The notes under the pieces: generated by a model
Told to the model about the DNA's origin: nothing
Seen by the model: only the letters and a program-made list of their open reading frames with translations
Database searches by the model: none
Virus genome (UHGV): UHGV-1709118
DNA length: 61,628 nt
Source of the DNA: a virus
Direction: 5' to 3' (one strand)
Position numbers and translations under genes: made by a program
Part shown: positions 1 to 61,628 of the stretch, piece after piece
Layout: each line of letters begins with the position of its first letter
How positions within the stretch are numbered: position 1 is the first letter of the stretch

Positions 1-32
1 ATTACCTCGCGCCCGCTTTCGTTATTGGATAA
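1..32 (+). CDS. 3-prime end of DGR target gene (variable region, partial; gene body upstream of window)
   Basis: 1-15 matches TR 3-prime end attacctcgcgcccg; in the TR-equivalent frame the ORF reads YLAPAFVIG then TAA at 30-32. Confidence 0.55.
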   Translation, partial: YLAPAFVIG

Positions 33-59
33 CTGTAAAGTTACACAGTAAGGTTATAT

Positions 60-87
60 TGGCATTGGCCCTTTTGGGCCAATGCCA
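60..87 (+). promoter_or_regulatory. GC-rich stem-loop just downstream of VR (candidate DGR homing hairpin)
   Basis: perfect inverted repeat tggcattggccc-tttt-gggccaatgcca, 12-bp stem, no U-tract so not a typical terminator. Confidence 0.5.
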
Positions 88-148
88 TAGTATAAAAATG
101 CTTTCACCTTTTCTGGGAAAAATTTTTCTAAAAAAAATTTTTTTTCTT

Positions 149-177
149 TTGACTTTTTAAAAATTTTCTGATATAAT
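149..177 (+). promoter_or_regulatory. sigma70-like promoter upstream of avd-TR-RT operon
   Basis: TTGACT 149-154, 17-bp spacer, extended -10 TGaTATAAT 169-177; RBS aaggagg 197-203 before TTG start at 212. Confidence 0.5.
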
Positions 178-211
178 ATTACTTGTACGTTATTTAAAGG
201 AGGTTTTTAAT

Positions 212-676
212 TTGTCAGTAAGAAAAAAAGATAGGCATCAATCTAAAAATGATTATTTAAATGATGCAAGAAAGTTAGTTCATCAAGTATTGATTTTAGT
301 TCGTCCATATCAAGAATTAGATGATGGTTCTCATATAAAACCAGGCATTCTTGGTAATCCATACTATTATTCAGCCTTTGGCGCAGATATTTTAAAATGT
401 GCTAAAAACGCACATGGATATGCTTTCTCTGCTAGTTTAATCAATCTAAAAAATAAAAAAACTTTAGTTGAAAGAGCGGATTACTTTAATAAATCAATAA
501 GATATTGTGATTCAATTTTAAGGCAATTAGATTTATGTATTTATGAATATGGGTTAAATAATAAAAAGAAAAATAAATCTTTCAAATATGTTGCTAAACT
601 TACTTACAAATTAAAACAAAATCTTCTTGATAGAATAAATAGAGATAATCTAATTTATTCTCAGCGATACAAATAA
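212..676 (+). CDS. DGR accessory protein, Avd-like (accessory variability determinant) candidate
   Basis: 154-aa basic ORF (TTG start with good RBS) located between VR and TR as in avd-TR-RT cassettes; assignment is by position, not sequence identity. Confidence 0.4.
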   Translation: MSVRKKDRHQSKNDYLNDARKLVHQVLILVRPYQELDDGSHIKPGILGNPYYYSAFGADILKCAKNAHGYAFSASLINLKNKKTLVERADYFNKSIRYCDSILRQLDLCIYEYGLNNKKKNKSFKYVAKLTYKLKQNLLDRINRDNLIYSQRYK

Positions 677-699
677 TTTTTTATTCGGTTAAATTCTAA

Positions 700-814
700 A
701 AATATCGCGGGTCTCGCTACTACAACTCGAACAACACGAACAATGTGTGCAATGTCAACTCTGATGGTAATGCGAACAATACCAACTACAACAACAACAA
801 TTACCTCGCGCCCG
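700..814 (+). repeat. DGR template repeat (TR); 5-prime boundary approximate
   Basis: 3-prime end 800-814 identical to window 1-15; adenine-rich with many AAC codons in the VR-equivalent frame and no stop; GC-rich terminal block cctcgcgcccg. Confidence 0.7.
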
Positions 815-1121
815 ATTAGATGAGAACTCTAACTGTCTCTGGTGATGGAGCCGCAGGCGACATCGGCTGAGACGACTAAGTGTTACCCCAGAAAATTATA
901 ACCTATGTTATAACTCATCTATTTTTGGTATTTTCTGGACGCATTGGTTTTAAAACCAAGAAGGAGAGGAAATATTAAATAAAAGACTTAGATTATAATA
1001 GATAGCTTTCATTTAAGGAGAATTTAACCTTTTATCTATACAGATAATTAATTAAGATTGCGGATGTGCGTGTCAGAGCACACAATCTAGCACCGCATGA
1101 TAAAAAAAAGGAGAATTTTTT

Positions 1122-2354
1122 ATAGAAGAAAATCTTTTCCAGCGTTTTTGTAATTTTGACGCTTTTTATGATTCTTCTTATTCTATTTGCCGAAACGTAA
1201 GATGGAAAGATAGTACAGTTAATTTTGAAGAAAATAGATTAAATAACATCTTAACGCTTAAAGAACAATTAGAAAATGACAGTTATGAACAATTAGTTTT
1301 TAACAGTTTTAGTATAATTGAGCGGGGCAAACCTAGAGATATAAGAGCGTGCCATATTTATGACAGATTGGCACAAAATACATTATGTTCGCAAGTTCTT
1401 ATTCCAGAACTAACTCCAAAATTTATTTATGATAATTGTGCTACATTAAAAGGAAAAGGAATTGATTTTGCTTTGCTAGAAGTGCGTAAACATTTACAAG
1501 CAGCGCACAGAACATATGGTTTAGGAAAATCTTTTTATGGTTTAAGAATTGATATTCAAAAATTTTTTGATTCAATAGACCATAATTCTTTAAAGCAAAT
1601 GGCAAAACATTATATTAAAGAAAAACGAGTATTTAAATTAATTGATTATATTATTAATACCTTTTGTTTTTCAGTCACGAAAGATACAGTTCCTATTCCT
1701 GATAAACAATACTATATCATCAAAAAACAAAAATATAAGATAATTTATCCTAAACAATTTTATAAAAATTGTACTTATTATGAATTTAATCATAAAAGTT
1801 TAGGTTTAGGTAGTCAAGCATCTCAATTATTAGCTTTATTGGCATTAAATGGAATTGACCATTATGCAAAAGAGCATTTGCATTTAAAATATTATGGACG
1901 TTATATGGACGATATTTATATTTTGCATAATGACAAAGATTATTTAAAAGAATGTCTTAATAAAATTGAAAATGAATTAAATAAAATACATTTAAAATGT
2001 AACAAAAGAAAAACTAAAATAATTAAAATTAGTCCAATAAAACTAGATAAAAATAATTATCCTCATAAAAGACGTTCAGATAAACATAATCCATTTAAAT
2101 ATTTAAAATGGGATTTTTATTTAACTAATACGAATAAAATTATTCAAACTCCATTTAAAAAGAAAATAAAGCGACAATATAGAAAAATGAGAAAAATGCA
2201 CCAACTTTGGCTACAAGGTAAAATAACTGATATAGAAATTCAAGAATCATATCGAGGTTTTAGAGAACATATAAATAAAGGTACTACTTTTTATATTATA
2301 CAAAATCTTGATAATTATTTCCATTCATTATTTAAAGGAGTTGAAATATTATAA
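1122..2354 (+). CDS. DGR reverse transcriptase
   Basis: ORF track 1368-2354 has YMDD at 1902-1913 and LGSQASQ; open frame continues upstream to stop at 1101-1103 and encodes conserved N-terminal RT region (ERGKPRDIRACHIYDRLAQ); only ATA at 1122 follows RBS aaggaga, no ATG/GTG/TTG before 1368. Confidence 0.85.
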   Translation: MEENLFQRFCNFDAFYDSSYSICRNVRWKDSTVNFEENRLNNILTLKEQLENDSYEQLVFNSFSIIERGKPRDIRACHIYDRLAQNTLCSQVLIPELTPKFIYDNCATLKGKGIDFALLEVRKHLQAAHRTYGLGKSFYGLRIDIQKFFDSIDHNSLKQMAKHYIKEKRVFKLIDYIINTFCFSVTKDTVPIPDKQYYIIKKQKYKIIYPKQFYKNCTYYEFNHKSLGLGSQASQLLALLALNGIDHYAKEHLHLKYYGRYMDDIYILHNDKDYLKECLNKIENELNKIHLKCNKRKTKIIKISPIKLDKNNYPHKRRSDKHNPFKYLKWDFYLTNTNKIIQTPFKKKIKRQYRKMRKMHQLWLQGKITDIEIQESYRGFREHINKGTTFYIIQNLDNYFHSLFKGVEIL

Positions 2355-3013
2355 TGTATTTATTAATCAATAGAGAAAATATAGTAGTCGATATCCTCAC
2401 GGAAATCCGCTACATCAAATTACAATCCAACCCAAGTATTGTCATTGCTTGCTCGGAAGGTGAAGCTACAGGGGTAATAGGCTCAGATTGCAATAGCCAT
2501 TTCATTTTGGCTAATTCAGATATGACAGGTTCTATTGATGCAGTAAGAATTTTATCTTTTGATGGTAATATTCCAGAAGATTATGAACCTAATTTTTATA
2601 AATATGATAATGAAAAAAATGAATTAACATATTACTATTCTTTAGAAGAATACCAAAAAATGAAACAAGAAGAAAATAAAAAAGCTTTCGCTAATTTCCT
2701 TGTTAATCATCCTTTAACTTGGATTGATGGAAAGCAATATGGAGTTACAGAAGAAGACCAGGCAGAAATTAGCCTAAATATGAACCAATATTCTATGGCA
2801 ATTCAAGCTGGAGCCGAGAATCCTAGATTAGAATGGCATGCTCGCCAAGAAGAATGTACATCTTGGACAGTTGAAAATTTGACTGCTTTAACTTTAGCTA
2901 TTTCTGATTTTGTTTATCCTTATTATAGAAAAATGCAACAATATAAAACACAAATTTATACTGCTAAAAATTATAAGGAAATTAAAGCCATAGAATTAAA
3001 ATATGAAAATTAA
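2354..3013 (+). CDS. hypothetical protein, translationally coupled to RT (TAATG overlap)
   Basis: 219-aa ORF; ATG 2354 overlaps RT stop 2352-2354. Confidence 0.5.
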   Translation: MYLLINRENIVVDILTEIRYIKLQSNPSIVIACSEGEATGVIGSDCNSHFILANSDMTGSIDAVRILSFDGNIPEDYEPNFYKYDNEKNELTYYYSLEEYQKMKQEENKKAFANFLVNHPLTWIDGKQYGVTEEDQAEISLNMNQYSMAIQAGAENPRLEWHARQEECTSWTVENLTALTLAISDFVYPYYRKMQQYKTQIYTAKNYKEIKAIELKYEN

Positions 3014-3440
3014 TTCTTTTTTTAAAAATTCTATATTATTTTTGATTGGCGGAAGTATTTACTGGTTAATTGAATTTGTTTACAAAACATATATAAATTC
3101 AGGAAATACTCATTGGTCAATGTTTATCTTAGGCGGTTTATCTTTTTTAATTTTAGGTAGCTTAAATGAAAATATTCCTTGGAATTGGTCTTTATTAGCT
3201 CAAGGATTAATTGGAACCGCAATTATAACAAGTTTAGAATTTTTATTTGGATATATTTTAAACATTCAATTACAACTTAATATTTGGGATTATTCACATT
3301 TACCTTTTAATTATAAAGGACAAATATGTTTATCTTTTAGTTGTCTTTGGTTTATTCTAGGTCTAATAGGAATTATTTTAGATGATTTTCTTAGATGGAA
3401 AATCTTTGATGAAGAAAAACCTTATTATCATATTATATAA
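3003..3440 (+). CDS. small integral membrane protein (about 4 predicted TM helices)
   Basis: 145-aa ORF with four hydrophobic segments; overlaps previous gene by 11 nt. Confidence 0.5.
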   Translation: MKINSFFKNSILFLIGGSIYWLIEFVYKTYINSGNTHWSMFILGGLSFLILGSLNENIPWNWSLLAQGLIGTAIITSLEFLFGYILNIQLQLNIWDYSHLPFNYKGQICLSFSCLWFILGLIGIILDDFLRWKIFDEEKPYYHII

Positions 3441-3451
3441 AACAAAAAAAT

Positions 3452-3476
3452 GGGTAAGAGCATTTAGCTCTTACCC
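3452..3476. terminator. bidirectional rho-independent terminator between convergent DGR operon and tail operon
   Basis: gggtaagagc-attta-gctcttaccc with A-run upstream and T-run downstream. Confidence 0.65.
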
Positions 3477-3488
3477 ATTTTATTTTTA

Positions 3489-4091
3489 TTAACAATTATC
3501 TACGATAATAATGCCTATGCTATCAGTAGGTTTTTCTTTTATCTCAAAAGTAACTCCAAAGCCAGGAGTAGCAGTAGCCTTTTCAATTTTAGAATATTCT
3601 TCTAAATTACTGGTATAAGTAATAATTGGCGGAACCGTACCATCAGCACCACATTTCAAAGTTTCAATTAAATAAGACATTTTATAAACTTCTCCATCTA
3701 ATGTCCAAGCTCCTACGGACAATGTAGCAGGATAAGCCTTAGAAGTGACCTTATCAGTAGCAGTTTTAATATTATCACTTACTTCTGTTTTACTATAAAC
3801 ATCTAAATTGGTTCTTGCTTCAGCCGCAGTTTTACCACCAGTGCCACCATGTTCTATATCAATAATATCAGAATTTAAAACCAATTCTTCTGGATCAATT
3901 TCTATTTCAACTGTTCCAGCCGCATTAAATTTCCGAAGTTTCTCTGCATATCCCGCATTTAGTTTATGTCTAGCATTATTAAAATCGACATACATACAAT
4001 CATTTTCTTCTAGGATATAAGCATAAGACTCTTTGACTGCGACTTGGTTCATTTCAGCTTCTGTTCCATAAAAAACTTTAAATAAAGCCAT
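3489..4091 (-). CDS. tail-fibre-associated protein (last gene of tail operon)
   Basis: 200-aa ORF at distal end of minus-strand structural operon. Confidence 0.4.
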   Translation of the reverse strand: MALFKVFYGTEAEMNQVAVKESYAYILEENDCMYVDFNNARHKLNAGYAEKLRKFNAAGTVEIEIDPEELVLNSDIIDIEHGGTGGKTAAEARTNLDVYSKTEVSDNIKTATDKVTSKAYPATLSVGAWTLDGEVYKMSYLIETLKCGADGTVPPIITYTSNLEEYSKIEKATATPGFGVTFEIKEKPTDSIGIIIVDNC

Positions 4092-4162
4092 AATTTTCCT
4101 CCTTATATAAAAACATAAGGGGAAGAATAAAATCTTCCCCTTAGAAAAGAATATCTTATTCT

Positions 4163-6352
4163 TTAGTTTAATAAATCTGAAATTCTACCCCATGTATTAA
4201 TACTATTAATTTGGGTAATAATTTCTTCTATTTTTGTATCTAAAGTTTTAGCATTATATGTTTCTTTATCTTTATCTACTGGATTGGAATTAATTCTATT
4301 GCCGACAGTAGTAATTAAATTATCTATTACTTTAGCAGTGTAAGTACCTTTTGTTTTATCAGCAGGTTCATCACTGATTAAAGCTGCAACTTCATTTATT
4401 TTTGTTTGTAATGCTTCATTTTTCTCATTAATAGCTTTTGCGGTATAGGTTTTTCGCTCTAAATCCGCAGCTAAAATTTCATTAACAATTAAGTTATTAA
4501 TATAATTAGCCGTATATGTTTTATTAGTGCTATTATCTATATCATACTTATCTTGTAATAAGCTGGCTACACCACCAGTTAATTGCGCTCTTCCCCAAGC
4601 ATTATTTGTATAATAATACCAATATGCAGTATCACCATTTTCAACAGAAGAATAAGTCACTTGTAAAATTTCATCTGAACTTATACCATTAGGATAATAA
4701 GCTTTTAATTTATTTCCAATATTTTCAAGTGTATCAACACCATCTGCTTCAGTAAAAGTATATGAATTTTTAATATTAAGAGCTTTACCAACTGGGCCTT
4801 CTATGTTTTTATCAGTTTTAGTCCAAGCTGTACCATTAAATAAATATATATTACCTCTAAAATCATCTGTCATATCATCAACAGAATAAAGGTAATAGTC
4901 CCCATTTTGAGCGCCTTCAATAATAGTATTTAACTTATTATCATTCACTTCATCGCCGACAAACCAACGTGCGCCGCTAGGTAGTATAAATTTAAAATTA
5001 ATAGTATCAGTACCGACAATACTTTTTTCTACTGTTCCTTCATCTGCGGAACCAACATCTTCATAGGTAGAAGTAATATTTGGAATTGTTGGAAAAATAA
5101 ACTTATGAATAGGGCCAGTTTTTTCAATAGGGTCTTTATAACTAGACTCAATAGTAACGTCTACTCTTTCTCCTGATTCAGTAAATGGATCTTTTATATC
5201 AGTTTGTACTTCAGGAGTTTTACCAGCCAAACAAGCACAATAAACAAAAGTAGTAGAAGTTTCAGTAATCTGACTAATATAATAAATAAAACCAGTATCT
5301 TTATTTATATAATAATCTCCTACCTTCGCGTTAGGAACAATAGTACCTAAAGAATAAGTTATATCTTTTGATTGTCCTAATAAATCTCCATAAAAAAATT
5401 CTGCTGATTCTGGCAAATTAAAAGTAAACTGCGGATTATCGGGATCAGCAGAGATTTCAACTGTTGGTAATTCCGCAGGAGCTAAATGATTAGTAATAAC
5501 ATCAGTGCGGAATTTTTGTGAGCGTGGAATCTTTAAATGAATTGTTACTATGTGGTCATTATCATAGGTCAAAGAACATTCAGGTGTTTGACCTGGTTCT
5601 AAAGTGCTAAAATCAATAGGAGCAAAATCATAACCTTTAGGCAACCACATATTCAATTTTTTTGTTTGTTTATCTTCGTCTAAAGTAATCGTTGCCCTTG
5701 GCTCAGAATCCGCAGAAATATATTCAATATTTCCAATTTCAAATTCCCACATCTCTGGTAAAGTAAAAGTAATAATAGGATGATTAATATCATCTTCATT
5801 ATAATTTAATGTAGGAATAACAGTTTCGCCAGGTTTTTTGGTAATTAAATCTGCCATAACCATTACTTGACTTTGTGGCAAACTGAATAAAACCGAAGGG
5901 AAATCTGTATCGTTATTATCTACATCTACTGTTGGTTCTTGGTCTGCATTAAGAACAGTAGATGGCAAAATAATTTTAATTCTAGGAGTTTCACCAGTTA
6001 AAGAAGTAATTAATTTATAACCAAGACCATAATTTTTGTCTGACAAATATAAAATTTCTATCCCTCTAATTGGTTCTTCTCCTGCATGTTCTTCTTCAGT
6101 AAAAATTTTTTGCCAAAGAGTAGAATTATAAGCTCTTTTATATTTCGCAGTATCCACATCTTTATTAGCATCATAAATTGCTCGTTGCTCAGGAGTTCCA
6201 CCAGGTAGGCCATAAGAAATCATTACAATTTCTCCAACTCCAATAGGAGATTGCCATCTTTTGTCTAAATCGGCTACCATAGCAACTTTATTTTTAAATA
6301 TTTGTTTTATCTCAAAGTTTTTTCCTTGCTGTCCACCATAAAAACTAAACAA
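4163..6352 (-). CDS. tail fibre protein
   Basis: 729-aa ORF; C-terminal repeated motif K-x-Y-T-A-K-x-I-[DN]-x-x-I (4 copies); position in tail module. Confidence 0.55.
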   Translation of the reverse strand: MFSFYGGQQGKNFEIKQIFKNKVAMVADLDKRWQSPIGVGEIVMISYGLPGGTPEQRAIYDANKDVDTAKYKRAYNSTLWQKIFTEEEHAGEEPIRGIEILYLSDKNYGLGYKLITSLTGETPRIKIILPSTVLNADQEPTVDVDNNDTDFPSVLFSLPQSQVMVMADLITKKPGETVIPTLNYNEDDINHPIITFTLPEMWEFEIGNIEYISADSEPRATITLDEDKQTKKLNMWLPKGYDFAPIDFSTLEPGQTPECSLTYDNDHIVTIHLKIPRSQKFRTDVITNHLAPAELPTVEISADPDNPQFTFNLPESAEFFYGDLLGQSKDITYSLGTIVPNAKVGDYYINKDTGFIYYISQITETSTTFVYCACLAGKTPEVQTDIKDPFTESGERVDVTIESSYKDPIEKTGPIHKFIFPTIPNITSTYEDVGSADEGTVEKSIVGTDTINFKFILPSGARWFVGDEVNDNKLNTIIEGAQNGDYYLYSVDDMTDDFRGNIYLFNGTAWTKTDKNIEGPVGKALNIKNSYTFTEADGVDTLENIGNKLKAYYPNGISSDEILQVTYSSVENGDTAYWYYYTNNAWGRAQLTGGVASLLQDKYDIDNSTNKTYTANYINNLIVNEILAADLERKTYTAKAINEKNEALQTKINEVAALISDEPADKTKGTYTAKVIDNLITTVGNRINSNPVDKDKETYNAKTLDTKIEEIITQINSINTWGRISDLLN

Positions 6353-6365
6353 TTATAGCACCTCC

Positions 6366-6974
6366 TTAATAAATAAAATCTATAATTACATTATATAAAT
6401 CTTTATATGGATTTTCTGCATCAAGTTTATATACACCATTAATACCAGTATTATATTGCGCTAACGCCACTCGATAAGCTTCATCATATACAGCCTGAAT
6501 CTGATTATATTCAGCCCAGTAAGCATTATTATGTTCAGGATATTTTTTTTCAAGCTCTGCCATAGAAACTTTTCGAGCTGTTTCCGCAGCTTCTAATTTT
6601 TTCTTACCATCTGAAAGATTTTTTTCTGTTGTTTCAGTATCTAATATGTAATTTTTAGGGCGAAGAAAATATAATCCAGTAATAGCAATATCTTCATCCA
6701 ACTCATAAACTCCCGTGCGGCCTATCATAATATTTTTATTAGTATTCATTACTAATTTAGTACCAGGAGGAGCCTGTATTCCTACTTTAGAAAATTGTTT
6801 ACTTGCATAAATTTCTACTAGATTACGAGTAAAAATATCTATTTTATTAGTTTCATAATCTGGATCAGTAGCAGAAGTAATAGTTTGAGTAGTATTGCCA
6901 TTAGCTGTAGAAATATATCCGCCACTAGAATTATAATCTTCTAAATTATAAATTATCTGACCAACATTTGCCAT
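6366..6974 (-). CDS. tail/baseplate protein, hypothetical
   Basis: 202-aa ORF in tail module. Confidence 0.4.
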   Translation of the reverse strand: MANVGQIIYNLEDYNSSGGYISTANGNTTQTITSATDPDYETNKIDIFTRNLVEIYASKQFSKVGIQAPPGTKLVMNTNKNIMIGRTGVYELDEDIAITGLYFLRPKNYILDTETTEKNLSDGKKKLEAAETARKVSMAELEKKYPEHNNAYWAEYNQIQAVYDEAYRVALAQYNTGINGVYKLDAENPYKDLYNVIIDFIY

Positions 6975-6989
6975 TTAATTTATTCCTCC

Positions 6990-8885
6990 TTATACTCTAG
7001 TTAGCACTTCTGTAGCTGTAATTGACATTGTGCCTGAATAAGTTAAAGGTAAAGTAATTTGAGAAATCGCATAATTTCCTATAATATTACTTTCCATATC
7101 TTCTATATAAATAATATTATTTGGTTCTAAATAATACTTGGGTACTCCTTGTATAGTAACTTGAGTATTATAACTTAAATTTTGATATAATAATTCTCGA
7201 ATTTGATCAAAAGCACTAGAACCAGTAGAACTACTAGCAAAAATAGATTTATAATTATCAGTAATTCTAAAATATTTTTGACCAATAGAATCATAATATT
7301 TTCTTTTTTCTACATTTTCCCATTGTTCTTGGGTCATAAAAATAACATCAGGAACTTCTGTATTATATATACAAGTTACTTCAGAACTATTAATAACTTT
7401 TGTGCGACGTCCAATCATATTGACTGAGTATTTACCAATTGCTGCACCAGTATCTATAAAATCTAGCCAATAATTTAAATTTCTAGGGTCAGAATAAACT
7501 TTTGGATTCCAATTATCTGTTGCTTTCCAATCTGCATTTTCAGGGTCATATAAATTACGCCATTCAGCTAATAGTTCCATATCATAATTACTATTTGTTA
7601 AATTATTTAAGGAAGCAATTAAAGCTTGTCTATATAATTCTTCTCGCCATTCTTTACAAGGACTAGCTATTAATTTACCATTAACAGGAGGATTATTTGT
7701 ATAAGTAAATTCATATCTTAATAAAACTTCATTCTCATAAATACCCCACATATATTGTAAACAATAATTAAGAATTGGTTTAGCATCAATAGCTAAATGA
7801 TAACGAATATCTATTTCTGCACCATCTGTTGTTTTTCTTTTTCCCCATACAATAAAATCATTTTTAATTTCATCATATTTTGGAGCAATAGCAAGAGAAG
7901 TAATATTATCTAAATCAGTTAAACTATAAGCATATTTTGTGTTTGAATAATTCTGCACATAATCTTCAATATTTAAATCTAATAGCGGACTTCCAGTGTT
8001 TAAATAATTTTTCTTTTCTTGAAAAATAAAACGTCCATCTATATCATAAAAAAATTCAAAATTGCCTAAAATATCGCAAATCTTATTTAATAAAGTAACT
8101 ACACTATCGCCAGCTTTTAAAATCAATTCTCCAGGATAAGTAAAATCTGTTTCTTTATATCCAATATCTTGTCCATTTATAAACATATAAGGATAAGTAT
8201 CTCCAGGAGTATAACTTAAACTAGAATAATTATTACTTAGATATATAGGTTGTTCTCCAATATATTTTACTAAAAGTTTTGCGGTTTCCTCTAAATCTGT
8301 AATAAAAATATTGTTTATTGGCTCTTCTCCCCAATGATTAACTGCTTCTTGAATAATTTGGTAAATAGTAGGGTAATTAACTACTGCTTCTGTTTTATCC
8401 TTATTATACACATATGATTCATGGAAAGTAACAGAAGCAGGTAACATTCCACCTACACTACCATCTAGCATTACCATTTTATCTTTACCAGAAATACTAA
8501 TAGTCCAACCACCAGTTGCTCTAGTAATACTAGCAGTAGAAACCAAAAAAACCCCGCAAGGAAACCAAATAATTTCTCCATATTTTTGATATTCTCTTAA
8601 AGGATTATTATATCCAATTAAAATTTTAATTTTTTTATTTAAAGAAATATCATTATCTAAATTTGTTAAATCATTATTATTTAAATTAGCCAACATAGTT
8701 AAGCTAATAGTTCTTCTAATTGCGGAAGAACCATTAATTGATAATGAACCGGCAGTAATATTACCTTGAATTTCTTTAATAGGTTTTTCATCAAAAGAAA
8801 GAAGAATAAGTTTTGCATATTGAACGCGAACTCGCAATTTATCTAACTTGTTTAAAAAATCATAATCTTTAAGATATTCAAACAT
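6990..8885 (-). CDS. baseplate or tail-fibre protein
   Basis: 631-aa ORF in tail module. Confidence 0.45.
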   Translation of the reverse strand: MFEYLKDYDFLNKLDKLRVRVQYAKLILLSFDEKPIKEIQGNITAGSLSINGSSAIRRTISLTMLANLNNNDLTNLDNDISLNKKIKILIGYNNPLREYQKYGEIIWFPCGVFLVSTASITRATGGWTISISGKDKMVMLDGSVGGMLPASVTFHESYVYNKDKTEAVVNYPTIYQIIQEAVNHWGEEPINNIFITDLEETAKLLVKYIGEQPIYLSNNYSSLSYTPGDTYPYMFINGQDIGYKETDFTYPGELILKAGDSVVTLLNKICDILGNFEFFYDIDGRFIFQEKKNYLNTGSPLLDLNIEDYVQNYSNTKYAYSLTDLDNITSLAIAPKYDEIKNDFIVWGKRKTTDGAEIDIRYHLAIDAKPILNYCLQYMWGIYENEVLLRYEFTYTNNPPVNGKLIASPCKEWREELYRQALIASLNNLTNSNYDMELLAEWRNLYDPENADWKATDNWNPKVYSDPRNLNYWLDFIDTGAAIGKYSVNMIGRRTKVINSSEVTCIYNTEVPDVIFMTQEQWENVEKRKYYDSIGQKYFRITDNYKSIFASSSTGSSAFDQIRELLYQNLSYNTQVTIQGVPKYYLEPNNIIYIEDMESNIIGNYAISQITLPLTYSGTMSITATEVLTRV

Positions 8886-8899
8886 ATTCTTCCTCCTCT

Positions 8900-11638
8900 T
8901 TATCCACCAACATTTTTAGTAGTTTGCATTGTAGCACATTTATAATTTATAATTGCATAGGTAGGTTTTTCAAAACGAATACCTTTTATTAAAGTATCAG
9001 AAGGGTTCAAAATATATTTTTCAGTCGCACCGATTGTTATTTGAGTAGTTGAACCATCATTATTGTCAAGTAATAATACACTACCTTGGTCTGCTTCAAT
9101 TTCCATAGATAATATATCAGTAAAATTATAAAAAATAGTTCCATTATCCCAAGTATCAGTATCTTTATCATAATTAGAAAAACCATTTTCTATATCATAA
9201 ATTTCTTCTATTTGAAATCTACTTTTTTCTTTAACAATATCAAAAATATTTTCAGATTTAAATAAATCAAAATTAATATTATCATAGTCCCCATTTATAT
9301 CAGGAATTTGATATTGCTTTATATCATTATATCTAAAGTTATAACTCAATAAAGTTTTATCAGTAGAAGTAAAAATTCCAGCTAATTGACCCCATACTAA
9401 AGAAGTTTCAATAGCTTGAACTGTTTTAGAAATATCTTCCACTTGTGTAACTTTACAAGTATAATTTATAATAATAGGGCCACTGTATTTTAAATAGATA
9501 TTAGATAAATTATCAAAAACATCTTGTAAAACAAAAACTTTATTCTTGCCTAAAGAAAAATCTTTACCATTAATAACTAATGTAATTAAAGGATAAGTTT
9601 GTTCAGTAGTTATAAAATTAATTAACTTATTATATTCAGCGATTTTTTCATCAACTTCTTTTGTTGATAATCCCTGATGTGCTAAATCTGCGCGTTCCGC
9701 ATTTAATTCTCTTAATTCAGCTTCAAAAGTTAATACAGGATATTGTTCTACCCAAATTGAAGTTAAATTATTAAATTTATATCTATAACCACCGCCAACA
9801 TTATATTCAACTTGTTCTTTTATTTTTTCCAAAAGATTTTCTTTAGTATTATTATTTATAATACTTGTAGGTCTATCAGTATTTAAATTATTATTTAAAC
9901 TTAAAGTGCCAATATACATTCCACTTAATTGACCAAATAAATCTACAGTTTCTTCAGCAGAAAATTCTTCAAAATTACCTATATCAATAATATTTAAATT
10001 ATTTAAATTACTTAAATTAAAATCCGCAACTTCATAAGCAGTAGCAGAAAATTTGTAAATCATTCTACTTAATGTTTTTTCAGGACTTAAAGAAATATTC
10101 ATTAAATTTATAATAATATTTCCTTCTGTCGCAGATTTATATAATTTACTACTTCCATCATTTAAAAATTCTTCTACTTTATCTCTAAAAATTTTTTCAA
10201 TAAAAATATTACTATGTGTTAGATTAGTATCTATTTTTCTTTCAATAGTAGTATCTTCAATATTATCAAAAGGAATAATCAACTTATTTTTATAATAATA
10301 CCCATCTCTTCTAAGTTCAAAGAAAGTATTATCATCATCCATGTGAAAAGAAATTAATCCTGAAACAGGAAATTCTGCATAATAAGCATGACCATTGCGG
10401 AAAATGGTAGGATACTTAGAACCCAATGTATCACTCTTTGACTCTAAGACACTATGTTTAAAACTGGATAACTCAAAATTATATTCTAATTTTAATTGAA
10501 CTCCATCTTTATATAAATAACTATGTTCAAAGTTAATTCCTCTAGCAGGTTTATCAATTTCAAATAAAGGAGAAGTCCGCAATCTTGCACTATTTTCTTG
10601 CTGAAAAGCATATTTATATTTAATGCCATTTTCAATAGTGTAATCAGTATAAATTAATTCATTGACAAAAGTATGGTTAGAATATAAGAAATAACTTAAA
10701 TCTTCCCATATTGTATAATTACTTTTTTCAGAAGTTCTAATTAATACATAATTACCACTTAAAGGAGAATCAGAATTTATATATATCTTTAAACAAGCAT
10801 TTTCTATACATGAAATATCTGAATCATCAACATTAAGGGTTACTCCAACTAATTGACTTAAATATGTCTCTCTTGCCTGAAAATTATATCGTGCAGAACT
10901 AATTTCATAACCATTTATTGAAACAATTTGATAAATAACACTATAATCTTGTCCATTTTCTAAAACAGTAGAAAAACGATGTGAATCTGTATTATCTGCG
11001 GAAGCATTATGTTGCAACCAACCACTATCTTCAATTTTATCACCATGCGAATTATATAAAATAAATTTATATTTATCTACTGACTCCCTATTACTTGTAA
11101 CAAAATTGCAAGCTCCTATAATCAGTGGTGTTAAAGAAGTTTCAAGATTTTTTGCTGATTGAACGCTTTCTTTCACAGAAGTAGCATTTTTTATTTCAAT
11201 TACTGGCTCATTAATAGCTTTTATTGCCATAACTGTTGACCATTCAGAAAATGCACTTTTTTCTATTTGCTGTTTTTTCCAATTAGCAAAATCTGATATT
11301 GAATTATAAAGTGTATTTATGCCAAAACGCAATTGTACCTTATATAATTCTCCAGCACTCCATCCAGATTCTAAATCTTGTAAATTTATAGAAATAGTAT
11401 ATTGTGAGCCTTTTTGACCAATTTCATCTTTCGATTTATAAATAATTCCATCTGGATAAATAGAAGTATTTACTATTGTTCTGTTATTAGTTTGTTTTAC
11501 TAATCTAATTTGAATATGTTTTATACTACTTAAAGACATCAAATCAGGTAATGTAAAATAAATAATATAGTCAGAAACATCATAAGTAAAAGCAGGCTGC
11601 GAACTATTTATCAATGGAGGAAAAATACCAGTTGCCAA
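8900..11638 (-). CDS. large tail/baseplate protein
   Basis: 912-aa N/Y/I-rich ORF downstream of tail tip gene. Confidence 0.45.
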   Translation of the reverse strand: MATGIFPPLINSSQPAFTYDVSDYIIYFTLPDLMSLSSIKHIQIRLVKQTNNRTIVNTSIYPDGIIYKSKDEIGQKGSQYTISINLQDLESGWSAGELYKVQLRFGINTLYNSISDFANWKKQQIEKSAFSEWSTVMAIKAINEPVIEIKNATSVKESVQSAKNLETSLTPLIIGACNFVTSNRESVDKYKFILYNSHGDKIEDSGWLQHNASADNTDSHRFSTVLENGQDYSVIYQIVSINGYEISSARYNFQARETYLSQLVGVTLNVDDSDISCIENACLKIYINSDSPLSGNYVLIRTSEKSNYTIWEDLSYFLYSNHTFVNELIYTDYTIENGIKYKYAFQQENSARLRTSPLFEIDKPARGINFEHSYLYKDGVQLKLEYNFELSSFKHSVLESKSDTLGSKYPTIFRNGHAYYAEFPVSGLISFHMDDDNTFFELRRDGYYYKNKLIIPFDNIEDTTIERKIDTNLTHSNIFIEKIFRDKVEEFLNDGSSKLYKSATEGNIIINLMNISLSPEKTLSRMIYKFSATAYEVADFNLSNLNNLNIIDIGNFEEFSAEETVDLFGQLSGMYIGTLSLNNNLNTDRPTSIINNNTKENLLEKIKEQVEYNVGGGYRYKFNNLTSIWVEQYPVLTFEAELRELNAERADLAHQGLSTKEVDEKIAEYNKLINFITTEQTYPLITLVINGKDFSLGKNKVFVLQDVFDNLSNIYLKYSGPIIINYTCKVTQVEDISKTVQAIETSLVWGQLAGIFTSTDKTLLSYNFRYNDIKQYQIPDINGDYDNINFDLFKSENIFDIVKEKSRFQIEEIYDIENGFSNYDKDTDTWDNGTIFYNFTDILSMEIEADQGSVLLLDNNDGSTTQITIGATEKYILNPSDTLIKGIRFEKPTYAIINYKCATMQTTKNVGG

Positions 11639-11715
11639 AAAATCACACTCCTTTATCTCATTTATCTATTTATTTTAATTTTTTAATTTAAAATATGAAC
11701 TATCCTTGTCCAATA

Positions 11716-11747
11716 AAAAGAAAAAGAGGACGATTAATCGTCCTCTT
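11716..11747 (-). terminator. rho-independent terminator overlapping 3-prime end of 11734-12093 gene
   Basis: minus-strand hairpin aagaggacga-ttaa-tcgtcctctt followed by T-rich run; stop codon lies in the loop. Confidence 0.5.
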
Positions 11748-12093
11748 TAATAATTGGCATTAATTTTCTTACAACATCAATAGGTAAATTAATATATGAT
11801 ATATCCTTTAAACTAATTATATATAAATCAAGCTCTTCTTTTATCATTCCTAATTCTCTAAGCTTTTGATTTACTTCATTCATTTTATCAGTTGGTATAA
11901 TATCATTCTCATCTACATAAACTTTAAATAAATTTCTTCTAGCTTCTTCAATAGCCATATACAAAGGTTCTAACTTTTGCATATTTCTAACTAATTGATA
12001 AGCTAAAGTAACTGGTAAAGAAATTTCATTTTTTTCTTTTAGTTCATATAATGCTTCATATAAACCATAAATTTCATCATTTAATAATGTCAT
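11734..12093 (-). CDS. hypothetical small helical protein (tail module)
   Basis: 119-aa ORF. Confidence 0.4.
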   Translation of the reverse strand: MTLLNDEIYGLYEALYELKEKNEISLPVTLAYQLVRNMQKLEPLYMAIEEARRNLFKVYVDENDIIPTDKMNEVNQKLRELGMIKEELDLYIISLKDISYINLPIDVVRKLMPIIKEDD

Positions 12094-12111
12094 CTTATTA
12101 TCTCCTTTTTC

Positions 12112-15100
12112 TCATTTAAATTTAGCATAAACAATAACATCTGGATCTATTTTACTATTTTTATTCAAATGGCCTTCACCACTAAAATAACCTGTAAGTC
12201 TACCATCCATAGTCCCTTTTACTGTTATAGTACCAGTTTCATTGCCCACTGGTTGAATCTTATCAGTTTGTATGGTTGGGGTTGAAATATAACCATTTCC
12301 AGATAAACTTAATTTTTTATTAGCAGAAATTGTTACATCACTTGTAATTGTTGTAGGCTTTTTAATAGTCATTCCGTCATCTTTTAAAACCAACCAAGAA
12401 CTTCTAATATACAACTGGTCAGCATCTGTTTCTGCACCTAATCTAATAGTTCTATTTTCAACAATAAATTTTTTATCTAAATTATCAATATTAGAACTAT
12501 TTCCACAATAAAAACCTTTTCTTGCCATTATATTACCATGCATCCAAATACTACCTGTTGAAACAGACATAGAAATATCACTAGAAGCTACTACTCTTGC
12601 GCCTCCAAAACTATATATACCTACGTTAGATGTTTTTGAAACACCATTATCGCCACCTACTAATCCCATATATCCTATTTGACTACCTTCTCCTCCACTT
12701 GCTCCAGGTAAATTAAAAACTAAAACTTTATTAGTCTTAATTTCTCCACCTTTACACAATTCAGTAAATAATGTACCAGATACCATTTGAACTTCTCCAG
12801 TTACTGAATCTTGAGAAGCATATTCAGAAGTAATTTCCCCTCTTAAATTAGTAGGATTAATTTTCCAACCAGCAATATCTCCACCACTTGCATACAATTT
12901 CTGAGTATAAATTTGTCCACTACTATTTAAAGTAGTACCTGTCCAGGTTGGTACTCCTCCTGCTTCTGATGGTTGATTTACTGAAGCGCCAGGACTTTTT
13001 AAACTTTGCCCAGTAATTTTCCAACCAGCAATTTCTCCATCAGTGTTAGCAACTAAATTTCTACAAGTAATTGAACCTCCTCTTAGTCCAGTTGAATCAA
13101 TAGTAAAATCAGCTATCTTGCCGCTTTTAGTTGCCGTTAAAGTGGTTGCTTCAACATTACCTTTTATTTTAACATTGTTAGCATACATATAGCCATTATA
13201 AGTTACATGAAAAGCAGATTCACCTTTTGAATCATTAATATTAATAGCTTTTGTACTACCAGTCATTCGCATATCAGATAAAGTTAATTTCATACTATTT
13301 GCGCCATTTTCTGTTAAGCCACCATAAATATTTGCTTTTGTTCCATCAATATTAATTCTTCCGCTAGTAGAAGCACCAAAAAATGCAGAACCATCTTGCA
13401 TTAAACCAAAAGTAGTAATACCATTTTGATAACCATATAAACCAATTTTTTTCTGCCCGCTATCTTTACCCATAACAACGCCGGTAAATTGATTTTGTTC
13501 ATTTTTAGTACCTGCGCCAACCTGCGGGGCAAAAACATATTGGCCTTTGTTATCTATATCTAACTGTGTTCCATCCCAGCCATTAATAGCTTCATTACCG
13601 TATGTATCAAGATACATAACAATAGAATGTAATAAATATCTAGTATTATATTGCGGGTCGGGGCATTTTAAAATACCAATACTACTATTATTTTTAGCAG
13701 AATCTCTTTCAAAAATAAAATTAGAAGAAGGTACTAAATATCTATCTATAATTTCAGATTCCTTTTGCTGTTTATCTTCAATTACTAAAATATCTTTATT
13801 CAATGATTCTACTAATTTAGTTTGGTCTATTTCATCAAAAGTGTATTTCAGAGCGTTACTATAAAAAGAAGGATTTAAACCAGAAGAATTATATTTAATA
13901 TAAGAAGGAATTTCATTTATGTCAACTCTATTATATTCAAAACCATTAACTGCAACATCAATAGGATAAATAGAATAAAGATAAACAGTAGAATCTCCTG
14001 CTTTTTCTCTAACAGTTATTTTAATTTTTATATAAAATTCATATTTATCAGAAGTAGAATAAAAATCTATAACTGGATCACTACTGCCGGAAATACTAAT
14101 ATATTCATCATCAGTCTCTGCTTCAGGCAATTTTATATTTGTTCCAGACCATTCATATTTAATAGTATATTTATTACCATTTAAATTATTAATTAATTCT
14201 CCATCTTTATAAACATAAACCCTTAATTTTAAAGTATTCCATCCTCTTTTTCTAACTTCTAAAATTTGTTTTATCTTTTCTTCATTAGAAAGAGTATTAT
14301 CATTTCTAATTCTTTCTTGTTCATCTAAAAGTTCTTTAGTTAAAGGATTAAAAACTAAAGGTTGTAAACCACTTAATTTAATACCATTATCATCACAAGG
14401 ACGAATAGCTGCGATATAAGTAGTACCATTAGTACCTTGATCACCATCTTTAACAAAAAGAATTTCTTTATTAAAAATATATTCCTTTTGGTCTAAAGTG
14501 GTAACTTTAATTTGAATGGTATTATTGTTAAAATTTATTTTATACTTCTGTTTAATAGTATAATGTAAAATATTATATTTGTCAACCCAGAGATTTTCTA
14601 TCATCGAATCAATAGGATTAACTCTTTCACCTGTTGTTAATAAACTTCCATCTGGACTATACCATGTCATATCATAAGAAGTGCCGACTCCATCTTTCCA
14701 GACAAATTGGCACTCAATGGTACGCTCTTTTTCAGAATCCTCAATAGTTATATCACCATTAGAATCATATCTAAAAGAATCTTCTCCAATATACTTTATA
14801 CTTAAATCTTCTTGTGATTCAGTATTAGTAATTGTATATTCTTCAGTGGCAATAATATTTTTTCTATCTTTATCATAAATACTACAATAAAAAGTTACAG
14901 CAGAATATAAAAGATATTGCTTAACTTCTATTTCAGATTTTTGTTTACCATTAGGTACCTCTTGATAACTTCCATCAGGTAAAGATAAATACCAATCACC
15001 AACTAATTCATCTTCATCTCTATTATTTTTAATATGTAAATCAATAGTATCTCCAACAGTTAATTGCTCTAGCCAACAATTATAATCAGTATTATAATTG

Positions 15101-16386
15101 CTGATAACTATCTCTTCAGACATTACAACATTATCAGAATAAACTACCATTAATTTTAATACTTTTTTATATATCACATCTTCATCTTTTAAAACAAGAG
15201 TATCAAAATTTGCGGAAATTGGTCGCCATCCAAAACCAGCATTTTTATCATAGGCTTCATCACCTATCATCACAGAATAATCTCTTTCATACCAATAACA
15301 GGTACTATTCTTTTCTGTTAAAACTGAATTGCCATTATAAATTAATTGTCCTTGTAAAGTAATTTCATCTATTTGGTCTGTAAACATTTGACCGTTAGGT
15401 GTTTTAATTCTTAAATAATATAGATTATCTATTAAATTTTTTACTTCTACATACTGCACTTCAATATTTTTAACAAAAATATTCGGTGATTTATCATTTA
15501 TTTTTTCTATTCTATTCTCTTGATTTACAATTATTTTTTCATTATTATCATTTAAATAATAATATTCATTAGTTTCATTATCATGTATTAATTCTTTGCC
15601 TGTTGCTTTATCTAAATAAATATATTCACCATTAGATAAATATTTATCGTATTGAAATCCTTCTTCAAATAACTTAATACTTTTTAAACCAGTTAAAAAT
15701 TTTGTTTGTATTTTTACTGTAACTGATTGTGTGCTATAAGTATTAAAAGAATAAGGGCTACCATTAAAATTTGAAACATCAAGTCTATAAAAAACATCTT
15801 CTCCATTAGATGAAAATGCCAATTCTAAGCCATAATTTCCCTCAGAATGAATATCACTAAAGAGTGTTAAAAAATCGGCCTGAATTTTAATATATTCATA
15901 TTTATTAGCATATTGTAAAAAAGGAATATCGGAAAAATTACTTGCAGTTTCTCTGTTGAAAATCTCTGTAATAGACAATTTATCATCTTTGGGTGCTCCT
16001 GCAACTACCCCATATTCTTTTATTTTATCATAATTATAAAAAACATCAAAAGTAGGCCCAACAGGAGAAACAGAATTTTCTAGCTCATTTAAATTATTTT
16101 CAGTTAAAGACTTATCAGTAACTTTATTTTCAATTAATTTTTTATTAGAAAAATCTCCTTCTGGAATTTTTATATAAATATTATCTCCAATTCTATAAGT
16201 AGTTTTTAAATCATTACTAAAAGCAGAAAATATATTACCATTATATTTAACTTTATATTCACCAGTATTTAAATTAACTAAAGACTCAACAGTGCCTTGA
16301 ACTGTTATATCATATTTTAATTCGGATAATCTTTTTTGCGCTAAAATATCAGCTGCTTGAAGAATTTGCTCTGATATATTATTCAT
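12112..16386 (-). CDS. tail tip / distal tail protein with C-terminal repeats
   Basis: 1424-aa ORF immediately after tape measure; C-terminal repeats of IAGWKI...L(R/K) type. Confidence 0.5.
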   Translation of the reverse strand: MNNISEQILQAADILAQKRLSELKYDITVQGTVESLVNLNTGEYKVKYNGNIFSAFSNDLKTTYRIGDNIYIKIPEGDFSNKKLIENKVTDKSLTENNLNELENSVSPVGPTFDVFYNYDKIKEYGVVAGAPKDDKLSITEIFNRETASNFSDIPFLQYANKYEYIKIQADFLTLFSDIHSEGNYGLELAFSSNGEDVFYRLDVSNFNGSPYSFNTYSTQSVTVKIQTKFLTGLKSIKLFEEGFQYDKYLSNGEYIYLDKATGKELIHDNETNEYYYLNDNNEKIIVNQENRIEKINDKSPNIFVKNIEVQYVEVKNLIDNLYYLRIKTPNGQMFTDQIDEITLQGQLIYNGNSVLTEKNSTCYWYERDYSVMIGDEAYDKNAGFGWRPISANFDTLVLKDEDVIYKKVLKLMVVYSDNVVMSEEIVISNYNTDYNCWLEQLTVGDTIDLHIKNNRDEDELVGDWYLSLPDGSYQEVPNGKQKSEIEVKQYLLYSAVTFYCSIYDKDRKNIIATEEYTITNTESQEDLSIKYIGEDSFRYDSNGDITIEDSEKERTIECQFVWKDGVGTSYDMTWYSPDGSLLTTGERVNPIDSMIENLWVDKYNILHYTIKQKYKINFNNNTIQIKVTTLDQKEYIFNKEILFVKDGDQGTNGTTYIAAIRPCDDNGIKLSGLQPLVFNPLTKELLDEQERIRNDNTLSNEEKIKQILEVRKRGWNTLKLRVYVYKDGELINNLNGNKYTIKYEWSGTNIKLPEAETDDEYISISGSSDPVIDFYSTSDKYEFYIKIKITVREKAGDSTVYLYSIYPIDVAVNGFEYNRVDINEIPSYIKYNSSGLNPSFYSNALKYTFDEIDQTKLVESLNKDILVIEDKQQKESEIIDRYLVPSSNFIFERDSAKNNSSIGILKCPDPQYNTRYLLHSIVMYLDTYGNEAINGWDGTQLDIDNKGQYVFAPQVGAGTKNEQNQFTGVVMGKDSGQKKIGLYGYQNGITTFGLMQDGSAFFGASTSGRINIDGTKANIYGGLTENGANSMKLTLSDMRMTGSTKAININDSKGESAFHVTYNGYMYANNVKIKGNVEATTLTATKSGKIADFTIDSTGLRGGSITCRNLVANTDGEIAGWKITGQSLKSPGASVNQPSEAGGVPTWTGTTLNSSGQIYTQKLYASGGDIAGWKINPTNLRGEITSEYASQDSVTGEVQMVSGTLFTELCKGGEIKTNKVLVFNLPGASGGEGSQIGYMGLVGGDNGVSKTSNVGIYSFGGARVVASSDISMSVSTGSIWMHGNIMARKGFYCGNSSNIDNLDKKFIVENRTIRLGAETDADQLYIRSSWLVLKDDGMTIKKPTTITSDVTISANKKLSLSGNGYISTPTIQTDKIQPVGNETGTITVKGTMDGRLTGYFSGEGHLNKNSKIDPDVIVYAKFK

Positions 16387-16414
16387 TATAAACTCCTTTC
16401 TCTCAAAAAAATAA

Positions 16415-16435
16415 AGGGGAGAAAAATTCTCCCCT
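16415..16435 (-). terminator. rho-independent terminator after tape measure gene
   Basis: hairpin aggggaga-n-tctcccct then T-run on minus strand. Confidence 0.55.
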
Positions 16436-16440
16436 TTAAA

Positions 16441-19400
16441 TTATTTTCTAATACTAGCATATTGAGCCGCATCATTAACAATATTATTAAGAGCTGCTTC
16501 GATTTCTGCTGCACTGGATACACCAGGGAAATCAGCTTGAATATGCACTATCTGTTCAACTATTTGCCCATCACTAGAAATGGTAGTAGAACTAGCCATA
16601 CGAGCGTTTAATAAATTTTGCCCTGCCATTATATTATTATCCAAAATTCTTTCTATTTGTTTAAACAAATTAGGCCCTAATGTTCTAACTGCGGAAACCG
16701 CAGAAAGAATATTTTCAGTATCCTCTTGATTCAAAACTAATTCTTTCTCATGTAAAAATGCTAATTTGCCATCTTCATTATCAAAAGAACCAGTATATCC
16801 TCCTGTTGCATAACCTATTGTATGACTTTTAACAAAATCCTCATATTTGCCAGTTCCGCCATTATCTTTTAGCCATTTCTGAAACTCTGGATCATTTTGC
16901 TTATTATAATAATCTTCATTAGAATAAATATACTGTTTACCTTGTTCAAAATTTTCTCCAAGAATTTTCAAATATCTTTGATATTCTAAACTCTTAAATA
17001 TTTCATCTCCAACTTGTCCACCTTGGCTTAAATAATCATTCATAACAGAAGAATAGTCAATATTAGAATTATACCCTTTCATATCACCAACAGAAGCGGC
17101 AACTGTTCTAGTAGTTACAAAGTTAGACATTTCATACAAAGTATCTAATGCTTGACGTACACACGCTGCATAATTAGACCATTGCTCTGAAGCTTGGCGA
17201 ACTTCTTCAATTTTCTTCCAAACAGCATCTGCGGCTTGAGTACCCGCAGTAGTTAAATCTTGAGTAGATTTAGTAGTATCATCAATAATTTGTTTTAAAG
17301 CATCTACATTTGAACCAGTAGTCCCAGTGACTTCTTCCATAGTGCTATTATAATTATCAGCCGCATTTTCCATTTCATCAAGAGCAGTTTCAAAATATGC
17401 AGTAAAATCAGAAGTACCCATTTGCATAATTTTCATTACATCATTATAAGTATTTCCATATTCTGTAATTATCTCTCCACCTGCATCTGTCATATCTTCT
17501 AAAGATACTTGATATTCTTGCTGAATATAAAGGATTTTATCATTTGCATTTCTACGAATTTCTGCAATCTTTTCTCCACGTTCTTCCTCAGTTAAACTTT
17601 CATCTTCATAAACATCTTTAATTTGGTCTAAAGTATCTTGTTTTAATTGCAGAATTTCATCCATCATATTTTTAACTTGATCTTTCGCTATATTGTAATA
17701 GTTATTTGCCGCATCTTCATACTTTTGTGTAGCTTCATCAATTTTAGACTGATCAGCTGTAAATTGATAATCCCAGTTGCCGGATTCATTGCGGACTAAC
17801 CGCACTGAATTTTTAGCGTTTTGAGCTTCATCCAAAGCATTTTGAGCAAGAGTCATTTGATATTTTGCTTCTAAAATATCCAAATCATATTTAGATAATT
17901 TATTACCTTCACGTCTTACTTCAATTTCTTTTTGTAATGTTTTTAATCTATTCTTAGAAGCTTCATTAGTTTCTTCATCTATTGCTTTTTGAAGTTGTCT
18001 ATTCCATTTACTTACTTCATATGTTTCATTAACTTTATCTAAATATCTTTCTTCTTTACTAATTAAATTATCATATTTTTGCTGCAATAATTCTAAACCC
18101 ATTCCGCCACTAATAGCTTGCTCAAAATCATAAGCAGCTTTCTCAATAGCATTAGTATAATACTCTCTTGCCGTTTCCATAGCTTCTTTAGCTGCATCTA
18201 ACATAGCTTCTTGAGATTCATTAAATTGTTTTAATAAAGCATCACGATTATTTTTAAGAGTATCATAAGCTGCATCTTCTTCAGTAACTCCAGCCAAAGC
18301 TTTTTCTGCTTCTGCTAATTGTTCCGCAGCTTTTTCCATCCATTGCTTTTGTAATTTGGCAGTAGATGTAGCTGTTTCTAATCTTCCTTGAATAGTTTTC
18401 TGTAAAAGTTCAAAATTCTTACCAGTTTTATAAGTTATTCCTTGTAAATCTAATAATTCTTTTACTGAATCTAATACAGTACCATTATGATCTAATTGAT
18501 CAGTAAATTGTGCAAATCTGTCAGCTGCCGCATCAATAACATCAGTTAAATACTCTCTAAGATTTTCTAACCAATCTTTTAAATCAGAAACAGTATCAGC
18601 AATATTACCATGTAAATCTTCTAAAGAATCTATAACACTTTCAAAATCAGCACTGTCTTCAGACTCAGACATAAGATTAAATATTTGATTCATATGTTCT
18701 TCTAAGTCTTTGGCTTTAGCTAAATTGTCTTGCATACCAAAGAAATCAATTTGTCCAGGTTTTTTACCCCAACTAACAGCATCGCCAAAAGCTTCAACAA
18801 CATTTTTACCTATTTCTCTATTAGTATCTTTAAAATCTTTAATCTTTAATTTAACTTCTATAACAGCATTAATACTGCTTAATTTTTCATCAAATTTCTT
18901 TCTAGCCTCTTCGGCAATATTTTCTAAAAGTTCAACTCTTTGCTTTTGATCATTTTCATATTGTTCTAAGATTTCTTTTCTTAAATCAAGCGTTTTCTTT
19001 GCAGCATCAAGAGTATCTTTAAAAGATTCCTGTGCGGTTTTAGAACCTAAAGCATTATATTTTCTTACTACTTTATTATATTCTTCTATTGCCCATTTTT
19101 CTAAATCTTCATAATTTAATAAAGCTTTACTATCAGAATCTATATTTAATTTAACACCAGAAAAATTCTTTTGTAAATCAGTTAAATCTTCTTTTAAATA
19201 TTCTTCAGTTTTTTCTAATTTTTCTTTATATAATTCTTGCTCTTTGTTAATTGCTTCAATTTTTTCTTTATATTTTTCTAATTTCTTAACACCAAAAGCT
19301 CTATCTTTAGCAGTGTCAATCTTATCTAGTAGCTGACTTTGCTCTTCTAGTCTATTATTAATATCGTGATATCTATCATCAAAAATTTCTTCATCTTCGA

Positions 19401-22400
19401 TTTCAGGAGAATCATCTGAGCCAGAGCCGCCACCTCCGCCTTTTCCTTTTCCTCCCTTTCCTTTACCACCTTTGCCTTTTCCTCCTCCTCCACCAGAAGG
19501 ACGATTATTATCAGTAGAAATACCATGAGGATTAAGAGTTCCACTGCCAGTTCCTCCTCCCGAAGGGGCAAAGGCTTTTAAACCATTGGCTAAAACTTGT
19601 TGTTGACCAAACTTTTGTAATTCTTGACCTAATAACTCTAAATTACCGCCCACACTATTATCTTTATTAGGAATAGTAACTGTAGGTTTAGCACCTTTAA
19701 TACTTTTAGAATGACCAAGACTAGCATCCATACTAAACATAGGGCTTCCGCCAGAACCACTACCCTTTAAATCAATATGTGCAGAAGGCATATCCCATTC
19801 AAAAGGAATTTTTCCTCCGGTGACTAAAGCTCCAATTTTATCCTTTAGTCCCCCGCCTAAGCCAATACCACCAGGATTATCAACAACGCCAGTTGCCTGA
19901 ATTGAATAATTAAAATTATTAATAGCTTTTCCCAAAGACACCAAAAGTTGTCCTGCTATTTGACACAAACTACCAATACTAGCCTGTGATTCAGCGGCTA
20001 GACCATTAACTGCAGAAGAAGCAATACTTGTATTTCCTTGCATGGCACTGGCTAATTGACTTTGAGAAGTAATTAAACTAGAATCAAAACCTGCGTTTTC
20101 TGCTTCCATATGGGCCATGATTGCACTAAAAGCTTCAGCATTTGTATCTTTTAAAGACCAAATATCAGCAGCCATAGTGTTACACATATTTTTGAATTTC
20201 GTTGTTGTTGTATCAAAATTATCAGGAAACTCAAGCCAATTTTCATCATTTATATAATTTTTAAAATAATCATAATAAGAAGTAATATCATCTATTGCCT
20301 TTTTAAATCCTTCGGCTTGATCAACTTGTTTTTCCCAAGTATTTAAATTTTGAACTTTTTTCTGAGCATCTTTATAATCTTGTGTAGCTTTAGTTGCATC
20401 ATCAATATTATCAGTAACAACTTTATAACCATCTGCTGTTTTGGTAATATATTTATTAGATTTAGCAGTAATATTCATTAAAGTTTTAGTGCTTTTGACT
20501 GCACCAGCATAATATTCCTGCATATTAGTGCCGCCAGCTTCAACTTCACTAATTAAATCTCTAAAACCATCTGCCAAAGCAGAAGTAGAAGAAATCATAG
20601 TTTTTGCATAATCAAATTCTTTAAGATTATCTATACCATCACTTAATTTTGCAAAATTATCTCCAGTTTCATTAACTCTTTGATTTATTGCATCAAAATA
20701 TTCACTAGCGCTAATCTTTCCCTCTTGAAACGCTTGAGCCTGTCTTCTAAGTGTTTCAGTATTTTTATCAAAATCTTCTCCACTATCTGCACGCTCTTGG
20801 TCAGACCAATTTTTACTACTTTCAATTAAACTACCATAAAGATCAACATACTGCTGAGCATATTCTCTATCAACTTTACCTTTATTTTGCATAGATTCAA
20901 TAGCTTGATCTAATGCCAATTTCTCAGCTTTTTCCATTTCAGTAAAGTCGGTTAAAGATTGAGTAGTTAAAACATACTCATCTCCAACTTTTTTAATATA
21001 TTGAGCATATTCACTATTAGCTTTAATTAGCTCATAGGTTTGATCCATAGTAAGATAGCCCTGTTCTTTATAAGACATCAAAGCTTTTTCTAACGGCTCT
21101 TCACTGGTATTTAAATTTTCTATTTTAGCTTTTGCTGCATCTAATTCAGAAGTATCTACCTTAACTTTAAGGTCTGTATTTTTAGCATTTTCAATAGCTT
21201 CCATTAATTCTCTAAAAGAACCAATGTTTTCTAAATCTAAAGTAAGAATAATATCCCAATCTTCAGCAGTTAATTTATTTAATTGCTCTTCAGTTCCACC
21301 CATTTCAGATTTAATGGTTTCTCTAGCTTGAGACATTCTTTCTGCAATTTGATTAAATAAATCATCAACAGAAATTCCCGCAGCTTCAATGGCAGAACGC
21401 ATTTCATCTGTTAGAGCTAATCCAGCACCTTTAATATCTCCAGAAGATAAAGCTCTAAAAATCTTATCTCTTACTTCATCAAAAGATTCATCATCTAATA
21501 CTGGACGAATAACCATTTCATAATACTGGTTATCAGTAGGATATATTAATTTTCTTAATTCTGCTAATTTATCCTGCATATCTGCAATCATTGACGGATC
21601 GGCCACAATTGCGCCAGAATCAACAGCACCTAAGTAATTAGCATAGTCTTGTTCTAATTCAGCTAAATCTTCTCCTACTTCAGAAGTCATTTGTGCGGTA
21701 GCTTCTGCTATTTGTTGCGTCCAATTCTGATATTGGTCTAATGCTTTTGCCTGTTGGTCAGAATTTAAACTATTATACCATTTATCTAAATCTTCTTGCG
21801 TTTTGAAGTTAGAGGTATCGGCACCAGTTTTACCTTTTGGTTCTACCTTATAAGTCTTGTCATATTTTTTGTCAAAATTATCCGCAATAGCATAAGCCAT
21901 TTCTGCTTGTTTAGCTTTAACTATACGCTCTCTTAAAGTAGCTTGTCTCTCTAAAGAAGCTTCTTGCTGTTTTAAATTAGCTAGCTCATCTTGTTCAACA
22001 AGAGACAAAGAATCTTTAGACTCTAATTCTTCTATCTTTTGTTTAGTTTGCTCTAAAGAACTATTTAACTCATCTAATTTGCTCTTTTGGTCAGTATAAT
22101 TTTGAGTAGCATCCGTAATAGCTTGGCTAGCTTCTTTTTGGGTTACAACTAAAGCATCAACTATTTTTACAATAGCAACTATTGCAAGCGGAATACCTAC
22201 CAAAACACCTAAACTTGCTAAAACCGCCGCTGCAAAATTTTGTTCTGCTAAGGTCGCAAGTCTAGTAGCTGCTGCATGAGCTAATTTCGCAGCTATATTT
22301 CCTTCTTCCGCGGCAGTTGCTAATTTTGTGACAATAGTTCCAGCTAGAGTGGTTGCATTAGCACCAGCCTGAACTGCTTTTAAATCAGCTAATCCTTTAA

Positions 22401-25014
22401 TTAAACCATTAAAAAGACTACCACCACTCATCGCAATCATACCCAAATTGGTTAAAACTTGAGTAAAAGCTTGACCAACAGTAATATTACCTTCTGTAAC
22501 ATCTTGAAAAACTTTGCCCATATTGCTTGCCGCAGAAAGAGCCATTCCAAAATTCATAAGATGATTAGACATACTTACAACTGCTGTAGCCCAATTTTGA
22601 TTACTACTATAACCAGTTTGCAAAGTTTGTACAAATTGTTTCACTTTTTCTTCTAATAATCGAGTCTTATCTGCTGCATCCATTTCTGATGCAGACAACT
22701 CTTTCATTGAAATAATAAACTGATTAATAGCTTCAGGATTACCTCCTAAATCCATTAAAGCTTGTTTTAAAACTTGTAAACCACGAGTTGCTTCACCAGA
22801 TTGAACACCTAAATTGCCAAGAAATTCCTGTAATTTTGGTGTAGACCAATTTTGCATTTCTTCTTTCCATAAGCCAGTTTTTTGAATTAATTCTTGTAAA
22901 ACATTTGAAGTTTCTTTTTGATCTAAATTTAAATTGGCATAAGCTCTTCTAACAGAATCAATAGAAGCAGCCTGAGAAGCAAGTTTTTGCATATTAGCAG
23001 TAATCTTTTCAACTGTTGTATTTACGTCGGTAAAAGCTTGACCGTTTTTAAATATATAAGGAATATCAATATTTATTTTTGCGCTATTAGATACACTAGA
23101 ATTAAATTGTTGAATCCTTTGTTTGAACTTATCTTCCCATCCTGGTTTTGGTTCTATATCTAATAATATAGTAGTTTTATATTCTTCCATATTACCAAGT
23201 AAAGAAGTCTGCTTTTGAGCAGAAGCTACCACTTGCTGACGTAAAACTTCAATGGTACTTAAATCTTGATTAACCTTAGCCATTTGACTTTGATCATAAT
23301 TTTTAGTATATTTATTAATCATACCTTGCAATTGAACTTTTTCTCGCATTAGAGAAATTTCAGTTTCTAAAGCACGATTACCACCAATTATAATATCAAG
23401 ATTTTCCGCTTCAGCGACAGTTTGTTCTTGTAGGCTTCTTGTTAATTTTCCTTGATAACCTGTCATAATCTGAATATTAGTAGCAAAATTTTGTAAACCA
23501 TTTATCAATTTACCGCTATAAACAGAAGTAAGAACAGAACCAACAACCAAAGCAATACCTTTTAATCCACCTAAAGCATTAACAACTTGTGCTATTCCGC
23601 TTAAAAGTGGAGTTAAAACATCATCAATAGCAACAATGCTCTCAGGATTCAAAATGCTATCATAAATATCTTCAGCCGCAGCTTTAACTCTTTTTCTTGC
23701 AGCTTCCCAAGATTCTGCATAAATATCAGCTTGTTTATTTAATTCACCCTCAGAATTTTGAGCAACTTTTAAATTATCTTCAAAGAAATCCCAGTTATCC
23801 ATTAAAGAAACTAGCTGATTATATTGACGAACACCAGCTACTGTTTGTGCTAATGCTACTTGCTGGTCTTTTGCTAAAGTACCCCATTTTGCGCCTATAT
23901 CATCTAAGATAGAATCCATATTACGCAATTCACCATTAGAATCTTTAATTAAAATGCCAACTTTACTTAAAGCTTCCGAATATTTATTTAAATCAGTACC
24001 ATCTTCAAGAGTTTCCCCTAAATTTAAACCTTGAATACGAGCAAAGATAGTTTTTAAAGCAGTACCAACGACATCTTCACTTTGACGAGTTGTAGCAGTA
24101 ATTGTTGCCAAAGCAGAAGCAGCATAATCAAAGCTCAATCCAATCATGTCTGCGATTGATGCAAACTTCTCTAAACCACCTGCAATCTCATCCGAACTAG
24201 AAGCAGTAGCAGCACCTAATGCCACCATCGCATCAGCATAATGCTCTAATGATTGTGAACCATCATAGAAGTTATTCCAAACCGCAGTTAATTGGTCAGA
24301 AACTACTTGAGCACTTTCATTTGCGGCATTAGCCATTTTAATAGTAATATCAGTTCTATCAAGAACTTCTTTATCATTTAAACCTTGCTGATAATATATC
24401 AATGCTGCGTCCGTATAATCTGTTGTTGTTGTACTTAAATTTTTTGCAGCACTATTAGCTTGAACTGCAAAATCAGCCATTTGTTCAGCTGACTGTCCAG
24501 TAACAATTCTAATAGAATTTAAAGATTTGTCTAAAGCTTTAGAATACCCAACACAAGTATTTAAAGCTCCCATAAATCCATGTAACGCACTTGAAGTTAA
24601 TTGCCAACGAGCAGTATTTTTCATTGTTGTCCACAATTCATCTAATACTTTATTAGTACGTCTCATCGGTAATTCCGCAGAAGTAACTGCTTGCGCAACT
24701 TTCATAAAAGCTTGCTGACCAGTAGGGCCTAATTGAGATAATTGCTTAGCATAATCACTAATGGTCATCTTACTATTAGCTAAATTTCTATTAAAAGTTA
24801 CTAAATCTAATTTTCCTGTTTCTTGATTAGTAGCAGTTTTTAAATTATTAGCTAATTCTAATGCAGATTTAGATGCTTCCCGCATACCCTGAGTCATTTG
24901 AGTAGTTGAAGAAGTACCTAATTTTTGTAAAGCTTTTACAGCATCATTTAAAGACGCTTTTAATTGTGAAGTATCGCCAGTAAAGCCTACTTCATAATTA
25001 AGTCTTTTAGCCAT
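16441..25014 (-). CDS. tail tape measure protein
   Basis: 2857-aa, largely helical/coiled-coil ORF between chaperone-like gene and tail tip genes; internal Gly/Lys low-complexity tract. Confidence 0.8.
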   Translation of the reverse strand: MAKRLNYEVGFTGDTSQLKASLNDAVKALQKLGTSSTTQMTQGMREASKSALELANNLKTATNQETGKLDLVTFNRNLANSKMTISDYAKQLSQLGPTGQQAFMKVAQAVTSAELPMRRTNKVLDELWTTMKNTARWQLTSSALHGFMGALNTCVGYSKALDKSLNSIRIVTGQSAEQMADFAVQANSAAKNLSTTTTDYTDAALIYYQQGLNDKEVLDRTDITIKMANAANESAQVVSDQLTAVWNNFYDGSQSLEHYADAMVALGAATASSSDEIAGGLEKFASIADMIGLSFDYAASALATITATTRQSEDVVGTALKTIFARIQGLNLGETLEDGTDLNKYSEALSKVGILIKDSNGELRNMDSILDDIGAKWGTLAKDQQVALAQTVAGVRQYNQLVSLMDNWDFFEDNLKVAQNSEGELNKQADIYAESWEAARKRVKAAAEDIYDSILNPESIVAIDDVLTPLLSGIAQVVNALGGLKGIALVVGSVLTSVYSGKLINGLQNFATNIQIMTGYQGKLTRSLQEQTVAEAENLDIIIGGNRALETEISLMREKVQLQGMINKYTKNYDQSQMAKVNQDLSTIEVLRQQVVASAQKQTSLLGNMEEYKTTILLDIEPKPGWEDKFKQRIQQFNSSVSNSAKINIDIPYIFKNGQAFTDVNTTVEKITANMQKLASQAASIDSVRRAYANLNLDQKETSNVLQELIQKTGLWKEEMQNWSTPKLQEFLGNLGVQSGEATRGLQVLKQALMDLGGNPEAINQFIISMKELSASEMDAADKTRLLEEKVKQFVQTLQTGYSSNQNWATAVVSMSNHLMNFGMALSAASNMGKVFQDVTEGNITVGQAFTQVLTNLGMIAMSGGSLFNGLIKGLADLKAVQAGANATTLAGTIVTKLATAAEEGNIAAKLAHAAATRLATLAEQNFAAAVLASLGVLVGIPLAIVAIVKIVDALVVTQKEASQAITDATQNYTDQKSKLDELNSSLEQTKQKIEELESKDSLSLVEQDELANLKQQEASLERQATLRERIVKAKQAEMAYAIADNFDKKYDKTYKVEPKGKTGADTSNFKTQEDLDKWYNSLNSDQQAKALDQYQNWTQQIAEATAQMTSEVGEDLAELEQDYANYLGAVDSGAIVADPSMIADMQDKLAELRKLIYPTDNQYYEMVIRPVLDDESFDEVRDKIFRALSSGDIKGAGLALTDEMRSAIEAAGISVDDLFNQIAERMSQARETIKSEMGGTEEQLNKLTAEDWDIILTLDLENIGSFRELMEAIENAKNTDLKVKVDTSELDAAKAKIENLNTSEEPLEKALMSYKEQGYLTMDQTYELIKANSEYAQYIKKVGDEYVLTTQSLTDFTEMEKAEKLALDQAIESMQNKGKVDREYAQQYVDLYGSLIESSKNWSDQERADSGEDFDKNTETLRRQAQAFQEGKISASEYFDAINQRVNETGDNFAKLSDGIDNLKEFDYAKTMISSTSALADGFRDLISEVEAGGTNMQEYYAGAVKSTKTLMNITAKSNKYITKTADGYKVVTDNIDDATKATQDYKDAQKKVQNLNTWEKQVDQAEGFKKAIDDITSYYDYFKNYINDENWLEFPDNFDTTTTKFKNMCNTMAADIWSLKDTNAEAFSAIMAHMEAENAGFDSSLITSQSQLASAMQGNTSIASSAVNGLAAESQASIGSLCQIAGQLLVSLGKAINNFNYSIQATGVVDNPGGIGLGGGLKDKIGALVTGGKIPFEWDMPSAHIDLKGSGSGGSPMFSMDASLGHSKSIKGAKPTVTIPNKDNSVGGNLELLGQELQKFGQQQVLANGLKAFAPSGGGTGSGTLNPHGISTDNNRPSGGGGGKGKGGKGKGGKGKGGGGGSGSDDSPEIEDEEIFDDRYHDINNRLEEQSQLLDKIDTAKDRAFGVKKLEKYKEKIEAINKEQELYKEKLEKTEEYLKEDLTDLQKNFSGVKLNIDSDSKALLNYEDLEKWAIEEYNKVVRKYNALGSKTAQESFKDTLDAAKKTLDLRKEILEQYENDQKQRVELLENIAEEARKKFDEKLSSINAVIEVKLKIKDFKDTNREIGKNVVEAFGDAVSWGKKPGQIDFFGMQDNLAKAKDLEEHMNQIFNLMSESEDSADFESVIDSLEDLHGNIADTVSDLKDWLENLREYLTDVIDAAADRFAQFTDQLDHNGTVLDSVKELLDLQGITYKTGKNFELLQKTIQGRLETATSTAKLQKQWMEKAAEQLAEAEKALAGVTEEDAAYDTLKNNRDALLKQFNESQEAMLDAAKEAMETAREYYTNAIEKAAYDFEQAISGGMGLELLQQKYDNLISKEERYLDKVNETYEVSKWNRQLQKAIDEETNEASKNRLKTLQKEIEVRREGNKLSKYDLDILEAKYQMTLAQNALDEAQNAKNSVRLVRNESGNWDYQFTADQSKIDEATQKYEDAANNYYNIAKDQVKNMMDEILQLKQDTLDQIKDVYEDESLTEEERGEKIAEIRRNANDKILYIQQEYQVSLEDMTDAGGEIITEYGNTYNDVMKIMQMGTSDFTAYFETALDEMENAADNYNSTMEEVTGTTGSNVDALKQIIDDTTKSTQDLTTAGTQAADAVWKKIEEVRQASEQWSNYAACVRQALDTLYEMSNFVTTRTVAASVGDMKGYNSNIDYSSVMNDYLSQGGQVGDEIFKSLEYQRYLKILGENFEQGKQYIYSNEDYYNKQNDPEFQKWLKDNGGTGKYEDFVKSHTIGYATGGYTGSFDNEDGKLAFLHEKELVLNQEDTENILSAVSAVRTLGPNLFKQIERILDNNIMAGQNLLNARMASSTTISSDGQIVEQIVHIQADFPGVSSAAEIEAALNNIVNDAAQYASIRK

Positions 25015-25052
25015 AATTAATCTCCTTTCACTCTTTGTGCATATAAAAAATT

Positions 25053-25080
25053 AAAGCTCTGAGAAATTTCTCAGAGCTTT
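25053..25080 (-). terminator. hairpin terminator/attenuator between chaperone-like gene and tape measure gene
   Basis: 12-bp stem aaagctctgaga-aatt-tctcagagcttt followed by T-run on minus strand. Confidence 0.55.
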
Positions 25081-25132
25081 AAAAAAATTCTCTATAAAAT
25101 TTTAATATTTATTAGAAATATATTATCTTAAT

Positions 25133-25681
25133 TTAGCCAACAATATTCTTAATTTCAGAAAGAGTCTCTAAACCTTCACCATTCTTAATCTTCTCTAAAA
25201 TTTCAGTAAACTGCTCATCCATGCCACCCGCATTATCAGAAATCATATTTAACATTCCGGCAAAAGAATTATTAAATCTTGCAATATCGGCAATAGTTTT
25301 ACTAACAGCATTAGTTAAAAAATTGAACTCAGACTCAGGAATGGCACTCATAATTCTAGTAAAAACTCCATTACTTTCTAACACATCATAAGTTTTAGCT
25401 GCATTTTCAATTTGCTTATCAGTAAAAGTAATTCCTGCGTAATATTTAGCAATAGCAAGAGCAAAATAAGTCTCAATTCTAATTTCACTAAAACAACCAG
25501 TCTTTTCATCAATCGTATTTTCCGCAACAAAAGTAATTAAAGCCGCCTTTTGCTCAATCGGTAAGTATTGACGCACTTCTACTTTAAGTTCCTCATCAAG
25601 TTCTGGATTAAGATAAATAGTTGTATATTCATCTTTCATCTTCATTTTCATATTTAATTTACTAAAAGTAACTTTAGACAT
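25133..25681 (-). CDS. tail assembly chaperone candidate
   Basis: 182-aa acidic helical ORF directly upstream of tape measure. Confidence 0.4.
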   Translation of the reverse strand: MSKVTFSKLNMKMKMKDEYTTIYLNPELDEELKVEVRQYLPIEQKAALITFVAENTIDEKTGCFSEIRIETYFALAIAKYYAGITFTDKQIENAAKTYDVLESNGVFTRIMSAIPESEFNFLTNAVSKTIADIARFNNSFAGMLNMISDNAGGMDEQFTEILEKIKNGEGLETLSEIKNIVG

Positions 25682-25745
25682 TTTTAAATCTCCTTTTTAT
25701 CATTTCTATTTTTATTATACTACTTATTTAACAAAAAAGCAAATT

Positions 25746-27152
25746 TTAAATAGATATTCCATTCGCTGCTGTTAAATATTTTCTTAAATTAGAACTAACA
25801 TATCTACCACTAATATGACCTTGCATTGCAATACTATTAATTTGATTATAAGCTCTTTTTACACGAACAGCTTTATTCGCTTTATTTGTTATATCTTTTT
25901 GACCAACCCAACTATTATCAACAGCACTTTTAGTCAAAGAAATACTAAATAAATCACCACTACTTAAAGAACCATATAAATTTCCTTCTCTAACCGCATT
26001 TTTAGCATCATTAACTATATCAGCTAATATAGCTAATATTGGATATGCTCTAAAATTATATACTAATACTCTTTGTGCTTCAGCAGTATTAAAACCAATT
26101 AAAAAGTTTTCTGCAAATTTAGCAATTAAATCCTGCCGAATAATTCTAAAGTTAGTATCCAATGCTCCTGATTCTTGTCCGGCGCTAAAAGCTAAAGTAT
26201 TATATATTTGATAATCAATTGAGTTTCCACCACCATACAATTGATGTAAAGCTGGAATTAAGAAAGAATTTTTTCCAGAATAACTTGTTAAAGACAAACC
26301 TCCCGCTGTTCTATAAGTCTTTACAGTAGCAAAAGTTTCTACATCAAAAGTATCATAAAGTTCAACACCTTGGCTGCCTTGTGAACCGCCCATATCATAA
26401 GAAAAATATGAATTTCCTAAACTAATATCCGCGGATTTAGATTGAATTTCCTTAAATTCTCCACTAAAACTTACTCTAATATTTTGTGATTGAGTACCAA
26501 GTAATAAGTCTTTTACTTCTGTGTCACTTTTAGCTTCAGCGTATGTCCCTATTAAAGCCGCTAAAGCTTCTGAAGGTTTAGTTAAAATTGAATTTAGAGT
26601 ATTCCGATAATTTTCTCCATTCATAGCAGCTTCAATAACTTTCATAAAAGCTTGAACATTAATTAATTCATTTATAGAAATATCAGAATAAATTTGTTGA
26701 GGATTATCTTTTAACATTTCATATAAAGCAACAGCATCTTTATTTTGATGGAAAACAGCTATTATTTGAGCCAATGATTTTATTGCCCCATCTTTATCTC
26801 CTGATTTTAAAGCTGCAACATATCCATCAACTCCCATATTATATCCACCAATATTTCCTCCTAATTTGCTTGCAGCTTTATTATATTCTTCAACAATTTT
26901 ATTTTCTATTTGTTTTTCCATTTTTTCAAATTTTGCTAATTCCATACCTTCTATAAAAGCTTTCTTTTTAGCATCTGTTTGTTGGCTAGCGAGTTGCGCC
27001 TTCATCATATTTAAATATCTTGTTTTAATAGCTGCCATTTTATTTGTTGTTTGAGCATAAGGAGTTAAAGTTCCTCCTATATAATGTTCAGGTTTACTAT
27101 GAATATTAGGATAGCTAGTTCCATCATATTCAAAAACAAAATCACTACTCAT
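25746..27152 (-). CDS. tail structural protein, role unknown
   Basis: 468-aa ORF between major tail candidate and chaperone. Confidence 0.35.
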   Translation of the reverse strand: MSSDFVFEYDGTSYPNIHSKPEHYIGGTLTPYAQTTNKMAAIKTRYLNMMKAQLASQQTDAKKKAFIEGMELAKFEKMEKQIENKIVEEYNKAASKLGGNIGGYNMGVDGYVAALKSGDKDGAIKSLAQIIAVFHQNKDAVALYEMLKDNPQQIYSDISINELINVQAFMKVIEAAMNGENYRNTLNSILTKPSEALAALIGTYAEAKSDTEVKDLLLGTQSQNIRVSFSGEFKEIQSKSADISLGNSYFSYDMGGSQGSQGVELYDTFDVETFATVKTYRTAGGLSLTSYSGKNSFLIPALHQLYGGGNSIDYQIYNTLAFSAGQESGALDTNFRIIRQDLIAKFAENFLIGFNTAEAQRVLVYNFRAYPILAILADIVNDAKNAVREGNLYGSLSSGDLFSISLTKSAVDNSWVGQKDITNKANKAVRVKRAYNQINSIAMQGHISGRYVSSNLRKYLTAANGISI

Positions 27153-27205
27153 ATTTTCTCCTTAAAGCAAAAAATAGGGAAGAGTAAAACTCTTCCCTAT
27201 TTTTA

Positions 27206-27454
27206 TTAATCAGTTAATTTAGAACCATCAATAATATATTTAGTATCATTAATAGTAACTTCCGCAGTAGAACCAATCTTAATTAATAAAGCATAATCAG
27301 AATCAGTTCCATCATACTCCTTAGTCTTGGTATAAATGCCACCAACTTCAGTGATATTAACATCACCTTTATTATAATAATATTTTAAAGCTTCATTCTT
27401 TTGAATAATAGTAGCACCATTTTTAGGAATAATATTATTTAATCTAACAAGCAC
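27206..27454 (-). CDS. hypothetical small tail-module protein
   Basis: 82-aa ORF. Confidence 0.35.
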   Translation of the reverse strand: MLVRLNNIIPKNGATIIQKNEALKYYYNKGDVNITEVGGIYTKTKEYDGTDSDYALLIKIGSTAEVTINDTKYIIDGSKLTD

Positions 27455-27594
27455 ATACTTATTTAAAGTATCTTCTGTTGCTATATCCCCAAATAGCCCT
27501 TGATATTCTGCGGGAATATCAGTTTTATCTACAGTACCAACTAAAGAATAGGTATTCCCTAGTTGACTAATTTTAACATTACTATTTGGGGTAA

Positions 27595-28536
27595 TTAAAA
27601 AACCGCCTTACAATTCTCGCGGTAAGCGGTATCTTCACCAGTGCTATCTTCAATTACCTGAATAGCAGCAAGAACCTTTTTAGTAGGATCAAACTTAGTG
27701 TATCCAGGGAAAGCATCCATAGTAAAGGTAAAGGTAGAAGGATCGCCAGAACTTGCCATAGAGAAAGTAAAGTTAGACTGAATCTTACCATTAGGAATGA
27801 TGAACTCAGCAGGCATGTCAACACCATCAGACTCTCTACGGAATAAAGTAGAACCTTCTAGGTAATAACTACCAGCAAATTCATCAGGAGTAATTTCAAT
27901 CATCTTAGCATTGCCAGTCTTCTTAACATAATAGTCAACAAGAACAACAGAACCTTCAGCTAATTTCTCAACACCTTCAGCATCAGCGTAACAAACAATA
28001 GTAGTTTTCTTCTTAGTGTCATCATAAGTCATAGAAGCAGGGACACAAGGCTCAACTTTAACTTCACCGGCATCATCAAGAGCCATGCAGAAAACATCTG
28101 CTTCCTTATGGAAATCATAATTTGTTCCTGACTTATCCCCTTCTTGCGCACGTCCGCCATTCCAGCAAATTTTACCATCAACAGCAAATTTGCCTTCAGC
28201 ATCAACCTGCACTTGAGAAGTAGTATGAACATAAATAGGGGCTTCTGCAGAAGCATCCATCAAACCAGCACCGGAAAGAATTGCAAAACTTTCAGGGGAA
28301 AGCAATGCATCTTCCATTGTAAATGTAAGAGTCTTCTCACCTTCCCAGGCAATTAATCTAGAGTTACCACGTCCGCCTTGAGCATAAACTGTGGTAGCTT
28401 GACCTTCTAAGCTAGAAGTCTTTAAAGTATCAAAATAAAGAACAGGCTCATTCTTATAAAAAGTACGAGCACCTAGAGTTTGTCTTGCTTTAGCACGTAA
28501 CACAACATCACAGATCTCGCGTACACCAAATCTCAT
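27595..28536 (-). CDS. major tail protein candidate
   Basis: 313-aa ORF, GC-rich relative to neighbours like the capsid gene, located between connector genes and tape measure. Confidence 0.45.
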   Translation of the reverse strand: MRFGVREICDVVLRAKARQTLGARTFYKNEPVLYFDTLKTSSLEGQATTVYAQGGRGNSRLIAWEGEKTLTFTMEDALLSPESFAILSGAGLMDASAEAPIYVHTTSQVQVDAEGKFAVDGKICWNGGRAQEGDKSGTNYDFHKEADVFCMALDDAGEVKVEPCVPASMTYDDTKKKTTIVCYADAEGVEKLAEGSVVLVDYYVKKTGNAKMIEITPDEFAGSYYLEGSTLFRRESDGVDMPAEFIIPNGKIQSNFTFSMASSGDPSTFTFTMDAFPGYTKFDPTKKVLAAIQVIEDSTGEDTAYRENCKAVF

Positions 28537-28557
28537 GTTTATTTTCCTCCTTATAAA

Positions 28558-29292
28558 TTAATGAATGTTTTTCATCCAATTTTCCGCATCTTGTTTGGGG
28601 TCTCCACCTGCGAGCCTAACCCGCAAATTTAAATCCCATTCAATAAACAGATTATATCTTTCAACCAAATCAAATAGTTGATATATTGTTAAAGCCAGAC
28701 AATTTTCTAAAGACATAGAGGAAATCCCTATTGTTAAAATAGAAACATATCTGCTTAACACGCTTTCTTGATTTTTTCCCTTTAATTCCGCAACTCTTTT
28801 TCTGCCTTTCATTAATTTATCAGCAATTTTTTTTGCAGCTTCATTCGCAGGATTATAAACAACATTATCTCCCTGAAAAATACTACTTATACAAAACATT
28901 TGTTTTAATATTTCTTGTAAAAAAACATAATTATTATCATCTATTAAAATGCTTTGTTTTGTTTGCAAATTATTAAGAATAATGCTCTTTGGAGTAATTA
29001 TTGGTTTAAATCCTGGAAACAAAAGAGAAAGTAAAGTTATTAAAGCTATTTTCTTCTCAGCATCTTCTGATTGTTCAATAACTTTCATCAATACTTGAAA
29101 ATTTGTTAAACTCTGTAAAAGACTTTCGTCCTCTAACAAAGCTTCTTTATTTAAACATAAATAATGAATTGCCATAAAAAAATTTTGTTCACCCATCCTC
29201 GCAATTTCTTTTAATTGCGGTTGATGAATAATTGCTTGTAACTCAGGTATAGGAATATCTACACCTGCCATTAATGCTAATTTAATATCCAT
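28558..29292 (-). CDS. head-tail joining / tail completion protein candidate
   Basis: 244-aa ORF in connector region. Confidence 0.35.
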   Translation of the reverse strand: MDIKLALMAGVDIPIPELQAIIHQPQLKEIARMGEQNFFMAIHYLCLNKEALLEDESLLQSLTNFQVLMKVIEQSEDAEKKIALITLLSLLFPGFKPIITPKSIILNNLQTKQSILIDDNNYVFLQEILKQMFCISSIFQGDNVVYNPANEAAKKIADKLMKGRKRVAELKGKNQESVLSRYVSILTIGISSMSLENCLALTIYQLFDLVERYNLFIEWDLNLRVRLAGGDPKQDAENWMKNIH

Positions 29293-29293
29293 A

Positions 29294-29830
29294 TTAATTC
29301 AAAGGATTAACCTTATCTTCATTACCTCTAACGGCCCAATATCTTAAATTAATTCCTGCAAATTCATTATCTATGAGAATTTGTTCTGCACTAAGAAACT
29401 GTAATTCTCCAATCCCAGTTAAATGTTGTCCATCTAAAATAGAATCTAACTCCCCAGCTATGCGATAAGGTCTTAACTCAAAATCTCCTAAATCCCATGA
29501 ATCATAATGACAAATAATTTTAATATCTATCATATGATTTCTATAATAAGGATTAGTATCATTCGGAACAAAATCATCATAACTAATTCTCAGATAAGTA
29601 GCTTTATCTGGAAAAACAGTAATCTTAGGTATATTAGATATTTGTTTATTTTCAAATAGCTCTTTTATTTGTTGATTATTTAAATCAGGTTTATCTTTCC
29701 AATCCCTAGAAGTATAATAAATTAATTTTAAAATATTTTTATTGGTTAAAATTTTATTTATAATCAAAGCTGTATCTTTGGCCATACCCAAAAAACTAGA
29801 CTTTGGAAATTCATATAAATTTTTTTTCAT
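29294..29830 (-). CDS. head-tail connector protein candidate
   Basis: 178-aa ORF. Confidence 0.35.
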   Translation of the reverse strand: MKKNLYEFPKSSFLGMAKDTALIINKILTNKNILKLIYYTSRDWKDKPDLNNQQIKELFENKQISNIPKITVFPDKATYLRISYDDFVPNDTNPYYRNHMIDIKIICHYDSWDLGDFELRPYRIAGELDSILDGQHLTGIGELQFLSAEQILIDNEFAGINLRYWAVRGNEDKVNPLN

Positions 29831-29849
29831 TCCTTTTTCTCCTTTAGCT

Positions 29850-30815
29850 TTAGAATAATGATTCTACCACTATTGTTTTTGTTTCTACAATATAGTCTTT
29901 ATACCATTCTAAAGTAAATTGTCCACTAACCGATTTTTGCCAAATTACTTTAACCCGCAAATCATCGACAGGAATTAAACAAACTGGATAATTTTCAACA
30001 ACTTTCCATTTTCCTCCCACATCTGGGGCTTCATATATTTCAGCAATATTAGGTTTAATAAAAGTTTCTCCCTTTATAATTGTATCAGGAGATGGATCAA
30101 CAGGCTCTATAACTAAACCATTTTTAATTTCTTCTATTTTATCATCTGTTTCCTTATTAATATAATATTCTTCCGCATTAACTTCAATAATATTCTTCAT
30201 TGAAATTGAATCTGGAGCTTGTACTTGCCAGCATTTTCCAGCAAATAAAAATTCTGAATATCTATCAAAAGCAAATAAAGTTTGTTCATTTTTAGGTAAT
30301 AAAATATTTAAACTTAAATTTGGTTTATCAACTCGGACTTGTCCTTTTTGGATAGATTCAATTTGTGTTTCCACAGGGCCTCTAATCGCCGCCCAAGTAG
30401 AACAAATATTTCCTTTTTCATCCTTAAATTTTATTTTATGGCGACAAAGCCTAATTTCACCTCTAAAATAAGCGTCCTCTGTTAAGGCTCTTAAATAAAT
30501 AATCCAATTAGTATCAGTGCCAACCCACTTAAAAATATCTCCTAAATCATAATTATATTTATAATCAATAGAAAGAACTTTATCATCATAGTCTTGTTTT
30601 AATTTATCAGGATTAATCAAAGCTCTATATTGCGGTTGAATCTCTTCTAATTCAAAACAATCTGTATATTTTTGAACTAATTCTACATTACAACCTTGAT
30701 AAGAATATAATAAACTTTTTAAGAAAGCTCTATACTTATCATTTATCATTCTATCCTCTTGCTTTAATCCACCAAAATATTCAAGACGTTTGTGCATTAA
30801 TTCTAAATTATTCAT
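29850..30815 (-). CDS. structural protein, hypothetical
   Basis: 321-aa ORF. Confidence 0.35.
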   Translation of the reverse strand: MNNLELMHKRLEYFGGLKQEDRMINDKYRAFLKSLLYSYQGCNVELVQKYTDCFELEEIQPQYRALINPDKLKQDYDDKVLSIDYKYNYDLGDIFKWVGTDTNWIIYLRALTEDAYFRGEIRLCRHKIKFKDEKGNICSTWAAIRGPVETQIESIQKGQVRVDKPNLSLNILLPKNEQTLFAFDRYSEFLFAGKCWQVQAPDSISMKNIIEVNAEEYYINKETDDKIEEIKNGLVIEPVDPSPDTIIKGETFIKPNIAEIYEAPDVGGKWKVVENYPVCLIPVDDLRVKVIWQKSVSGQFTLEWYKDYIVETKTIVVESLF

Positions 30816-31113
30816 AAGGCATTAACCTCACTAATAAATCTATACAACGAAAAACTGTTTTTCTATATATCATAAAATCATTACAAACTTCAGATTTTAA
30901 TCCTTCAAGTTTAGATAATAAAACTAAAAAATCAATTTGATTTTGATATATTTCATTTAATCCACTAATTTCTTCTATCATTACTGATAAATGTGTATCC
31001 CAAGGTTCATTATTTTCTCTCATTGGAATTAATTTCCATAATTGATTAACCAATCTATGAGTGTCTGCTTTAATCACTTTTTTATCAAACTCAAAATTAT
31101 ATTTATTAATCAT
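30808..31113 (-). CDS. head-tail adaptor candidate
   Basis: 101-aa ORF, overlapping neighbours. Confidence 0.3.
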   Translation of the reverse strand: MINKYNFEFDKKVIKADTHRLVNQLWKLIPMRENNEPWDTHLSVMIEEISGLNEIYQNQIDFLVLLSKLEGLKSEVCNDFMIYRKTVFRCIDLLVRLMPYE

Positions 31114-31600
31114 TAAAGGTACTTATCTCCGCAAGAGTAGACCAATTAGATTTAATTGACCCCTTAGAATCAATAATTTTTCTACGTTTGTATAAACGTT
31201 GCATGTGGCGATCTTGTCTTTCGCCTTCTTGTTTAAGTTTGATAAGTTTATCTAAATGATTAGCTTGACTGGTCATTTTGAAATCAGAACCTGAAAATTT
31301 TTGCCTAGTATTTTCAATAGAAGCTACTTGTCTTTGAAGCCAAGTATTATACATTAAAATAGCGAGGATATTTATTTCCTCGCTAGTTAAATGACAATTA
31401 TAAGAATCTTCATTGTAATCATATAAAGGAAAACGTGGAAATTCAAAACCAGGAATAGCATCAATTAAAATATTTTTTACATCTTTTTCAGTATCCTCTT
31501 TTGTCCATTCCACATACATATCATCAGTAATTTTGCCAAAAAATCTATCATAAATTTCTTTAAAAGTAGTATTTGGCCCAGTGATAGGATAATCTGACAT
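31106..31600 (-). CDS. head completion protein candidate
   Basis: 164-aa ORF. Confidence 0.3.
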   Translation of the reverse strand: MSDYPITGPNTTFKEIYDRFFGKITDDMYVEWTKEDTEKDVKNILIDAIPGFEFPRFPLYDYNEDSYNCHLTSEEINILAILMYNTWLQRQVASIENTRQKFSGSDFKMTSQANHLDKLIKLKQEGERQDRHMQRLYKRRKIIDSKGSIKSNWSTLAEISTFND

Positions 31601-31620
31601 AATAATGTCCTCCTTTATAT

Positions 31621-32178
31621 TTACTCGTCTTTCTTTACAATCTTTTTATAAGTAGGATTAGAGCGACGCTTAGTTGTCTCTATCTGCTGACCAGGGGCGA
31701 CGGTTTTTCCATCTTCTGTTTCAACAGAAGCATTAATAATCGCTTTATCAACATCAAATTTTAACTGTTCTTTTAAAGCTTCTCTTTTATCTGCGGCATT
31801 AAGAGGAACCTCAACTGCGTACTTTTTAATTAAGCTAATGATTCCTTCGGGAGCAAAATCAAGAGCATCCTTAAACTCATTAAGAGAACAAGAATTAATC
31901 CACTTAGGAATATCGCTTTCCTTTAACCAATATTCGGGTTGTTCTTTAATATTTAAAGCACTTTCTAAAGCTTCTGCATTTTGAACAAATAAATAATTAT
32001 AAATTAATTCTCTACCTCCAGGCTGCTGCGCTAAAGCAAGAAGTTCACCATAAGGAATTTTTTTAGTTTCTTTGCGGTTAAACTCTCTACTTACATGCAT
32101 GTCTGGAACAGAATAAATCACAATACCATTACTACGATTAGTCACCTGTAAAATAGTATCTTTATTAAAATTTTCCAT
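31621..32178 (-). CDS. hypothetical structural protein
   Basis: 185-aa ORF downstream of capsid terminator. Confidence 0.3.
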   Translation of the reverse strand: MENFNKDTILQVTNRSNGIVIYSVPDMHVSREFNRKETKKIPYGELLALAQQPGGRELIYNYLFVQNAEALESALNIKEQPEYWLKESDIPKWINSCSLNEFKDALDFAPEGIISLIKKYAVEVPLNAADKREALKEQLKFDVDKAIINASVETEDGKTVAPGQQIETTKRRSNPTYKKIVKKDE

Positions 32179-32210
32179 TATAAATTCTCCTTTTTCTCAA
32201 AAAAAATAAA

Positions 32211-32238
32211 GGGGAGAAGGGAAAATCCCCTTCTCCCC
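32211..32238 (-). terminator. rho-independent terminator after major capsid gene
   Basis: 11-bp GC stem ggggagaaggg-aaaat-ccccttctcccc followed by T-run on minus strand. Confidence 0.65.
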
Positions 32239-32270
32239 TATTATTATTATATCTTATTTTTCAGAAATAA

Positions 32271-33308
32271 TCAAGATAGATCAACCTTATTATCAAGTTT
32301 ACCAGCAAGAGTGGTATCAACATAGGAGCAAATGTTATTAGTCAACATAACACCCACGCCAACCTTACGGTAAACCTGAATATCACGAGACCAATCTTCA
32401 TTCTCGCGCTCACGGACATGGGTAACACCCTCAAAAGCAATCTTGACAGGACGGCTATCTGCACCTGCGGGAATCACCCAAGCATAACCAGGATCAATGA
32501 CCTTACGGCTATTGGTTTCATCCTCAAAAGACTGAGGAAGAACAATAACTTGACAACCCTTGTAATTACCAAGATAACCCTGGCTCCACATCTCATCACG
32601 CATATTATCAGAAACCCAACCAGTAGCAGGAATCATTTTAACGGCGAACTCATAAGTACAGTAAATAGTAGGCTTACCATAAGCAGAAGCAGTCTGAATC
32701 AAATGATCCATACCAACCTCATTAAAGCCATTAGTCTGAACAGTATTGGCTTGAGGCAACTGAGAAATAGAACCCATTAGAGCTGCGGCAATCTCACGAT
32801 AAATCAGCTCATCCATGCCTTCCATAATAATATTGGTTAGCTCTGCAAAATCAGCACGACCATCCAAAAATTCCTCAAAACCGATCTGAGCAGCTCCGCC
32901 GATAGCGCTTGTCTGAACTTCAAAGCTCTCTTGACCAAGCTTAAAGACTTCATACACGCCAGCCAGACCAACACGAGTAACGAACTGCTTAGCTCTCATA
33001 GTACCCATCTTACGAGTAAAGACAGGACGATCACCCTGGTTAAAAGTCTTAGACTCAGCAAATTGACCATAGCGCTCTAAAACACGAGCAGGAAGAACCT
33101 CATTCATAGTCTCTTCTAATAAAGAGAAAATTAAATTCTTATTTTCACGATATAAAGAATAAGTACCAGCAAGAGCATTTAGCTCATCACGCAAAGTATT
33201 ATTCATTTCTTCATAAGTCATAGAAACTTTTTGAAAACTATAAGTCTTTGAAGGCTCACTCTTAGCAACAGCCTTCATTAAAGCTAAAAGATCATTCTTC
33301 TGTAACAT
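32271..33308 (-). CDS. major capsid protein candidate
   Basis: 345-aa ORF after scaffold-like gene, followed by strong terminator; elevated GC. Confidence 0.6.
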   Translation of the reverse strand: MLQKNDLLALMKAVAKSEPSKTYSFQKVSMTYEEMNNTLRDELNALAGTYSLYRENKNLIFSLLEETMNEVLPARVLERYGQFAESKTFNQGDRPVFTRKMGTMRAKQFVTRVGLAGVYEVFKLGQESFEVQTSAIGGAAQIGFEEFLDGRADFAELTNIIMEGMDELIYREIAAALMGSISQLPQANTVQTNGFNEVGMDHLIQTASAYGKPTIYCTYEFAVKMIPATGWVSDNMRDEMWSQGYLGNYKGCQVIVLPQSFEDETNSRKVIDPGYAWVIPAGADSRPVKIAFEGVTHVRERENEDWSRDIQVYRKVGVGVMLTNNICSYVDTTLAGKLDNKVDLS

Positions 33309-33326
33309 TTACACTTTCTCCTTTCA

Positions 33327-33989
33327 TCAAGCAATACGCTGTAATTTAACTGCGGGCTGATTATCGGCTAAAGTATAAACCTTAACAACAATCCACTTCA
33401 TATCGCCAGCACCGGCGGAAGCAGCAGAAGCCTTATTCAAAAAGCCCTTCTCGTTAGGAGCTAATTCATCGCCCTCTTGTAGGCTAGTTTCATCAACACC
33501 ATTGGTAGTATAAATATCGCCGACATTAGTCTTGATAACACGAGGAACCATAGTAGTGCCATCAGCCATATTCTGAGGATAACTTAACTTAGGAATATCC
33601 CAAGTAAAGCCCTCGCTGGAACCCTCACGGAAAGCAGCCTTACTATAATCCATCACATGTTCTAAATCAGAATTACTCTGACCAACAGGACTATAAACAC
33701 GAGCATTATAATTCTGCTTAATCATAGCAAAATCTTCATAAGTCTCACGGTCTCTATAAGTCTTAACTTCATTAAAGACCATCATCCACTCGCCCTTACC
33801 AGTGAAATTAACTTCTTTATTCACATAGTCATACTTCACAAACTGGCCATTTTCCAAAACTTCAATATCACTCTTAGCGGGAAGCTGTGCGTAAATCTGA
33901 CCAGTGCGCTGAGCAGATAAATGGTTAGGCTCGACCTGGCTATAACCACGCTTAACAAACTGAGCACCGCTTAATCTTTTAATTGCCAT
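33327..33989 (-). CDS. capsid-associated protein (decoration or scaffold) candidate
   Basis: 220-aa GC-rich ORF immediately upstream of capsid gene. Confidence 0.35.
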   Translation of the reverse strand: MAIKRLSGAQFVKRGYSQVEPNHLSAQRTGQIYAQLPAKSDIEVLENGQFVKYDYVNKEVNFTGKGEWMMVFNEVKTYRDRETYEDFAMIKQNYNARVYSPVGQSNSDLEHVMDYSKAAFREGSSEGFTWDIPKLSYPQNMADGTTMVPRVIKTNVGDIYTTNGVDETSLQEGDELAPNEKGFLNKASAASAGAGDMKWIVVKVYTLADNQPAVKLQRIA

Positions 33990-34006
33990 TTGTTATATCC
34001 TCCTTA

Positions 34007-35305
34007 TTACATTCCTTTTACAGCTTTCACCCAATCAGGTAAAGCATTAGTATCTTCCTGCTTAGCAATATTATTTAAATTAAAGCTAGTAGGAGCAGAA
34101 TCATCTTTTTTAGAAGCATTGTCAGGATCTAAATCAAAATTAACTTTCTTACGGAAAGCAATAACAGATAACTTAGATTCAATATCTTCTAAACTATATT
34201 TATCAATATTTTCAGAAACATCTTTCTTATCTTCATCAGAAAGCATAAAGAATTTACTAATAATATCTTCCTTACTCTTTCTATCAGCTTTAAGCTTAAA
34301 ATCTCTTAAAGGCTCAATTTCAGCAGTTAAATCTTCATTTGTTTTCTTTAAAACTGCAAAATCGGTAGCAAGATTATCATATTTAGCTTTTAGCTCAACA
34401 TATTCTGTAATCTCAGATAAGTTATATTCCTTCTTCTTCTTATCCTCATTTTCATCCTTATTTTCTTGCTCAGAATTGCCCTCAGACTTTTGATTTTTCT
34501 TAGAATCATCAGGTTCATTAGTAGTTTTATTCTGATCCTGGTTCTTCTCAGGCTCTTCGTTCTCTTTATTTTTAGCATAAGAGTTATCAGGTTCAACAAT
34601 CTGATTCTCAGGCTCATTATTTAAATTCTTGTTCTCAGCCATTTGATTTGCCAGACCTCCTTTTATATTATCAAGTAATGTATATATATTTTGTCGTAAT
34701 TGCGTAATTTGACCTAAAGCAAACTCTGACATTATTTGAGCGCCTTCAAAACAAGGCTCAAAATTTTCGCCTAAAATACAGAGTTTATCAATTACCGCTT
34801 CATTGATAATAAAGAATCTCTCATTAGAATTGTTACTTCCTGTCCAAGAACCTTGAACTTTTCCTAATTCCATAGATTGATTATTACCTTTCTCTATAAT
34901 TCTTTGACTTTCTGGATAAATACCTGTCCAAATTTGTCCTTCAGTCATTAAATATTCTCTAATTACTCCATCAGCATCTTGAAATTTTTGAAACCAAACC
35001 TTAGCTTGTGAGTCAATATAACCATAAGGCTTAGTCATATCAATTAAAGCAAAAGTACCATTATCATTAATTTGAATATCTCGATTATGCTCTTCAAAAT
35101 CCTGAGAGTCAAAATTATAATATCCAACAATAGGCGAACCAGGTAATTTACTACCCATTTTCCAAGCTACTTCTTTAGATATGTTAGTATGGTTGCGGTT
35201 ATCGCCCACATATAATACTTTTATTTGACAATAAGAAACATTAGGATTATCTTCTCGAATATTAATAAGCTCGACTGAATTTTCTATTGGTATACTTGTA
35301 TACAT
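34007..35305 (-). CDS. head morphogenesis/scaffolding protein candidate
   Basis: 432-aa ORF with highly charged (K/E/D/N-rich) central region, between portal and capsid. Confidence 0.45.
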   Translation of the reverse strand: MYTSIPIENSVELINIREDNPNVSYCQIKVLYVGDNRNHTNISKEVAWKMGSKLPGSPIVGYYNFDSQDFEEHNRDIQINDNGTFALIDMTKPYGYIDSQAKVWFQKFQDADGVIREYLMTEGQIWTGIYPESQRIIEKGNNQSMELGKVQGSWTGSNNSNERFFIINEAVIDKLCILGENFEPCFEGAQIMSEFALGQITQLRQNIYTLLDNIKGGLANQMAENKNLNNEPENQIVEPDNSYAKNKENEEPEKNQDQNKTTNEPDDSKKNQKSEGNSEQENKDENEDKKKKEYNLSEITEYVELKAKYDNLATDFAVLKKTNEDLTAEIEPLRDFKLKADRKSKEDIISKFFMLSDEDKKDVSENIDKYSLEDIESKLSVIAFRKKVNFDLDPDNASKKDDSAPTSFNLNNIAKQEDTNALPDWVKAVKGM

Positions 35306-35320
35306 ATTATTTTTTCCTCC

Positions 35321-36943
35321 TTAATTCATAGCTGCTCTATTGGCTATTGTTTTATCACTTTTCTGTTCATCTGCTTTTTCAGGTCTGCCAGCTCCAGTTT
35401 CTTGCTGTTGTTGTATTTTAGCCTGAGCATTATTATTATCTTTATTATTATTATTAAGGTTTTTACTACTCATAGTAGAACTCATCATAGGAGGAATCAT
35501 AATATCAGAAAGCTTCAATATATCATTCTCAAACTGAATAGAAGCTAAAATACTTGATTGAGAATGTCCTAAAGCAATTTGCGGTAACATTTTTGAATAA
35601 CCAATTTGAGTTTGTTCTTTATACATTTTGGACAAATCTTTATAATTATAAATAGTTGTCTCTAAAATGCAAACTTTAAAATTATAAGAATTTTTATTAA
35701 ACTTTTTAACAATTCTATTTAAAAGATTTTGATATTGATAAATCAAATCTCTCATTACTGCTTCATCATTGGCTATTGATTTTTCCAAAGATAAATTACC
35801 ATCTGTATTAAATAGATTTTGAGACACACCCAAATTATTATAAACAGTACGTTCAACTTTTTCTAAATCATCAGTTTTAGTTGTACTATTAGAATCTTGC
35901 ATATCTGCAACATCAATATCAGCAAAAGTAGTAAGAACATCCACTCCCACTGCCCGACGAAGCATCGCAACCGCATTATTATGTATATCTTTTGCTTCAT
36001 CAACGTCAAAAATTAAATCACCATTTTTATCTAATGGTAATTTTTGAATAACAATTTTTAATAATTGCTGCATAGTTTTTTTTCTATCTAATTCTTGCGC
36101 CTGGTCTAAATCTATAATTGAAGGAATTGCTCCTACCAACATAGGAAAATCATTATCGCCTAAATTAAATTTTACAGTACAATCTGGGTCTAACATTGCC
36201 CAACCCATTGAATCTCCAGGATAATCACCTTTAAGTCTATTTTCTTCATAATCTACATAAGCTTTTTGAATTTCTTTAGGAAACATTTTTAAAACTTTTA
36301 TTCTATACTGCGGATCAGTAAAATAAACATTAAAAAAACTCATATGCAATTCAACAACAGGATCAATACCTCTATTAAATCTACTGCGGCAATACTTTGC
36401 AGGTAACTGTTGTATACTAAATTTATCATTAAATTCTAAAATATAACCATAATAAGAACCACATTTAATTACTTCTAATGCAATATTTCCAAAAAGACGT
36501 TTAATATCAGAATTATCTAAATAATCTAAAGCTTTCATAAAATCATTTAATACTTTTTTTGATTCTTTAGCTCGATTATTATTAACAAAAGAAGTAGTAA
36601 CAAACCAATCATATTTATACAATAGAGCTAAATATTTACACATTCTTTGATAAATACCGCTAGCCTCATAAAAATATTTAGAAACTTCTCTTAAAGTTTC
36701 ATAATCATGTTTATCAATAGCATTAAGAATAAAAGCCTTATCGCCATAATTGCGGTTTACTTTTCTATAAATACCTAAGTTCATTACCGCATCATCTAAA
36801 GTTTTTAAGCCTACTCGAATTTTTGAAAAATCTTCCGGCACACTATCTTTTCCAAATTGAGCTTCATATTCTGATTTAGTAATAGGATTTCCGCGTAGCA
36901 TATTAAAACCTTTATTTTTAATTTCTACTTGTCTATCTCGCAT
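35321..36943 (-). CDS. portal protein candidate
   Basis: 540-aa ORF immediately downstream of terminase/endonuclease. Confidence 0.6.
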   Translation of the reverse strand: MRDRQVEIKNKGFNMLRGNPITKSEYEAQFGKDSVPEDFSKIRVGLKTLDDAVMNLGIYRKVNRNYGDKAFILNAIDKHDYETLREVSKYFYEASGIYQRMCKYLALLYKYDWFVTTSFVNNNRAKESKKVLNDFMKALDYLDNSDIKRLFGNIALEVIKCGSYYGYILEFNDKFSIQQLPAKYCRSRFNRGIDPVVELHMSFFNVYFTDPQYRIKVLKMFPKEIQKAYVDYEENRLKGDYPGDSMGWAMLDPDCTVKFNLGDNDFPMLVGAIPSIIDLDQAQELDRKKTMQQLLKIVIQKLPLDKNGDLIFDVDEAKDIHNNAVAMLRRAVGVDVLTTFADIDVADMQDSNSTTKTDDLEKVERTVYNNLGVSQNLFNTDGNLSLEKSIANDEAVMRDLIYQYQNLLNRIVKKFNKNSYNFKVCILETTIYNYKDLSKMYKEQTQIGYSKMLPQIALGHSQSSILASIQFENDILKLSDIMIPPMMSSTMSSKNLNNNNKDNNNAQAKIQQQQETGAGRPEKADEQKSDKTIANRAAMN

Positions 36944-36962
36944 TTAAATAATTCACCTCCTA

Positions 36963-37331
36963 TTAATATCCAGCTTTTTTCATAATATAATCATAACTGA
37001 TTAAATTTTCTTCGGTATAGGGAATTTCTATCAAATTTATATTTTTTAATGCACAAAATCTACGCTTTTGCTTATCATTATAATTCTGTTGATGTAATCC
37101 TCTACTACCACCAAATTTACTAACTGGCATGTAATGCTGTTTTCCTTGATATTCAATTAAAAAATCTAAATTATCATCATCATCAAAAACAGCAAAATCA
37201 AATCTAAGAGGTCTTCCATTTGAACTTGCTAAACCAGGAAACTCATATTCTTCTTTAAAATTAAGATTATTATTTCTTAAAATTTCTTCAATTTTAATTT
37301 CTGCTCTTGAAGCCCTCATTATTTTCACCAC
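36963..37331 (-). CDS. small endonuclease-like protein (possible homing endonuclease)
   Basis: 122-aa ORF with R-F-D-F ... L-I-E-Y-Q-G-K-Q-H motif reminiscent of PD-(D/E)xK / Vsr-type nucleases, inserted between terminase and portal. Confidence 0.35.
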   Translation of the reverse strand: MVKIMRASRAEIKIEEILRNNNLNFKEEYEFPGLASSNGRPLRFDFAVFDDDDNLDFLIEYQGKQHYMPVSKFGGSRGLHQQNYNDKQKRRFCALKNINLIEIPYTEENLISYDYIMKKAGY

Positions 37332-37340
37332 CTTTTAAAT

Positions 37341-37371
37341 TTATGAACTAAGAGTTTTTACTCTTAGTTCA
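37341..37371 (-). terminator. hairpin between terminase and endonuclease genes
   Basis: atgaactaagagt-tttt-actcttagttcat 13-bp stem. Confidence 0.4.
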
Positions 37372-39109
37372 TAAACATCAAATCTGCTACCTTAAAATGT
37401 TTGCGCTTACGTCTATTATCTTCCTCTTGTTTAATGTAATATAAACCATATTCTAAAGAAGATACTTTATCTTTTTTAATTTTTCTATTTACTTGTTTGA
37501 GAATAATATTAACACCTTCGTTTTCTTCTCGAAGGTTAGTTAGCTCTTCTTTAAGTATGGAAGTTAGACTAAATGGAATAACATATTTTGACCTTTCTCG
37601 TGGAGTCATACCTTGGCCCAATTTAGTTTCCATTAATTTCATCATTGCTTCACGTTCATCAAGTAAAAATTTTACTTTACCAGCATTTAATTGTGTTTGC
37701 AAATTAGCATGAGCTTCAGTATTAATTGTAGCATTTGCTTTAATTAAATACATTGCTTCATCTTCTGTATCATCAGTTCTAAATTTTTTATAATAATTTT
37801 CTTCATCATTATAAACACCAAAAGGTGGATAATATTCACCTGTTTTATCATCTTCTTGGACTTTTATCATATAATCAATAAGTCCAATACCTAAGCCATT
37901 CGCGTCTATTACCAAACGTTTTGCTTTATATTTATAATATAATTTTTTCAACATAATAGCTTGATTTTCAAAATGCTCATCTTCCATAGTTACTATATTA
38001 ACTAAGGATTTAATGGATGGGCCTTGTGGTTGCGGAATGACCTTTAAAATGCAAGCAACTGTATCGCAACCTTTACGTCCAACGTCTACAGAAACTACAT
38101 AATAAGAAGAAGCAGATGATCTTCCAGAATATTCATATTCTGGTTTTTGAATTTTTCTGTTTCTATCAAAAACCTCACTGTTAAAGAAAGCATCTTCAAC
38201 TGTTCCACTCCAGATCGACTCGTACTCTCGACCAAAGGAAGCTTCATTAAAAGTAGGGTCACGCTTTAAATTAATTAAGAAATCAGAATCTAATAATCCG
38301 ACTAACACAGGTATACGCCAAGAACCACCCATAACAATACTTTGCCCTGGATCAACCACCATACGTACTAACAAAGTAATAAGTTTTTCATAGGGAAATG
38401 TATTCTTCCAACCGGCTGTTGTAACGTATATCTGCGACTTATTTAAGGATTCTTCGGGGTGGACAGAACCATCCATACATCTACGTGAAACGTTCATTGT
38501 AGGGATTATCACTTCATTTAGTATAGTTCCATCTACACCAACGCATTCCTCAACTAGTCCGCCATGTCTACGTTTACCACGTGAACTTTCTTTAGCCGCT
38601 ACAATATCAAAATAACTACCACTTTTAAATTTATATATACAATAATCTTTACTAATTTGAGTTTGTCCTCTTCCCCAATCAATTTCTTTTTTAAAAGCTG
38701 GTACAAGTTTACATATTTCTTCTACCTTTTCTTTCACAATTGTAGCTGCCTGCTCTTTACCACCGGAAGTAACAAACAACTTTGCACCAGGGTAAAGTAC
38801 ACAACGACACATTAAAACCAGAATCGAAAGAAAAGATTTACTGTACGCTCGAGGAAAGGTCATGTATACATATTTATAACGCATCGCAGCTCTAAGAAAG
38901 ACCCGCTGATAGTAGTAAAATTCTAGTTGTTTTTTACGAGAACTATCTCCTCCGTCCTGTAAAAAATCCACAAATAAATCTGGATATTCTCGCCAAAAAG
39001 AAATATATTGACGAGCAACAGGTAAAATAGCTCTTATTCTCTCTTCTGAAATACCTATTTTTTTTCTATTATTAGATAATTCTAATAATTGTTGTAATGC
39101 CATTATCAT
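37364..39109 (-). CDS. terminase large subunit
   Basis: 581-aa ORF; Walker-A-like PRAYSKSF, nuclease-like VSVDVGRKG and LVIDANGLG segments; sits before portal. Confidence 0.7.
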   Translation of the reverse strand: MIMALQQLLELSNNRKKIGISEERIRAILPVARQYISFWREYPDLFVDFLQDGGDSSRKKQLEFYYYQRVFLRAAMRYKYVYMTFPRAYSKSFLSILVLMCRCVLYPGAKLFVTSGGKEQAATIVKEKVEEICKLVPAFKKEIDWGRGQTQISKDYCIYKFKSGSYFDIVAAKESSRGKRRHGGLVEECVGVDGTILNEVIIPTMNVSRRCMDGSVHPEESLNKSQIYVTTAGWKNTFPYEKLITLLVRMVVDPGQSIVMGGSWRIPVLVGLLDSDFLINLKRDPTFNEASFGREYESIWSGTVEDAFFNSEVFDRNRKIQKPEYEYSGRSSASSYYVVSVDVGRKGCDTVACILKVIPQPQGPSIKSLVNIVTMEDEHFENQAIMLKKLYYKYKAKRLVIDANGLGIGLIDYMIKVQEDDKTGEYYPPFGVYNDEENYYKKFRTDDTEDEAMYLIKANATINTEAHANLQTQLNAGKVKFLLDEREAMMKLMETKLGQGMTPRERSKYVIPFSLTSILKEELTNLREENEGVNIILKQVNRKIKKDKVSSLEYGLYYIKQEEDNRRKRKHFKVADLMFMN

Positions 39110-40301
39110 TCTCCCCTCTCAAGAGAAGCATAAAAAGCATCATCCTCTTCTTGTTGTTTTTGTTCCATTTTCTTAAATTCTAAATAATCTTCATCTTTAA
39201 TAGGTTCAGCTTCATCTTTGAATAATTGTTTTTCAAAAGTTTCTTCTGAATCTACTTCATCTGTATTTGCTAATGCTTCTCTTTCTTTATCTCTTTGAAT
39301 TTCTTTCATAGAAGCTTCAATCATATTACCCAAATTAGTCTCTTCCAAAACTAAACGTCTTGTATAATTTTGAATATCTTCTAATGTTCTATCAACTTTA
39401 TCTTTTGGTTGATCTACATAATATTTAGGAATAAAACCATCTTTTTCACAAATACTAACTAACTCACCGATTGAATCAATAAATTCTCCATCTGCTTCTT
39501 TATTCTGAGCAGCAGTAAAACGACCACTCTTCATAAGTGAATCATATACTTTAGATATTTTTTGAAATCCTTCAACGTCATTAACATCAATAAGTTGATT
39601 AGCTTTCAAAGATGCTTTACAAATCATAATAAGAGTATCTTTATGACCAGCACTTTGAATATCATAAGAAGCCATCATATCTTCATACAACTGTTCCATT
39701 TTAATCCATTCTTCTGGTCTATAACCCTTACCCCATTTTAATCGCAAATAAGTTTTATCTTCTTCAGTAAGTTTATCAGAAAAGTCATCCTCTTCTTCGG
39801 GAAAATCAGAAGAAGAAATATCAGCGTTTTTAGAATCTAAAATTCGTGTAAGATCCGGTTTATCTGGTCGATGATCTACTTTAAGTTCTTTTTCAATCTC
39901 TTCTCCTGACAAACCAGCAGCTTGCATTATTTTAATTTTTTCTTGCCGATTTTCTTCTTGAAGTCTTTCTGTATCTTCCCAATGGTAACTTTTCCATTGC
40001 TTTAATTTCATTTTAGAAAGATAGCGCCCAAGAATAGTAGTGCCTGTAAGTTTTTTGGGGTCTGCACTATATTTTTCTAATACTTTATTCCACTCATCTT
40101 CTATATATGGTACATCAATTTCTTGTAAAATCCACTTGAAAGTTTCTGGATCCCAATTATCTACATGCATAGTGAGACATTTTTTACATTGTCTCATCAC
40201 ACCGCCATTAGGATATTTTTCAAGATTTTTAGACAAATAAAACTGATTAACTGACATGGTGCGACCACATTTTTCGCAATAAGCTGTTTCTCCCGCCATA
40301 A
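39106..40301 (-). CDS. Zn-ribbon protein, possible terminase small subunit
   Basis: N-terminal CxxC...CxxC, acidic C-terminus; start placed at MAGETAY with RBS (track ORF extends to 40410). Confidence 0.35.
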
Positions 40302-40303
40302 CT

Positions 40304-41350
40304 TTAACCTCTTTTCTTATTTCTACAACATTTACATATACTGTACCAACCATCTTTACTTGTTTTATTTTTTGAAAAGAAATCATTATGGGCTGGTTTA
40401 AGTTGACCACATTTTGAACATTTTTTTAAAGGTTTATTTAAAAGTTTATATTGCCAAAAAATAAAATCTTCTTTAGCAGCTTGCGCTATTAACTTAGGAA
40501 TTTTATTCCGCCATAAACTAGAAATATATTCCAAACTATGTTTAATACCAAATTCTGTTTGTAATAATTGCTGAATTTCAATATTCTGCTTTCCATCAAT
40601 TTTATATTCAACTAATCTTTCATATAAGGGAAAATTAGCTAAAGCTAACTCACTAATTTCGTCAAAAGACTGAATTAAGTACCAAGTATCTCCTTCAAAA
40701 TTATCATAACTATCTTGTTTTAATCGTGAATAGTTACATAAAATCGCAGAACATATTTCAGGGTTCATTAATGAAACTCCACTAATATGTACTTCTCCAT
40801 CTTCATCAATAGTAGAATTATCTTCCAATTTAATAAAACCACTTAATGAACGAGTTAATTTATTAAAAATAATTGGACGTTGATATGCTTGTTTTATTAT
40901 ATATTGGTCTTTCCGCATATCTATTAAAGCCTTTTTCATAATATACGCATCTCTACCTGAAGTGCGTTTAAGGACGGCATCCCAATCATTAATTGTATTT
41001 CTTAATTGTTGCAAATAAGGTATATTTTCTAAATCTTTTTTAGTAATTGAAATTTTAGGTTGAAAAATTGTATTTTTATTTTCAGAAATTAAATTATAAA
41101 TGCCGTCTTCGCCATTTTCTAACTGGCTGACAAGACCCTCAAAAGAAGTTTCACGTTTATTAACTGTAGTTAAACGATTTTCTGTTAAAATTTTCTTTTC
41201 TTTTTTCTCTTGCTTTTCCATACAAAGAATTAAATAATCCGCAAGCACTTCTAAATAAGAAGAATTTAGATCAGGGTTTTCTGCGATTATTTTTTCAACT
41301 AATTCTTTACGCTCTTCAGGAGATTCTAATGTATAATCTAATTTAATCAT
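40304..41350 (-). CDS. hypothetical protein with C-terminal Zn-ribbon (first gene of late operon)
   Basis: 348-aa ORF ending CSKCG...CKCC. Confidence 0.35.
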   Translation of the reverse strand: MIKLDYTLESPEERKELVEKIIAENPDLNSSYLEVLADYLILCMEKQEKKEKKILTENRLTTVNKRETSFEGLVSQLENGEDGIYNLISENKNTIFQPKISITKKDLENIPYLQQLRNTINDWDAVLKRTSGRDAYIMKKALIDMRKDQYIIKQAYQRPIIFNKLTRSLSGFIKLEDNSTIDEDGEVHISGVSLMNPEICSAILCNYSRLKQDSYDNFEGDTWYLIQSFDEISELALANFPLYERLVEYKIDGKQNIEIQQLLQTEFGIKHSLEYISSLWRNKIPKLIAQAAKEDFIFWQYKLLNKPLKKCSKCGQLKPAHNDFFSKNKTSKDGWYSICKCCRNKKRG

Positions 41351-41384
41351 ATTACAATAATCATCTCCTTTATCTTATACTATT

Positions 41385-41414
41385 ATTATACTACATCGCA
41401 ACTACAAAAGTCAA
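41385..41414 (-). promoter_or_regulatory. sigma70-like promoter for minus-strand morphogenesis operon
   Basis: on minus strand TTGACT, 18-bp spacer, TATAAT. Confidence 0.4.
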
Positions 41415-41454
41415 AAAATTTTTAGATATATTAATTAAAAATAAAAAAAAATTT

Positions 41455-41485
41455 TAATAAAACTCGCCTTTGGCGAGTTTTATTA
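41455..41485. promoter_or_regulatory. 14-bp-arm palindrome between divergent promoters
   Basis: taataaaactcgcc-ttt-ggcgagttttatta. Confidence 0.45.
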
Positions 41486-41498
41486 AAAGTAATTATTT

Positions 41499-41527
41499 TT
41501 GACAAAACAGAAAAATAATGTTATAAT
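41499..41527 (+). promoter_or_regulatory. sigma70-like promoter for plus-strand early genes
   Basis: TTGACA 41499-41504, 17-bp spacer, TGtTATAAT. Confidence 0.5.
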
Positions 41528-41575
41528 AATTTTAAAGATTAAAGAAAATAACTTTTTAACAAAGGAGAATTAACA

Positions 41576-41923
41576 ATGACTTATCAGGGTTTTGTCAAAG
41601 AAGATTTTCCGCGAGGAACGCAATTTTACTATGGAATTGATATAGTAGAAATTATTTATAGAAAAACAAAAGATCAAAGAAATAAAGTAATTGACTATTG
41701 GGATTTATCTAAAATTACTTCATTTGAGCCTTTTGCTGTTCATATGCGGCAGGCGGATGATTCAGAATTCCGCAAACCTAATAAATTAATTAATGTAATA
41801 GGAAAACCTTTAATGGTTTTAGTTATTTATCCAGATAATTCTATAAATTATTTTTATCCAGAAGAAATTGAAAGTTCTTCTTTTGAAGAAGAGAATGAGG
41901 AGGATTTTGAAGATTATGAGTAA
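41576..41923 (+). CDS. hypothetical early protein
   Basis: 115-aa ORF with RBS aaggaga. Confidence 0.45.
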   Translation: MTYQGFVKEDFPRGTQFYYGIDIVEIIYRKTKDQRNKVIDYWDLSKITSFEPFAVHMRQADDSEFRKPNKLINVIGKPLMVLVIYPDNSINYFYPEEIESSSFEEENEEDFEDYE

Positions 41924-42467
41924 ACCTATTCCAACTTACCGCAATATTTTTTTAAGTGAAGATATTAAAGCAGAATCAGTTAAAAATATTATTGAGACAA
42001 TTATGAAAATTAATTATGATGATGACTGTAAAGAAGAAGATTATAAAGACTGGAAGAGAGAACCTATTAAACTCTTTATCAACTGTTTTGGCGGTAGTGT
42101 TTATGATGGACTTAGCTTAGTAGATGTTATTAAGCAGAGTAAAACCCCAGTCCATACTATTTCTATTGGTTCTAGTATGAGTATGGGTTTTTGGATTTAT
42201 CTTGCAGGCCATAAGAGATATGTAGGTGAACATTCAACTTTAATGTTCCATGATATTGCTTCGTGGATTTGGGATAAAACTGCGGGTATTAAGCAAGAGT
42301 TAGATGAAACACTAAGATTACAAAAAATTATTTGTAAAGAAATTACTTCTACTTCTGCTATTGAGCAAGAGACATTAGATGATTATATTAATAGAAAAGC
42401 TGAATGGTATATTCATGCAGATAAAGCCATTGAATTAGGCTTGGCTAACGGTTATTATAAAAATTAA
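41916..42467 (+). CDS. ClpP-like serine protease
   Basis: segment TISIGSSMSMGFWIYLAG...HDIASW read as ClpP/S14-like by eye (no HMM run); ATG 41916 overlaps previous stop. Confidence 0.5.
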   Translation: MSKPIPTYRNIFLSEDIKAESVKNIIETIMKINYDDDCKEEDYKDWKREPIKLFINCFGGSVYDGLSLVDVIKQSKTPVHTISIGSSMSMGFWIYLAGHKRYVGEHSTLMFHDIASWIWDKTAGIKQELDETLRLQKIICKEITSTSAIEQETLDDYINRKAEWYIHADKAIELGLANGYYKN

Positions 42468-42480
42468 AGGAGAGAAATAA

Positions 42481-43053
42481 ATGAAAAGAAAGTTTCGACG
42501 ATGCGGCCTCATTGCCGCAAGTATTTTTTGTATTTTGACTATGTGCAGTTTCACTACTGCTGAAAAAGCAGCGCAATTAGATAAGGCGCATAATATCGCA
42601 GAAACCGCACGTTCTATGGGATTGCCGGAAAGCGACCCTATTATAACAAGAGCTAAAGAAATTTGGTGGGAAGTGTATAACACTAAAACTTATTCCGATG
42701 AAGATTTGCGAATTCTTGCTACTGTTATTCATTATGAAGCTGGTAATTGCCCGGATCGCCATCAGCAATTAGTGGCGCAAGTAGTTTTGAATAGAGTTGC
42801 AGATTCCAGATTCCCAAGTACTGTTAAGGCTGTTGTTATGCAGCCTCGGCAATATGCCGCATGGTATGTAACTGCAAGACCGCAAATTTCGCAAAGATGT
42901 TATGATAATGCTAGATTGGCGCTTGAAGGTAGGGTTAATTGCCCCAAAAACGTAATTTATCAAGCACAATTTCGCCAAGGAAAAGGAACTTATGAGGTGA
43001 GCAAAGTTGACACAGGTTGGTGGAAGTCTACCACGTACTTTTGTTATGGATGA
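42481..43053 (+). CDS. cell-wall hydrolase, SleB/Hydrolase_2 family, with N-terminal signal/anchor
   Basis: IHYEAGNCP...QVVLNRV...QYAAW...GWWKS motifs typical of SleB-like hydrolases; hydrophobic N-terminus. Confidence 0.65.
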   Translation: MKRKFRRCGLIAASIFCILTMCSFTTAEKAAQLDKAHNIAETARSMGLPESDPIITRAKEIWWEVYNTKTYSDEDLRILATVIHYEAGNCPDRHQQLVAQVVLNRVADSRFPSTVKAVVMQPRQYAAWYVTARPQISQRCYDNARLALEGRVNCPKNVIYQAQFRQGKGTYEVSKVDTGWWKSTTYFCYG

Positions 43054-43288
43054 AACAAAGAAAGCTAGTCAATTACATTTATTAATGACTTGGAATACTA
43101 TGAAGCTGTATTGTGGTGGAAAAATTAAAAGTTTTAAAGAATGGGAAGAAATTGTTAAGGAAAATAGTGCTAAAATAAGTATGCAATATGATAGAAATAT
43201 TCAGCAAGAAAAATTAAGATTGATTAATGAAAGAATTAAGAAACACAATAAATCTATTTATGATTCTAAGGGAAGATTATTAATATGA
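43046..43288 (+). CDS. hypothetical protein
   Basis: ORF track 43007-43288; start moved to first ATG after upstream stop. Confidence 0.35.
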   Translation: MDETKKASQLHLLMTWNTMKLYCGGKIKSFKEWEEIVKENSAKISMQYDRNIQQEKLRLINERIKKHNKSIYDSKGRLLI

Positions 43289-43659
43289 CGATTAATGATA
43301 TACTAAATTTTGCAAATAAATATAATTTGTCTGATGAAGCTAGAGATGAATTAATTACTATGTTTATCTTAAATGATAAAACTAAATTTAATACCACTCC
43401 TTATAATCCTAAATTAGGGCCAAGTGATAGTATTCTGCAAGAAAGTTTGATTTTATCATCGCAAGGAAAAGTATCTTCGGCACCTAAAAAGGTTGTAGTA
43501 TCTTCGCATAAATATAGTAATAACGATAGATTGGCAGGAATTCTTTGCTTGAAGGATAGAAATATTATTGATGAAAAAATTGATTTAATGAGAAAAGGTT
43601 ATTATAGTAATAAAACAAAAAGTAAAACAGGATTAACACCTGTTGTATGGAGGGATTAA
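43285..43659 (+). CDS. hypothetical protein
   Basis: 124-aa ORF. Confidence 0.4.
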   Translation: MTINDILNFANKYNLSDEARDELITMFILNDKTKFNTTPYNPKLGPSDSILQESLILSSQGKVSSAPKKVVVSSHKYSNNDRLAGILCLKDRNIIDEKIDLMRKGYYSNKTKSKTGLTPVVWRD

Positions 43660-43661
43660 AA

Positions 43662-44360
43662 ATGGTAATATGTGGTTTTCCAGGAATAGGAAAAACTTTT
43701 ACAGTTCAAAATTGGATTTATTCAAATATAAAAATTTATGATTCAGATAGTTCAAATTTTTCATGGATTGATAAAAATGACCACTCCAAAGGTCGCAGCC
43801 CAGATTTTCCCGCAAACTATATCGAGTATATTAAATCAATAGATAATGAAAATAGTGTTGTTTTAACAAGTTCGCATAAAGAAGTGCGGGATGCCCTTAA
43901 AGCCGCAGGAATTGACTACTATGTTGTGTACCCCAATTTGGAAAGTTTTGGCAAAGATTTTTATTTAGATAGAATCCGCAGGAGGGAAAACGGCATTAAT
44001 TCTGATTCTTTTGTTTCTTTGATTGCGGAAAATTGTGAAGATTGGATTAGAGATATTGAAGAAACAACAAATAAAGAAAATATTATTGCTATTAATAAAA
44101 ATGCAAAATTAGAGGAAGTTATTTTAAATATTGTTCAGAAAGGAAAAGATATTTTTGTAGTTGAAACTATTTTATATGATGGTAATAATATTTTAGAAAT
44201 AGAAAAATTTTTAGGAAAAAATTACACGATTGCAATAGAAAAAAGGCCCAATGGATATTGTCATATTTATCCTGGAGACATTCGTTTTAAAGTAAATGAT
44301 TGTTTTTGCAAAAGAGACAATGTAATTTGGATAGAAAAGGGAAGTTTTGATGAGGGATAA
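43662..44360 (+). CDS. P-loop NTPase / nucleotide kinase-like protein
   Basis: Walker A GFPGIGKT at N-terminus; ATG 43662 preceded by ggaggg. Confidence 0.5.
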   Translation: MVICGFPGIGKTFTVQNWIYSNIKIYDSDSSNFSWIDKNDHSKGRSPDFPANYIEYIKSIDNENSVVLTSSHKEVRDALKAAGIDYYVVYPNLESFGKDFYLDRIRRRENGINSDSFVSLIAENCEDWIRDIEETTNKENIIAINKNAKLEEVILNIVQKGKDIFVVETILYDGNNILEIEKFLGKNYTIAIEKRPNGYCHIYPGDIRFKVNDCFCKRDNVIWIEKGSFDEG

Positions 44361-44694
44361 CAAATATTTTAAAAATCTTAAAGAAATTCCTTTTCCCTAT
44401 GCGGAAAAAACTTATGCGAAATTAGACCAAAGAGATTGTTTTAATTTGGATACTTCTTTATTTGCTTGGCTTTATGAGCACTTACAGGCTTATTATGATG
44501 AGGCTAGTGTTAGTATTGATTTAATGGAATATAAATATAACATTAATGGAGAAGAACTGAATGAAAAAGAATGTATCTTTAGAATGATTGAAGATTGTAA
44601 AATTATTCTTGACACTTCTGAATATGAAAATTTTGCTGAAAGAAATGATTTATTTGATGTTTTGAAGGAATGTATTTGGAGTTTATGGTATTGA
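44347..44694 (+). CDS. hypothetical protein
   Basis: 115-aa ORF. Confidence 0.4.
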   Translation: MMRDNKYFKNLKEIPFPYAEKTYAKLDQRDCFNLDTSLFAWLYEHLQAYYDEASVSIDLMEYKYNINGEELNEKECIFRMIEDCKIILDTSEYENFAERNDLFDVLKECIWSLWY

Positions 44695-45077
44695 TTTTAA
44701 ATTTCTGCGAAATTTAAAATCAGAAGGAGAGAAAATATTTTAGAAATTCGTTTTTTGAATTTAAAATTGATTTGTATCCTTTTTCAAATTTAAAAATAGT
44801 TTAGAGAGGGAAATGTCCAGGCCAAATGGTTTTTAATAACAAATATAATTTTTTTCCCGAAAACTACCCCGGAGTACGCCAAACCATTAAACTATCTTTC
44901 ATTGGTAAATATCCATTGACCCCACAAAGGCCCCATCAAACAGTATCTTCTGTAAACAACCATTCATTAATCAAAAGAGAAATGATCTTGTCAATAGGCA
45001 AATTAAACAAAATTATTCTTCAGCAAAACGCATAAAGAAGAACTCTTAATTTCTTTTTCTTTTGTTCAATGTGTCAA

Positions 45078-45106
45078 TAGACAAAAGGCTATCTCGATGG
45101 TATAAT
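45078..45106 (+). promoter_or_regulatory. early promoter
   Basis: TAGACA, 17-bp spacer, TGgTATAAT, then conserved leader acagaaattaagg. Confidence 0.45.
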
Positions 45107-45140
45107 AAATACAGAAATTAAGGAAAGGGGTCAATGACCT

Positions 45141-45488
45141 ATGAAAAAGTTCTTCTCTATCATCGCTATTCTAGCAATCACTATCTCTGCTCTCACTACT
45201 TCTGCTTGCGCTCTTAGCACTCCTGCTGAAAATGCCAGATACTGTGCAACAAACAGCATCCACTATGGTATGAATACTGTTCGTCTGGTTCGCGCTACTG
45301 TTACTGCAACTCATGATGATGGATGTGTGACATTGAAAGACATGCGTGATGGCAACCTGTACGCCATTGATGATGATGGCCTTGTGAAAGGTGAGGACGT
45401 TCTCATTGCCATTGACGACAATGCTACACCAGGTTTTGTCTATGATGACATGATTCTTGGCTTCTGGAATGGTTCTGCTCTTAAATGA
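45141..45488 (+). CDS. secreted/lipoprotein-like small protein
   Basis: signal-peptide-like N-terminus MKKFFSIIAILAITISALTTSACA; GC-rich. Confidence 0.5.
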   Translation: MKKFFSIIAILAITISALTTSACALSTPAENARYCATNSIHYGMNTVRLVRATVTATHDDGCVTLKDMRDGNLYAIDDDGLVKGEDVLIAIDDNATPGFVYDDMILGFWNGSALK

Positions 45489-45496
45489 GCAGAACC
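45471..45496 (+). terminator. rho-independent terminator
   Basis: ggttctgctc-ttaaat-gagcagaacc then T-run; stop codon in loop. Confidence 0.55.
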
Positions 45497-45538
45497 ATTT
45501 TTCTTTTTTATTTTATAAATAAATAAATGAAAAAGGTA

Positions 45539-45567
45539 TTGACATTCTGGTTAAGATATGGTATACT
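45539..45567 (+). promoter_or_regulatory. early promoter
   Basis: TTGACA 45539-45544, 17-bp spacer, TGgTATACT. Confidence 0.55.
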
Positions 45568-45594
45568 ATAGATAGTAAAAGGAGGAAAGATCAA

Positions 45595-45798
45595 ATGAAA
45601 AAGACTTTTGAGTTCTATGCTTGCTCACCTGTTAAGACATGGCGAAACAACTACCAGGGAGAAAGTTGGCAGTGGGCTAAAGTTCAATGGTTTCGCTTTC
45701 CTTCTGGTTTGCGCAAGTGCTTAGTCTTTCCTGATGGTCAGGCAATCAAGATTGAACTTTGTAAGGTTAAAAATAAAAGAGAGGTTGGAGAAGTATGA
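45595..45798 (+). CDS. hypothetical early protein
   Basis: 67-aa ORF with RBS aaaggagg. Confidence 0.45.
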   Translation: MKKTFEFYACSPVKTWRNNYQGESWQWAKVQWFRFPSGLRKCLVFPDGQAIKIELCKVKNKREVGEV

Positions 45799-46010
45799 AG
45801 AAATACTGGATAGACAATGAATGTATGATAGATTTTATTGAAATGTATTGTGAGGGTAAAAGCTTTCTATGGAGATGCTTCTTTGGTTGGAGAAAGACTT
45901 CTTTCAAACCTAATGGAGACTTGCACTGGAGAGCTTACATTATACCAAAGAGAATATATCAGAAAGCATTAGTCTTGGCTAAGAAGTATGATGAGTATGA
46001 AGTAGTATGA
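45795..46010 (+). CDS. hypothetical early protein
   Basis: 71-aa ORF overlapping previous stop. Confidence 0.45.
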   Translation: MKKYWIDNECMIDFIEMYCEGKSFLWRCFFGWRKTSFKPNGDLHWRAYIIPKRIYQKALVLAKKYDEYEVV

Positions 46011-46252
46011 TGGGAGAAGAGGTAAGCTTAGCTTATCTCTTTTCTTTTGTTTAATATACTTGTTATAAACGAATGTCTTCGTTTTACAAGGCAACTTTCC
46101 GAATCAGTATACCACAAAGTCTGCTCAAAATCAATAGTCAAAATAGCTAAATTTAGAGAGAGAATTGGGATCCCGAATTGTGCAGTATACCTATTGACCT
46201 ATTGCGGCAAGTATGCTATTATATAATTACAAAAGGGAAGGAGATAAAACAA

Positions 46253-46438
46253 ATGAAGAACATCAAGAAGATCATTGGTGTTAAGATGGACAAAGCTAAC
46301 AAGGCGATCCTTGACAAGTGGAAGGAATGAATCAAAGAAGAGGGCCGCGACAAAGAAAGCAAGAATAACTTCGCTAACTACTACGCTAACTCTTATGAAG
46401 AGTATCAGCAGATTTGGGAAGTGGTTGAATGTTTGTAA
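46253..46438 (+). CDS. small ORF interrupted by a single in-frame TGA (46328-46330); possible readthrough or two short ORFs
   Basis: promoter and RBS upstream; 25 codons, TGA, then 36 further sense codons in frame. Confidence 0.25.
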
Positions 46439-46507
46439 AAAAAAGTCTTGACAAGAAGCTCAGTCTGTGGTATTATATAATCAAGATAAAGAAAGGGGAA
46501 ACAAAAG

Positions 46508-46840
46508 ATGACTAACAAGGAATTATTCGACAGTCGGTACACCGCAACCTACTATGAAAGCGCTTATGTGCTTCACAATGGAGACTTGACTCTCTACTAT
46601 CCCAACTGCGGTTATGACCCTGAGAAAATCATGGTCTGGAAGATCACTGCTGAGGACTACCGCTTTTATGGCAAAGGCGCTCTGAAAGAACTGCTGGAAG
46701 TTCTTTACAAGGAAGCTGCTCCTGAGCTGGTGGCTCTGGTTGATAGTAAACTCCGGTTGGCAACCGATGATGAGGAATGTGCTACGCTTGTTAAACACAA
46801 GTATCCCAACGACAAACAGCACTACATTGATATGTGGTAA
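46508..46840 (+). CDS. hypothetical early protein
   Basis: 110-aa ORF after promoter TTGACA-17-TGgTATTAT. Confidence 0.5.
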   Translation: MTNKELFDSRYTATYYESAYVLHNGDLTLYYPNCGYDPEKIMVWKITAEDYRFYGKGALKELLEVLYKEAAPELVALVDSKLRLATDDEECATLVKHKYPNDKQHYIDMW

Positions 46841-46861
46841 AAAGTAAAGGAGCTGATTAGA

Positions 46862-47083
46862 ATGATAACAATCCTTCACAAAGCAGGTATTGCTTTCAGG
46901 GGAGAATATCTCCGGGAAGCTTGCAGGAAGAACTACGATTGGCTTACTTTAATGTATGCCGTTGAAGATTATAACCGCGCTGTGAAGCGTTACTACAAGT
47001 ATGTTTCTCGCCACCACGCAGTTATCCTTAACAAATATCCTTCTGGCGATGTTATCGCTCTTGAAGAAGGGGTAATTCTATAA
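46862..47083 (+). CDS. hypothetical early protein
   Basis: 73-aa ORF followed by terminator 47084-47104. Confidence 0.45.
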   Translation: MITILHKAGIAFRGEYLREACRKNYDWLTLMYAVEDYNRAVKRYYKYVSRHHAVILNKYPSGDVIALEEGVIL

Positions 47084-47199
47084 GGGCCGCAAGGCCCTTT
47101 TTCTTTTTGTTATATGCTTATATGGTGAAACTTCTAGGCTTCTAGCAGTAAAAAAAAAAAAAAATAAATAAATAAAAATTTTTTTTGTTCAATTTACCT

Positions 47200-47228
47200 A
47201 TTGACAGCAAAGCAAAAGTATGGTATAA
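47200..47228 (+). promoter_or_regulatory. early promoter followed directly by GC-rich hairpin (no ORF)
   Basis: TTGACA 47200-47205, 17-bp spacer, TGgTATAAT 47220-47228; hairpin 47238-47272. Confidence 0.5.
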
Positions 47229-47462
47229 TAATTGCGGCGGCGCGCACACGACCATGGCCTCCCAGTGTGCGCCGAAATTCTGTCAATACGCAAATTGCAC
47301 AAAAATTTAGAGGAAAGTTTGGTGATTTTGCCCAGAAGTATTCATCCCGAAATGGTGTTTGTTTATAAAAAGTATAGCGGCAAAATATCATCAAAATTGA
47401 TTATTGAATTTCTTAAAAATTTTTGTTATAATAATTACAGAAAACAAAAGGAGGTCAAAAGT

Positions 47463-47624
47463 ATGACTGAATACCGTGACTGGTTGGTAGTTTTCCCCAA
47501 TGGTGGACAGATACACTTTGATAACAAGGGTATCGCAATGCGGAACGCGACTCGCAAGAAAGGCTCTGTTTATGAGTGTCATCTGGAAGAGAATGGGAAT
47601 GAAACTCTCATTCATATCTTTTGA
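47463..47624 (+). CDS. hypothetical small protein
   Basis: 53-aa ORF from ATG 47463 with RBS aaggagg; track ORF 47232-47624 N-terminal extension spans promoter/hairpin and is rejected. Confidence 0.4.
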   Translation: MTEYRDWLVVFPNGGQIHFDNKGIAMRNATRKKGSVYECHLEENGNETLIHIF

Positions 47625-47639
47625 TAGGAGGTATTATGT

Positions 47640-47819
47640 ATGAAGCAAACTTATTCTATCTATCATGCTGGCGATGAAGAAATTATCGGGCCTTTTGATT
47701 CCTTTTCATTGGCAGAGGATTTCTTTCATAGGTTAGCTCAGTATGCTACTACAATGTATTACTTGGTAGATGATTCTACTGGTGAAATTCTTCTTGATAT
47801 TGAAGAAATTAAGGCTTGA
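47640..47819 (+). CDS. hypothetical small protein (59 aa, not in ORF track)
   Basis: ATG 47640 preceded by ataggagg; open to TGA 47817-47819. Confidence 0.35.
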   Translation: MKQTYSIYHAGDEEIIGPFDSFSLAEDFFHRLAQYATTMYYLVDDSTGEILLDIEEIKA

Positions 47820-47877
47820 CATTTGGGCCTTACCGTGGTATAATTACCATAGAAACAAAGGAAAGAGGTTGATACTT

Positions 47878-48333
47878 ATGACTGACAAGATGTTGGCTTT
47901 TGATATGGACGGCACTATTGCTGACCTGTATGGAGTTAATGGTTGGCTGTCTAAACTGCGGAAGGAAGATGCAAGCCCTTACCTGGAAGCTAAACCCATG
48001 TGGGATGTGGATAAGCTCAACGAGCTTATCAATAAACTAAAGCAGGCTGGTTGGGAGATTGCAATCATCACTTGGCTTTCTAAAGAAAGCAGTCCTGAGT
48101 ATGCAAAGGCTGTGCGAGAAGCTAAAAAGGCTTGGCTCTTGAAATGGGGTTTCCCCTATGATCATTTTCATGGTCTAAAGTATGGAGCTACTAAAGCGAA
48201 TGCTGTTCGTAGAAAAGCATCTAAGGCAATTCTTATTGATGATAATAAGAAGGTTCGTGATAGTTGGCATTTGGGAGAAACTGTCAATCCTGAAACTTGT
48301 GACATCATTGATTTTTTGGCTTCCCTGCTTTAA
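47878..48333 (+). CDS. HAD-superfamily phosphatase, 5-prime(3-prime)-deoxyribonucleotidase-like
   Basis: N-terminal FDMDGTIADL motif (DxDGT); start at ATG 47878 after promoter and RBS. Confidence 0.55.
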   Translation: MTDKMLAFDMDGTIADLYGVNGWLSKLRKEDASPYLEAKPMWDVDKLNELINKLKQAGWEIAIITWLSKESSPEYAKAVREAKKAWLLKWGFPYDHFHGLKYGATKANAVRRKASKAILIDDNKKVRDSWHLGETVNPETCDIIDFLASLL

Positions 48334-48353
48334 GCAGGGAGTCAAAAAAGTTC

Positions 48354-48382
48354 TTGACAAATGAGAAAAAATCTGGTATAAT
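48354..48382 (+). promoter_or_regulatory. early promoter
   Basis: TTGACA 48354-48359, 17-bp spacer, TGgTATAAT; leader acagaaattaagaaagaggt. Confidence 0.55.
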
Positions 48383-48415
48383 GAGTACAGAAATTAAGAA
48401 AGAGGTAGATGCAAC

Positions 48416-49123
48416 ATGAGCATTGATAGGCGCAGACATTATGTTCTGCTTCTGGACACTGAGACAGCAAACACCATCACTGACCAAAAAGGCCGATTAG
48501 ACATGACCTCAGTTCTTGTCTATGATTGCGGGTGGTGTGTTATGGACACAAGAGGAAATATCTACAAGGAACAATCCTTTGTTAATCGAGATATTTTCTT
48601 TGATGAAAGTGAGCTTATGAAATCCGCCTACTATGCGGAAAAGATTCCCCAGTATCTGGAAGATATTCGACAGGGTATCCGGCAAGTAGCTAACACTTAC
48701 CAGATTCGACAGGCTATGCTTGCAGACATGGCAGAATATGGTATTACAGAGGTAGTTGCCCACAATGCAAGATTCGACCTGAACGCATTGAATTTACTTC
48801 AACGCTGGACTACCAAAAGTAAATATCGCTATTGGTTCCCCTATGGTACCGATATTTGGGATACTCTCAAAATGGCAAGAGACGTTATTCTAAAGATGCC
48901 TACCTATAAAAGGTTCTGTGAACAACACGGTTTCTTAACCAAAACTGGTAAACTCTCAGCGACAGCAGAAAATTTGTATAGATTCATCTCCAAAGACCCT
49001 ACTTTTCAGGAAGAACATAAAGGTCTTGACGATGTGCGAATTGAGCGAGAGATTATGGTCTACTGCTATCGGCAAAAGAAGAAAATGCGGAAAAAACTTT
49101 TTGAAAATCAAAAAACCGCTTGA
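48416..49123 (+). CDS. DnaQ-like 3-prime-5-prime exonuclease (DEDDh)
   Basis: Exo motifs LLLDTETAN, VAHNARFDL, EHKGLDDV. Confidence 0.6.
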   Translation: MSIDRRRHYVLLLDTETANTITDQKGRLDMTSVLVYDCGWCVMDTRGNIYKEQSFVNRDIFFDESELMKSAYYAEKIPQYLEDIRQGIRQVANTYQIRQAMLADMAEYGITEVVAHNARFDLNALNLLQRWTTKSKYRYWFPYGTDIWDTLKMARDVILKMPTYKRFCEQHGFLTKTGKLSATAENLYRFISKDPTFQEEHKGLDDVRIEREIMVYCYRQKKKMRKKLFENQKTA

Positions 49124-49232
49124 CAAAACAAAAGGAAAATGATATAATATAAGAGAAGTGAGGGAGATAAAACCCTCCCCACTTCCTTAACAATTAGGGT
49201 AGCGACCTACCGCACAGAAAGGAATTGATATT

Positions 49233-49589
49233 ATGACTAACGAGAAGAAGATTACTAACAAGGGCGCCCTTCAGTATGTTCTGGACAACTGCGAGATTCC
49301 TGCCGACGTTCGTGCCAAGATTGAGATTCTGCTCCATCAGCAGGAGAACAAGAGCCGCGGTAGTGGTAAGCCTACTGCAACTCAGACTGAGAACGCACGT
49401 CTGATTGAGGTGATTGCCGACACTCTGCCCAAGGGCGAAGCTTTCACCATCTCCGACATTACCAAGACCATTCCTGAGCTGAACGGCTTTACCCCTCAGA
49501 AGGTTGGCCCCATGCTCAAGAAGCTGGTTGAAACTGGTCGAGCCACCCGTGACACCAACAAGGGCAAGGCATACTACACTATGGTGTAA
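49233..49589 (+). CDS. hypothetical protein, paralog of 55318-55734 (possible winged-helix)
   Basis: shared motifs with 55318 ORF (QTEN...LI...KTIPEL...TPQ...PM.K.LV..G.A..DT.KG.A); about 50 percent GC. Confidence 0.5.
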   Translation: MTNEKKITNKGALQYVLDNCEIPADVRAKIEILLHQQENKSRGSGKPTATQTENARLIEVIADTLPKGEAFTISDITKTIPELNGFTPQKVGPMLKKLVETGRATRDTNKGKAYYTMV

Positions 49590-49648
49590 TAATTAAATAA
49601 AGAGGGGCATTAAGCCCCTCTTTATTTTCTCAAAAAGGATGGTGTTTA

Positions 49649-50011
49649 ATGATAGATGAGACTAGGGTTAAACATCTTCAAAAGGTGTTAGACCTTGATA
49701 GAGAACAAGCTTTAGCAGTTATTGCCGATGATGAAGCAATAGATAAAGGTGCAGATCTTTTCCCACTTACTGATGAACAAAAGAAAGTAGAAAAGAAAAT
49801 GCGGTTATCCGGCAAAGAGAAAGGCAAGTATACTATGAATGCTCCCCGACAGCGCAAGGTTGACAATGACAAACATCGCTTGATTGAGATTATTGCGGAA
49901 TCTCTTGAACAACTTGAAATTGAAACTACCATCAATAACCCAGAACGAGAAATTGAGATAGTTTTTAATGAAAGACGTTTCAAAATTACATTAAGCGCTC
50001 CTAGAAAATAA
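49649..50011 (+). CDS. hypothetical protein, paralog of 55759-56148
   Basis: shared DKG...LT-EQ-KV-KK ... LI ... NPER-I ... F ... TL motifs. Confidence 0.5.
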   Translation: MIDETRVKHLQKVLDLDREQALAVIADDEAIDKGADLFPLTDEQKKVEKKMRLSGKEKGKYTMNAPRQRKVDNDKHRLIEIIAESLEQLEIETTINNPEREIEIVFNERRFKITLSAPRK

Positions 50012-50263
50012 TAATAAAACCGGCTTATTTTTTATAGGCCGGTTTTCTTTTTTGCCCAATACTTTTTAATGGCAAATGTTTGACGGCCCGCGCATGGTCA
50101 AGCGCTGCCGCATTTCAATTATACCAGGTAATCCGACTTTTGTCAATGGGCAAACCGCACAATTATTTGACTTTTTGTTTTCCCAAAATTGGTGATTCTG
50201 CCTATTGATTTTTTTATTAAAATTTTATATAATATAATTGTTCCAAGGGAAAGGAGAAACAAA

Positions 50264-50458
50264 ATGAAGATTAATTATAAATCTTTCAGCGTGGAAGTTT
50301 TTGGTGAAAATATTTGGGGCCAAACCTATCTGAACAGAGTAGGCTTTGATTCTGAGGAAGAAGCCGATAAGTTCATTGAATCTCTGGAAAAGGAAGAAGG
50401 AATTTATTCGGCAATTAAAATTGTAAATACAAGTTACAATTTCAGAAAAAACCCTTGA
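50264..50458 (+). CDS. hypothetical small protein
   Basis: ATG 50264 with RBS aaaggaga. Confidence 0.4.
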   Translation: MKINYKSFSVEVFGENIWGQTYLNRVGFDSEEEADKFIESLEKEEGIYSAIKIVNTSYNFRKNP

Positions 50459-50515
50459 CAAACAAACCAAGACGTGTTATAATAAACACAGAAATTAAGA
50501 AAGAGGTTGATAATT

Positions 50516-50737
50516 ATGAAAGCAAGCACTAACACAAAAATCAATATCGACATCACCGGCATCTGCATGTGGTTCCTCTCTTCCCTCTTCATTTGGCTGG
50601 GCTGGAAAGTTCTGGTGGCTCACTTCGGCTTGCCTTACTTTACCTATCTGGAAATCTTCGCCATGCGTATGGGGCTGGATGGTCTTGCAAGCATCTTCCG
50701 CAAGAAAAAAGAAGTGGAAGGCGAAAATAAGGCTTGA
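50516..50737 (+). CDS. small membrane protein
   Basis: 73-aa ORF with hydrophobic core; promoter TTGACA 50455-50460. Confidence 0.45.
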   Translation: MKASTNTKINIDITGICMWFLSSLFIWLGWKVLVAHFGLPYFTYLEIFAMRMGLDGLASIFRKKKEVEGENKA

Positions 50738-50762
50738 CAAACGTCAAGCCGAATGGTATAAT
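50734..50762 (+). promoter_or_regulatory. early promoter with palindromic -35 region
   Basis: TTGACA 50734-50739 inside palindrome ggcttgac-aaac-gtcaagcc (50731-50750); TGgTATAAT 50754-50762. Confidence 0.5.
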
Positions 50763-50786
50763 AATAACAGAAAGAGGTTGATGTAA

Positions 50787-50930
50787 ATGATTTCTACTAT
50801 TGCTCTGGCTTCCCTGGCTGCTATTATGATGGTGAAGGTGTTCGTTGCGGTTGAGCGTGAGGATTACCGCAAAATGTTCGCTAGCGGATTTGAGTTCGCT
50901 CTTCTGCTTCTGACTTTGGCTAATATTTAA
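50787..50930 (+). CDS. small hydrophobic peptide (47 aa, not in ORF track)
   Basis: ATG 50787 after agaggttgatg; open to TAA 50928-50930. Confidence 0.3.
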   Translation: MISTIALASLAAIMMVKVFVAVEREDYRKMFASGFEFALLLLTLANI

Positions 50931-50943
50931 GGAGGTAAATATA

Positions 50944-51192
50944 ATGAGAATTTATTCTATTAAACATCTGTTCGACAAAGAAGTTGCTGGTTTTTATCGA
51001 GAAATGAAAGAAAGCGTTGAAACAAAAGAAGAAGTAGAAAATGCCGTTTATCTGGTAATGGGTATGCAGGTTATGGCAAGTATTATCGCCGAAGGAAGTG
51101 ATGAAGAGGTTCTTGCCATTGAACATGAAACTTGGGATTATTGGATTCCAAAGTTTAAGAAACTTCTGGAAAATCTTCCTGAAAAGACTTGA
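50944..51192 (+). CDS. hypothetical early protein
   Basis: 82-aa ORF with RBS aaggaggt. Confidence 0.45.
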   Translation: MRIYSIKHLFDKEVAGFYREMKESVETKEEVENAVYLVMGMQVMASIIAEGSDEEVLAIEHETWDYWIPKFKKLLENLPEKT

Positions 51193-51217
51193 CATACGTC
51201 AAGTTCTATGATATAAT
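51189..51217 (+). promoter_or_regulatory. early promoter with palindromic -35 region
   Basis: TTGACA 51189-51194 inside palindrome acttgac-atac-gtcaagt (51187-51204); TGaTATAAT. Confidence 0.5.
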
Positions 51218-51248
51218 AAAGCCATAATAAAGAAAGGAAGTCGATATC

Positions 51249-51446
51249 ATGACTAAAGAAGAACTTTTAAACACTTTGCAGGAGGTCGGCTATGAATGGA
51301 GCAGAACGCTCAATGAGCACAAGTATGACTACTCGGATTTCGAGTGGAAGATGCTCGGCTGGGTAGCTGGTGAATTGATTGACCATTTCGATCAGGCAAT
51401 TGATTCAATTCGTGATGAACTTCAGGAGGAGGAAGAAGAAGAATGA
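51249..51446 (+). CDS. hypothetical acidic small protein
   Basis: 65-aa ORF. Confidence 0.45.
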   Translation: MTKEELLNTLQEVGYEWSRTLNEHKYDYSDFEWKMLGWVAGELIDHFDQAIDSIRDELQEEEEEE

Positions 51447-51691
51447 GAATGACAGAAAGAATCGAGAGATTTTTCAATCTTGATGAAGAGGAGAAGGAAA
51501 TTCTCAAAAAGGCTAGTTATATTCTCTGCGACATGGCAGAAAATGTTGATGGTTTAGGAAAAATTTCCTTAACTTATGAGAATTTTACTGAACCATTCGC
51601 AAAAACTCGGAGTTATGATGAAGGGAATCTTTATGATTTCTCATACCTATTAGCTGTTCTTTCTAAGGCAGAAACAATTGAAATTGAATAA
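51443..51691 (+). CDS. hypothetical early protein
   Basis: 82-aa ORF overlapping previous stop; terminator 51695-51719 follows. Confidence 0.45.
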   Translation: MRMTERIERFFNLDEEEKEILKKASYILCDMAENVDGLGKISLTYENFTEPFAKTRSYDEGNLYDFSYLLAVLSKAETIEIE

Positions 51692-51776
51692 AAATAAGGG
51701 CCTTTGGCCCTTATTTTTTACTTGACAGATTTTTCTTTCTATGTTATAATAACAATAGAAAAGGAGATGAAGCAAA

Positions 51777-51980
51777 ATGACAGATTTTGCAAGAACTGAA
51801 ATTCTTCTTAAAGCTTTACAGGAAGCAGGAAGATACATGCGGAAATATTTACCCGCAGAAATGCCATTAGGCGAAGATGCTGATATTACAAGATACTGTT
51901 TAATAAATGGTAATCAAGACCCGGAAGGCTCTAAGTTTGTAGAATACTTCATTCTTAAAGCATTTGATAATTATAAGTAA
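51777..51980 (+). CDS. hypothetical early protein
   Basis: 67-aa ORF after promoter TTGACA 51722-51727 and RBS aaggaga. Confidence 0.45.
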   Translation: MTDFARTEILLKALQEAGRYMRKYLPAEMPLGEDADITRYCLINGNQDPEGSKFVEYFILKAFDNYK

Positions 51981-52226
51981 GGGCTAAAAGCCCTTACTTT
52001 TTTATTTCTATATTTATTATAAACAAAAGTCAAGTGATAGTAAAGTTTGGCGGCGCGTTGATGGCTGACATGCGCCGCAATTTAATTATACCTCAAGCCA
52101 CGCCTTTTGTCAAGAGCAAAAGTGCATAAAAACAAGGCAGACAAAAATCCCGAATTTGTGCATTTCGCCAATAGACAAATAAGACCTGCCGTGTTATACT
52201 ATAATCACAGTAAGGGAGGAGATAAC

Positions 52227-52871
52227 ATGACAGAGATGGAACAGACTGTTCTTCAGTGGCTTGAAGATTTGGCGATTGACCCTTCAATGACCGATTGGGA
52301 CATTCAGAACCGGATGAAAGAGATTAAGCTTGGAAGCGAAGCTGCTATGGATTGCGGTTCTAGCAAGATTTGTCTCATCCCTCACAACGCCAACTTTGTT
52401 ATTAAGTGGACGTATAGCGACCCTGACGAGCTTACCAATGATGAAGCTCTGAAAGAGGTTGACATGTATAACAAAGCTGTCGAAGCAGGTTTAGGCATGT
52501 TCTTCCCCAAGACCGAGCTTTTCTGCACAATGAACGGAATCAATTTCATCAAGCAGGAGAAGATTGATTTTGCGGTTTGTGGCTGTTCCTATCAGACCTT
52601 TAAGCGGTATAAAACCAAGACCAAAACCGCAAGTGACCAGAAAGCGCAACTCATGAACAAGTGCTTCAAGAAAGCGGCTCCTAATGGGCGCTATGCAAGA
52701 AACTTAGACCCTCTTTGGGCTAAGATGGCTCTTGTTATCTATGGCAAAAGACTTTGCAAAACTCTTTGCGAGTTTGTCATTGAGAACAGAATCAATGACC
52801 TGCACGAATCCAACATTGGTTACAAAAATGACCGCCCAATCATCTTAGATTTTAGCGGTTTTGATAGATAA
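52227..52871 (+). CDS. hypothetical protein
   Basis: start at ATG 52227 after RBS aagggaggag; track ORF 52107 start lies in promoter/hairpin region. Confidence 0.45.
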   Translation: MTEMEQTVLQWLEDLAIDPSMTDWDIQNRMKEIKLGSEAAMDCGSSKICLIPHNANFVIKWTYSDPDELTNDEALKEVDMYNKAVEAGLGMFFPKTELFCTMNGINFIKQEKIDFAVCGCSYQTFKRYKTKTKTASDQKAQLMNKCFKKAAPNGRYARNLDPLWAKMALVIYGKRLCKTLCEFVIENRINDLHESNIGYKNDRPIILDFSGFDR

Positions 52872-52876
52872 AAGGC

Positions 52877-52905
52877 TTGACAAAGACCGGACTGTATGGT
52901 ATAAT
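52877..52905 (+). promoter_or_regulatory. early promoter
   Basis: TTGACA 52877-52882, 17-bp spacer, TGgTATAAT. Confidence 0.55.
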
Positions 52906-52937
52906 ACAGGTACAATAAAAGAAAGGAAGTAAAAAAC

Positions 52938-53336
52938 ATGAAAGCTACTGGTATCATTCGCCGCATCGATGACCTGGGTCGGGTGGTCATCCCCAAGGAA
53001 ATCCGCCACAATATGCACATCTGGGAAGGAGACCCTTTGGAGATTTATACTGCTTCGGATGAAATTGTTCTCCGCAAGTATGTTCCATCCGCAGAAAACA
53101 AGGCTTCTATTGCTCAGAAGTGGTTAGAGGACAATGCTCATATGTTATATGGCACTTCTGCAAAGTTCAGTATTGAGGGCAGAACTACTGTTTGCGAAGT
53201 TATCAGCAATAATCATCGCCTGACTGGAAAAGCAACAGCCACAACAAATGACACTTTCATTCCCGCGGTTGGTATGGTTATTGCTTATTGCCGAGCCGTT
53301 GGTTGGACTATTCCCAAAGAACTTATTGAGGATTAA
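52938..53336 (+). CDS. AbrB/SpoVT-family transcriptional regulator-like protein
   Basis: N-terminus GIIRRIDDLGRVVIPKEIRHNMHIWEGDPLEIY...IVLRKY matches AbrB swapped-hairpin domain signature. Confidence 0.6.
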   Translation: MKATGIIRRIDDLGRVVIPKEIRHNMHIWEGDPLEIYTASDEIVLRKYVPSAENKASIAQKWLEDNAHMLYGTSAKFSIEGRTTVCEVISNNHRLTGKATATTNDTFIPAVGMVIAYCRAVGWTIPKELIED

Positions 53337-53658
53337 AAAATTGCAAAAAGGCTTGACAAAGCTCTTCTTCTGTGATATAATACAAGTACAGTCAAGGGAG
53401 GTGATAAAGTGCTTTAGTGGTAAACAAATGAATAAAAAGGAGTAAAGCGAATGATAGATATTACTAGACACCCGCCGCCATGCTAACCCAATTATTACAG
53501 AATTTTGTTTGCACTGTTGTTTTACATGAACGAAATAAAACCATATAGTGCTGCGGAGATTTTCTTAGCTTTTTCTATTGCTCCAAAGTAATAAACAACA
53601 AGAAAGCTATCAGAGTAGGCGCCGCTCTGATAAAATAAAACAAAAGGAAGTTTTACAA

Positions 53659-53946
53659 ATGACAAAACAGGTATTATTTCTTGACCTTGAAGGAACTGTC
53701 CATGCCGGTTTGCTTTTGGATGATGGTAACATTATCTGCGGATGTTGTGGTTCTTTGATAGAACTTGGTGATTATTTACTACTCCATGTTTACAAAGAGT
53801 GGGTAGATATTGAGGAAGAAATCTGTGGGGATGATTTACTCCTTAAAGATTTCCAGAGAAAAGTAGACAGCTTATCTGTTAAAGAGATAGAAAAAATTCT
53901 TACTGAAACAGATGCAAGTAATTTGATAAAATCTCTTGACAAGTAA
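53659..53946 (+). CDS. hypothetical Cys-containing small protein
   Basis: ATG 53659 after RBS aaaggaag; preceded by about 250-nt ORF-free leader. Confidence 0.4.
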   Translation: MTKQVLFLDLEGTVHAGLLLDDGNIICGCCGSLIELGDYLLLHVYKEWVDIEEEICGDDLLLKDFQRKVDSLSVKEIEKILTETDASNLIKSLDK

Positions 53947-53990
53947 GTAAAAGCATGATATAATAACAATAGAAAACAGGAAAGGAATTG

Positions 53991-54524
53991 ATGATTATGT
54001 TCTCTATCAAAAATTGTAATAGCGTTCTGGAAGGTGCTGCTCAGGTCGTTAAACTGTTCGGGGATGAACCCTTCACTTCTGATAGATATGATGCGGCTCG
54101 TGGTAAGGGACGCTCTAAGGCGGAAACTCTCTTCAACCACAACATCATCAAAGTGGTGGGTAAAGCGCCGGTCTATGATACAAATTGGCCTAGATGCAGA
54201 GAAACTGCTCCTTATGTAACAAACCGTGCCGGCGAACTTCTTATGAAGTATAAGGAATACAGAGAGCTGCCGGTAGCGGCAAAGGAAGCTCTAATTGCAG
54301 CCAATGGTGGGGAAGAGTTGGGCATCCACTATGATAGAAGTGATATTACTATCTGCTATCGAGATACTTTTGCCTTTAATGCAAGCGGGTATCAAGAATA
54401 TCTCCAGGAAGTTTATACGAATCTTCTTTTTCAGATAGAAAGTAAGAAACAGGAAGTTCTTAAAATGGAGGATTGTTTTGGTAAGGTAGTTAAAGCATTT
54501 CAAGCAAATGCAATGAAGTTATAA
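53991..54524 (+). CDS. hypothetical protein
   Basis: ORF track 53988-54524; promoter TTGACA-TGaTATAAT overlaps previous gene end. Confidence 0.45.
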   Translation: MIMFSIKNCNSVLEGAAQVVKLFGDEPFTSDRYDAARGKGRSKAETLFNHNIIKVVGKAPVYDTNWPRCRETAPYVTNRAGELLMKYKEYRELPVAAKEALIAANGGEELGIHYDRSDITICYRDTFAFNASGYQEYLQEVYTNLLFQIESKKQEVLKMEDCFGKVVKAFQANAMKL

Positions 54525-54613
54525 AAATCTTTCACTTTGTGCAATTTATCTATTGACAAAACAAAGCAAAGATGCTATAATGAATACAGAAATTAAGAAA
54601 GGAACTGATAGCT

Positions 54614-54835
54614 ATGCTGTGTATGAAGAACGTGTTCAATGTCATGAAAGGTATCACTCGCGTAAGAGATAAGTTCAGAGGAAAAGGGTTCACTTTTTCT
54701 GAGTATAGCACCGATGACTATCAGAATTACTTACGTTATTTACAGACTGCGTTTGAATTAAAAACTATGGACAAAGAGCAGGAACTTGACAAATTGAAAG
54801 CTAATCTTGACAAAGTGGAAAAGGAAATGAGATAA
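54614..54835 (+). CDS. hypothetical small protein
   Basis: 73-aa ORF; bidirectional-type terminator 54841-54867 follows. Confidence 0.45.
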   Translation: MLCMKNVFNVMKGITRVRDKFRGKGFTFSEYSTDDYQNYLRYLQTAFELKTMDKEQELDKLKANLDKVEKEMR

Positions 54836-54881
54836 AAAAATGAGGGATTTTTCCCTCATTTTTTTTTGTACATTTTGCCTA

Positions 54882-54910
54882 TTGACAAAACCGCAGCTTT
54901 ATGGTACAAT
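54882..54910 (+). promoter_or_regulatory. promoter driving ORF-free GC-rich hairpin transcript
   Basis: TTGACA 54882-54887, 17-bp spacer, TGgTACAAT 54902-54910. Confidence 0.5.
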
Positions 54911-55020
54911 GGCGCGGCGCCCACGGCTGTGGAGCGCCGAAATTTCAATTATACCACGCGGCACAAAATTTGTCAAGAGTTAAACTGCACAAAATCTATT
55001 TGGGAAAAATCCCACTTTTT
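54911..55020 (+). ncRNA. candidate small RNA (5-prime GC hairpin, weak terminator)
   Basis: promoter immediately upstream; hairpin 54911-54939; gggaaaaatccca + T-run at 55001-55020; no RBS-ATG ORF. Confidence 0.3.
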
Positions 55021-55317
55021 GTGCAATTTGCCTATTGCAATTTGGGTGAAATCTGATATAATAAATAATGTCAGGAGGGAGTAGCCCAAGAAATCCTAGG
55101 GCGGCCGACTTAGAGAAAGTATAGGAAGTAAACGGAATACATCAAGTGGTAAGTCTTATATCATGTGGTAATTGTTATTGCCCAACATGCTCTGGAAGCC
55201 GTAAATCTTGTGAAAAGTTTGCGAAACCTCTTGACAAACCCCAAGAAACATGCTATAATAAGCATGTAATCAAGAGAAGGACAAACTCTTAAAAACCAGA
55301 AAGCGAGATAGGTGTTT

Positions 55318-55734
55318 ATGGAAAATACTAACAAGAGAATTACTAAGCGTGAGCGTTTCCAGTCTTTGATTGAGCTGGTGGAACTGTGCGAAGGCCGTGA
55401 GGATGAAGGCTTTGACTTTGAGGGTCTGACCGATTTCCTTTCCAATGAGATTCGCCTGCTGGACGCTAAGAAGGGTTCCAATTCCCGCAAGCAGACTGCC
55501 CGCCAGACTGAGAATGAGCATTTTAAGGCTCTGATTGCCGAGCGGTTGACCGAAGAGGGCATGACTATTGCAATGCTCCGCAAGACCATTCCTGAACTGG
55601 AGGATTTGACTCCCCAGCGTATTGCCCCTATGTGCAAGGCTCTTGTCTCTGAGGGTATTGCTTACAAGGATACCTGCAAGGGTATCGCCCACTTTTACAA
55701 GGCGCAGGCCGTAGTAGAAGAGGAAGAGGGCTAA
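55318..55734 (+). CDS. hypothetical protein, paralog of 49233-49589
   Basis: see paralog; ATG 55318. Confidence 0.5.
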   Translation: MENTNKRITKRERFQSLIELVELCEGREDEGFDFEGLTDFLSNEIRLLDAKKGSNSRKQTARQTENEHFKALIAERLTEEGMTIAMLRKTIPELEDLTPQRIAPMCKALVSEGIAYKDTCKGIAHFYKAQAVVEEEEG

Positions 55735-55758
55735 GGCCCTCTTCCCTAGAAGGGAGGT

Positions 55759-56148
55759 ATGTTTTTGGATAAAGCAAAAGAAGCAATCGCAAGAATCCAA
55801 GCCGGCATCAAATGCAGCTATGAAAAAGCAGTAGAAATCTATAAGACAGATTGCGAGGTTGACAAAGGCATCCCGCATGAATGGGATTTGACCGAGGAAC
55901 AGCAAAAGGTAGCAAAGAAATATACTATTACCGGGCAACATACTAAGAAGCATGACCGCAAGGCTCCGGTCAAAAGAGAAAGAAAAGAGAACCCCACTAA
56001 AGCAAATTTGATTGCGGAACTTGCAGGTTTTCTTGAATCTTTGGGGATTTGTGACGTAAAAATTGCAAATCCTGAGCGACAGATTGCTTTTTCTGTGGAT
56101 AATAACGCCTTTGAGCTGACTTTAGTTCAAAAAAGGGCCAAAAAGTAA
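55759..56148 (+). CDS. hypothetical protein, paralog of 49649-50011
   Basis: see paralog; RBS gggagg. Confidence 0.5.
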   Translation: MFLDKAKEAIARIQAGIKCSYEKAVEIYKTDCEVDKGIPHEWDLTEEQQKVAKKYTITGQHTKKHDRKAPVKRERKENPTKANLIAELAGFLESLGICDVKIANPERQIAFSVDNNAFELTLVQKRAKK

Positions 56149-56205
56149 AGTTTTTGGCCCTTTTCACTTAAAAAAGAGCTAATTTTGACGAAAAAGGTGA
56201 TGTAA

Positions 56206-56550
56206 ATGCAACAAAAGAAAGAGTATTTGTATGTAGGTCACTATTTTGACATAGAAGGCAACTACATTCTCAAAATAGGCACTACTAACGATTTAGCCCG
56301 GAGACAGCAAGAGCATACCAGAAATTATAAGCGTTCACCTAAGTTTACTATGCCGAAATCCGCTAAGTTTGTCTATGATTGGCATCTGCCTTTATCTAAG
56401 TATTCAACTTTGCGGTATGAGGATAAGAATCGTGCAGCATGGCAGGAATCTTCTATCGGCGAATTTGTCCGCAATGACAGATTTTGCTGTAAGCAAAAGC
56501 CCAAGAAAGTAAAGGTTACTATCCGCAAAACTTATGAGATCGAGTTATAA
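56206..56550 (+). CDS. GIY-YIG-like nuclease domain protein
   Basis: YLYVGHY...ILKIGTTNDLARRQQEH resembles GIY-YIG motif (GIY ... YIG-T-N-L-R ... E/H). Confidence 0.4.
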   Translation: MQQKKEYLYVGHYFDIEGNYILKIGTTNDLARRQQEHTRNYKRSPKFTMPKSAKFVYDWHLPLSKYSTLRYEDKNRAAWQESSIGEFVRNDRFCCKQKPKKVKVTIRKTYEIEL

Positions 56551-56563
56551 GGAGGAAGAAAAC

Positions 56564-56782
56564 ATGGTTGTTATTAAAAAGCAGTGCGAAGTTCACTTAT
56601 CCCAGGAGGAAATTGACTGTCTTGAAAAAGCAGCTGACATTCTCAATGAAATTTGGTCAGTAATGCCTGCTGAAAGTTATATTGGTGATAAGAAAGTAAT
56701 GTATGCTGAGGATGTCGGAGAAATGTCAGATAATCTGCAAGACTTGGCAACTATCGGAGAAAATATTGTGGTTGAAGATTAA
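56564..56782 (+). CDS. hypothetical small acidic protein
   Basis: ATG 56564 after RBS aaggagga. Confidence 0.4.
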   Translation: MVVIKKQCEVHLSQEEIDCLEKAADILNEIWSVMPAESYIGDKKVMYAEDVGEMSDNLQDLATIGENIVVED

Positions 56783-57101
56783 CGGTTACCAAAGGATAGT
56801 GGTTAATAGCCACTATCCTTTTTTATCCCTATACTTGTTATAAGCAAAAGTAAAGTAATAACAAAACTCAGCGGGCCGCACTTGGTGGATGCGGCCCGAA
56901 TTCGCGTCAATACACATTTTCCACAATTTTTCTGCTTTTGATTTGTACAATTTTACTTATTGACATTTTCCTAAAATTATGTTATTATATAATCACAAAA
57001 GGAAAGGGGATTTAAAAATTTCAAAAAAATAAAAAAGGTCTTGACAAACCAGGGCAAAGATGCTATAATGAATACAGAAATTAAGGAAAGAGGTTGATAG
57101 T

Positions 57102-57377
57102 ATGAATGAACGCAGAGACTTCATTGCAAAGAACTGGGGTGAGGATGTTCTTGAAGCTATTGATAGCTGTGAGCCGTTAAACATTACCTTTGGCCAGTTT
57201 TTGGACAAGTGCGTTGCTTGCGGTGGCAACTGGGGCGGTATGCTTCTAACTGGCCTGAAGAAGTTGCGGCCTGAGATTTGGGAAGCCATTCCCCAAAATA
57301 TGGGTCTTTATGCTTGGCAGTGCATCTGCAATACTTTAATCCTTGCTGGTGTGGTTATGGAAGAAGAAGAGGGCTAA
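57102..57377 (+). CDS. hypothetical early protein
   Basis: 91-aa ORF after promoter TTGACA-TGcTATAAT and conserved leader. Confidence 0.45.
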   Translation: MNERRDFIAKNWGEDVLEAIDSCEPLNITFGQFLDKCVACGGNWGGMLLTGLKKLRPEIWEAIPQNMGLYAWQCICNTLILAGVVMEEEEG

Positions 57378-57410
57378 AAAGCCCTTTTCCATAAAGAAAG
57401 GAAGGTAGAA

Positions 57411-57692
57411 ATGGAAATTAGAAAACCTACGAATTGGTTGGATGCTAAAGGGATGCTTGACAAAACACTACAAGCAAGATCTACAGTAATCACTGAAGCC
57501 CTTGGGCAAATTATGTTTAATCTTCTAAGTGCCGCAGAAGATGGAAAATTTGCTACTACTATTAATCTTCTAGAAGATACAAAAATTATTACTCAAATAC
57601 TTGAGGAAGCAGACTATAAGGTTCAATTTCTTAAACCAAATGGTGAATACTCACAATATATTGTTTGCTGGGAAAAGGAGGACGAAGAATAA
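57411..57692 (+). CDS. hypothetical early protein
   Basis: 93-aa ORF. Confidence 0.45.
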   Translation: MEIRKPTNWLDAKGMLDKTLQARSTVITEALGQIMFNLLSAAEDGKFATTINLLEDTKIITQILEEADYKVQFLKPNGEYSQYIVCWEKEDEE

Positions 57693-57883
57693 TGATTATC
57701 AAAATTACTGACCGCTACAACGGCGATTTCGCGAAGTTTGATTCTTTGCAGAAAGCCTATGACTACTTCATGGACTATGACAAAGAATGTGAGGGAGATT
57801 GGTGGCCATTGATTACTATTGATGGGGCTTGGGTTCCTCTGGAAGAGTTTTTCGTGATGTATAAAGAAAAGGGGTGCAAATGA
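57692..57883 (+). CDS. hypothetical small protein, tandem paralog A
   Basis: MIIKITDRYNGDFAKFDSLQKAYDYF... similar to next ORF. Confidence 0.4.
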   Translation: MIIKITDRYNGDFAKFDSLQKAYDYFMDYDKECEGDWWPLITIDGAWVPLEEFFVMYKEKGCK

Positions 57884-58074
57884 TAATGACTATCAAAATT
57901 ACTGAGTTATACGATGATGATGTGGCAGAGTTTAAGTCTCTGCCAGAAGCATGGGCTTATTATTGTTATTGGGAAAAAGAATCTAAAGGGAAATGGTTGC
58001 CACTGATATTTATCAATAGAAAGATGGTATCACATGAAACGTTCTATAAGATGTGTAGAAAGGTGGGTGTTTAA
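57880..58074 (+). CDS. hypothetical small protein, tandem paralog B
   Basis: MTIKITELYDDDVAEFKSLPEAWAYY... similar to previous ORF. Confidence 0.4.
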   Translation: MIMTIKITELYDDDVAEFKSLPEAWAYYCYWEKESKGKWLPLIFINRKMVSHETFYKMCRKVGV

Positions 58075-58542
58075 TTGTCTTTACTCTTGTTATTCATTGG
58101 TCTTTCTATCGCCAATGTGGTTTTTTCGACAATCAAAAGCATTGTAACTATTAACGGCACACCATTTTCCGCAAGCATGATTTCCGCTTTATACTATGGT
58201 TATTATAACATAGTTCTTATTTACACAGTCGCGGATTTCCCTCTGTGGCAGAAGGTATTAGTTACCTTTGGCTGTAATCTGGTTGGCGTGTATGCGGTTA
58301 AGTGGGCGGAAGCAAAAGGAAGAAAAGAAAAGTTGTGGCGAATTGAGGTTACTGTCCCTAGTGAATTTACAAAACAACTTCACGAAAGATTAAACCCAAT
58401 CCCGCACAACTATATTGAAAATGTAGGTAAATATTCAATTTTTAATATTTACTGTGCTACACAAATGGAGAGTAGCCAAGTCAAGAAAATTCTGGTGGAT
58501 TACAATGCCAAATACTTTGTGACAGAAACTAAAGAACTCTGA
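58075..58542 (+). CDS. membrane-associated hypothetical protein
   Basis: 155-aa ORF (TTG start) with hydrophobic N-terminal half; terminator 58532-58570. Confidence 0.4.
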   Translation: MSLLLLFIGLSIANVVFSTIKSIVTINGTPFSASMISALYYGYYNIVLIYTVADFPLWQKVLVTFGCNLVGVYAVKWAEAKGRKEKLWRIEVTVPSEFTKQLHERLNPIPHNYIENVGKYSIFNIYCATQMESSQVKKILVDYNAKYFVTETKEL

Positions 58543-58623
58543 GAATACTCAGAGTTCTTTTTTTGTTTTTTCTAAAAAATTATGTTATAATATATATAGA
58601 AATTAAGGAAAGGAGCTTTTCTA

Positions 58624-58740
58624 ATGACCTGTGAATTATTAAAGGCACTTGCGGTGATTATTGAATACTGCTTAAAGCAGGATAATTGCAAAGTTTGTGT
58701 TATGCGTGATTTCTGTTCTAAGATGCCTTGTGAGTGGTAA
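58624..58740 (+). CDS. Cys-rich mini-protein (38 aa, not in ORF track)
   Basis: ATG 58624 after aaggaaaggag; CxxxxC...CxxC pattern. Confidence 0.3.
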   Translation: MTCELLKALAVIIEYCLKQDNCKVCVMRDFCSKMPCEW

Positions 58741-58827
58741 ATTACTTTAAAGATTTTAGAGATAGAAAGGCCCGTTTTAGGGTCGAAATTTCGCACGTCT
58801 AGGTCATCAGAAAAAAAATATCTGGAT

Positions 58828-59028
58828 ATGTTGAAAACTGAATTTGCCAGAAAGCTGGACTCGACTGGTCGATTAGTTATCCCTTCTAAGTTAAGAGATT
58901 ATCTAGGAATGGAAACCGGCCAGTTATTTACTTTTTATATTCAAAAAGAAGAAAATGGAGATGTGTATTTGTGTGTGAAGTGTCCTAGTAATAAAATAAA
59001 ATTTACTTTTGGTGAAAATGCCGATTGA
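58828..59028 (+). CDS. AbrB/MazE-like small DNA-binding protein
   Basis: RKLDSTGRLVIPSKLRDYLGMETGQLFTFY matches AbrB/SpoVT swapped-hairpin signature. Confidence 0.5.
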   Translation: MLKTEFARKLDSTGRLVIPSKLRDYLGMETGQLFTFYIQKEENGDVYLCVKCPSNKIKFTFGENAD

Positions 59029-59053
59029 CATAAGGCTGGTTTTATGGTATACT
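59025..59053 (+). promoter_or_regulatory. promoter for ORF-free transcript
   Basis: TTGACA 59025-59030, 17-bp spacer, TGgTATACT 59045-59053. Confidence 0.55.
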
Positions 59054-59059
59054 ATATAT

Positions 59060-59205
59060 AAGGAGTGGCGGGCTGTGGACAGTGGTCACAGCCCGAAATC
59101 CCCTTTCCACTAGCATATGGCGATTTTTCTAGACTTCTAGCGACCCTTCATATGGCCGGGGTTTTTCCCGAAAGTGGCTCACCCGCTCGGGAAAAATTTT
59201 TTTTA
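59060..59205 (+). ncRNA. candidate small RNA (about 145 nt)
   Basis: consensus promoter upstream; 9-bp GC hairpin 59069-59095; terminator-like hairpin plus T-run 59156-59204; no plausible ORF. Confidence 0.35.
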
Positions 59206-59408
59206 ATTTGTCAAGTCAAAGCCCGCATTTGACTTTTTAAAAATTTAAGGCATAAAAAAAAATCAACTTGACTTTTCAAAAAATAAAAGAAAAAATAAAG
59301 TCAAGTTGATTAATAATTAAAAATATTATATAATATTTATATAAACAAAAGGAAAAAGAAAAAGAGATTGCATATGCCCGCTCGGTTTGTTGAAAGTGAG
59401 GTTAGAGC

Positions 59409-60116
59409 TTAAAATGCGGATTCATACAAGTCATGATCGGTTGATCTAACTAACATTTTTCCAGTCTCATCTCTAAATTTGAATATTACATCCTGAAATG
59501 TACCTTCAAAAGCAAGGCGATCCGCGTGATTTAAATATTCTTCTTTAGTCATGTCAGTTTTTCTAAATTCTTTTTCTAGTAATACCATACGTTGAATAAT
59601 TTCTGGCTTATCACCAAAAATAGCGGTAGTATATTCATCAAAGATTCTTTGCTCCTCTGGAGTTAAATCTCGATAGGGTTTGCCGTTTACTGCTTTATCA
59701 AGCTTAATACCCCACTGATATTTGCGGGTTCCATAGATACCCTTGCTGATTTCATCAGCGGTAACTCCAAATCCTATCACTCCAGCTTTGGTCATACGGC
59801 GTCTTCTTTGACTATCAGTTAATTTAGCATATTGTGGCAAAGAACTAATTTCTTCTGCTATATTAGAAATAGAATTAAGAGGATATTTACGCACTTGGTC
59901 TAAATAAACTTGAACATCTTGTGATAAATCACCTTGATATTCATCAATATAAATTTCTTTTACAATAATACCTCCATATACTTCTTCATAATCACAGTAA
60001 TCTTTTAAGAAAGGCATTACTTGTGATTTCTTTTTGCTTTTAAAAAAGTTATAAGTATAACCAAACCAATCGGCTAACTCTCTTGACGTAATTTTACCTA
60101 ATTGTAATTGTTTCAT
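59409..60116 (-). CDS. helix-turn-helix regulator-like protein, divergent from early genes
   Basis: 235-aa ORF; N-terminal LGKITSRELADWFG resembles an HTH. Confidence 0.45.
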   Translation of the reverse strand: MKQLQLGKITSRELADWFGYTYNFFKSKKKSQVMPFLKDYCDYEEVYGGIIVKEIYIDEYQGDLSQDVQVYLDQVRKYPLNSISNIAEEISSLPQYAKLTDSQRRRRMTKAGVIGFGVTADEISKGIYGTRKYQWGIKLDKAVNGKPYRDLTPEEQRIFDEYTTAIFGDKPEIIQRMVLLEKEFRKTDMTKEEYLNHADRLAFEGTFQDVIFKFRDETGKMLVRSTDHDLYESAF

Positions 60117-60283
60117 TTTATTTTGTCTCCTTTTAAAAAAATTTTTTATATTTGGGCAAAACCTAATAGTGGATACTATTTATGCACTCTCTTATATTTC
60201 TCTAACGGTGTGCATGTTTGATATCTACTATCTTAATTAAATAAAATTGCTACTTTTACTTCACTACTCTACTTATAATAACG

Positions 60284-60355
60284 TAAATAAGTCATCCTTT
60301 GGATGACTTATTTACTAAGGAATAATAAATCGACCTTTGGTCGATTTATTATTCC
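60284..60355. repeat. two tandem perfect AT-rich palindromes (14- and 17-bp arms, each with ttt centre)
   Basis: taaataagtcatcc-ttt-ggatgacttattta and ggaataataaatcgacc-ttt-ggtcgatttattattcc. Confidence 0.6.
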
Positions 60356-60528
60356 ATTAACTTTTCTCTCTCACTTTCAATTTTCCCTTCAGAAATTGTG
60401 AGTTCCATTCCCCAATTTTTTCCAAATGAAAATTCAAAATAACTACTCCCCTATATCCACAATTGAAAATATTAAAAAATTATTATATAATATATATAGA
60501 AAAACAAAAGGAAAGGAATTAAAAATTT

Positions 60529-61083
60529 ATGTCTACTTATAAGGTTAATGATTGCTGTAACGCCTCTACTGCCGAGCTTAACTCTTCTTGCAACTGCAAG
60601 ACTACTATGAAGTTTGAGGACTATATTGTGGACGAGCTGCGCAAGGGCAAGTCTATGGATGAAATTATGAAGTATATCTCTGAGCGAGCTAATGCCGCGG
60701 AGTCTACTTTTAAAGCAGAGCAAAATAAAAAGAAGAGTTTTTGGTTGGTGAAGACTCCTGTTGAGGGTGATAGAGATTTCATTTTTGGTAATCTGCATGT
60801 AAAGATTAATGATGCTCTTGTTCATTTGAGTAATGGTAAGATTACTACTGAAGATTTCATTATTCTTTTGATTGAGGGTCTTTATCAGATTGCTCCTGCT
60901 ATGCGCCCTATGCTTGATGAGATTAGTCTTGATGATGATAGTATTAATCTTCTGGCTGAGAGCATGAATAAGGAATTGAGCAAGATGGATAAGCTTTTCT
61001 CTGTTGCTAAGGCTTTTAGTAATGAGACTGATGATGACGCAGAAAGAATTAATAAGTTTTTGGACTCTCTCACTCTACTGTAA
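60529..61083 (+). CDS. hypothetical protein
   Basis: 184-aa ORF; terminator hairpin 61082-61101. Confidence 0.45.
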   Translation: MSTYKVNDCCNASTAELNSSCNCKTTMKFEDYIVDELRKGKSMDEIMKYISERANAAESTFKAEQNKKKSFWLVKTPVEGDRDFIFGNLHVKINDALVHLSNGKITTEDFIILLIEGLYQIAPAMRPMLDEISLDDDSINLLAESMNKELSKMDKLFSVAKAFSNETDDDAERINKFLDSLTLL

Positions 61084-61162
61084 AAGGGGATAACCCCTTT
61101 TACAGGGGTAGGTGCGGTTGACAAGAATTGAAAATGAGTAATAGGTAGGTGAGTGCTGCGCA

Positions 61163-61275
61163 AAGCACCTCTCCATTTTAGAATATTTTAAGAGATTTTA
61201 TTATAAGCACCTCTCCATTTTAGAATATTTTAAGAGATTTTATTATAAGCACCTCTCCATTTTAGAATATATTTT
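61163..61275. repeat. 42-bp direct tandem repeat, about 2.7 copies (iteron-like)
   Basis: unit aagcacctctccattttagaatattttaagagattttattat at 61163, 61205 and partial at 61247. Confidence 0.7.
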
Positions 61276-61628
61276 AATAAAAACACTTCTCTAATTCGTA
61301 AACCCTTTCTTTTAATCTTCTTTATTTCCATTGAAAAAATAACTTTCAAGGTGATTTTCCCCACTACTTCTTTAAAAACCATTGCAAAAAATCTCTCCTC
61401 TAGTGTCTTTTGATGAGAAAAAACGCTATATCACAATTCGCCAATTAGAAAAAAAATCAACTCAAACTTTTAAACTGGCATCCTCACGAACCTATCTCCT
61501 TTCCGAAGATAATTCCTCTTTGAAAATAGAACGAATCCACGTCTTTAAAAACCGAGAGAATAAACATTTTCTCTCCTTCAAATACACTAATCCCATTGAT
61601 TTCCAAATCTGGGTAAAAGAGTATACTA

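Follow-up and report, generated by a model that had tools for sequence, protein, structure and literature searches.

The lambda oop RNA, a 77-nt antisense transcript of the early-right region, is a small phage RNA produced from a constitutive host-type promoter that points against the early operon and ended by an intrinsic terminator. It covers part of the 3′ coding end of cII and works, together with RNase III, as an antisense RNA. The 5′ stabilisers of Firmicutes sit on protein-coding mRNAs and come in two known designs, a 5′-terminal helix or a Shine-Dalgarno-like tract; they include 5′-terminal stem-loops, the cryIIIA STAB-SD and the polypurine stabiliser of phage SP82. The REP/BIME elements of enterobacteria are dispersed GC-rich palindromes located after genes and near terminators, have a sequence consensus and lack a dedicated promoter. 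Kissing-loop RNA dimers, including the HIV-1 dimerisation initiation site (DIS), have been reviewed (PMC7357161), and ROOL, GOLLD and OLE are known as homo-oligomeric RNAs (PMC12286853). The SPBRE of Bacillus phage SPbeta are operator repeats that serve as binding sites of MrpR (PMC10516654). The locus described below shares features with each of these systems; judged from its sequence, none of the nearest analogies (oop, the Firmicute stabilisers, REP and DIS) appears to fit in full, at least one defining feature being either missing or a prediction in each case.

The DNA analysed is a 61,628-nt stretch of UHGV virus genome UHGV-1709118, here called the window, and it appears to come from a large tailed phage. 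The minus strand carries structural genes from ~3.5 to 41.3 kb, and short genes follow on the plus strand from 41.5 kb to ~59 kb. The terminase shares ~47% identity with its counterparts in large Enterococcus and Geobacillus siphoviruses; at lower identity, it also resembles the SPbeta-like YonF terminase. The closest relative is a 137.7-kb IMG/VR contig that is 94-96% identical across the studied interval. More distant relatives are contigs of 80-200 kb from human gut and rumen samples, some of them binned into Oscillospiraceae or Clostridia MAGs, and the phage is probably a large one of gut or rumen origin with a host among the Clostridia. Blastn of positions 54500-55800 against the GenBank phage collection returned no nucleotide match, and the same search found the module in no cultured relative; the flanking proteins have no informative match in Pfam, PHROG, NCBIfam or PDB. 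The plus-strand region is very dense in perfect host-type promoters: allowing no more than one mismatch, TTGACA-N14-TGNTATAAT turns up 25 times in the window, where chance alone would give 0.05.

We lean towards reading the interval 54872-55317 as a conserved non-coding transcription-control module that bounds early-gene units and combines a boundary cassette with a leader RNA. The earlier note on this DNA had placed three plus-strand promoters here, and all three are present with a TG extension: P1 (54882..54910, TTGACA-17-TGGTACAAT with -10 box TACAAT, 11/12 to consensus), P2 (55035..55062, TTGCAA-16-TGATATAAT with -10 box TATAAT, 10/12, predicted start A55068) and P3 (55231..55259). The last is a perfect 12/12 consensus and would drive gene 55318-55734. 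The relatives inspected carry a consensus-type promoter at the P2 position. Absent from that account were the strongest signal of the region, a minus-strand promoter with a TG extension and a perfect 12/12 match (54976..54948, TTGACA-17-TGGTATAAT), and a strong, bidirectional intrinsic terminator at 54834..54865. The terminator consists of a 14-bp stem between an A-run and a T-run; it would end both the plus-strand gene 54614-54835 and a predicted minus-strand hairpin RNA.

Between the two facing promoters lies a GC-rich hairpin. The GC hairpin noted earlier downstream of P1 is real, with the stem folding at 54915..54939 (CGGCGC-U-CCAC, loop AGCC, GUGG-GCGCCG) and the predicted P1 start, ~54917, inside its 5′ arm. 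The minus promoter faces P1 across the hairpin and has a predicted start at ~54941; the two starts fall at the hairpin's two bases. A facing sense promoter like P1 is retained at the orthologous element in three relatives (L069, L072 and L023). The minus-strand unit, element 1 (~54828-54976), comprises the minus promoter, the 5′ GC hairpin and the terminator. From promoter and terminator, an RNA of ~113 nt (54828..54941, minus strand) is predicted, in which a short 5′ leader is followed by the GC hairpin, a spacer antisense to P1 and the terminator; its fold has an energy of -46.7 kcal/mol (z = -6.7). A 58-bp spacer (54977..55034) lies between the minus promoter and P2, whose -35 boxes stand back-to-back; in it are a weak hairpin at 55001-55014 and upstream motifs of TTTGTGCA type, which form an inverted pair. 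The motif families D2, D14 and D16 are the basis for the spacer motifs, and family D9 goes with the minus-strand promoters. Downstream of P2, no terminator was found before gene 55318, so that the P2 RNA would run through P3 into this gene. The P1 and P2 transcripts are thus most simply taken as nested long leaders of gene 55318, with P3 internal to them.

Element 1 belongs to a dispersed family in which a consensus promoter is followed by a 5′ GC hairpin and usually then by a terminator. The family was found by a pattern search and then with a covariance model, R1, in related loci totalling ~0.95 Mb. R1 gives 118 matches, corresponding to 103 distinct elements, in the related loci, including one at 54908-54953 on the minus strand of the window, and 0 matches in ~35 unrelated loci of the same search. 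The hairpin is tied to antisense promoters: across nine sources, a strong hairpin follows 22 of 23 antisense but only 7 of 87 sense promoters, with a median 45-nt folding energy of -18.2 kcal/mol against -1.6 kcal/mol (p = 3e-10). Nearly all copies (99 of 103) lie opposite the majority promoter strand, i.e. against the early genes, and a facing sense promoter occurs within 60 nt of 39 of the 103. Where the antisense promoter and the next sense promoter stand back-to-back, the gap between their -35 boxes is 58 nt in 16 of 31 cassettes and 68 nt in 8 of 31, distances about one helical turn apart; all three intact window copies have the 58-nt gap. A crude test detected a terminator after only 30 of 60 intact elements. 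The sampled related loci, roughly 1 Mb in all, yielded over 100 copies. The cassette is easy to search for and can mark how early regions are organised in this uncultured clade of gut and rumen phages, whose sizes are 80-200 kb. Several of the seven hairpin-bearing sense promoters are facing partners or decayed copies.

The stems of the family conserve pairing rather than sequence. In the R1-based alignment, which is fitted to the model and thereby biased towards structure, 95% of stem cells are paired, compared with 34-37% pairing in slid controls, and two-sided changes occupy 160 cells versus 44 in shuffles and are seen at eight of nine pairs. Stem sequences vary freely among copies, even within one phage, with complementarity kept. 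Watson-Crick pairs fill 742 of 783 stem cells, next to 3 G.U and 12 A.C/C.A, and this near purity leaves no clear RNA-strand signature and is compatible with a role at the DNA level, as a cruciform or a protein site. A strand-symmetric palindrome is also in line with its use by both of the facing promoters. Within the promoter spacer there is a conserved G-rich motif of TGCGG type. CsrA-type GGA loops occur in a few copies only.

The window holds three intact and two decayed copies of element 1, the one just described being copy C. Copy A (50016..50146, minus strand) has its promoter at 50146..50118, its hairpin at 50083-50111 and its terminator at 50016-50046; copy B (51975..52113, minus strand) has the promoter at 52113..52085, the hairpin at 52050-52078 and a terminator hairpin at 51975-51999. 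These three promoters (50146, 52113 and 54976) are the only minus-strand consensus-type promoters with at most one mismatch in the window, and downstream of each lie a GC hairpin and, beyond it, the terminator belonging to the upstream plus-strand gene. The hairpin starts 8-10 nt past the -10 box, which places it 1-4 nt from the predicted start. The GC hairpin itself was considered as an intrinsic terminator and rejected, since no U-tract follows it directly (CCAUUG on the minus strand, AAAUUUC on the plus strand) and the true terminators are separate hairpins. In decayed copy D (47201..47274, plus strand), an intact sense promoter leads into a GC hairpin at ~47238-47274, and the antisense partner is just a -35 box abutting the hairpin. 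Decayed copy E (56872..56898) is a GC hairpin with an abutting remnant antisense -35 box (TTGACG) and no -10 box. The persistence of D and E without a working antisense promoter indicates that the hairpin may matter without antisense transcription.

On sequence evidence, the cassette resembles oop in being short, terminated and antisense to the early operon. It differs in that oop overlaps cII substantially, whereas the predicted 3′ ends of the cassette RNAs overlap the upstream ORFs by ~2-12 nt only (at most ~8-12 nt at this locus), and a cis-antisense RNA of the lambda oop type was rejected on this ground. The conserved feature of the cassette is instead a sequence-free 5′ GC hairpin present in many copies per genome. 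REP elements are likewise dispersed palindromes beside terminators; they are defined by sequence, while in the cassette structure alone is conserved and a perfect antisense promoter is included. The SPBRE are similarly repeated in intergenic promoter regions of a large Firmicute siphovirus, but they are a 15-bp conserved protein-binding motif, whereas the cassette has no core sequence and is defined by covarying pairs. Identity with the SPBRE/MrpR operator was therefore set aside, the cassette being a different kind of element. An RNA anti-CRISPR or CRISPR-repeat mimic, suggested by ATTGAAAT beside the hairpin, was also discarded: the order of the motifs is wrong, and stems and loops differ within one phage.

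The second element is the leader RNA of P2 (55068..55236, plus strand; 169 nt to the end of its closing helix). Scans of viral and metagenome contigs yielded 56 distinct full-length versions in gut phage contigs, with lengths of 95, 136-145, 169 and 221-235 nt, and a search of bacterial genomes with the 5′-domain pattern gave 0 matches. The versions share a common anatomy: a predicted start 5 nt past the -10 box, then a 5′ domain of ~66 nt, an arm whose length varies widely, and a 3′ block that terminates in the -35 box of the next promoter. According to RNAfold and RNAalifold, the 5′ strand of the closing helix (55069..55078, UGUCAGGAGG) pairs with 55227-55236; in the family, UGUCARGAGG, the opening 10 nt, base-pairs with CCUCUUGACA in the 3′ block. 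Variation in this helix amounts to G.U wobbles, one extension and one mismatch; it is slight, and the 3′ strand is in any case constrained by promoter function. The 5′ strand includes AGGAGG, which resembles a Shine-Dalgarno sequence but has no suitably spaced start codon after it. Counted from the predicted start, the helix begins at +2 and AGGAGG spans +6 to +11.

Both elements thus carry a strong stem a few nucleotides from the predicted 5′ end, and the P2 leader adds an AGGAGG tract near its 5′ end without a usable start codon. By position, these features correspond to those of the Firmicute 5′ stabilisers, as far as predicted starts allow; the antisense hairpin RNA differs from the stabilised mRNAs in bearing only a terminator.

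Within the 5′ domain, hairpin H2 (55096..55113, plus strand) has a 5-bp covarying stem and a loop G-CGGCCG-A, whose self-complementary core lies at 55102-55107. Among 31 distinct 5′ domains, the stem is 99% paired with three covarying pairs, the loop 6-mer is self-complementary in 100%, and no shuffle reached the observed covariation of stem or loop, although many homologues are close relatives, so that tallies of covarying cells, here and in the R1 stems, exceed the true number of independent changes. The many G.U pairs that H2 forms on the plus strand identify that strand as the RNA. Seven loop variants occur: CGCGCG in 32 sequences, UGCGCA in 18, CGGCCG in 2 (the window and L235), and the singletons UCGCGA, UGGCCA, GCGCGC and UGUGCA, the last self-complementary via a G.U pair. 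The two central, adjacent loop positions covary (CG to GC), and neighbouring nucleotides cannot form an intramolecular pair. In almost all loci, the 6-mer is not repeated within 600 nt. The covariation suggests that two molecules of the RNA make a kissing-loop contact through H2. As in HIV-1 DIS, a GC-rich self-complementary 6-mer sits in a purine-flanked loop and its palindromy is kept by symmetric double substitutions. The leader has no sequence or Rfam relation to DIS, ROOL, GOLLD or OLE and differs from them in its small size (95-235 nt), in its place at the head of a phage early mRNA and in that its dimer is predicted from covariation. It is a compact natural example of a putative kissing-loop palindrome, supported by covariation, in a bacterial virus.

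The variable arm (55143..55210, plus strand) is closed by pairing of CAAG (55143-46) with CUUG (55207-10); most relatives have CACG/CGUG there, which amounts to one compensatory event in all and gives the predicted pairing weak support. The conserved 3′ block (55210..55236, plus strand, GTGAAAAGTTTGCGAAACCTCTTGACA) also serves the closing helix as its 3′ strand. In 55 viral contigs it stands ahead of promoters despite unrelated inserts upstream of it, and it is therefore probably an upstream (UP-like) element together with the -35 box of P3. This explains the GTTTG-NR-AAAC block better than a GNRA reading, whose pattern was partly imposed by the search. A GUAAAC/GUUUGC helix proposed by RNAalifold was dropped, as the variants give it no support.

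Several lines argue against translation of these RNAs, and the interval 54872-55317, as far as its sequence can tell, is non-coding. ORFs 54866-55084 and 55146-55292 match nothing in Pfam or PHROGs. The first had been suspected of being spurious, and it does look so: its tblastn 'matches' are equal in all six frames, which marks them as conservation of a repeat at the DNA level and not of a protein. No small hydrophobic toxin ORF was found among the listed ORFs of the interval, and a type I toxin-antitoxin locus was dismissed. The ORF after P2, given as 15 codons in the earlier note, actually has 18 (55068-55124), and it could in principle make P2 the promoter of a leaderless mRNA for a micro-protein of at least 18 residues (MSGGSSPRNPRAADLEKV) conserved at the protein level. 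Its ATG stands at the predicted +1, all 53 homologues starting (A/T)TGTC keep the frame open for at least 18 codons, and by hand count five of seven variable sites in codons 2-10 are synonymous. However, 12 of 56 homologues begin with TTG, the reading frame closes anywhere from 18 to 83 codons, and the closest relative has a frameshifting insertion. The 5′ and 3′ conserved blocks are out of any common frame, leader lengths dividing 26/20/10 by their remainder modulo 3. Moreover, the A-to-V and D-to-N changes, which come as a pair, correspond exactly to the symmetric substitutions by which the loop palindrome is kept. We regard the micro-protein as distinctly improbable. A conserved translated ORF, which the earlier note had set against its non-coding reading, was looked for across the homologues and none was found; the judgement that no ORF here is convincing agrees with the spread of lengths and with the loss of frame between conserved blocks.

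The hairpins and transcripts admit further explanations. The earlier note saw two tandem small non-coding RNAs on the plus strand, which would be a P1 RNA of ~100 nt ending at 55001-55020 and a free P2 RNA of ~190 nt. P1 and P2 are both real, P1-type facing promoters are conserved at the orthologous element, and the weak terminator assigned to 55001-55020 does consist of a hairpin followed by a T-run. Its stem, however, has just 5 bp and is altered in the 94-96% identical closest relative, and the T-run belongs to the upstream motif of P2. Neither the lack of a terminator from P2 to gene 55318 nor the family-wide tie of the hairpin to the opposite-strand promoter agrees with discrete plus-strand RNAs, and we consider these quite unlikely. 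What survives of the proposal is a non-coding interval with promoters and conserved structure; the only well-terminated small RNA is the predicted one on the minus strand, and the plus-strand transcripts resemble nested leaders. A role of the GC palindromes as DNA elements (cruciforms, or protein, gyrase or replication sites) at module boundaries, with the promoters secondary, would account for the near-pure Watson-Crick stems without strand asymmetry, for the retention of promoter-less copies, for the fixed, helically phased spacing to the neighbouring promoter and for the constant location between a terminator and the next promoter. Yet a sequence-specific protein site would keep its sequence, whereas these stems vary freely within one phage; perfect consensus promoters place transcription starts at the hairpin base in most copies; and convergent transcription would disfavour cruciform extrusion. 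On this evidence a purely DNA-level role seems unlikely. Finally, the minus promoters could be antitermination-dependent switches in the manner of lambda PR′/6S RNA or put/nut, making short terminated RNAs early and later allowing leftward read-through that silences the early region and reaches the late operon (~41.3 kb). All three are oriented towards the structural operon on the minus strand, each has a promoter-proximal hairpin and a terminator downstream, and the TGCGG-type spacer motif is a possible factor-binding site. But no antiterminator protein was identified, the late operon is 9-14 kb and several terminators away, and the hairpin loops and stems hold no conserved recognition sequence; such a switch seems improbable.

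The transcription-control module remains the preferred reading. Building on what is seen directly (sequence anatomy, family membership, covariation, strand preference and conservation), transcript ends and functions can be proposed as follows. The perfect host-type minus promoter would fire opposite to the direction of the early genes. Its transcript would start within a few bases of the GC hairpin and halt at the bidirectional terminator of the upstream gene, and the resulting ~113-nt RNA would be clamped by hairpins at both ends. The predicted RNA polymerase footprints of P1 and the minus promoter overlap, and hence only one of the two could be occupied at a time. Standing back-to-back with P2 at a fixed 58-bp spacing, the antisense promoter may also be the partner of a divergent promoter at a fixed helical phase. 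P2 would produce a structured leader of ~170 nt, whose 5′-terminal helix is formed with the -35 region of P3; this leader would dimerise by kissing loops and act on expression from the P1/P2/P3 stack. The 5′ hairpin of the one RNA and the 5′ helix of the other would shield them from 5′-end-dependent decay. Because the antisense unit is built short, with a hairpin and a terminator, it is unlikely to silence the upstream gene by collision; it would more likely mark and insulate the boundary and compete with the facing P1. If the 5′ clamps do stabilise or insulate RNA, they would be useful parts for engineering Firmicutes.

More tentatively, both elements may represent new functional classes, a suggestion to which we give somewhat less than even credence. 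The P2 leader could then be an undescribed self-dimerising phage RNA whose paired state controls early genes or recruits a host factor. Across a large clade of phages of gut Clostridia, the antisense cassettes could form a dedicated punctuation system that organises early transcription through competition between promoters, insulation or supercoil coupling; or else they could be a source of abundant 5′-triphosphate hairpin RNAs that act on host RNA decay or defence.

Literature searches turned up no previous description of either element. The covariance search advocated earlier finds covariation in both (the R1 family and H2), and Rfam has no match for either. Rfam 15 reports nothing at the gathering threshold in the window, where only sub-threshold, terminator-type matches appear (E up to 10), nothing in 12 related loci except one tRNA, and nothing relevant in the long-form locus L072. 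A tRNA/tmRNA search was negative in the window and in L023, and the T-arm-like GGGTTCAAATCCC of a paralogue in L023 is not part of a tRNA. Nowhere in the portion of the early region compared is the nucleotide sequence better conserved than in this module, which standard annotation skips. Among distinct phages, the 5′ domain of the leader retains 83-93% nucleotide identity, and the protein of the adjacent gene 55318 is 28-37% identical. The neighbouring protein gene has thus diverged beyond nucleotide recognition with the module kept, which points to selection on RNA or DNA elements. Across a 3.1-kb comparison, recurring similarity is confined to the module, to promoter-type sequences elsewhere and to one T5orf172-type gene. 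The two elements also travel together: one relative (L092) is collinear across 54860-55152, and in at least 14 loci a hairpin cassette lies 100-400 nt upstream of a P2-type RNA, on the opposite strand.

A subset of the promoters, on both strands, shares a conserved motif, TTTGTGCAATTTGCCTA, immediately 5′ of the -35 box. Copies lie in the window at 45061-45085, 47179-47203, 52155-52179, 54536-54560, 54865-54889, 55016-55040 and 56938-56962, with reverse-strand copies at 50147-50162, 52114-52129 and 54977-54992. Divergent cassettes, in which an antisense promoter stands back-to-back with the next sense promoter, carry two copies as an inverted pair. The motif differs from a classical A/T-rich UP element and may be a site for a transcription factor. 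In related phages, consensus promoters are also found in tandem arrays of three or four (L110, L116, L117, L120, L125, L130 and L132), located ~250 nt upstream of a match to GTTTGAAAAACCTCTTGACA and spaced by only 60-80 nt of non-coding DNA with no gene in between.

The hairpin cassette, an antisense consensus promoter followed by a 5′ GC hairpin and usually a terminator, has a recurrent short form that lacks the spacer and -10 box and joins the antisense -35 box directly to GAATT(T)CGG (window 47265-47290 and 56899-56915, and copies in L090 and L084). Different phages share this junction, suggesting either that deletions have occurred repeatedly between short AAATT repeats or that the short form is functionally distinct.

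Directly upstream of the L023 ortholog of the P2-type RNA, the structured leader expressed from promoter 2, lies an additional tandem RNA of this type (L023 11420-11560). Both RNAs share the 5′ sequence GUCAAGAGGGA, and the additional copy has a 13-bp closing helix, GUCAAGAGGGAAU/AUUCCCUCUUGAC. It also contains a tRNA T-arm-like sequence, GGGTTCAAATCCC; ARAGORN detected no tRNA in 11420-11560. Within the window's own P2-type RNA, the 18-codon ORF stops at a TAG (55122-55124) that aligns with CAG, GAG or AAG in relatives, where the frame stays open much longer. Most simply, the TAG occupies a free RNA position; TAG recoding is known in some gut phages.

Two adjacent early genes are present as a duplicated pair, at 49233-49589 with 49649-50011 and at 55318-55734 with 55759-56148 (overall 49233-50011 and 55318-56148). 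The 5′ UTR hairpin of the 49233 copy, GGGTAGCGACCTACC, recurs in front of this gene's homologs in L072 and L098. Within 53.9-57 kb, no coding sequence other than a T5orf172/GIY-YIG-like gene at 56206-56550 still resembles other phages at the nucleotide level (about 70% similarity to L064, L084 and L090); its similarity may stem from mobility. Another early gene, 52938-53336, encodes an antitoxin-like N-terminal domain of AbrB/MazE type (Pfam PF04014, E = 1e-9; PHROG 'antitoxin'). Finally, a 42-nt unit is repeated three times in tandem at 61163-61288 (two units identical, one 69% identical), near the end point of a related 137.7-kb contig, and may represent a genome-terminus or packaging feature.

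Follow-up and report, generated by a model that had tools for sequence, protein, structure and literature searches.

Does a short promoter-to-terminator unit that contains no evident gene specify a small regulatory RNA, or does it belong to something larger? The question is raised by a locus at 59 kb in the genome of the virus UHGV-1709118, the whole of which (61,628 nt, hereafter the window) we have analyzed. A first-pass annotation had placed the unit at 59025-59215, and proposed that it encodes a non-coding RNA of about 145 nt, possibly regulating a neighboring gene.

The predicted transcript

The unit begins with a sigma-A-type early promoter on the + strand (P1, 59025-59053), having TTGACA as the -35 element at 59025-59030, a spacing of 17 nt, and TGgTATACT with TG at 59045-46 and the -10 element at 59048-53. 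It scores 11 out of 12 with an extended -10, making it the top site within 57.5-61.6 kb, and the -35 element shares TGA with the stop of the ORF at 58828-59028. The near-perfect promoter overlapping that stop codon is thus as originally described. P1 is kept in all 12 near-identical genomes, with two spacer positions varying. It is not unique, however. There are 101 promoter-like sites in the early region (41.6-61.6 kb) where 61.5 are expected, and 17 perfect 12/12 promoters, with P1 belonging to the same class. Its layout of -10, ATATATA and Shine-Dalgarno (SD)-like sequence is shared with the gene-driving promoters of families D1 and D3.

Transcription from P1 is predicted to start close to 59060, and the intrinsic terminator (59159-59204, +) comprises a stem at 59159-59199 with its core at 59162-59196, followed by U8 at 59197-59204. 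The terminator was missed by a simple scan because of an interior loop, but the stem and U8 tract confirm the A/T-run terminator that had been noted near 59192-59204. Start and end together agree with the proposed transcript of ~145 nt (RNA1, ~59060-59204). The GC content of the first 100 nt is 54%, at the 99.6th percentile of a window that is 32.3% GC overall, and this GC-rich start neighbors a stretch of 12% GC at 59252. The fold of the whole transcript is unexceptional, with z = -1.9 and 11 of 200 shuffled sequences equally good.

In the window the terminator has a calculated stability of -19.3 kcal/mol (z = -2.4). A G-to-A change in 10 of 12 siblings (>97% identical) weakens it to -12.3 kcal/mol (z = -0.2); the sibling variants read GGG or GGA, and CGGAAAAAAA is carried by some of them. 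Strong forms of the terminator occur only in the window and in L020; it is weak in L204 as well, and is absent in the distant relatives of the L081 type. A compensatory terminator read by eye in L204 was given no support by folding.

The RNA begins with an SD-like AAGGAG (59060-59065, +), which is altered in two siblings (AAAGAG in L014, AAGGAA in L020). It lies 9 nt before a GTG at 59075 that opens a 12-codon ORF (59075-59113, +) and is buried in the 11-bp stem of the hairpin described below. The stop codon of this ORF is lost in L013 and L018, and there is a serine-to-phenylalanine change in L012 and L019. A 55-codon GTG ORF (59065-59232, +) has no homologs, and tblastn with the 55-aa sequence gave chance matches only. 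Finally, a 7-codon ATG ORF (59117-59140, +; MAIFLDF) has no SD sequence. It has counterparts MAIFFYF in the L129 group and MQIFCYF in L097, and its length elsewhere is 15, 28 or more codons; the phenylalanine codons recur because a T-run is conserved. With no ORF conserved, the stretch is non-coding, as had been claimed. The statement that its short ORFs lack a ribosome-binding site holds less well, given the AAGGAG before GTG 59075 and the existence of the 55-codon frame. We infer that AAGGAG may be a 5' stabilizer rather than a translation signal. SD-like sites and tight 5' hairpins are known kinds of 5' stabilizer in Firmicutes. From its promoter, its terminator and its lack of an ORF, the unit is best read as a genuine non-coding early transcription unit.

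A recurrent hairpin and its fixed-length module

Hairpin 1 lies within conserved flanks (59067-59097, +), as GGC, a 25-nt hairpin at 59070-59094 and GAA, with C59069-G59095 as the closing pair. The GC hairpin of 9 bp recognized earlier at 59069-59095 is therefore real and slightly longer, with 11 pairs comprising nine, a bulge and then two more. Its calculated stability is -18.8 kcal/mol with z = -3.65, and none of 200 shuffled sequences folded as well.

This hairpin is a member of a recurrent, strand-polar and covarying family, with 55 copies on the + strand and three on the - strand. Over 31 distinct copies 85.5% of cells are paired, compared with 73.3% in shuffles. Compensatory changes are found at six out of ten pairs, and the covariation score of 0.35 (versus 0.145) was not reached in any of 500 shuffles. 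Read on the + strand, the stems contain G·U in preference to A·C (11 versus 4), which fits folding as RNA or as single-stranded nucleic acid.

The hairpin does not occur in isolation. It forms a module in which the hairpin of ~25 nt is followed after 72±1 nt by CCCGAAA. This spacing is found in 50 out of 51 occurrences (71 nt in three, 72 nt in 38 and 73 nt in nine), with one other. At least six modules lie in the 47-59 kb section of the window, flanked by consensus promoters. The modules, of ~110 nt, often have a perfect promoter on the other strand that is directed into the hairpin and sometimes faces a + strand promoter, and in some of them the interior is itself a perfect minus-strand or plus-strand promoter. 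The convergent short RNAs predicted from such pairs would start on the minus strand at ~50111, 52078 and 54941. At the 59 kb locus sequence comparison reveals that the internal minus-strand promoter is recognizably decayed. The occurrence of the same skeleton in multi-copy intergenic modules with promoters in either direction points to a function at the DNA level. Two sets of pattern matches were set aside as unrelated, one in the high-GC contig L072, and the other in the Ga0056133/5 group of contigs from a metagenome scan, where the pattern arises by chance without a hairpin.

A conserved single-copy locus

At least 10 diverged gut-phage lineages have a non-coding locus, in single copy, of which the unit as a whole is a short version; a search of the window for paralogs of the entire RNA found none. 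The homologous loci have 145-420 nt of non-coding DNA leading to a second promoter, P2; in distant relatives the length is 300-420 nt, and the terminator of the present genome is lacking. In distant phages the locus is syntenic with a neighboring minus-strand gene family. The promoter adjoining the hairpin is perfect in around half of the lineages. It adjoins the hairpin directly in the L129 group, L098, L209 and L210, and a perfect promoter lies 11 nt upstream in L180. Since the promoter adjoins the hairpin in most relatives, the transcript there would begin within the 5' arm of the hairpin.

Beyond hairpin 1 comes a C-rich linker AUCCCCUUUCCACUAG (59098-59113, +) that is predicted to be unpaired and is not conserved in distant homologs. 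Box 1 (CATATGGCGATTTTT, 59114-59128, +) lies 47-49 nt from GGC in 11 of 13 diverged homologs, its counterpart in L005 and L006 being CATTTATG at an offset of 45. Box 2 (CATATGGC, 59149-59156, +) has an offset of 72 to 83 in the relatives. It is followed by the B4 motif (TTTTTCCCGAAA, 59162-59173, +), which holds CCCGAAA and doubles, in this genome, as the terminator's 5' arm. CCCGAAA is found at +100 from GGC in all 13 diverged homologs. The offsets of box 1 and B4 are constant in these homologs, while the intervening sequence diverges. Box 3 (GCATATGCCC), with a segment ending in GAAAGTGA (59367-59400, +), is homologous to the +130 to +165 section of the L081-type element, as read by eye. The 9-mer CCCGCTCGG occurs twice, at 59184-92 and at 59376-84 within the box 3 segment. 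In the 61.6 kb there are just three copies of CATATGSC, all on the + strand within 59114-59378. Relatives have two to five CATATG boxes together with the lineage-specific repeated boxes CCGATCGG and CCCGTTCGG.

Box 1 could pair with box 2 (59114-59120 with 59148-59154) to make a second hairpin. By itself this has a stability of -7.8 kcal/mol and z = -0.3, and it is built of palindromic boxes with one covarying pair. The pairing is kept via G·U in L175, and the seventh pair is G-C in L100, C-G in L098 and G·U in most others, changes that leave room for a role at the RNA level beyond hairpin 1. Analysis of the 13 diverged homologs by RNAalifold gave consensus support for hairpin 1 only. Covariation supports hairpin 1 and not the whole RNA, the 3' part of which differs between lineages. 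A third hairpin with CCCGAAA in its loop was rejected, as the minimum-energy folds are inconsistent between lineages. The proportion of variable sites among siblings is 9.0% in the RNA and 13.6% in the spacer, not a large gap.

The transcript is followed by an AT-rich spacer (59209-59311) of 12-21% GC containing TTGAC/GTCAA repeats, and a perfect 15-bp inverted repeat (I22) at 59261-75 and 59297-311. T9 follows this repeat on the minus strand, so that it is likely to be the terminator of the convergent gene. If the convergent mRNA ends at 59261-59311 it does not overlap RNA1, unlike antisense systems of the oop type, and RNA1 overlaps no other predicted transcript. P2 (59306-59334, +; TTGATT, 17 nt, TATAAT; 10/12) is directed, in this genome, at the 3' end of the convergent gene, to which its transcript would be antisense. 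Equivalent P2 promoters close the non-coding stretch in L081, L098, L209, L210 and L212, and in L098 there are + strand genes after P2.

The fixed distance between hairpin and CCCGAAA, which is maintained also around perfect promoters, indicates an architecture at the level of DNA. On the best reading the conserved information of the locus is mostly of this kind. The locus would then be an undescribed conserved non-coding control region, present here in a local short form.

Neighboring genes and genomic context

The gene beyond P2 (59409-60116, -) encodes a protein of 235 aa. It had been taken for a divergent gene with a helix-turn-helix (HTH) product. It is in fact convergent, and the HTH assignment is unsupported, there being no match to profiles of Pfam, NCBIfam or PHROG. 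The AF2 model is good (pLDDT 88.7), and the best Foldseek match in the PDB has a non-significant E of 0.047. In this model the N-terminus appears weakly winged-helix-like. No relatives of the 235-aa protein were found by pattern in IMG/VR; in the index of the assembly collection, the protein encoded beside the locus appears in 104 blocks.

This gene belongs to a swappable cassette. Among siblings that are >97% identical it is replaced, the product being 235, 210 or 267 aa. The breakpoints fall in the region of P2 and box 3 on one side and at the pair of terminators 60283-60355 on the other, outside the hairpin modules themselves. Because it is swapped while the boxes are unchanged, it is no obvious partner of the boxes. 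The next gene on the + strand (60529) is provided with a promoter and sits behind two bidirectional terminators. We considered this gene (60529-61083) as a conserved downstream partner, and rejected it because it has no homolog in related loci. Synteny via the gene of an AbrB-like protein of 66 aa was also rejected as a guide: the relatives that it returned were either near-identical or else distant and lacking the RNA, and adjacency to AbrB is not conserved.

The early and late genes diverge at ~41.4 kb, and the locus at 59 kb is at the opposite extreme of the early cluster. Other repeat arrays are present at 61163-61288. A search of positions 1-9000, near the reverse transcriptase, found no template and variable repeats of a diversity-generating retroelement as direct repeats. 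The large terminase subunit groups the phage with siphophages of Firmicutes of the SPbeta/YonF type, and a genome scan for the host returned one unclassified MAG contig only.

Comparison with known RNA classes

There is no match to Rfam 15 at gathering score in the whole window, and a permissive search of the + strand at 58700-59500 gave nothing with E <9. ARAGORN found no tRNA or tmRNA gene in the window. Comparison of the 59 kb region and the L081-type element with 50,697 cultured phage records by blastn gave no match, and the module with a minus-strand promoter gave at most generic promoter similarity to the same records.

The unit has what might be expected of an sRNA gene, with its own promoter (P1, in 12 siblings) and no conserved ORF. 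Type I toxin-antitoxin systems are exemplified in SPbeta by bsrG/SR4 and yonT/SR6. We found no hydrophobic short ORF on either strand within 59000-59400 that would place the unit in this class. Nor does it resemble a riboswitch or other cis-acting leader, since the terminator is followed by the spacer, P2 and the convergent gene, and not directly by a co-oriented gene.

A proposed terminated leader within a control locus

We tentatively favor the view that the unit is the predicted terminated leader of a conserved single-copy control locus, and not a free-standing gene for a trans-acting sRNA. The original claim of a small non-coding RNA then survives in part. The transcript is non-coding, and has a promoter and a terminator in this genome, but it is not conserved as a self-contained sRNA gene.

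The locus might work as follows. Early in infection host RNA polymerase would fire from P1, giving an RNA that begins with the SD-like AAGGAG and the tight GC hairpin. The polymerase would cross the two CATATGGC boxes and CCCGAAA and halt at the terminator hairpin and U8, and this halt would keep strong antisense transcription from running on into the AT-rich spacer, P2 and the convergent gene. The blocks that are conserved would most simply be candidate sites for a phage-encoded DNA-binding protein, which would govern initiation or read-through from P1 and P2. Hairpin 1 would be part of the repeated promoter and stem-loop modules that punctuate the early region, with the RNA a by-product or a cis-acting part of the control region.

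A comparable case is SPBRE, the repeated 15-bp operator of the master repressor MrpR in SPbeta, which sequence analysis had predicted well before the protein that binds it was found (PMC10516654). This too is a repeated intergenic motif in promoter regions, in a related class of large Firmicute siphophages. SPBRE is found over about 10 promoters, whereas the CATATGSC boxes are confined to one locus. The multi-copy element here is the skeleton of hairpin and CCCGAAA, and the likeness is drawn from the description of SPBRE.

It is possible, if doubtful, that these elements constitute a regulatory system, as yet undescribed, of large human-gut siphophages that form a widespread clade, with the single-copy module, specialized by its CATATGGC boxes and a dedicated strong promoter, as its master control point. 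Fixed-length modules, perfect promoters placed face-to-face across a hairpin and the resulting very short RNAs may all be part of such a system, and the master point could serve either as an origin activated by transcription or as a switch operated by a stable non-coding RNA.

Alternative explanations

A bona fide trans-acting sRNA of 145 nt, stabilized by the 5' hairpin and 3' terminator, is a fairly unlikely alternative to the control-locus reading. The pairing segment would be either the C-rich linker (UCCCCUUUCC, resembling an anti-SD sequence) or the palindromic CAUAUG boxes, acting on phage or host mRNAs. Candidate targets are SD regions, the phage ribosome-binding sites being GGAAAGGAG-like, and, for the convergent gene, its 3' UTR or its antisense partner. 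In addition to the promoter, terminator, GC island and lack of a conserved ORF, the proposal draws on the predicted unpaired state of the linker, the + strand excess of G·U over A·C, and the reappearance of the 9-mer CCCGCTCGG with a CATATG box at 59371-84 in the 3' UTR region of the convergent gene. A perfect 13-nt complement to part of the linker exists at the SD-like site 57001-57013, but the match is not significant (BLAST E 0.43) and siblings show no coupled changes in the RNA and this target, so it was rejected. Moreover, distant homologs do not keep the linker, the terminator outside this genome is weak or missing, and most relatives would start transcription inside hairpin 1, the only structure with consensus support.

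The second explanation comes from the origin of lactococcal phage c2 (Ceduovirus), a non-coding region between the promoters PE1 and PE2 whose transcript PE1-T is needed to start replication (PMC7150918). Here the P1 transcript would activate an origin with the CATATGGC boxes as iteron-like repeats and the 12-21% GC spacer as the unwinding element. The two are alike in layout: both have a few hundred nt of GC-richer non-coding DNA lacking an ORF between two early sigma-A promoters, and a hairpin near the 5' end of the first transcript (25 nt in c2, soon after EP1). The arrangement of P1, non-coding DNA and P2 is found here and in at least five other lineages, at a single-copy locus with directly repeated boxes that adjoins one of the three most AT-rich 100-nt windows in the genome. 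However, the c2 origin sits between the early and late clusters, while the present locus is away from the early/late divergence and has no replication genes nearby. The spacing of the boxes is irregular, the skeleton of hairpin, 72 nt and CCCGAAA is multi-copy, there is no sequence similarity to c2 or to any cultured phage, and the repeat arrays at 61163-61288 could equally mark an origin. We regard this explanation as unlikely.

Thirdly, RNA1 could be a leader awaiting antitermination or attenuation. The lambda PR'-tR' '6S RNA' and the HK022 put-like element belong to antitermination control systems, and '6S RNA' and oop RNA are short terminated phage transcripts. The unit resembles these in being an ORF-less promoter-to-terminator unit beside regulatory genes, where a short RNA would be the default product of a control point. 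P1 would be constitutive, and polymerase would pass the terminator either with the help of a phage factor or when GGGGUUUUU instead pairs with AAAUCCCC. Read-through would extend into genes further downstream in the ancestral layout, whereas in the present genome it would cross the convergent gene in antisense. Promoter-proximal hairpins precede a terminator whose 5' arm faces competition from this alternative pairing and whose strength is tuned among siblings by the G/A polymorphism, and + strand genes do follow P2 in L098. Yet the pairing is not conserved in relatives, no antiterminator gene was found, and gene 60529 is served by its own promoter behind two bidirectional terminators. We consider this reading distinctly unlikely.

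The fourth explanation appeals to the PeSLs, composite cassettes of terminator and promoter in T4-type phages (PMC2839356, PMC4122927). Like them, the modules are small repeated intergenic stem-loops combined with an early promoter of host type, and are dispersed between small early genes whose function is unknown. A further possible parallel lies in gene replacement between very close relatives, which in PeSLs has its breakpoints in or next to the motifs and here has them near the locus but outside the hairpin modules. The comparison is by analogy, as the SPbeta/YonF-terminase-type Firmicute siphophages are an unrelated phage group, and the present modules differ in their fixed length (hairpin, 72±1 nt, CCCGAAA) and in often having a perfect opposite-strand promoter directed into the hairpin. 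The unit might then be an empty or decayed cassette of this kind, left without a gene by recombination and transcribed with no function of its own. This would accord with the repetition of the module family in the early region, the swapping of the adjacent gene among siblings >97% identical, the resemblance of P1 to gene-driving promoters, and the decay of the internal minus-strand promoter. Against it, an interior that has no promoter, and in which box 1 and B4 hold constant offsets, has been kept as a single copy in at least 10 diverged lineages, which argues for selection rather than decay, and we give the idea little credence.

Translation of a micro-ORF, either the 12-codon frame behind AAGGAG or the recurring MAIFLDF, is highly improbable, given the occluded GTG, the mutated SD, stop and serine codons among siblings, and the variable length of the SD-less 7-codon frame.

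Implications for gut phages

Large uncultivated phages of Firmicutes are abundant in the human gut, and their early regions are almost wholly unannotated. The locus and its module family, with dozens of perfect host-type promoters, hairpins at set distances from conserved motifs, convergent promoter pairs and swapped neighboring cassettes, offer a testable handle on how early transcription is organized in these phages. If the short RNAs prove functional they would constitute a family absent from Rfam. If the locus is an origin or a switch, its single-copy nature would make it useful as a marker and as an engineering site for this group of phages.

The predicted transcript unit

The promoter of the 59-kb unit (P1) lies on the plus strand, with TTGACA at 59025 followed after 17 nt by TGgTATACT ending at 59053. 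It matches the consensus at 11 of 12 positions with an extended −10 element and overlaps the TGA of the ORF 58828-59028, in agreement with the near-perfect, stop-overlapping promoter of the first-pass annotation. The predicted RNA starts near 59060 with the bases AAGGAG. Hairpin 1 (C59069-G59095, plus strand), noted earlier as a GC hairpin, folds with 11 pairs at −18.8 kcal/mol (z −3.65). Hairpin 2, pairing two CAUAUG boxes (59114-59120 with 59148-59154, plus strand), is weak (z −0.3). The terminator anticipated near 59192-59204 is a long plus-strand hairpin (59159-59199) running into U8 at 59197-59204 (−19.3 kcal/mol, z −2.4), and the distance from the P1 start to U8 gives the proposed length of about 145 nt. 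The fold of the whole RNA is unremarkable (z −1.9). The first 100 nt of the transcript have a GC content of 54%, at the 99.6th percentile of the window, and the GC-rich part is followed by one of the three most AT-rich stretches of the window. In this genome the transcript is very likely real. A 5′ AAGGAG and a hairpin near the 5′ end are two known kinds of Firmicute 5′ stabiliser, and the 3′ hairpin would add protection.

The C-rich linker of the RNA (59096-59108) has a perfect 13-nt complement, GGAAAGGGGATTT, at 57001-57013, inside an SD-like site without a start codon. This match is not significant (E 0.43), and no co-variation was found between the RNA and the site.

Coding potential and known RNA families

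Coding potential was examined in an alignment of twelve sibling genomes more than 97% identical. The longest ORFs had been given as 7-27 codons, all lacking a ribosome binding site. ORFs of 7 and 12 codons do exist, but a 55-codon ORF opening with GTG had been overlooked, and an SD-like AAGGAG lies 9 nt ahead of the GTG that opens the 12-codon ORF. This GTG is buried within the 11-bp stem of hairpin 1; among the twelve siblings the stop of the ORF is lost in two, two others carry a Ser-to-Phe change, and AAGGAG is mutated in two. No homologs of the 55-aa ORF were found. The 7-codon ORF, with its ATG in box 1 (the first CAUAUG box), recurs in two further lineages; elsewhere it is 15, 28 or more codons long, and it lacks an SD. 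None of the three is conserved, and the transcribed stretch is non-coding.

No Rfam family matched at gathering score in the whole window, nor on the plus strand of 58700-59500 at permissive thresholds. The window has no tRNA or tmRNA, and a comparison with 50,697 records of cultured phages gave no similarity at the DNA level. The element is missing from Rfam and from cultured phages.

Conservation of the unit in other lineages

With a four-sequence profile and subsequent IMG/VR and metagenome scans, homologs of the complete unit were traced in no fewer than 10 diverged lineages (the L129 group, L097, the L100 group, L098, L063, L101, L057, L005/6, L180, L184, L204, L209 and L210). The promoter directly 5′ of the hairpin is perfect in the L129 group, L098, L180, L209 and L210. 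It scores 10/12 in L057, the L100 group has a weak one, and four lineages lack it. In 11 of 13 aligned homologs the GGC and box 1 (CATATGGCRATTTTT) are 47-49 nt apart, and in L005/L006 the place of box 1 is taken by CATTTATG at 45 nt; CCCGAAA lies 100-101 nt from GGC in all 13. The sequence between these blocks has diverged, with the second box at a variable offset of 72 to 83, and folds around CCCGAAA depend on the lineage. Hairpin 2 is possible in most lineages, its seventh pair being mostly G·U, G-C in L100 and C-G in L098, and in L175 an A-to-G change is absorbed as G·U; since the boxes are palindromic, this pairing is weak evidence. The window (61.6 kb) contains CATATGSC three times, always on the plus strand and between 59114 and 59378, and relatives have two to five such boxes each. 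There are further lineage-specific repeats, CCGATCGG and CCCGTTCGG in relatives and CCCGCTCGG, present twice in the window.

The terminator combines a conserved TTTTTCCCGA with a lineage-specific complement, TCGGGAAAAA, and U8. In 10 of the 12 siblings CGGAAAAAAA replaces TCGGGAAAAA, and alternatives then compete with the hairpin (−12.3 kcal/mol, z −0.2, against about −9.5 for the terminator form). Of the diverged relatives, L204 is the nearest whose 3′ end is similar; its fold is weak, and transcription there also comes from a promoter farther upstream by one module. In distant relatives the terminator is wholly absent. The promoter-to-terminator unit of the first-pass annotation is therefore a good description of this genome, but not the conserved entity.

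A covarying hairpin family

The first clue to a family was a weak nhmmer match in the distant relative L057, where a promoter leads into GGC, a hairpin and GAA, with compensatory changes. A scan for C-GG...CC-GAA hairpins, covering the window together with 59 related loci, gave 55 on the gene strand vs 3 on the opposite strand. Thirty-one distinct copies were chosen without regard to pairing, all 25 nt long as set by the selection pattern. Their ends (C-GG...CC-GA) are invariant and the stem covaries: 85.5% of cells are paired (shuffles 73.3%; when slid, 26-43%), compensatory changes are present in 6 of 10 stem pairs, and double-change cells number 41 vs 15 expected. Covariation scores 0.35 vs 0.145, with 0 of 500 shuffles as high. 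Among the 13 aligned homologs of the unit, hairpin 1 is the one structure that RNAalifold supports. In the solid part of the stem G·U exceeds A·C by 11 to 4, a mild argument for folding of the plus strand. The window's own hairpin has U-A where most copies have C-G, and the C·A intermediate is present in two siblings.

Fixed-length modules and facing promoters

The hairpin heads a module of fixed layout: RGC, the 25-nt covarying hairpin, GAAWTTT, and then CCCGAAA 72±1 nt past the hairpin. When CCC(G/A)NAA was searched within 110 nt 3′ of hairpins, it lay at 71 nt in 3 modules, 72 nt in 38 and 73 nt in 9, and elsewhere once. The spacing is constant regardless of the intervening promoter or box, and the module is a DNA-level architecture. 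Examples are 47236-47352 and 56870-56990, with about 50 more in related loci; module hairpins in the window lie at 47239 (35 nt instead of the usual 25), about 50086, 52049, 54915, 56873 and 59070. The whole unit occurs once in the window, and is a specialised single-copy member of this family.

Many modules enclose a perfect promoter in reverse complement, reading TTGACA-17-TGGTATAAT-GGAAAATTC-hairpin on the minus strand; others have a plus-strand promoter with CCCAAAA in its spacer. Three perfect 12/12 minus-strand promoters in the window (50146, 52113 and 54976) fire through the module hairpin (stretches 50016-50146, 51975-52113 and 54834-54976), each predicting an ORF-less RNA of 95-108 nt that stops at the bidirectional terminator of the upstream plus-strand operon. 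In a few modules a plus-strand consensus promoter also adjoins the hairpin, so that two promoters face each other across it, as at 54882-54976. The nearest described analogues are the PeSL composite terminator/promoter cassettes of T4-type phages (PMC2839356, PMC4122927).

Surroundings of the unit

Relatives have a non-coding stretch of 300-420 nt extending to a second promoter, TTGATT/TTGACA-17-TGNTATAAT. In the window, the DNA 3′ of the unit has TTGAC/GTCAA repeats and a 15-bp inverted repeat with perfectly matching arms; on the minus strand T9 follows this inverted repeat, which is likely the terminator of the convergent gene. The second promoter (P2, 59306-59334, plus strand), with box 3 after it, points into the 3′ end of that gene and would therefore yield antisense RNA across it, an arrangement conserved in L081-type phages. 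Beyond P2, L098 has a plus-strand gene, whereas L081/L175 (blastp 1e-6), L209 and L210 (71% and 63% identity) have a minus-strand member of the family to which the window's 235-aa protein belongs.

The downstream gene, called divergent in the first-pass annotation, is on the minus strand (59409-60116) and hence convergent with the unit. Among the siblings it is swapped between 235-, 210- and 267-aa genes (window 59409-60116, L001 3585-4217 and L020 3550-4353), the latter two unrelated-looking to the first, while the non-coding unit is unchanged alongside. The breakpoints of the swap are placed at about 59357-59397 on one side and close to the terminator pair 60283-60355 on the other. As to its proposed HTH nature, a confident AlphaFold model (pLDDT 88.7) has at its start a winged-helix-like beta-alpha-alpha-beta-beta unit, but no profile library recognises the protein and Foldseek returned nothing significant (best E 0.047).

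The 9-mer CCCGCTCGG lies at 59184-59192 and 59376-59384; the ~190 nt between, comprising the terminator 3′ half, AT-rich spacer, inverted repeat and P2, have no counterpart in the homologous element of L081-type phages. In L204 the related CCCGTTCGGTAAAAA is present three times. The stretch could be an insertion with target duplication, or CCCGCTCGG could be another repeated box.

The phage is large and AT-rich (32.3% GC). The large terminase shares 48% identity with its counterparts in 134-142-kb siphophages of Enterococcus and Geobacillus and in the human-gut phage Phass-1, and is a more remote relative of YonF from the SPbeta group; L001, a 137.7-kb IMG/VR contig, is ~98% identical around the unit. 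The 66-aa product of the ORF 58828-59028, immediately upstream of the unit, has entries in 104 blocks of the assembly collection, mostly human-gut samples. It is an MraZ/AbrB/MazE-like protein passing the Pfam MraZ gathering score (24.4 vs 23), and a second AbrB/MazE-like gene lies at 52938-53336 (plus strand; phrog_4681, E 1e-21). Structural genes occupy the minus strand up to ~41 kb, and from 41.6 kb small plus-strand genes follow. Consensus-promoter density in 41629-61628 is extraordinary, with 17 perfect 12/12 TTGACA-17/18-TATAAT promoters, of which 14 are on the plus strand and the majority carry TG. After several of them comes an SD-like sequence yet no start codon, as at 56960-57013, where a second promoter comes immediately after (57041-57069).

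A 42-nt unit is repeated three times in tandem at 61163-61288 (two perfect copies, one 69% identical), with other tandem repeats at the equivalent position of L001 (5440-5700). Many related contigs stop within 1-2 kb of this region, for which an origin, a pac site and a repeat that breaks assemblies are all conceivable. Beside the tail genes, a 328-aa ORF (1368-2354, plus strand) matches the PHROG 'Reverse transcriptase' family (E 2e-57), and the region may therefore be a diversity-generating retroelement; no template/variable direct repeats of at least 40 nt were found in window 1-9000.

Interpretation

What evolution has kept is the hairpin, the constant spacing of certain sequence blocks, and short direct repeats that lie in a cluster. 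In most relatives the hairpin is not in the RNA of the adjacent promoter, because the start lies inside its 5′ arm. A kept hairpin outside the RNA, together with the fixed-distance blocks and the repeat cluster, therefore places first the reading, still tentative, that the unit is a terminated leader of a conserved control locus carrying its information mostly at the DNA level. The small RNA first proposed stands as regards its non-coding nature and length of about 145 nt, but a classical trans-acting role ranks below the leader and appears unlikely. An origin of the c2 type is more doubtful. There the first early promoter yields an essential non-coding transcript (PMC7150918), and in phage c2 (L208, locus 975-1005, minus strand) the origin transcript starts with a 25-nt hairpin, CCTAAGG...CTTAGG, about 22 nt past the EP1 −10, with AATTGAG and TATATG next; the likeness to the module is probably superficial. 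An antitermination or attenuation control point is less probable still, an empty cassette is improbable, and a micro-ORF, with none of the candidate ORFs kept, is very improbable indeed.

Cassettes that combine a promoter with a stem-loop are already known, as are control loci with non-coding early transcripts. What is unusual here is the exact 72-nt spacing and the perfect promoters placed face to face across a covarying hairpin, features of interest to those who study phage transcription.

Follow-up and report, generated by a model that had tools for sequence, protein, structure and literature searches.

A Reverse-Strand Gene for a Predicted DNA-Binding Protein, Its Candidate Palindromic Operator and Tandem Putative Terminators in the Early Block of a Clostridia-Type Siphophage

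In the early block of a 61.6-kb phage sequence a single gene lies on the reverse strand; it encodes a protein of 235 amino acid residues (235-aa protein) which, in the reading that best fits the data (probability about 0.55), would bind DNA at an imperfect TATA-centred inverted repeat at 60164–60232, two perfect hairpins farther upstream acting as tandem bidirectional terminators; the DNA binding, autoregulation, termination and antisense interference that make up this reading are all predicted. On this view the locus would be a regulatory island on the reverse strand, set within the early operons of a siphophage of Clostridia type. The protein appears to carry two recognition modules, a helix-turn-helix (HTH) at residues 11–30 and a basic helix beginning near residue 100, and as a symmetric oligomer it probably binds the repeat immediately upstream of its own gene, the TATA-rich centre of which is likely the shared −10 region of weak divergent promoters. 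Such binding would control both the synthesis of the protein itself and the divergent transcript. Plus-strand transcripts started at the strong promoter of 59306–59334 and at promoter-like sites in or beside the repeat would be stopped by the hairpins (60283–60355) before they reach the next early promoter at 60463, and on the minus strand the hairpins would also shield the weak promoter of the gene from incoming transcription. The features of the locus are collected in Table 1.

Table 1. Features of the locus of the 235-aa protein (positions are those of the window).
Feature	Position	Strand	Remarks
Inverted repeat, perfect, 15 nt, AATCAACTTGACTTT / AAAGTCAAGTTGATT, 21-nt spacer	59261–59311	both	just downstream of the 235-aa protein gene
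Early-type promoter TTGATT-17-TATAAT	59306–59334	+	at the 3′ end of the 235-aa protein gene; antisense through the gene toward the hairpins; conserved in L007
235-aa protein gene, ATG at 60116	59409–60116	−	predicted N-terminal HTH, central winged-helix-like domain, C-terminal helical hairpin
Ribosome-binding site GGAG	60127–60130	−	10 nt from the ATG; visible in the sequence itself
Imperfect inverted repeat, arms 60164–60187 and 60210–60232	60164–60232	both	TATA-rich centre 60188–60209 (22 nt); arms 16/23 complementary
Promoter-like site TGGATA-17-TATATT	60170–60198	+	inside the inverted repeat; points from the gene toward the hairpins
Promoter-like site TTGATA-18-TAAAAT, 10/12	60218–60247	+	toward the hairpins; L007 equivalent TTGTTA-18-TAAAAT
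Hairpin 1, perfect, 15-bp arms GTAAATAAGTCATCC / GGATGACTTATTTAC, loop TTT	60283–60315	both	core GTCATCC/GGATGAC, flanked by an A-rich tract and its U-rich complement
Hairpin 2, perfect, 17-bp arms, loop TTT	60319–60355	both	core TCGACC/GGTCGA, then UUUAUUAUU
Promoter TTGAAA-17-TATAAT of the divergent neighbour gene	60463–60491	+	from a consensus scan
Divergent neighbour gene, 184 aa	60529–61083	+	no family match; syntenic with the family gene in other loci

Results and Discussion

Genome Context and Related Loci

The whole stretch of DNA analysed (the window) is a phage genome or genome fragment of 61.6 kb with 32% GC, and a nucleotide similarity comparison of it with 50,697 phage records gave no match. 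The minus strand carries a siphovirus-type structural module with a portal, a terminase-like protein and a tape-measure protein of 2857 residues, and small plus-strand early genes form a long block from 41.5 kb to the right end. The preliminary description of the locus had pointed to a lone minus-strand gene in this block, and 59409–60116 was confirmed as such; it is a real gene. The protein has 27 close homologs, and a profile search retrieved 580 clusters at 50% identity, nearly all of 230–260 residues and full length. No tRNA was found in the window, no integrase or other lysogeny gene among the window ORFs scanned, no replication gene was recognised anywhere in the window, and no nuclease, recombinase or transposase is associated with the reverse-strand island.

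The related-locus search with closer alignment gave two viral, 13 metagenome and three genome loci (loci and contigs carry L numbers below). Those related contigs that had been binned into MAGs point to Oscillospiraceae, Clostridium or Eubacteriales as likely hosts. In L007 and L015 the protein is 96–97% identical to that of the window, and in L007 its gene is also the only one on its strand among 28 called genes. In other phages the family gene lies in reverse-strand islands of one to three paralogs; full-length island paralogs matched the family profile (hmmsearch) at 1e-43 to 1e-45, and an island paralog of 269–288 residues has mainly an N-terminal module of about 60 residues in common with the family. 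The 184-residue divergent neighbour is related to L007_up179, L004_up151 and, via the latter, L010_up111.

In-frame TAG codons were seen within the family genes of L004 (4699–5430), L013, L017, L019 and L029. Those of L004 fall at positions occupied by Gln in a database protein (ELAQW, FKEQTG), and therefore some of the related phages use TAG-to-Gln recoding; the gene of the window has no in-frame stop and terminates with TAA. Contigs L002, L003, L009, L012, L015 and L020, some of them 12–40 kb long, end 35–510 nt upstream of the family gene, and the start of L015 falls exactly between the two hairpins, a pattern suggesting that assemblies break here because of palindromes, tandem duplication or heterogeneity among strains in the regulatory region. 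Elsewhere in the window, a gene at 1368–2354 (+) encodes a reverse transcriptase of 328 residues (PHROG 1423 at 2e-57, Pfam RVT_1 at 3e-14), whose size and context are those usual for a diversity-generating retroelement; next to it lies a gene for a DUF4376 protein (2354–3013). Two small DNA-binding proteins of the AbrB/MazE type (SpoVT-AbrB) are encoded in the early block at 52938–53336 (+) and 58828–59028 (+), with homologs in L004 and L007.

The 235-aa Protein

A canonical HTH signature was found at residues 11–30 of the protein, and an AlphaFold2 model built from 26 sequences was confident (pLDDT 87). The model consists of an N-terminal strand-helix-turn-helix-beta-hairpin (residues 7–55), a three-helix and beta-hairpin unit (residues 66–150) and a C-terminal helical hairpin; its compact fold matches were winged-helix domains, all of them weak. 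Comparison with Pfam, PHROGs, NCBIfam and PADLOC gave no family match, and HTH matches, all below threshold, were seen in about 10 of 72 relatives. Nothing meaningful was obtained from PDB by single-sequence or profile search, and Foldseek searches of BFVD and PDB with the model returned no significant match. Since no curated DNA-binding HMM matched, the HTH assignment rests on the signature, the AlphaFold model and the weak fold matches; the HTH-like N-terminus proposed in the preliminary description is thus upheld by a sequence signature and a predicted structure, and the HMM classification that it had called for gave no curated match.

Domain searches of the protein showed no S24 peptidase or CI-like architecture (HTH_3 plus S24 or equivalent), and no Rep family matched it by sequence or by profile search of solved structures. 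It is probably a sequence-specific DNA-binding protein and a probable autoregulated regulator; nothing was found in support of the antirepressor label that had been attached to it. It is the founding member, here, of a large unannotated phage family (580 clusters).

The TATA-Centred Inverted Repeat

Most family genes with enough upstream sequence, and each paralog too, are preceded by a long inverted repeat 30–170 nt before the ATG with a TATA-rich centre of 13–29 nt, as exemplified in L001 (AGTTGATCCAAAAATGCACTCT[18]AGAGTGCATTTTTGGATCAACT; 31/31-bp repeat before the L001 paralog). These repeats scored 11–31, as against shuffle maxima of 8–14. In about 200 kb searched, repeats of such architecture with at least two TATA in the centre were essentially confined to the islands, the one exception lying in the short contig L030, near whose beginning it occurs well away from the family match. 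The sequence at 60164–60232 is the window copy of this family element, a candidate operator and bidirectional promoter, and is degenerate yet clearly homologous to perfect copies in L007. Its outer block ATAGTRGATA occurs in the window only in the two arms of the repeat; no further TATA-centred inverted repeat was found in the rest of the 61-kb window, and the search for further copies of the full arm there gave a chance-level match only.

The arms are 31% identical between loci, and their complementarity is 88% within a locus as compared with 32% between loci. The arm mismatches (12 G-T, 15 A-C and 23 other) have no G-T wobble bias on either strand, and therefore an RNA-hairpin reading of the repeat is disfavoured. 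Isolated third copies of an arm are present inside islands, in L010 at 2759 and in L001 at 9771, with three mismatches in 23 nt each; because such copies cannot form hairpins, they favour protein half-sites. Orthologs of the 235-aa protein have in common two arm blocks about one helical turn apart, AGTTG-N9-ATG(C/T)NC, and the most conserved non-coding feature is the motif xCAACTAT, 35–45 nt before the ATG. In both arms, −35-like TTGAnn blocks lie 16–18 bp from the −10-like TATA centre, in both directions (8–9/12), and the predicted element fits a pseudo-symmetrical bidirectional promoter (PMC12825309).

In L007 (2030–2320) and L015 (80–368) the promoter-proximal unit is tandemly duplicated. 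The window has one unit only, a hybrid, and this points to recent recombination inside the element. The duplicated unit is composed of the inverted repeat, ATTAGGTTTTGYCC, an A/T run and a ribosome-binding site; in the distal copy the ribosome-binding site and the start codon have decayed.

Co-Variation of Protein and Site

The window and L015 have in common the HTH residues D16, T21, F24 and S27 and the outer arm block ATAGTAGATATC, and L007 has N, S, T and N at the same residues and the outer block AGTTGAACCC. Residues 98–106, at the start of the basic helix, differ in all three phages, and so do the inner arm blocks (ATGCAC, ATGTCC and GCTTCC). The two helix segments, which make up 20% of the protein, contain eight of the 14 nonsynonymous sites, and synonymous changes are evenly spread (binomial p 0.003; Fisher test against synonymous sites p = 0.03, with segments picked after seeing the data and with three phages only). 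In this small sample, the pattern is the one to be expected of two recognition elements reading the two blocks of each arm. The TATA-centred repeat is a candidate for a cognate dyad-symmetric site near a regulated promoter, as indicated by its place upstream of most family genes, the covariation of its arms and their correlation with the helix residues. The divergent autoregulated HTH regulator with a palindromic operator, as first proposed, gains support from this repeat and not from the palindromes then flagged.

It is possible, though somewhat doubtful, that the family as a whole has two recognition helices and that each copy is tied to its own TATA-centred palindromic promoter-operator, residues and arms diversifying together between near-identical phages and between tandem paralogs. 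The copies would then be private specificity modules (heteroimmunity-like or timing switches) lying antisense within the early operons of gut Clostridia phages, the TAG-recoded ones included. The 580-cluster family, without annotation anywhere, now has a candidate function (sequence-specific DNA binding) and a defined candidate site, and the pair formed by the window and L007 is a natural specificity swap, with four residues against one arm block. Confirmation of this function would provide a regulator annotation for many gut-phage genomes; orthogonal protein-operator pairs would become available as a compact library, and the diversification of repressor-operator specificity could be followed in a case study.

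The Tandem Hairpins

Both of the palindromes that had been flagged upstream of the gene exist and are perfect; hairpin 1 is longer than first described, with 15-bp arms at 60283–60315 instead of 14-bp arms at 60284–60314. The hairpins start 167 and 203 nt upstream of the ATG at 60116, and the whole pair spans 167–239 nt upstream. RNA folding gave −18.8 kcal/mol for hairpin 1 and −22.5 kcal/mol for hairpin 2 on either strand, both being present in the MFE and centroid folds of both strands, and the 181-nt region folded at z = −11.4 relative to dinucleotide shuffles, a high value owed to the two hairpins alone. A consensus terminator scan picked out both as terminator-like, hairpin 2 in the plus-strand direction and hairpin 1 in the minus-strand direction; in L007 hairpin 2 was likewise terminator-like on the equivalent strand. 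The outer 3′ arms and tails are U-rich but interrupted (tail U of 2–6/10). The hairpins sit in a divergent intergenic region, not after a coding gene, and the plus-strand promoters at 59306, 60170 and 60218 are upstream of them. A search of Rfam at the gathering threshold, and at E ≤ 1 over 58700–61628, gave only a chance-level match of a plastid 3′ UTR family over hairpin 2.

Each hairpin is a diverged copy of the other, and the stem changes that separate them, three in number, are compensatory, so that pairing has been preserved and not a common recognition sequence. Most likely they are tandem bidirectional long-stem terminators insulating the reverse-strand gene, not operators. Back-to-back terminators had been given as the alternative in the preliminary description and prove to be the better fit.

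Hairpins of this kind are numerous in the window, which contains 25 perfect hairpins with arms of at least 10 bp (10–17 bp seen) and loops of 3–8 nt, as compared with 0–4 in ten local shuffles. Their RNA folding energies are −15 to −24 kcal/mol, roughly 20 of the 25 lie within about 40 nt of a gene end, and many consist of an A-tract, a GC core and a T-tract, the form of bidirectional intrinsic terminators. Examples besides the tandem pair are 3447–3481, 27170–27204, 41452–41488, 51690–51718 and 54834–54865. The design AATAAR..CC-TTT-GG..YTTATT is common to hairpins 1 and 2, 41452–41488 and 51690–51718, and hairpin 41452–41488 is likewise in a divergent region, between the late and early blocks. 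The 25 long-stem hairpins are candidate strong, possibly antitermination-resistant terminators for AT-rich Firmicutes; placing the flagged palindromes, ordinary as they are, among them guards against over-reading.

Promoters and Antisense Transcription

The leader of the 59306 promoter (59306–59361) is a near-copy of the leader of the 60463 promoter (60463–60518), and the only reading frame that the 59306 promoter drives is a 12-codon mini-ORF (59374–59412) overlapping the opposite-strand stop codon of the 235-aa protein gene. Such early promoter-leader units form a repeated sequence family, further examples being at 45097–45145, 50446–50528 and 54523–54603. In L001, a distant locus, analogous perfect-consensus promoters at 12210–12182 and 11082–11054, on the strand of the surrounding block, are placed at the 3′ end of island genes, each facing into its gene; it thus appears that antisense transcription across reverse-strand islands, as predicted from these promoters, is part of a conserved design. 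The tandem hairpins are proposed to be the way in which one lineage ends antisense transcription ahead of the 60463 promoter. No promoter with a match of at least 9/12 points toward the 235-aa protein gene, and thus its promoter is predicted to be weak or factor-dependent, as would be usual for autoregulated regulators.

The right arm of the 59261–59311 inverted repeat holds the −35 of the antisense promoter, and the repeat is conserved in L007 at 3125–3176, where it is extended to 16 nt. At least four copies of the motif AAAGTCAA(G), in both orientations and including this repeat, are found at 59211–59311, between a candidate small RNA and the antisense promoter, and may be a binding-site cluster for another regulator. 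The candidate small RNA (59025–59206, +), just downstream of the 235-aa protein gene, is predicted from a segment of about 145 nt, GC-rich in an otherwise AT-rich genome, which lies behind the near-consensus promoter TTGACA-17-TATACT (with TG) and ends in a stem and T8 terminator; it has no Rfam match, a fold z-score of only −1.8 and about 93% identity in L007. On the other side of the locus, a 42-nt unit is repeated in tandem at 61163–61288, 80 nt beyond the 184-aa gene; of its three copies two are identical and one has 69% identity, and they could be iterons or binding sites.

Alternative Explanations

The hairpins were first read as paired operators bound by the 235-aa HTH protein in an autoregulatory or antirepressor-type switch, a reading in keeping with their place between divergent genes, with the plausible DNA binding of the modelled protein and with the perfect dyad symmetry that operators typically show. 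Absence of the palindromes from homologous loci had been named as the finding that would speak against it. Besides the window, hairpins 1 and 2 are present only in the near-identical L007 and L015 and are absent from all more distant loci, so that the operator reading is refuted on those terms, and another palindrome is the conserved one. In addition, the three compensatory stem differences leave no common half-site, hairpin 1 of L007 and L015 has an inverted loop between unchanged arms, about 23 other similar terminator-like hairpins are present in the genome, and at 167–239 nt from the start codon no predicted promoter overlaps the pair; paired operators are accordingly very unlikely. Another possibility is a short non-coding RNA (about 60–150 nt) transcribed divergently from 60170–60198 or 60218–60247, with the hairpins as its 3′ end; they would both terminate and stabilise it, and the RNA would itself be the functional product. 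The promoter matches are only 9–10/12, however, and this RNA has no Rfam match, no evident target and no counterpart of its segment in distant loci. The two plus-strand promoter-like sites are 36–113 nt upstream of hairpin 1 and have an equivalent in L007, the 50-nt segment from repeat to hairpin is better conserved than the repeat arms in the window, L007 and L015, and the fold z of −11, counted in favour, comes from the two hairpins alone. Altogether, a functional short RNA is unlikely.

The 235-aa protein might also be an origin-binding replication initiator, with the TATA-centred palindrome as origin and the hairpins and 42-nt repeats as accessories. This reading is retained because no replication gene was recognised in the window, and some viral origins have a similar layout, with inverted sites around an AT-rich centre; the tandem winged helices are reminiscent of iteron-binding Rep proteins, although the match is not significant, and three direct repeats are at hand at 61163–61288. 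Two or three tandem paralogs elsewhere, each with a distinct palindrome, would be unlikely for origins, however, the profile search of solved structures gave no Rep-family protein, the 42-nt repeats are 1 kb away, and the palindrome lies directly upstream of the ribosome-binding site, the place expected of a promoter or operator. An origin is, in consequence, quite unlikely. To the same degree improbable is that the hairpins, the repeat or both work as cruciforms or single-strand hairpins, DNA structures that would serve in recombination, in nicking or in hairpin-dependent transcription: the island lacks a nuclease, recombinase or transposase, single arm copies occur in isolation, unable to form hairpins, and most similar hairpins sit at gene ends and are terminator-like. 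The arms are perfectly complementary up to 31 bp despite fast sequence turnover, and AT-rich centres would favour cruciform extrusion. Several large contigs end just upstream of the family gene, with L015 beginning between the hairpins, and the flipped loop of hairpin 1 has also been counted in favour, but loop inversion is a common template-switch mutation in palindromes. Finally, transcription of the TATA-centred repeat could give a 5′ UTR with an RNA hairpin that is processed by RNase III, for instance, or that regulates translation. RNase III substrates match stems of 20–31 bp in length, and the minus-strand fold includes the hairpin of the repeat; set against this, neither strand has a G-U wobble bias, no predicted promoter upstream of the repeat faces the gene, and a −10 region accounts better for the conserved TATA centre, which makes a 5′ UTR element extremely unlikely.

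Two further candidates were rejected. N4-like hairpin promoters for a virion RNA polymerase had been prompted by the 2857-aa ORF, which is the tape-measure protein, and a protelomerase-type target was discarded on account of the asymmetric 13–21-nt centres of most repeats and the absence of a protelomerase.

Comparison with Known Systems

The predicted terminators resemble TerR of the Bacillus plasmid pLS20 (PMC10325885), with perfect stems of 15–17 bp (15 bp in TerR), short loops, complementary A- and U-tracts allowing both directions, and a Firmicutes host lineage. Typical Bacillus terminator stems are of 9 ± 2 bp, and perfect stems of at least 14 bp were shown to give resistance to processive antitermination (PMC10325885); at 15 and 17 bp, both perfect, the stems of hairpins 1 and 2 are above the approximately 14 bp that sets off a TerR-type long-stem terminator (PMC10325885). 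In contrast to the 10 consecutive U of TerR, their U-tracts are interrupted (UUAUUUAC, UUUAUUAUU), and they are tandem, in a divergent intergenic region, with termination predicted only.

The layout of the locus can be compared with the lambda-type immunity region, in which cI and cro diverge from OR and PRM is weak and autoregulated. Here too a gene for a DNA-binding protein (predicted) diverges from early genes, its weak non-consensus promoter lies beside strong early promoters with dyad-symmetric DNA at the promoter, and, in the manner of heteroimmune phages, near-identical relatives have different recognition-helix residues and different site sequences. Unlike lambda, the window has no S24 peptidase, cI-like domain or recognisable Cro, and no integrase or other lysogeny gene among the ORFs scanned; one long repeat with 20–30-bp arms takes the place of three 17-bp operators, other phages have paralog arrays, and terminators lie between the divergent units. 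For the protein itself, the multi-winged-helix DNA binders MecI/BlaI, PadR, MarR, TraN of pIP501 and Mga/AcpB are also comparators.

The repeat invites comparison with the pseudo-symmetrical bacterial promoters of Warman, Grainger and co-workers (PMC12825309), in which −10 elements are shared or overlapping and divergent start sites are 10–23 bp apart. It differs from these in that its symmetry spans the whole of the 20–30-bp arms, including the spacer, which RNA polymerase does not need, and in that its matches are moderate (8–9/12). In agreement with such promoters, its symmetric AT-rich centre could be a shared −10, with the −35-like blocks in both arms at the distance given above, and regulators at bidirectional promoters can favour one direction (PMC12825309).

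Follow-up and report, generated by a model that had tools for sequence, protein, structure and literature searches.

What is a 42-bp sequence doing in perfect tandem next to the early genes of a gut phage? The question is raised by a 61,628-nt stretch of DNA from the virus genome UHGV-1709118 (hereafter the window, meaning the whole stretch analysed), near whose right end such a unit is repeated and for which the original prediction offered a replication origin or a protein-binding array. We favour, with about even confidence, a curved cis-regulatory array, a candidate protein-binding element that lies upstream of a small gene, ORF16x, and drifts by slippage. The alternatives rank below it in the order neutral minisatellite, replication origin, RNA leader and, last, assembly artefact, genome terminus, packaging site or partition site.

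The window comes from a phage genome. Genes for a portal (35321-36943) and a terminase-like protein (37364-39109) both lie on the minus strand, very large structural ORFs occupy the same strand between 4 and 41 kb, and from 42 kb on there are dozens of small plus-strand ORFs, many behind near-consensus TTGACA-N17-TATAAT promoters. We know of no regulatory or replication elements in this ~137-kb gut-phage family. The nearest described phage, with a portal identity of only 38%, is phAss-1, a 136-kb human-gut phage with a predicted Clostridia host (PMC10607447).

Several features elsewhere in the window are recorded here in their own right. Positions 44000-59000 have a G+C content of 37-42%, compared with 26-33% elsewhere, and carry at least 15 near-consensus TTGACA-N17-(TG)TATAAT promoters with a common leader, ACAGAAATTAAGGAAAGAGGT, ahead of small ORFs (families D1-D3 and D9), a layout that resembles a host-takeover module. 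Adjacent ORFs of 72 and 66 aa (57665-57883 and 57874-58074; D10) are paralogues, the product of a local gene duplication; their starts share about 71% of nucleotides over 85 nt. At the left edge, positions 1-2354 probably form a diversity-generating retroelement: a 154-aa ORF (212-676) is followed by an A-rich, AAC-rich template-like stretch (721-814) and a reverse transcriptase (1368-2354; Pfam RVT_1, E=2.8e-14). The template-like stretch has at its end ATTACCTCGCGCCCG, a 15-mer that recurs at positions 1-15, which would then be the variable-repeat end of a target gene beyond the left edge. A circular closure of the window, with its end joined to its start, was rejected on inspection by eye.

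The 42-bp repeat and the conserved layout of the locus

Tandem Repeats Finder (TRF), run on the whole window, reports 61163-61270 as an array of period 42 with 2.6 copies, 100% matches and no indels. Its score of 216 is the highest by far among the 55 rows for the window, which holds no second repeat comparable to it, and a generic repeat finder recovers it too, as family D8. Exactly three matches to the leading 24 nt of the unit are present, starting at 61163, 61205 and 61247, against an expectation of 0.00 from 100 dinucleotide-preserving shuffles. The two full units that had been predicted are therefore real and identical: copy 1 (61163-61204, plus strand; AAGCACCTCTCCATTTTAGAATATTTTAAGAGATTTTATTAT) is four helical turns long and has T4 tracts at offsets 10, 10 and 22, and copy 2 (61205-61246, plus strand), which matches it at 100%, is an extra copy compared with an allele such as that of relative L005. 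What had been called a partial third copy (61247-61291, plus strand) matches the repeat over its first 24 nt but then continues as ATATTTTAATAAAAACACTTCTC. Because relatives L005 and L019 contain a terminal unit with the same continuation, this segment is, by sequence comparison, the ancestral terminal unit of the array and not a truncated copy. The position at the right end of the window is correct, but that end is an arbitrary cut, since relative L004 continues into more plus-strand genes.

To find relatives, we used as an anchor the gene upstream of the array in the ORF list, ORF184 (60529-61083, plus strand, 184 aa). Its product matches no Pfam or PHROG family and yields an all-helical AlphaFold2 model of low confidence (pLDDT 66). 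It has 25 homologues at 56-92% identity, every one of them metagenomic, and we compared the flanking DNA of a dozen distinct lineages, with ORF184 proteins at 56-95% identity. These are ~137-kb human-gut phages, and an older array is found at the equivalent position in every relative recovered, with a copy number that varies. Wider searches added little: the region has no nucleotide match among INPHARED phages or PLSDB plasmids, the exact 24-mer is absent from IMG/VR, the core 16-mer of the relatives finds one true relative there along with chance matches (for example L029, within a coding region), and a scan of JGI metagenomes gave only two additional loci. A scan of GTDB genomes with ORF184 found none, the Rfam and tRNA scans of the window found nothing, and a homologue search with the ORF16x remnant returned two fragments only.

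Downstream of ORF184, all lineages share one layout: a hairpin, a purine tract, GTGCTGCGCAGAGCAC, the array, a conserved block and the ORF16x ribosome-binding site. Starting from the left, the hairpin CTGTAAAAGGGG-ATAA-CCCCTTTTACAG (61078-61105, plus strand; sequence and RNA fold) has a 12-bp stem that overlaps the TAA stop codon of ORF184 and is maintained in relatives through paired changes (AAAAGGGG/CCCCTTTT versus AAGAGGGG/CCCCTCTT). With its short T run, it looks like a bidirectional terminator. The original prediction had placed the repeats directly after a terminator; the hairpin is there, but its T run is short and the first repeat begins only after a further 57 nt or so of purine-rich DNA. 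Most of this DNA is a purine-rich, C-poor tract (61106-61152, plus strand) in which a semi-conserved GTGCGGTTGACAAGAATTGAAAAT and TAGGTGAG motif is seen across the alignment of 12 lineages, and which measures 60-110 nt in relatives. In L001 (IMG/VR UViG_3300045988_145614), TRF finds a perfect 20-bp tandem of 3.3 copies, ATGATAAATGAGAATTGAAG, within this tract to the left of the array (10579-10645), which marks the entire intergenic region as liable to new tandem duplications.

Next comes a GC-rich imperfect palindrome, GTGCTGCGCAAAGCAC (61153-61168, plus strand), unique in the window and conserved in all lineages, whose 3′ arm, AGCAC, is also the start of the first repeat unit. It could form a 5-bp hairpin followed by a T-rich run and has a terminator-like score in L012; convincing compensatory changes are absent from the alignment of 12 lineages. 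We set aside a long purine/pyrimidine hairpin centred on GCGCAG, in which pairing in the window extends over only 5 bp and the substitutions seen in relatives are non-compensatory.

The array proper consists of 2-6 imperfect same-strand direct repeats per lineage with the core (AGCAC)TTCTCTATTTTA. In relatives it contains almost no G (1-6 in 85-202 nt), and its A+T content of 76-88% exceeds the genome background of about 70%. It is followed by a conserved non-coding block of about 70 nt, TCTCTAATTCGTAAACCC...CTTCTTTATTTCCATTGAAAAAATAACTT..AAGGTGA (61289-61354, plus strand), that ends in the ORF16x Shine-Dalgarno sequence (61348-61354); about 30 nt of it are invariant where the flanking proteins are only 56-80% identical. 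The sequence AAGGTGATTTTAAATG that comes after the invariant part is the ribosome-binding site and start codon of ORF16x. Around this start (about -50 to +35; L007 6868-6925, window 61320-61354), pairing of CAUU with the start codon (AAUG) and of ACUU with the Shine-Dalgarno sequence (AAGG) is possible and could form a translational hairpin, a weak one without covariation.

A profile built from 28 distinct repeat units, run over the window and some 200 kb of related DNA, matches this locus alone and only its plus strand. Within the window, neither the core nor the GC-rich element nor the downstream block occurs a second time. A reading of the cores as a phage-specific promoter class was dropped, as all three elements are unique to the locus.

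Copy-number variation of the array and decay of ORF16x

Near-identical genomes differ in this array. L004, a 137,652-bp contig that encodes an identical ORF184, aligns over positions 1-1383 to window 60129-61628 with all other columns identical and one clean 118-bp gap that takes the whole array. The absent segment (61170-61287) ends in the short homology CAC(C/T)TCTC, so its coordinates can be shifted by a few bases. Because L004 lacks the array and is otherwise identical over 1.5 kb, the array is dispensable. Two further genomes encode an identical ORF184 protein: L005 (ERR11473693) has one 42-bp unit plus the terminal unit, and L006 (scaffold ERZ28663801), from a different sample, carries the 42-bp unit at least 2.3 times before its contig ends. 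Within this near-identical group the number of cores is 0, 2, at least 3 or 3+1. L001 (IMG/VR) has two overlapping contig ends that fall within the array and differ from each other by one 31-bp unit. At the level of sequence, the 2.6 perfect copies in the window show a recent gain of one unit, by slippage or unequal crossover, inside an older array.

The gene downstream has suffered too. ORF16x encodes 160-163 aa, belongs to no family and is intact in seven lineages (L007, L009, L012, L016, L019, L020 and L024; for example L019 1098-1580 and L007 6911-7402), where its coding strand is unusually G-poor, with a GC skew of about -0.33. Aligned with the intact genes of L019 and L007, the window and L004 both show a 22-nt deletion that takes the ATG and an 11-nt deletion that shifts the frame. 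What is left in the window is a remnant (61355-61628, plus strand) that runs past the window end. Because the gene is disrupted there, 61276-61628 is to be read as a pseudogene remnant, though it is apparently non-coding and G-poor. L005 is disrupted by a 20-nt deletion and L001 by an early stop and further deletions, so that, from the alignments, ORF16x is disrupted independently in three ways (window/L004, L005, L001). The deletions lie between short direct repeats. On the 3′ side of ORF16x, a 136-aa membrane-like ORF (ORF136) is followed by a terminator.

Perfect tandems coincide with a dead gene in these genomes: those of 100% identity occur only in the window and L001, both with a dead ORF16x, and the complete loss of the array (L004) is also in such a lineage. 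These observations fit the idea that the array serves ORF16x and drifts once the gene is lost, a link that spans four disrupted and seven intact lineages, too few for a statistical test.

Helical phasing and the competing readings of the array

The repeats are built on the helical period. Core-to-core spacings range from 19 to 70 nt and cluster at 21-22, 31 and 42-43 nt, and TRF on the relatives with an intact ORF16x gives nested periods: an approximately 10.5-bp (10-11-bp) sub-repeat, TATTTTAAAA, and higher-order units of 21, 31, 39, 42 and 43 bp, at 76-81% identity. This nesting identifies the 42-bp unit of the window as an old four-turn unit, freshly duplicated. In all ten lineages tested, gaps between tracts of four or more T are almost all 10-12 or 19-24 nt, a phasing reached by 0 to 7 of 2000 shuffles, depending on the lineage, and the best eight of 6150 sliding windows for 10-11-bp phasing in the window all lie on the array. 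As the array is built from ~10.5-bp sub-repeats in 21-, 31- and 42-43-bp units, its T-tracts are predicted to lie on one helix face and the DNA to be strongly curved. In a Bolshoy/Trifonov wedge model, which we coded ourselves and whose ranks are to be taken as indicative, the array ranks second in the 61.6-kb window for arcs of 84 and 126 bp and first for 168 bp; in relatives it falls in the top 0.02-7% of positions, with a moderate bend in some (L016, top 7%). Like known curved elements, then, it combines helix-phased tracts of at least 4 nt with a predicted bend well above the genome background.

By the same indicative ranking, the second most curved spot of the window is 56120-56200, which is conserved in relatives (L007 ~1277, L009 ~1465, L012 ~1456, L016 ~1274). 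Here phased A-tracts lie on either side of a terminator hairpin, GGGCCAAAAAGTAAAGTTTTTGGCCC, and an ORF with a T5orf172 domain (56206-56550) follows closely.

The regulatory reading of the repeat array rests on this context: a curved, one-sided array of same-oriented repeats with a conserved core adjoins the invariant block and the ORF16x ribosome-binding site. Lying between the hairpin that ends ORF184 and the ~70-nt block, the curved array would provide upstream control of an ORF16x-ORF136 transcription unit, either by activating it as UP-like bent DNA or by offering a DNA-binding protein of the phage an array of operators. It would expand and contract by slippage in whole helical turns, and in the lineage of the window, where ORF16x is dead, the constraint on it would be relaxed. 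No sigma-A-type promoter with more than 9/12 matches is found inside the array or between it and ORF16x, whereas other early genes of the phage have promoters with 11-12/12 matches. The roughly 60 nt from the array end to the Shine-Dalgarno sequence, like the array, hold only weak, AT-rich 9/12 matches, so that expression of the ORF16x unit may require a phage factor or read-through.

Candidate binders are encoded nearby. ORF235 (59409-60116), the sole minus-strand gene of the early region, is modelled with winged-helix-like domains and predicted to bind DNA; a protein search against phages returned nothing. It faces ORF184 across a 410-nt G-poor spacer (60117-60528) with two back-to-back hairpins (60283-60315 and 60319-60355). 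A GTDB scan with ORF235 found three MAG contigs, none with the array, and the labels of contigs carrying its relatives (Oscillospiraceae, Clostridium, Eubacteriales) hint at the host range; the host is probably a Firmicute or Clostridium-like bacterium. Two small proteins of the early region (52938-53333 and 58828-59028) have AbrB/MazE/MraZ folds by Pfam (MazE_antitoxin, E=1e-9; MraZ, E=3e-5) and are likewise candidates, proteins of this fold often binding arrays of short direct repeats. The regulator region of the original prediction corresponds to ORF235, with its predicted winged-helix-like protein; the repeats themselves sit upstream of the conserved gene ORF16x, a pseudogene in the window. 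The proposed protein-binding array is a reasonable reading, made plausible by the conserved orientation, the constant core, the phased T-tracts, the predicted curvature and the restriction to this locus.

The most serious rival, possible though we doubt it, is a functionless minisatellite: a slippage-prone AT-rich spacer in which repeated duplication and concerted evolution produce the repeats, the 10-11-bp period and the core alike. Helical periodicity could indeed be a by-product of tandem duplication of a 10-11-bp unit, which the shuffles do not separate from selection for curvature. Since any 10-11-bp tandem shows such periodicity, the independent evidence is the unit length and its persistence across lineages, not the shuffle counts. 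Deletion of the complete array in L004 with no other change, a copy number and unit length that differ in nearly every lineage, the small deletions between short direct repeats that riddle the neighbouring DNA of this subclade, and the confinement of perfect tandems to genomes with a dead ORF16x are all what neutral drift would leave. Against it, place, orientation, core and phase are kept where the flanking proteins have diverged to 56-80% identity, the period equals the helical repeat, and units and indels (21, 31, 42, and 118 minus flanks) are mostly phase-preserving. The distance between the conserved flanks has a weak peak at a period of 10.75-11 bp in nine lineages (Rayleigh 3.5-3.75), which is not significant after the period scan.

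The replication origin of the original prediction is unlikely. Here an initiator would bind the repeats, bend the DNA and melt an AT-rich stretch, possibly at one of several redundant origins. Same-orientation direct repeats at roughly two- to four-turn spacing, the 76-88% A+T content, the predicted curvature and the winged-helix-like protein predicted for ORF235, encoded 1 kb away, are all in keeping with it. Typical iterons are copies of one conserved sequence at regular spacing, usually about two helical turns; the phage array has 2-6 same-strand cores with spacing modes at 21-22 and 42-43 nt, though over its full range (19-70 nt) the spacing, like the unit length, is irregular. Iteron origins as in RK2, F, P1, lambda and Stx phages are defined by direct repeats bound by an initiator, a winged-helix Rep that binds through these domains, DnaA boxes and a cis-essential AT-rich unwinding element (PMC4980987; PMC7466680). 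The array resembles them in its same-orientation repeats near AT-rich DNA, in the winged-helix-type protein encoded nearby and in a repeat number that differs between related elements, as it does among lambdoid phages (PMC7466680). In contrast to them, it is dispensable: L004, an otherwise identical contig of complete length, does without it, which suggests that the array is not required in cis and is compatible with its being one of several redundant origins. The array also has no DnaA boxes or 13-mer AT-rich unwinding element. No DnaA box with one mismatch or fewer occurs in 61084-61628, and the nearest with one mismatch, at 60453, is 700 nt away and not conserved in L001. The array shows no GC-skew switch: the G-poor stretch is confined to ORF16x, after which positive skew returns. 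Within 20 kb on the left side and 10 kb on the right, no initiator, replication, partition or integration gene could be recognised, and the gene that follows the repeats is a small unrelated one, with no gene for a cognate Rep- or O-type initiator around or next to them. An origin thus has no positive support beyond the repeats themselves. Distinctly unlikely, in our judgement, is a broader proposal in which the locus is a phase-preserving control element of variable copy number, bound by ORF235 or the AbrB/MraZ-like proteins, that acts as a phage rheostat tuning an early or middle operon in whole turns or as one of several redundant bent-DNA origins.

Very unlikely is an element that works as RNA, a G-free, unstructured, U/C-rich intercistronic leader made by read-through from ORF184 that would, for example, let Rho or an RNase enter or would control the translation of ORF16x. 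The short U run of the ORF184 hairpin, the lack of a promoter found downstream of it, the near absence of G from the array in relatives and the capacity of the invariant block to fold with the Shine-Dalgarno sequence and AUG paired are consistent with such a leader. It is opposed by the second terminator-like hairpin that precedes the array, by the lack of any Rfam family and of compensatory change in the predicted pairs (0/32), by a consensus fold of only -5.9 kcal/mol, and by helical phasing, which is a property of DNA and not of RNA.

An assembly artefact, or a genome terminus, packaging or partition site, is suggested by at least 10 contigs from various assemblies that end in the intergenic region, about 50-300 nt after ORF184, and by the overlap of the two L001 ends at the array, and is extremely improbable: the 42-bp tandem recurs in the independent sample L006, so the repeat survives the test for an artefact, the array is internal in four contigs of 94-140 kb, the genes for terminase and portal lie at a distance of over 20 kb and no partition genes were found. 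The L004 junction, with shared homology of only 4-5 nt in a k=119 assembly, needs supporting reads and could not have been bridged by the k-mer assembler without them. Repeats and heterogeneity make the locus an assembly break point, not a fixed genome end.

Relation to known elements and significance

Curved DNA with phased A/T-tracts occurs upstream of bacterial and phage promoters, as in the promoters Alu156 and Bal129 of Bacillus phage SPO1 and the plc promoter of Clostridium perfringens, which has three phased A-tracts upstream. The phage array shares with these the ~10.5-bp T/A-tracts on one helix face, a non-coding position immediately upstream of a gene, a strong predicted bend and, probably, a Firmicute or Clostridium-like host. 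Unlike them, it is longer (85-200 bp, 5-13 tracts), varies in copy number, contains a conserved pyrimidine core, CTTCTCT, and has no core promoter found beside it.

Tandem 10-11-bp sub-repeats upstream of an operon also recall centromere-like arrays, such as plasmid R1 parC with its 11-bp iterons and the MraZ boxes with their 10-bp spacing, which are bound by ribbon-helix-helix or AbrB-fold proteins, and the early region here likewise has genes for small AbrB/MazE/MraZ-like proteins. In the phage, however, no partition ATPase or adaptor genes were found, and the sub-repeat is a bare T-tract with little sequence information.

The repeat number is polymorphic in otherwise identical genomes (the window, L004, L005 and L006; also between the L001 ends), as at contingency or rheostat loci. 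The sabA T-tract of Helicobacter pylori (PMC4081817), for example, is a promoter-proximal repeat that tunes expression by slipped-strand changes. The likeness lies in slippage-driven length polymorphism upstream of a gene, and the differences in the units (21-42 bp as opposed to 1-7 bp), in changes that preserve the helical phase instead of shifting it, and in the phage setting. Adaptive tuning is made less likely in the polymorphic subclade by the fact that ORF16x is a pseudogene there. As a type, phased-T-tract direct repeats upstream of a gene, with slippage polymorphism, are already known.

The finding is of modest importance. The locus is a recurrent assembly breakpoint and could also serve as a strain marker for these phages. 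More broadly, the repeat marks a conserved non-coding control region, made up of a curved array, a GC-rich palindrome and an invariant leader, in uncultured large gut phages whose early genes are almost all without known function, and the natural allelic series of 0, 2 and 3+1 units in otherwise identical genomes could be used to probe whether curved upstream DNA tunes phage gene expression.
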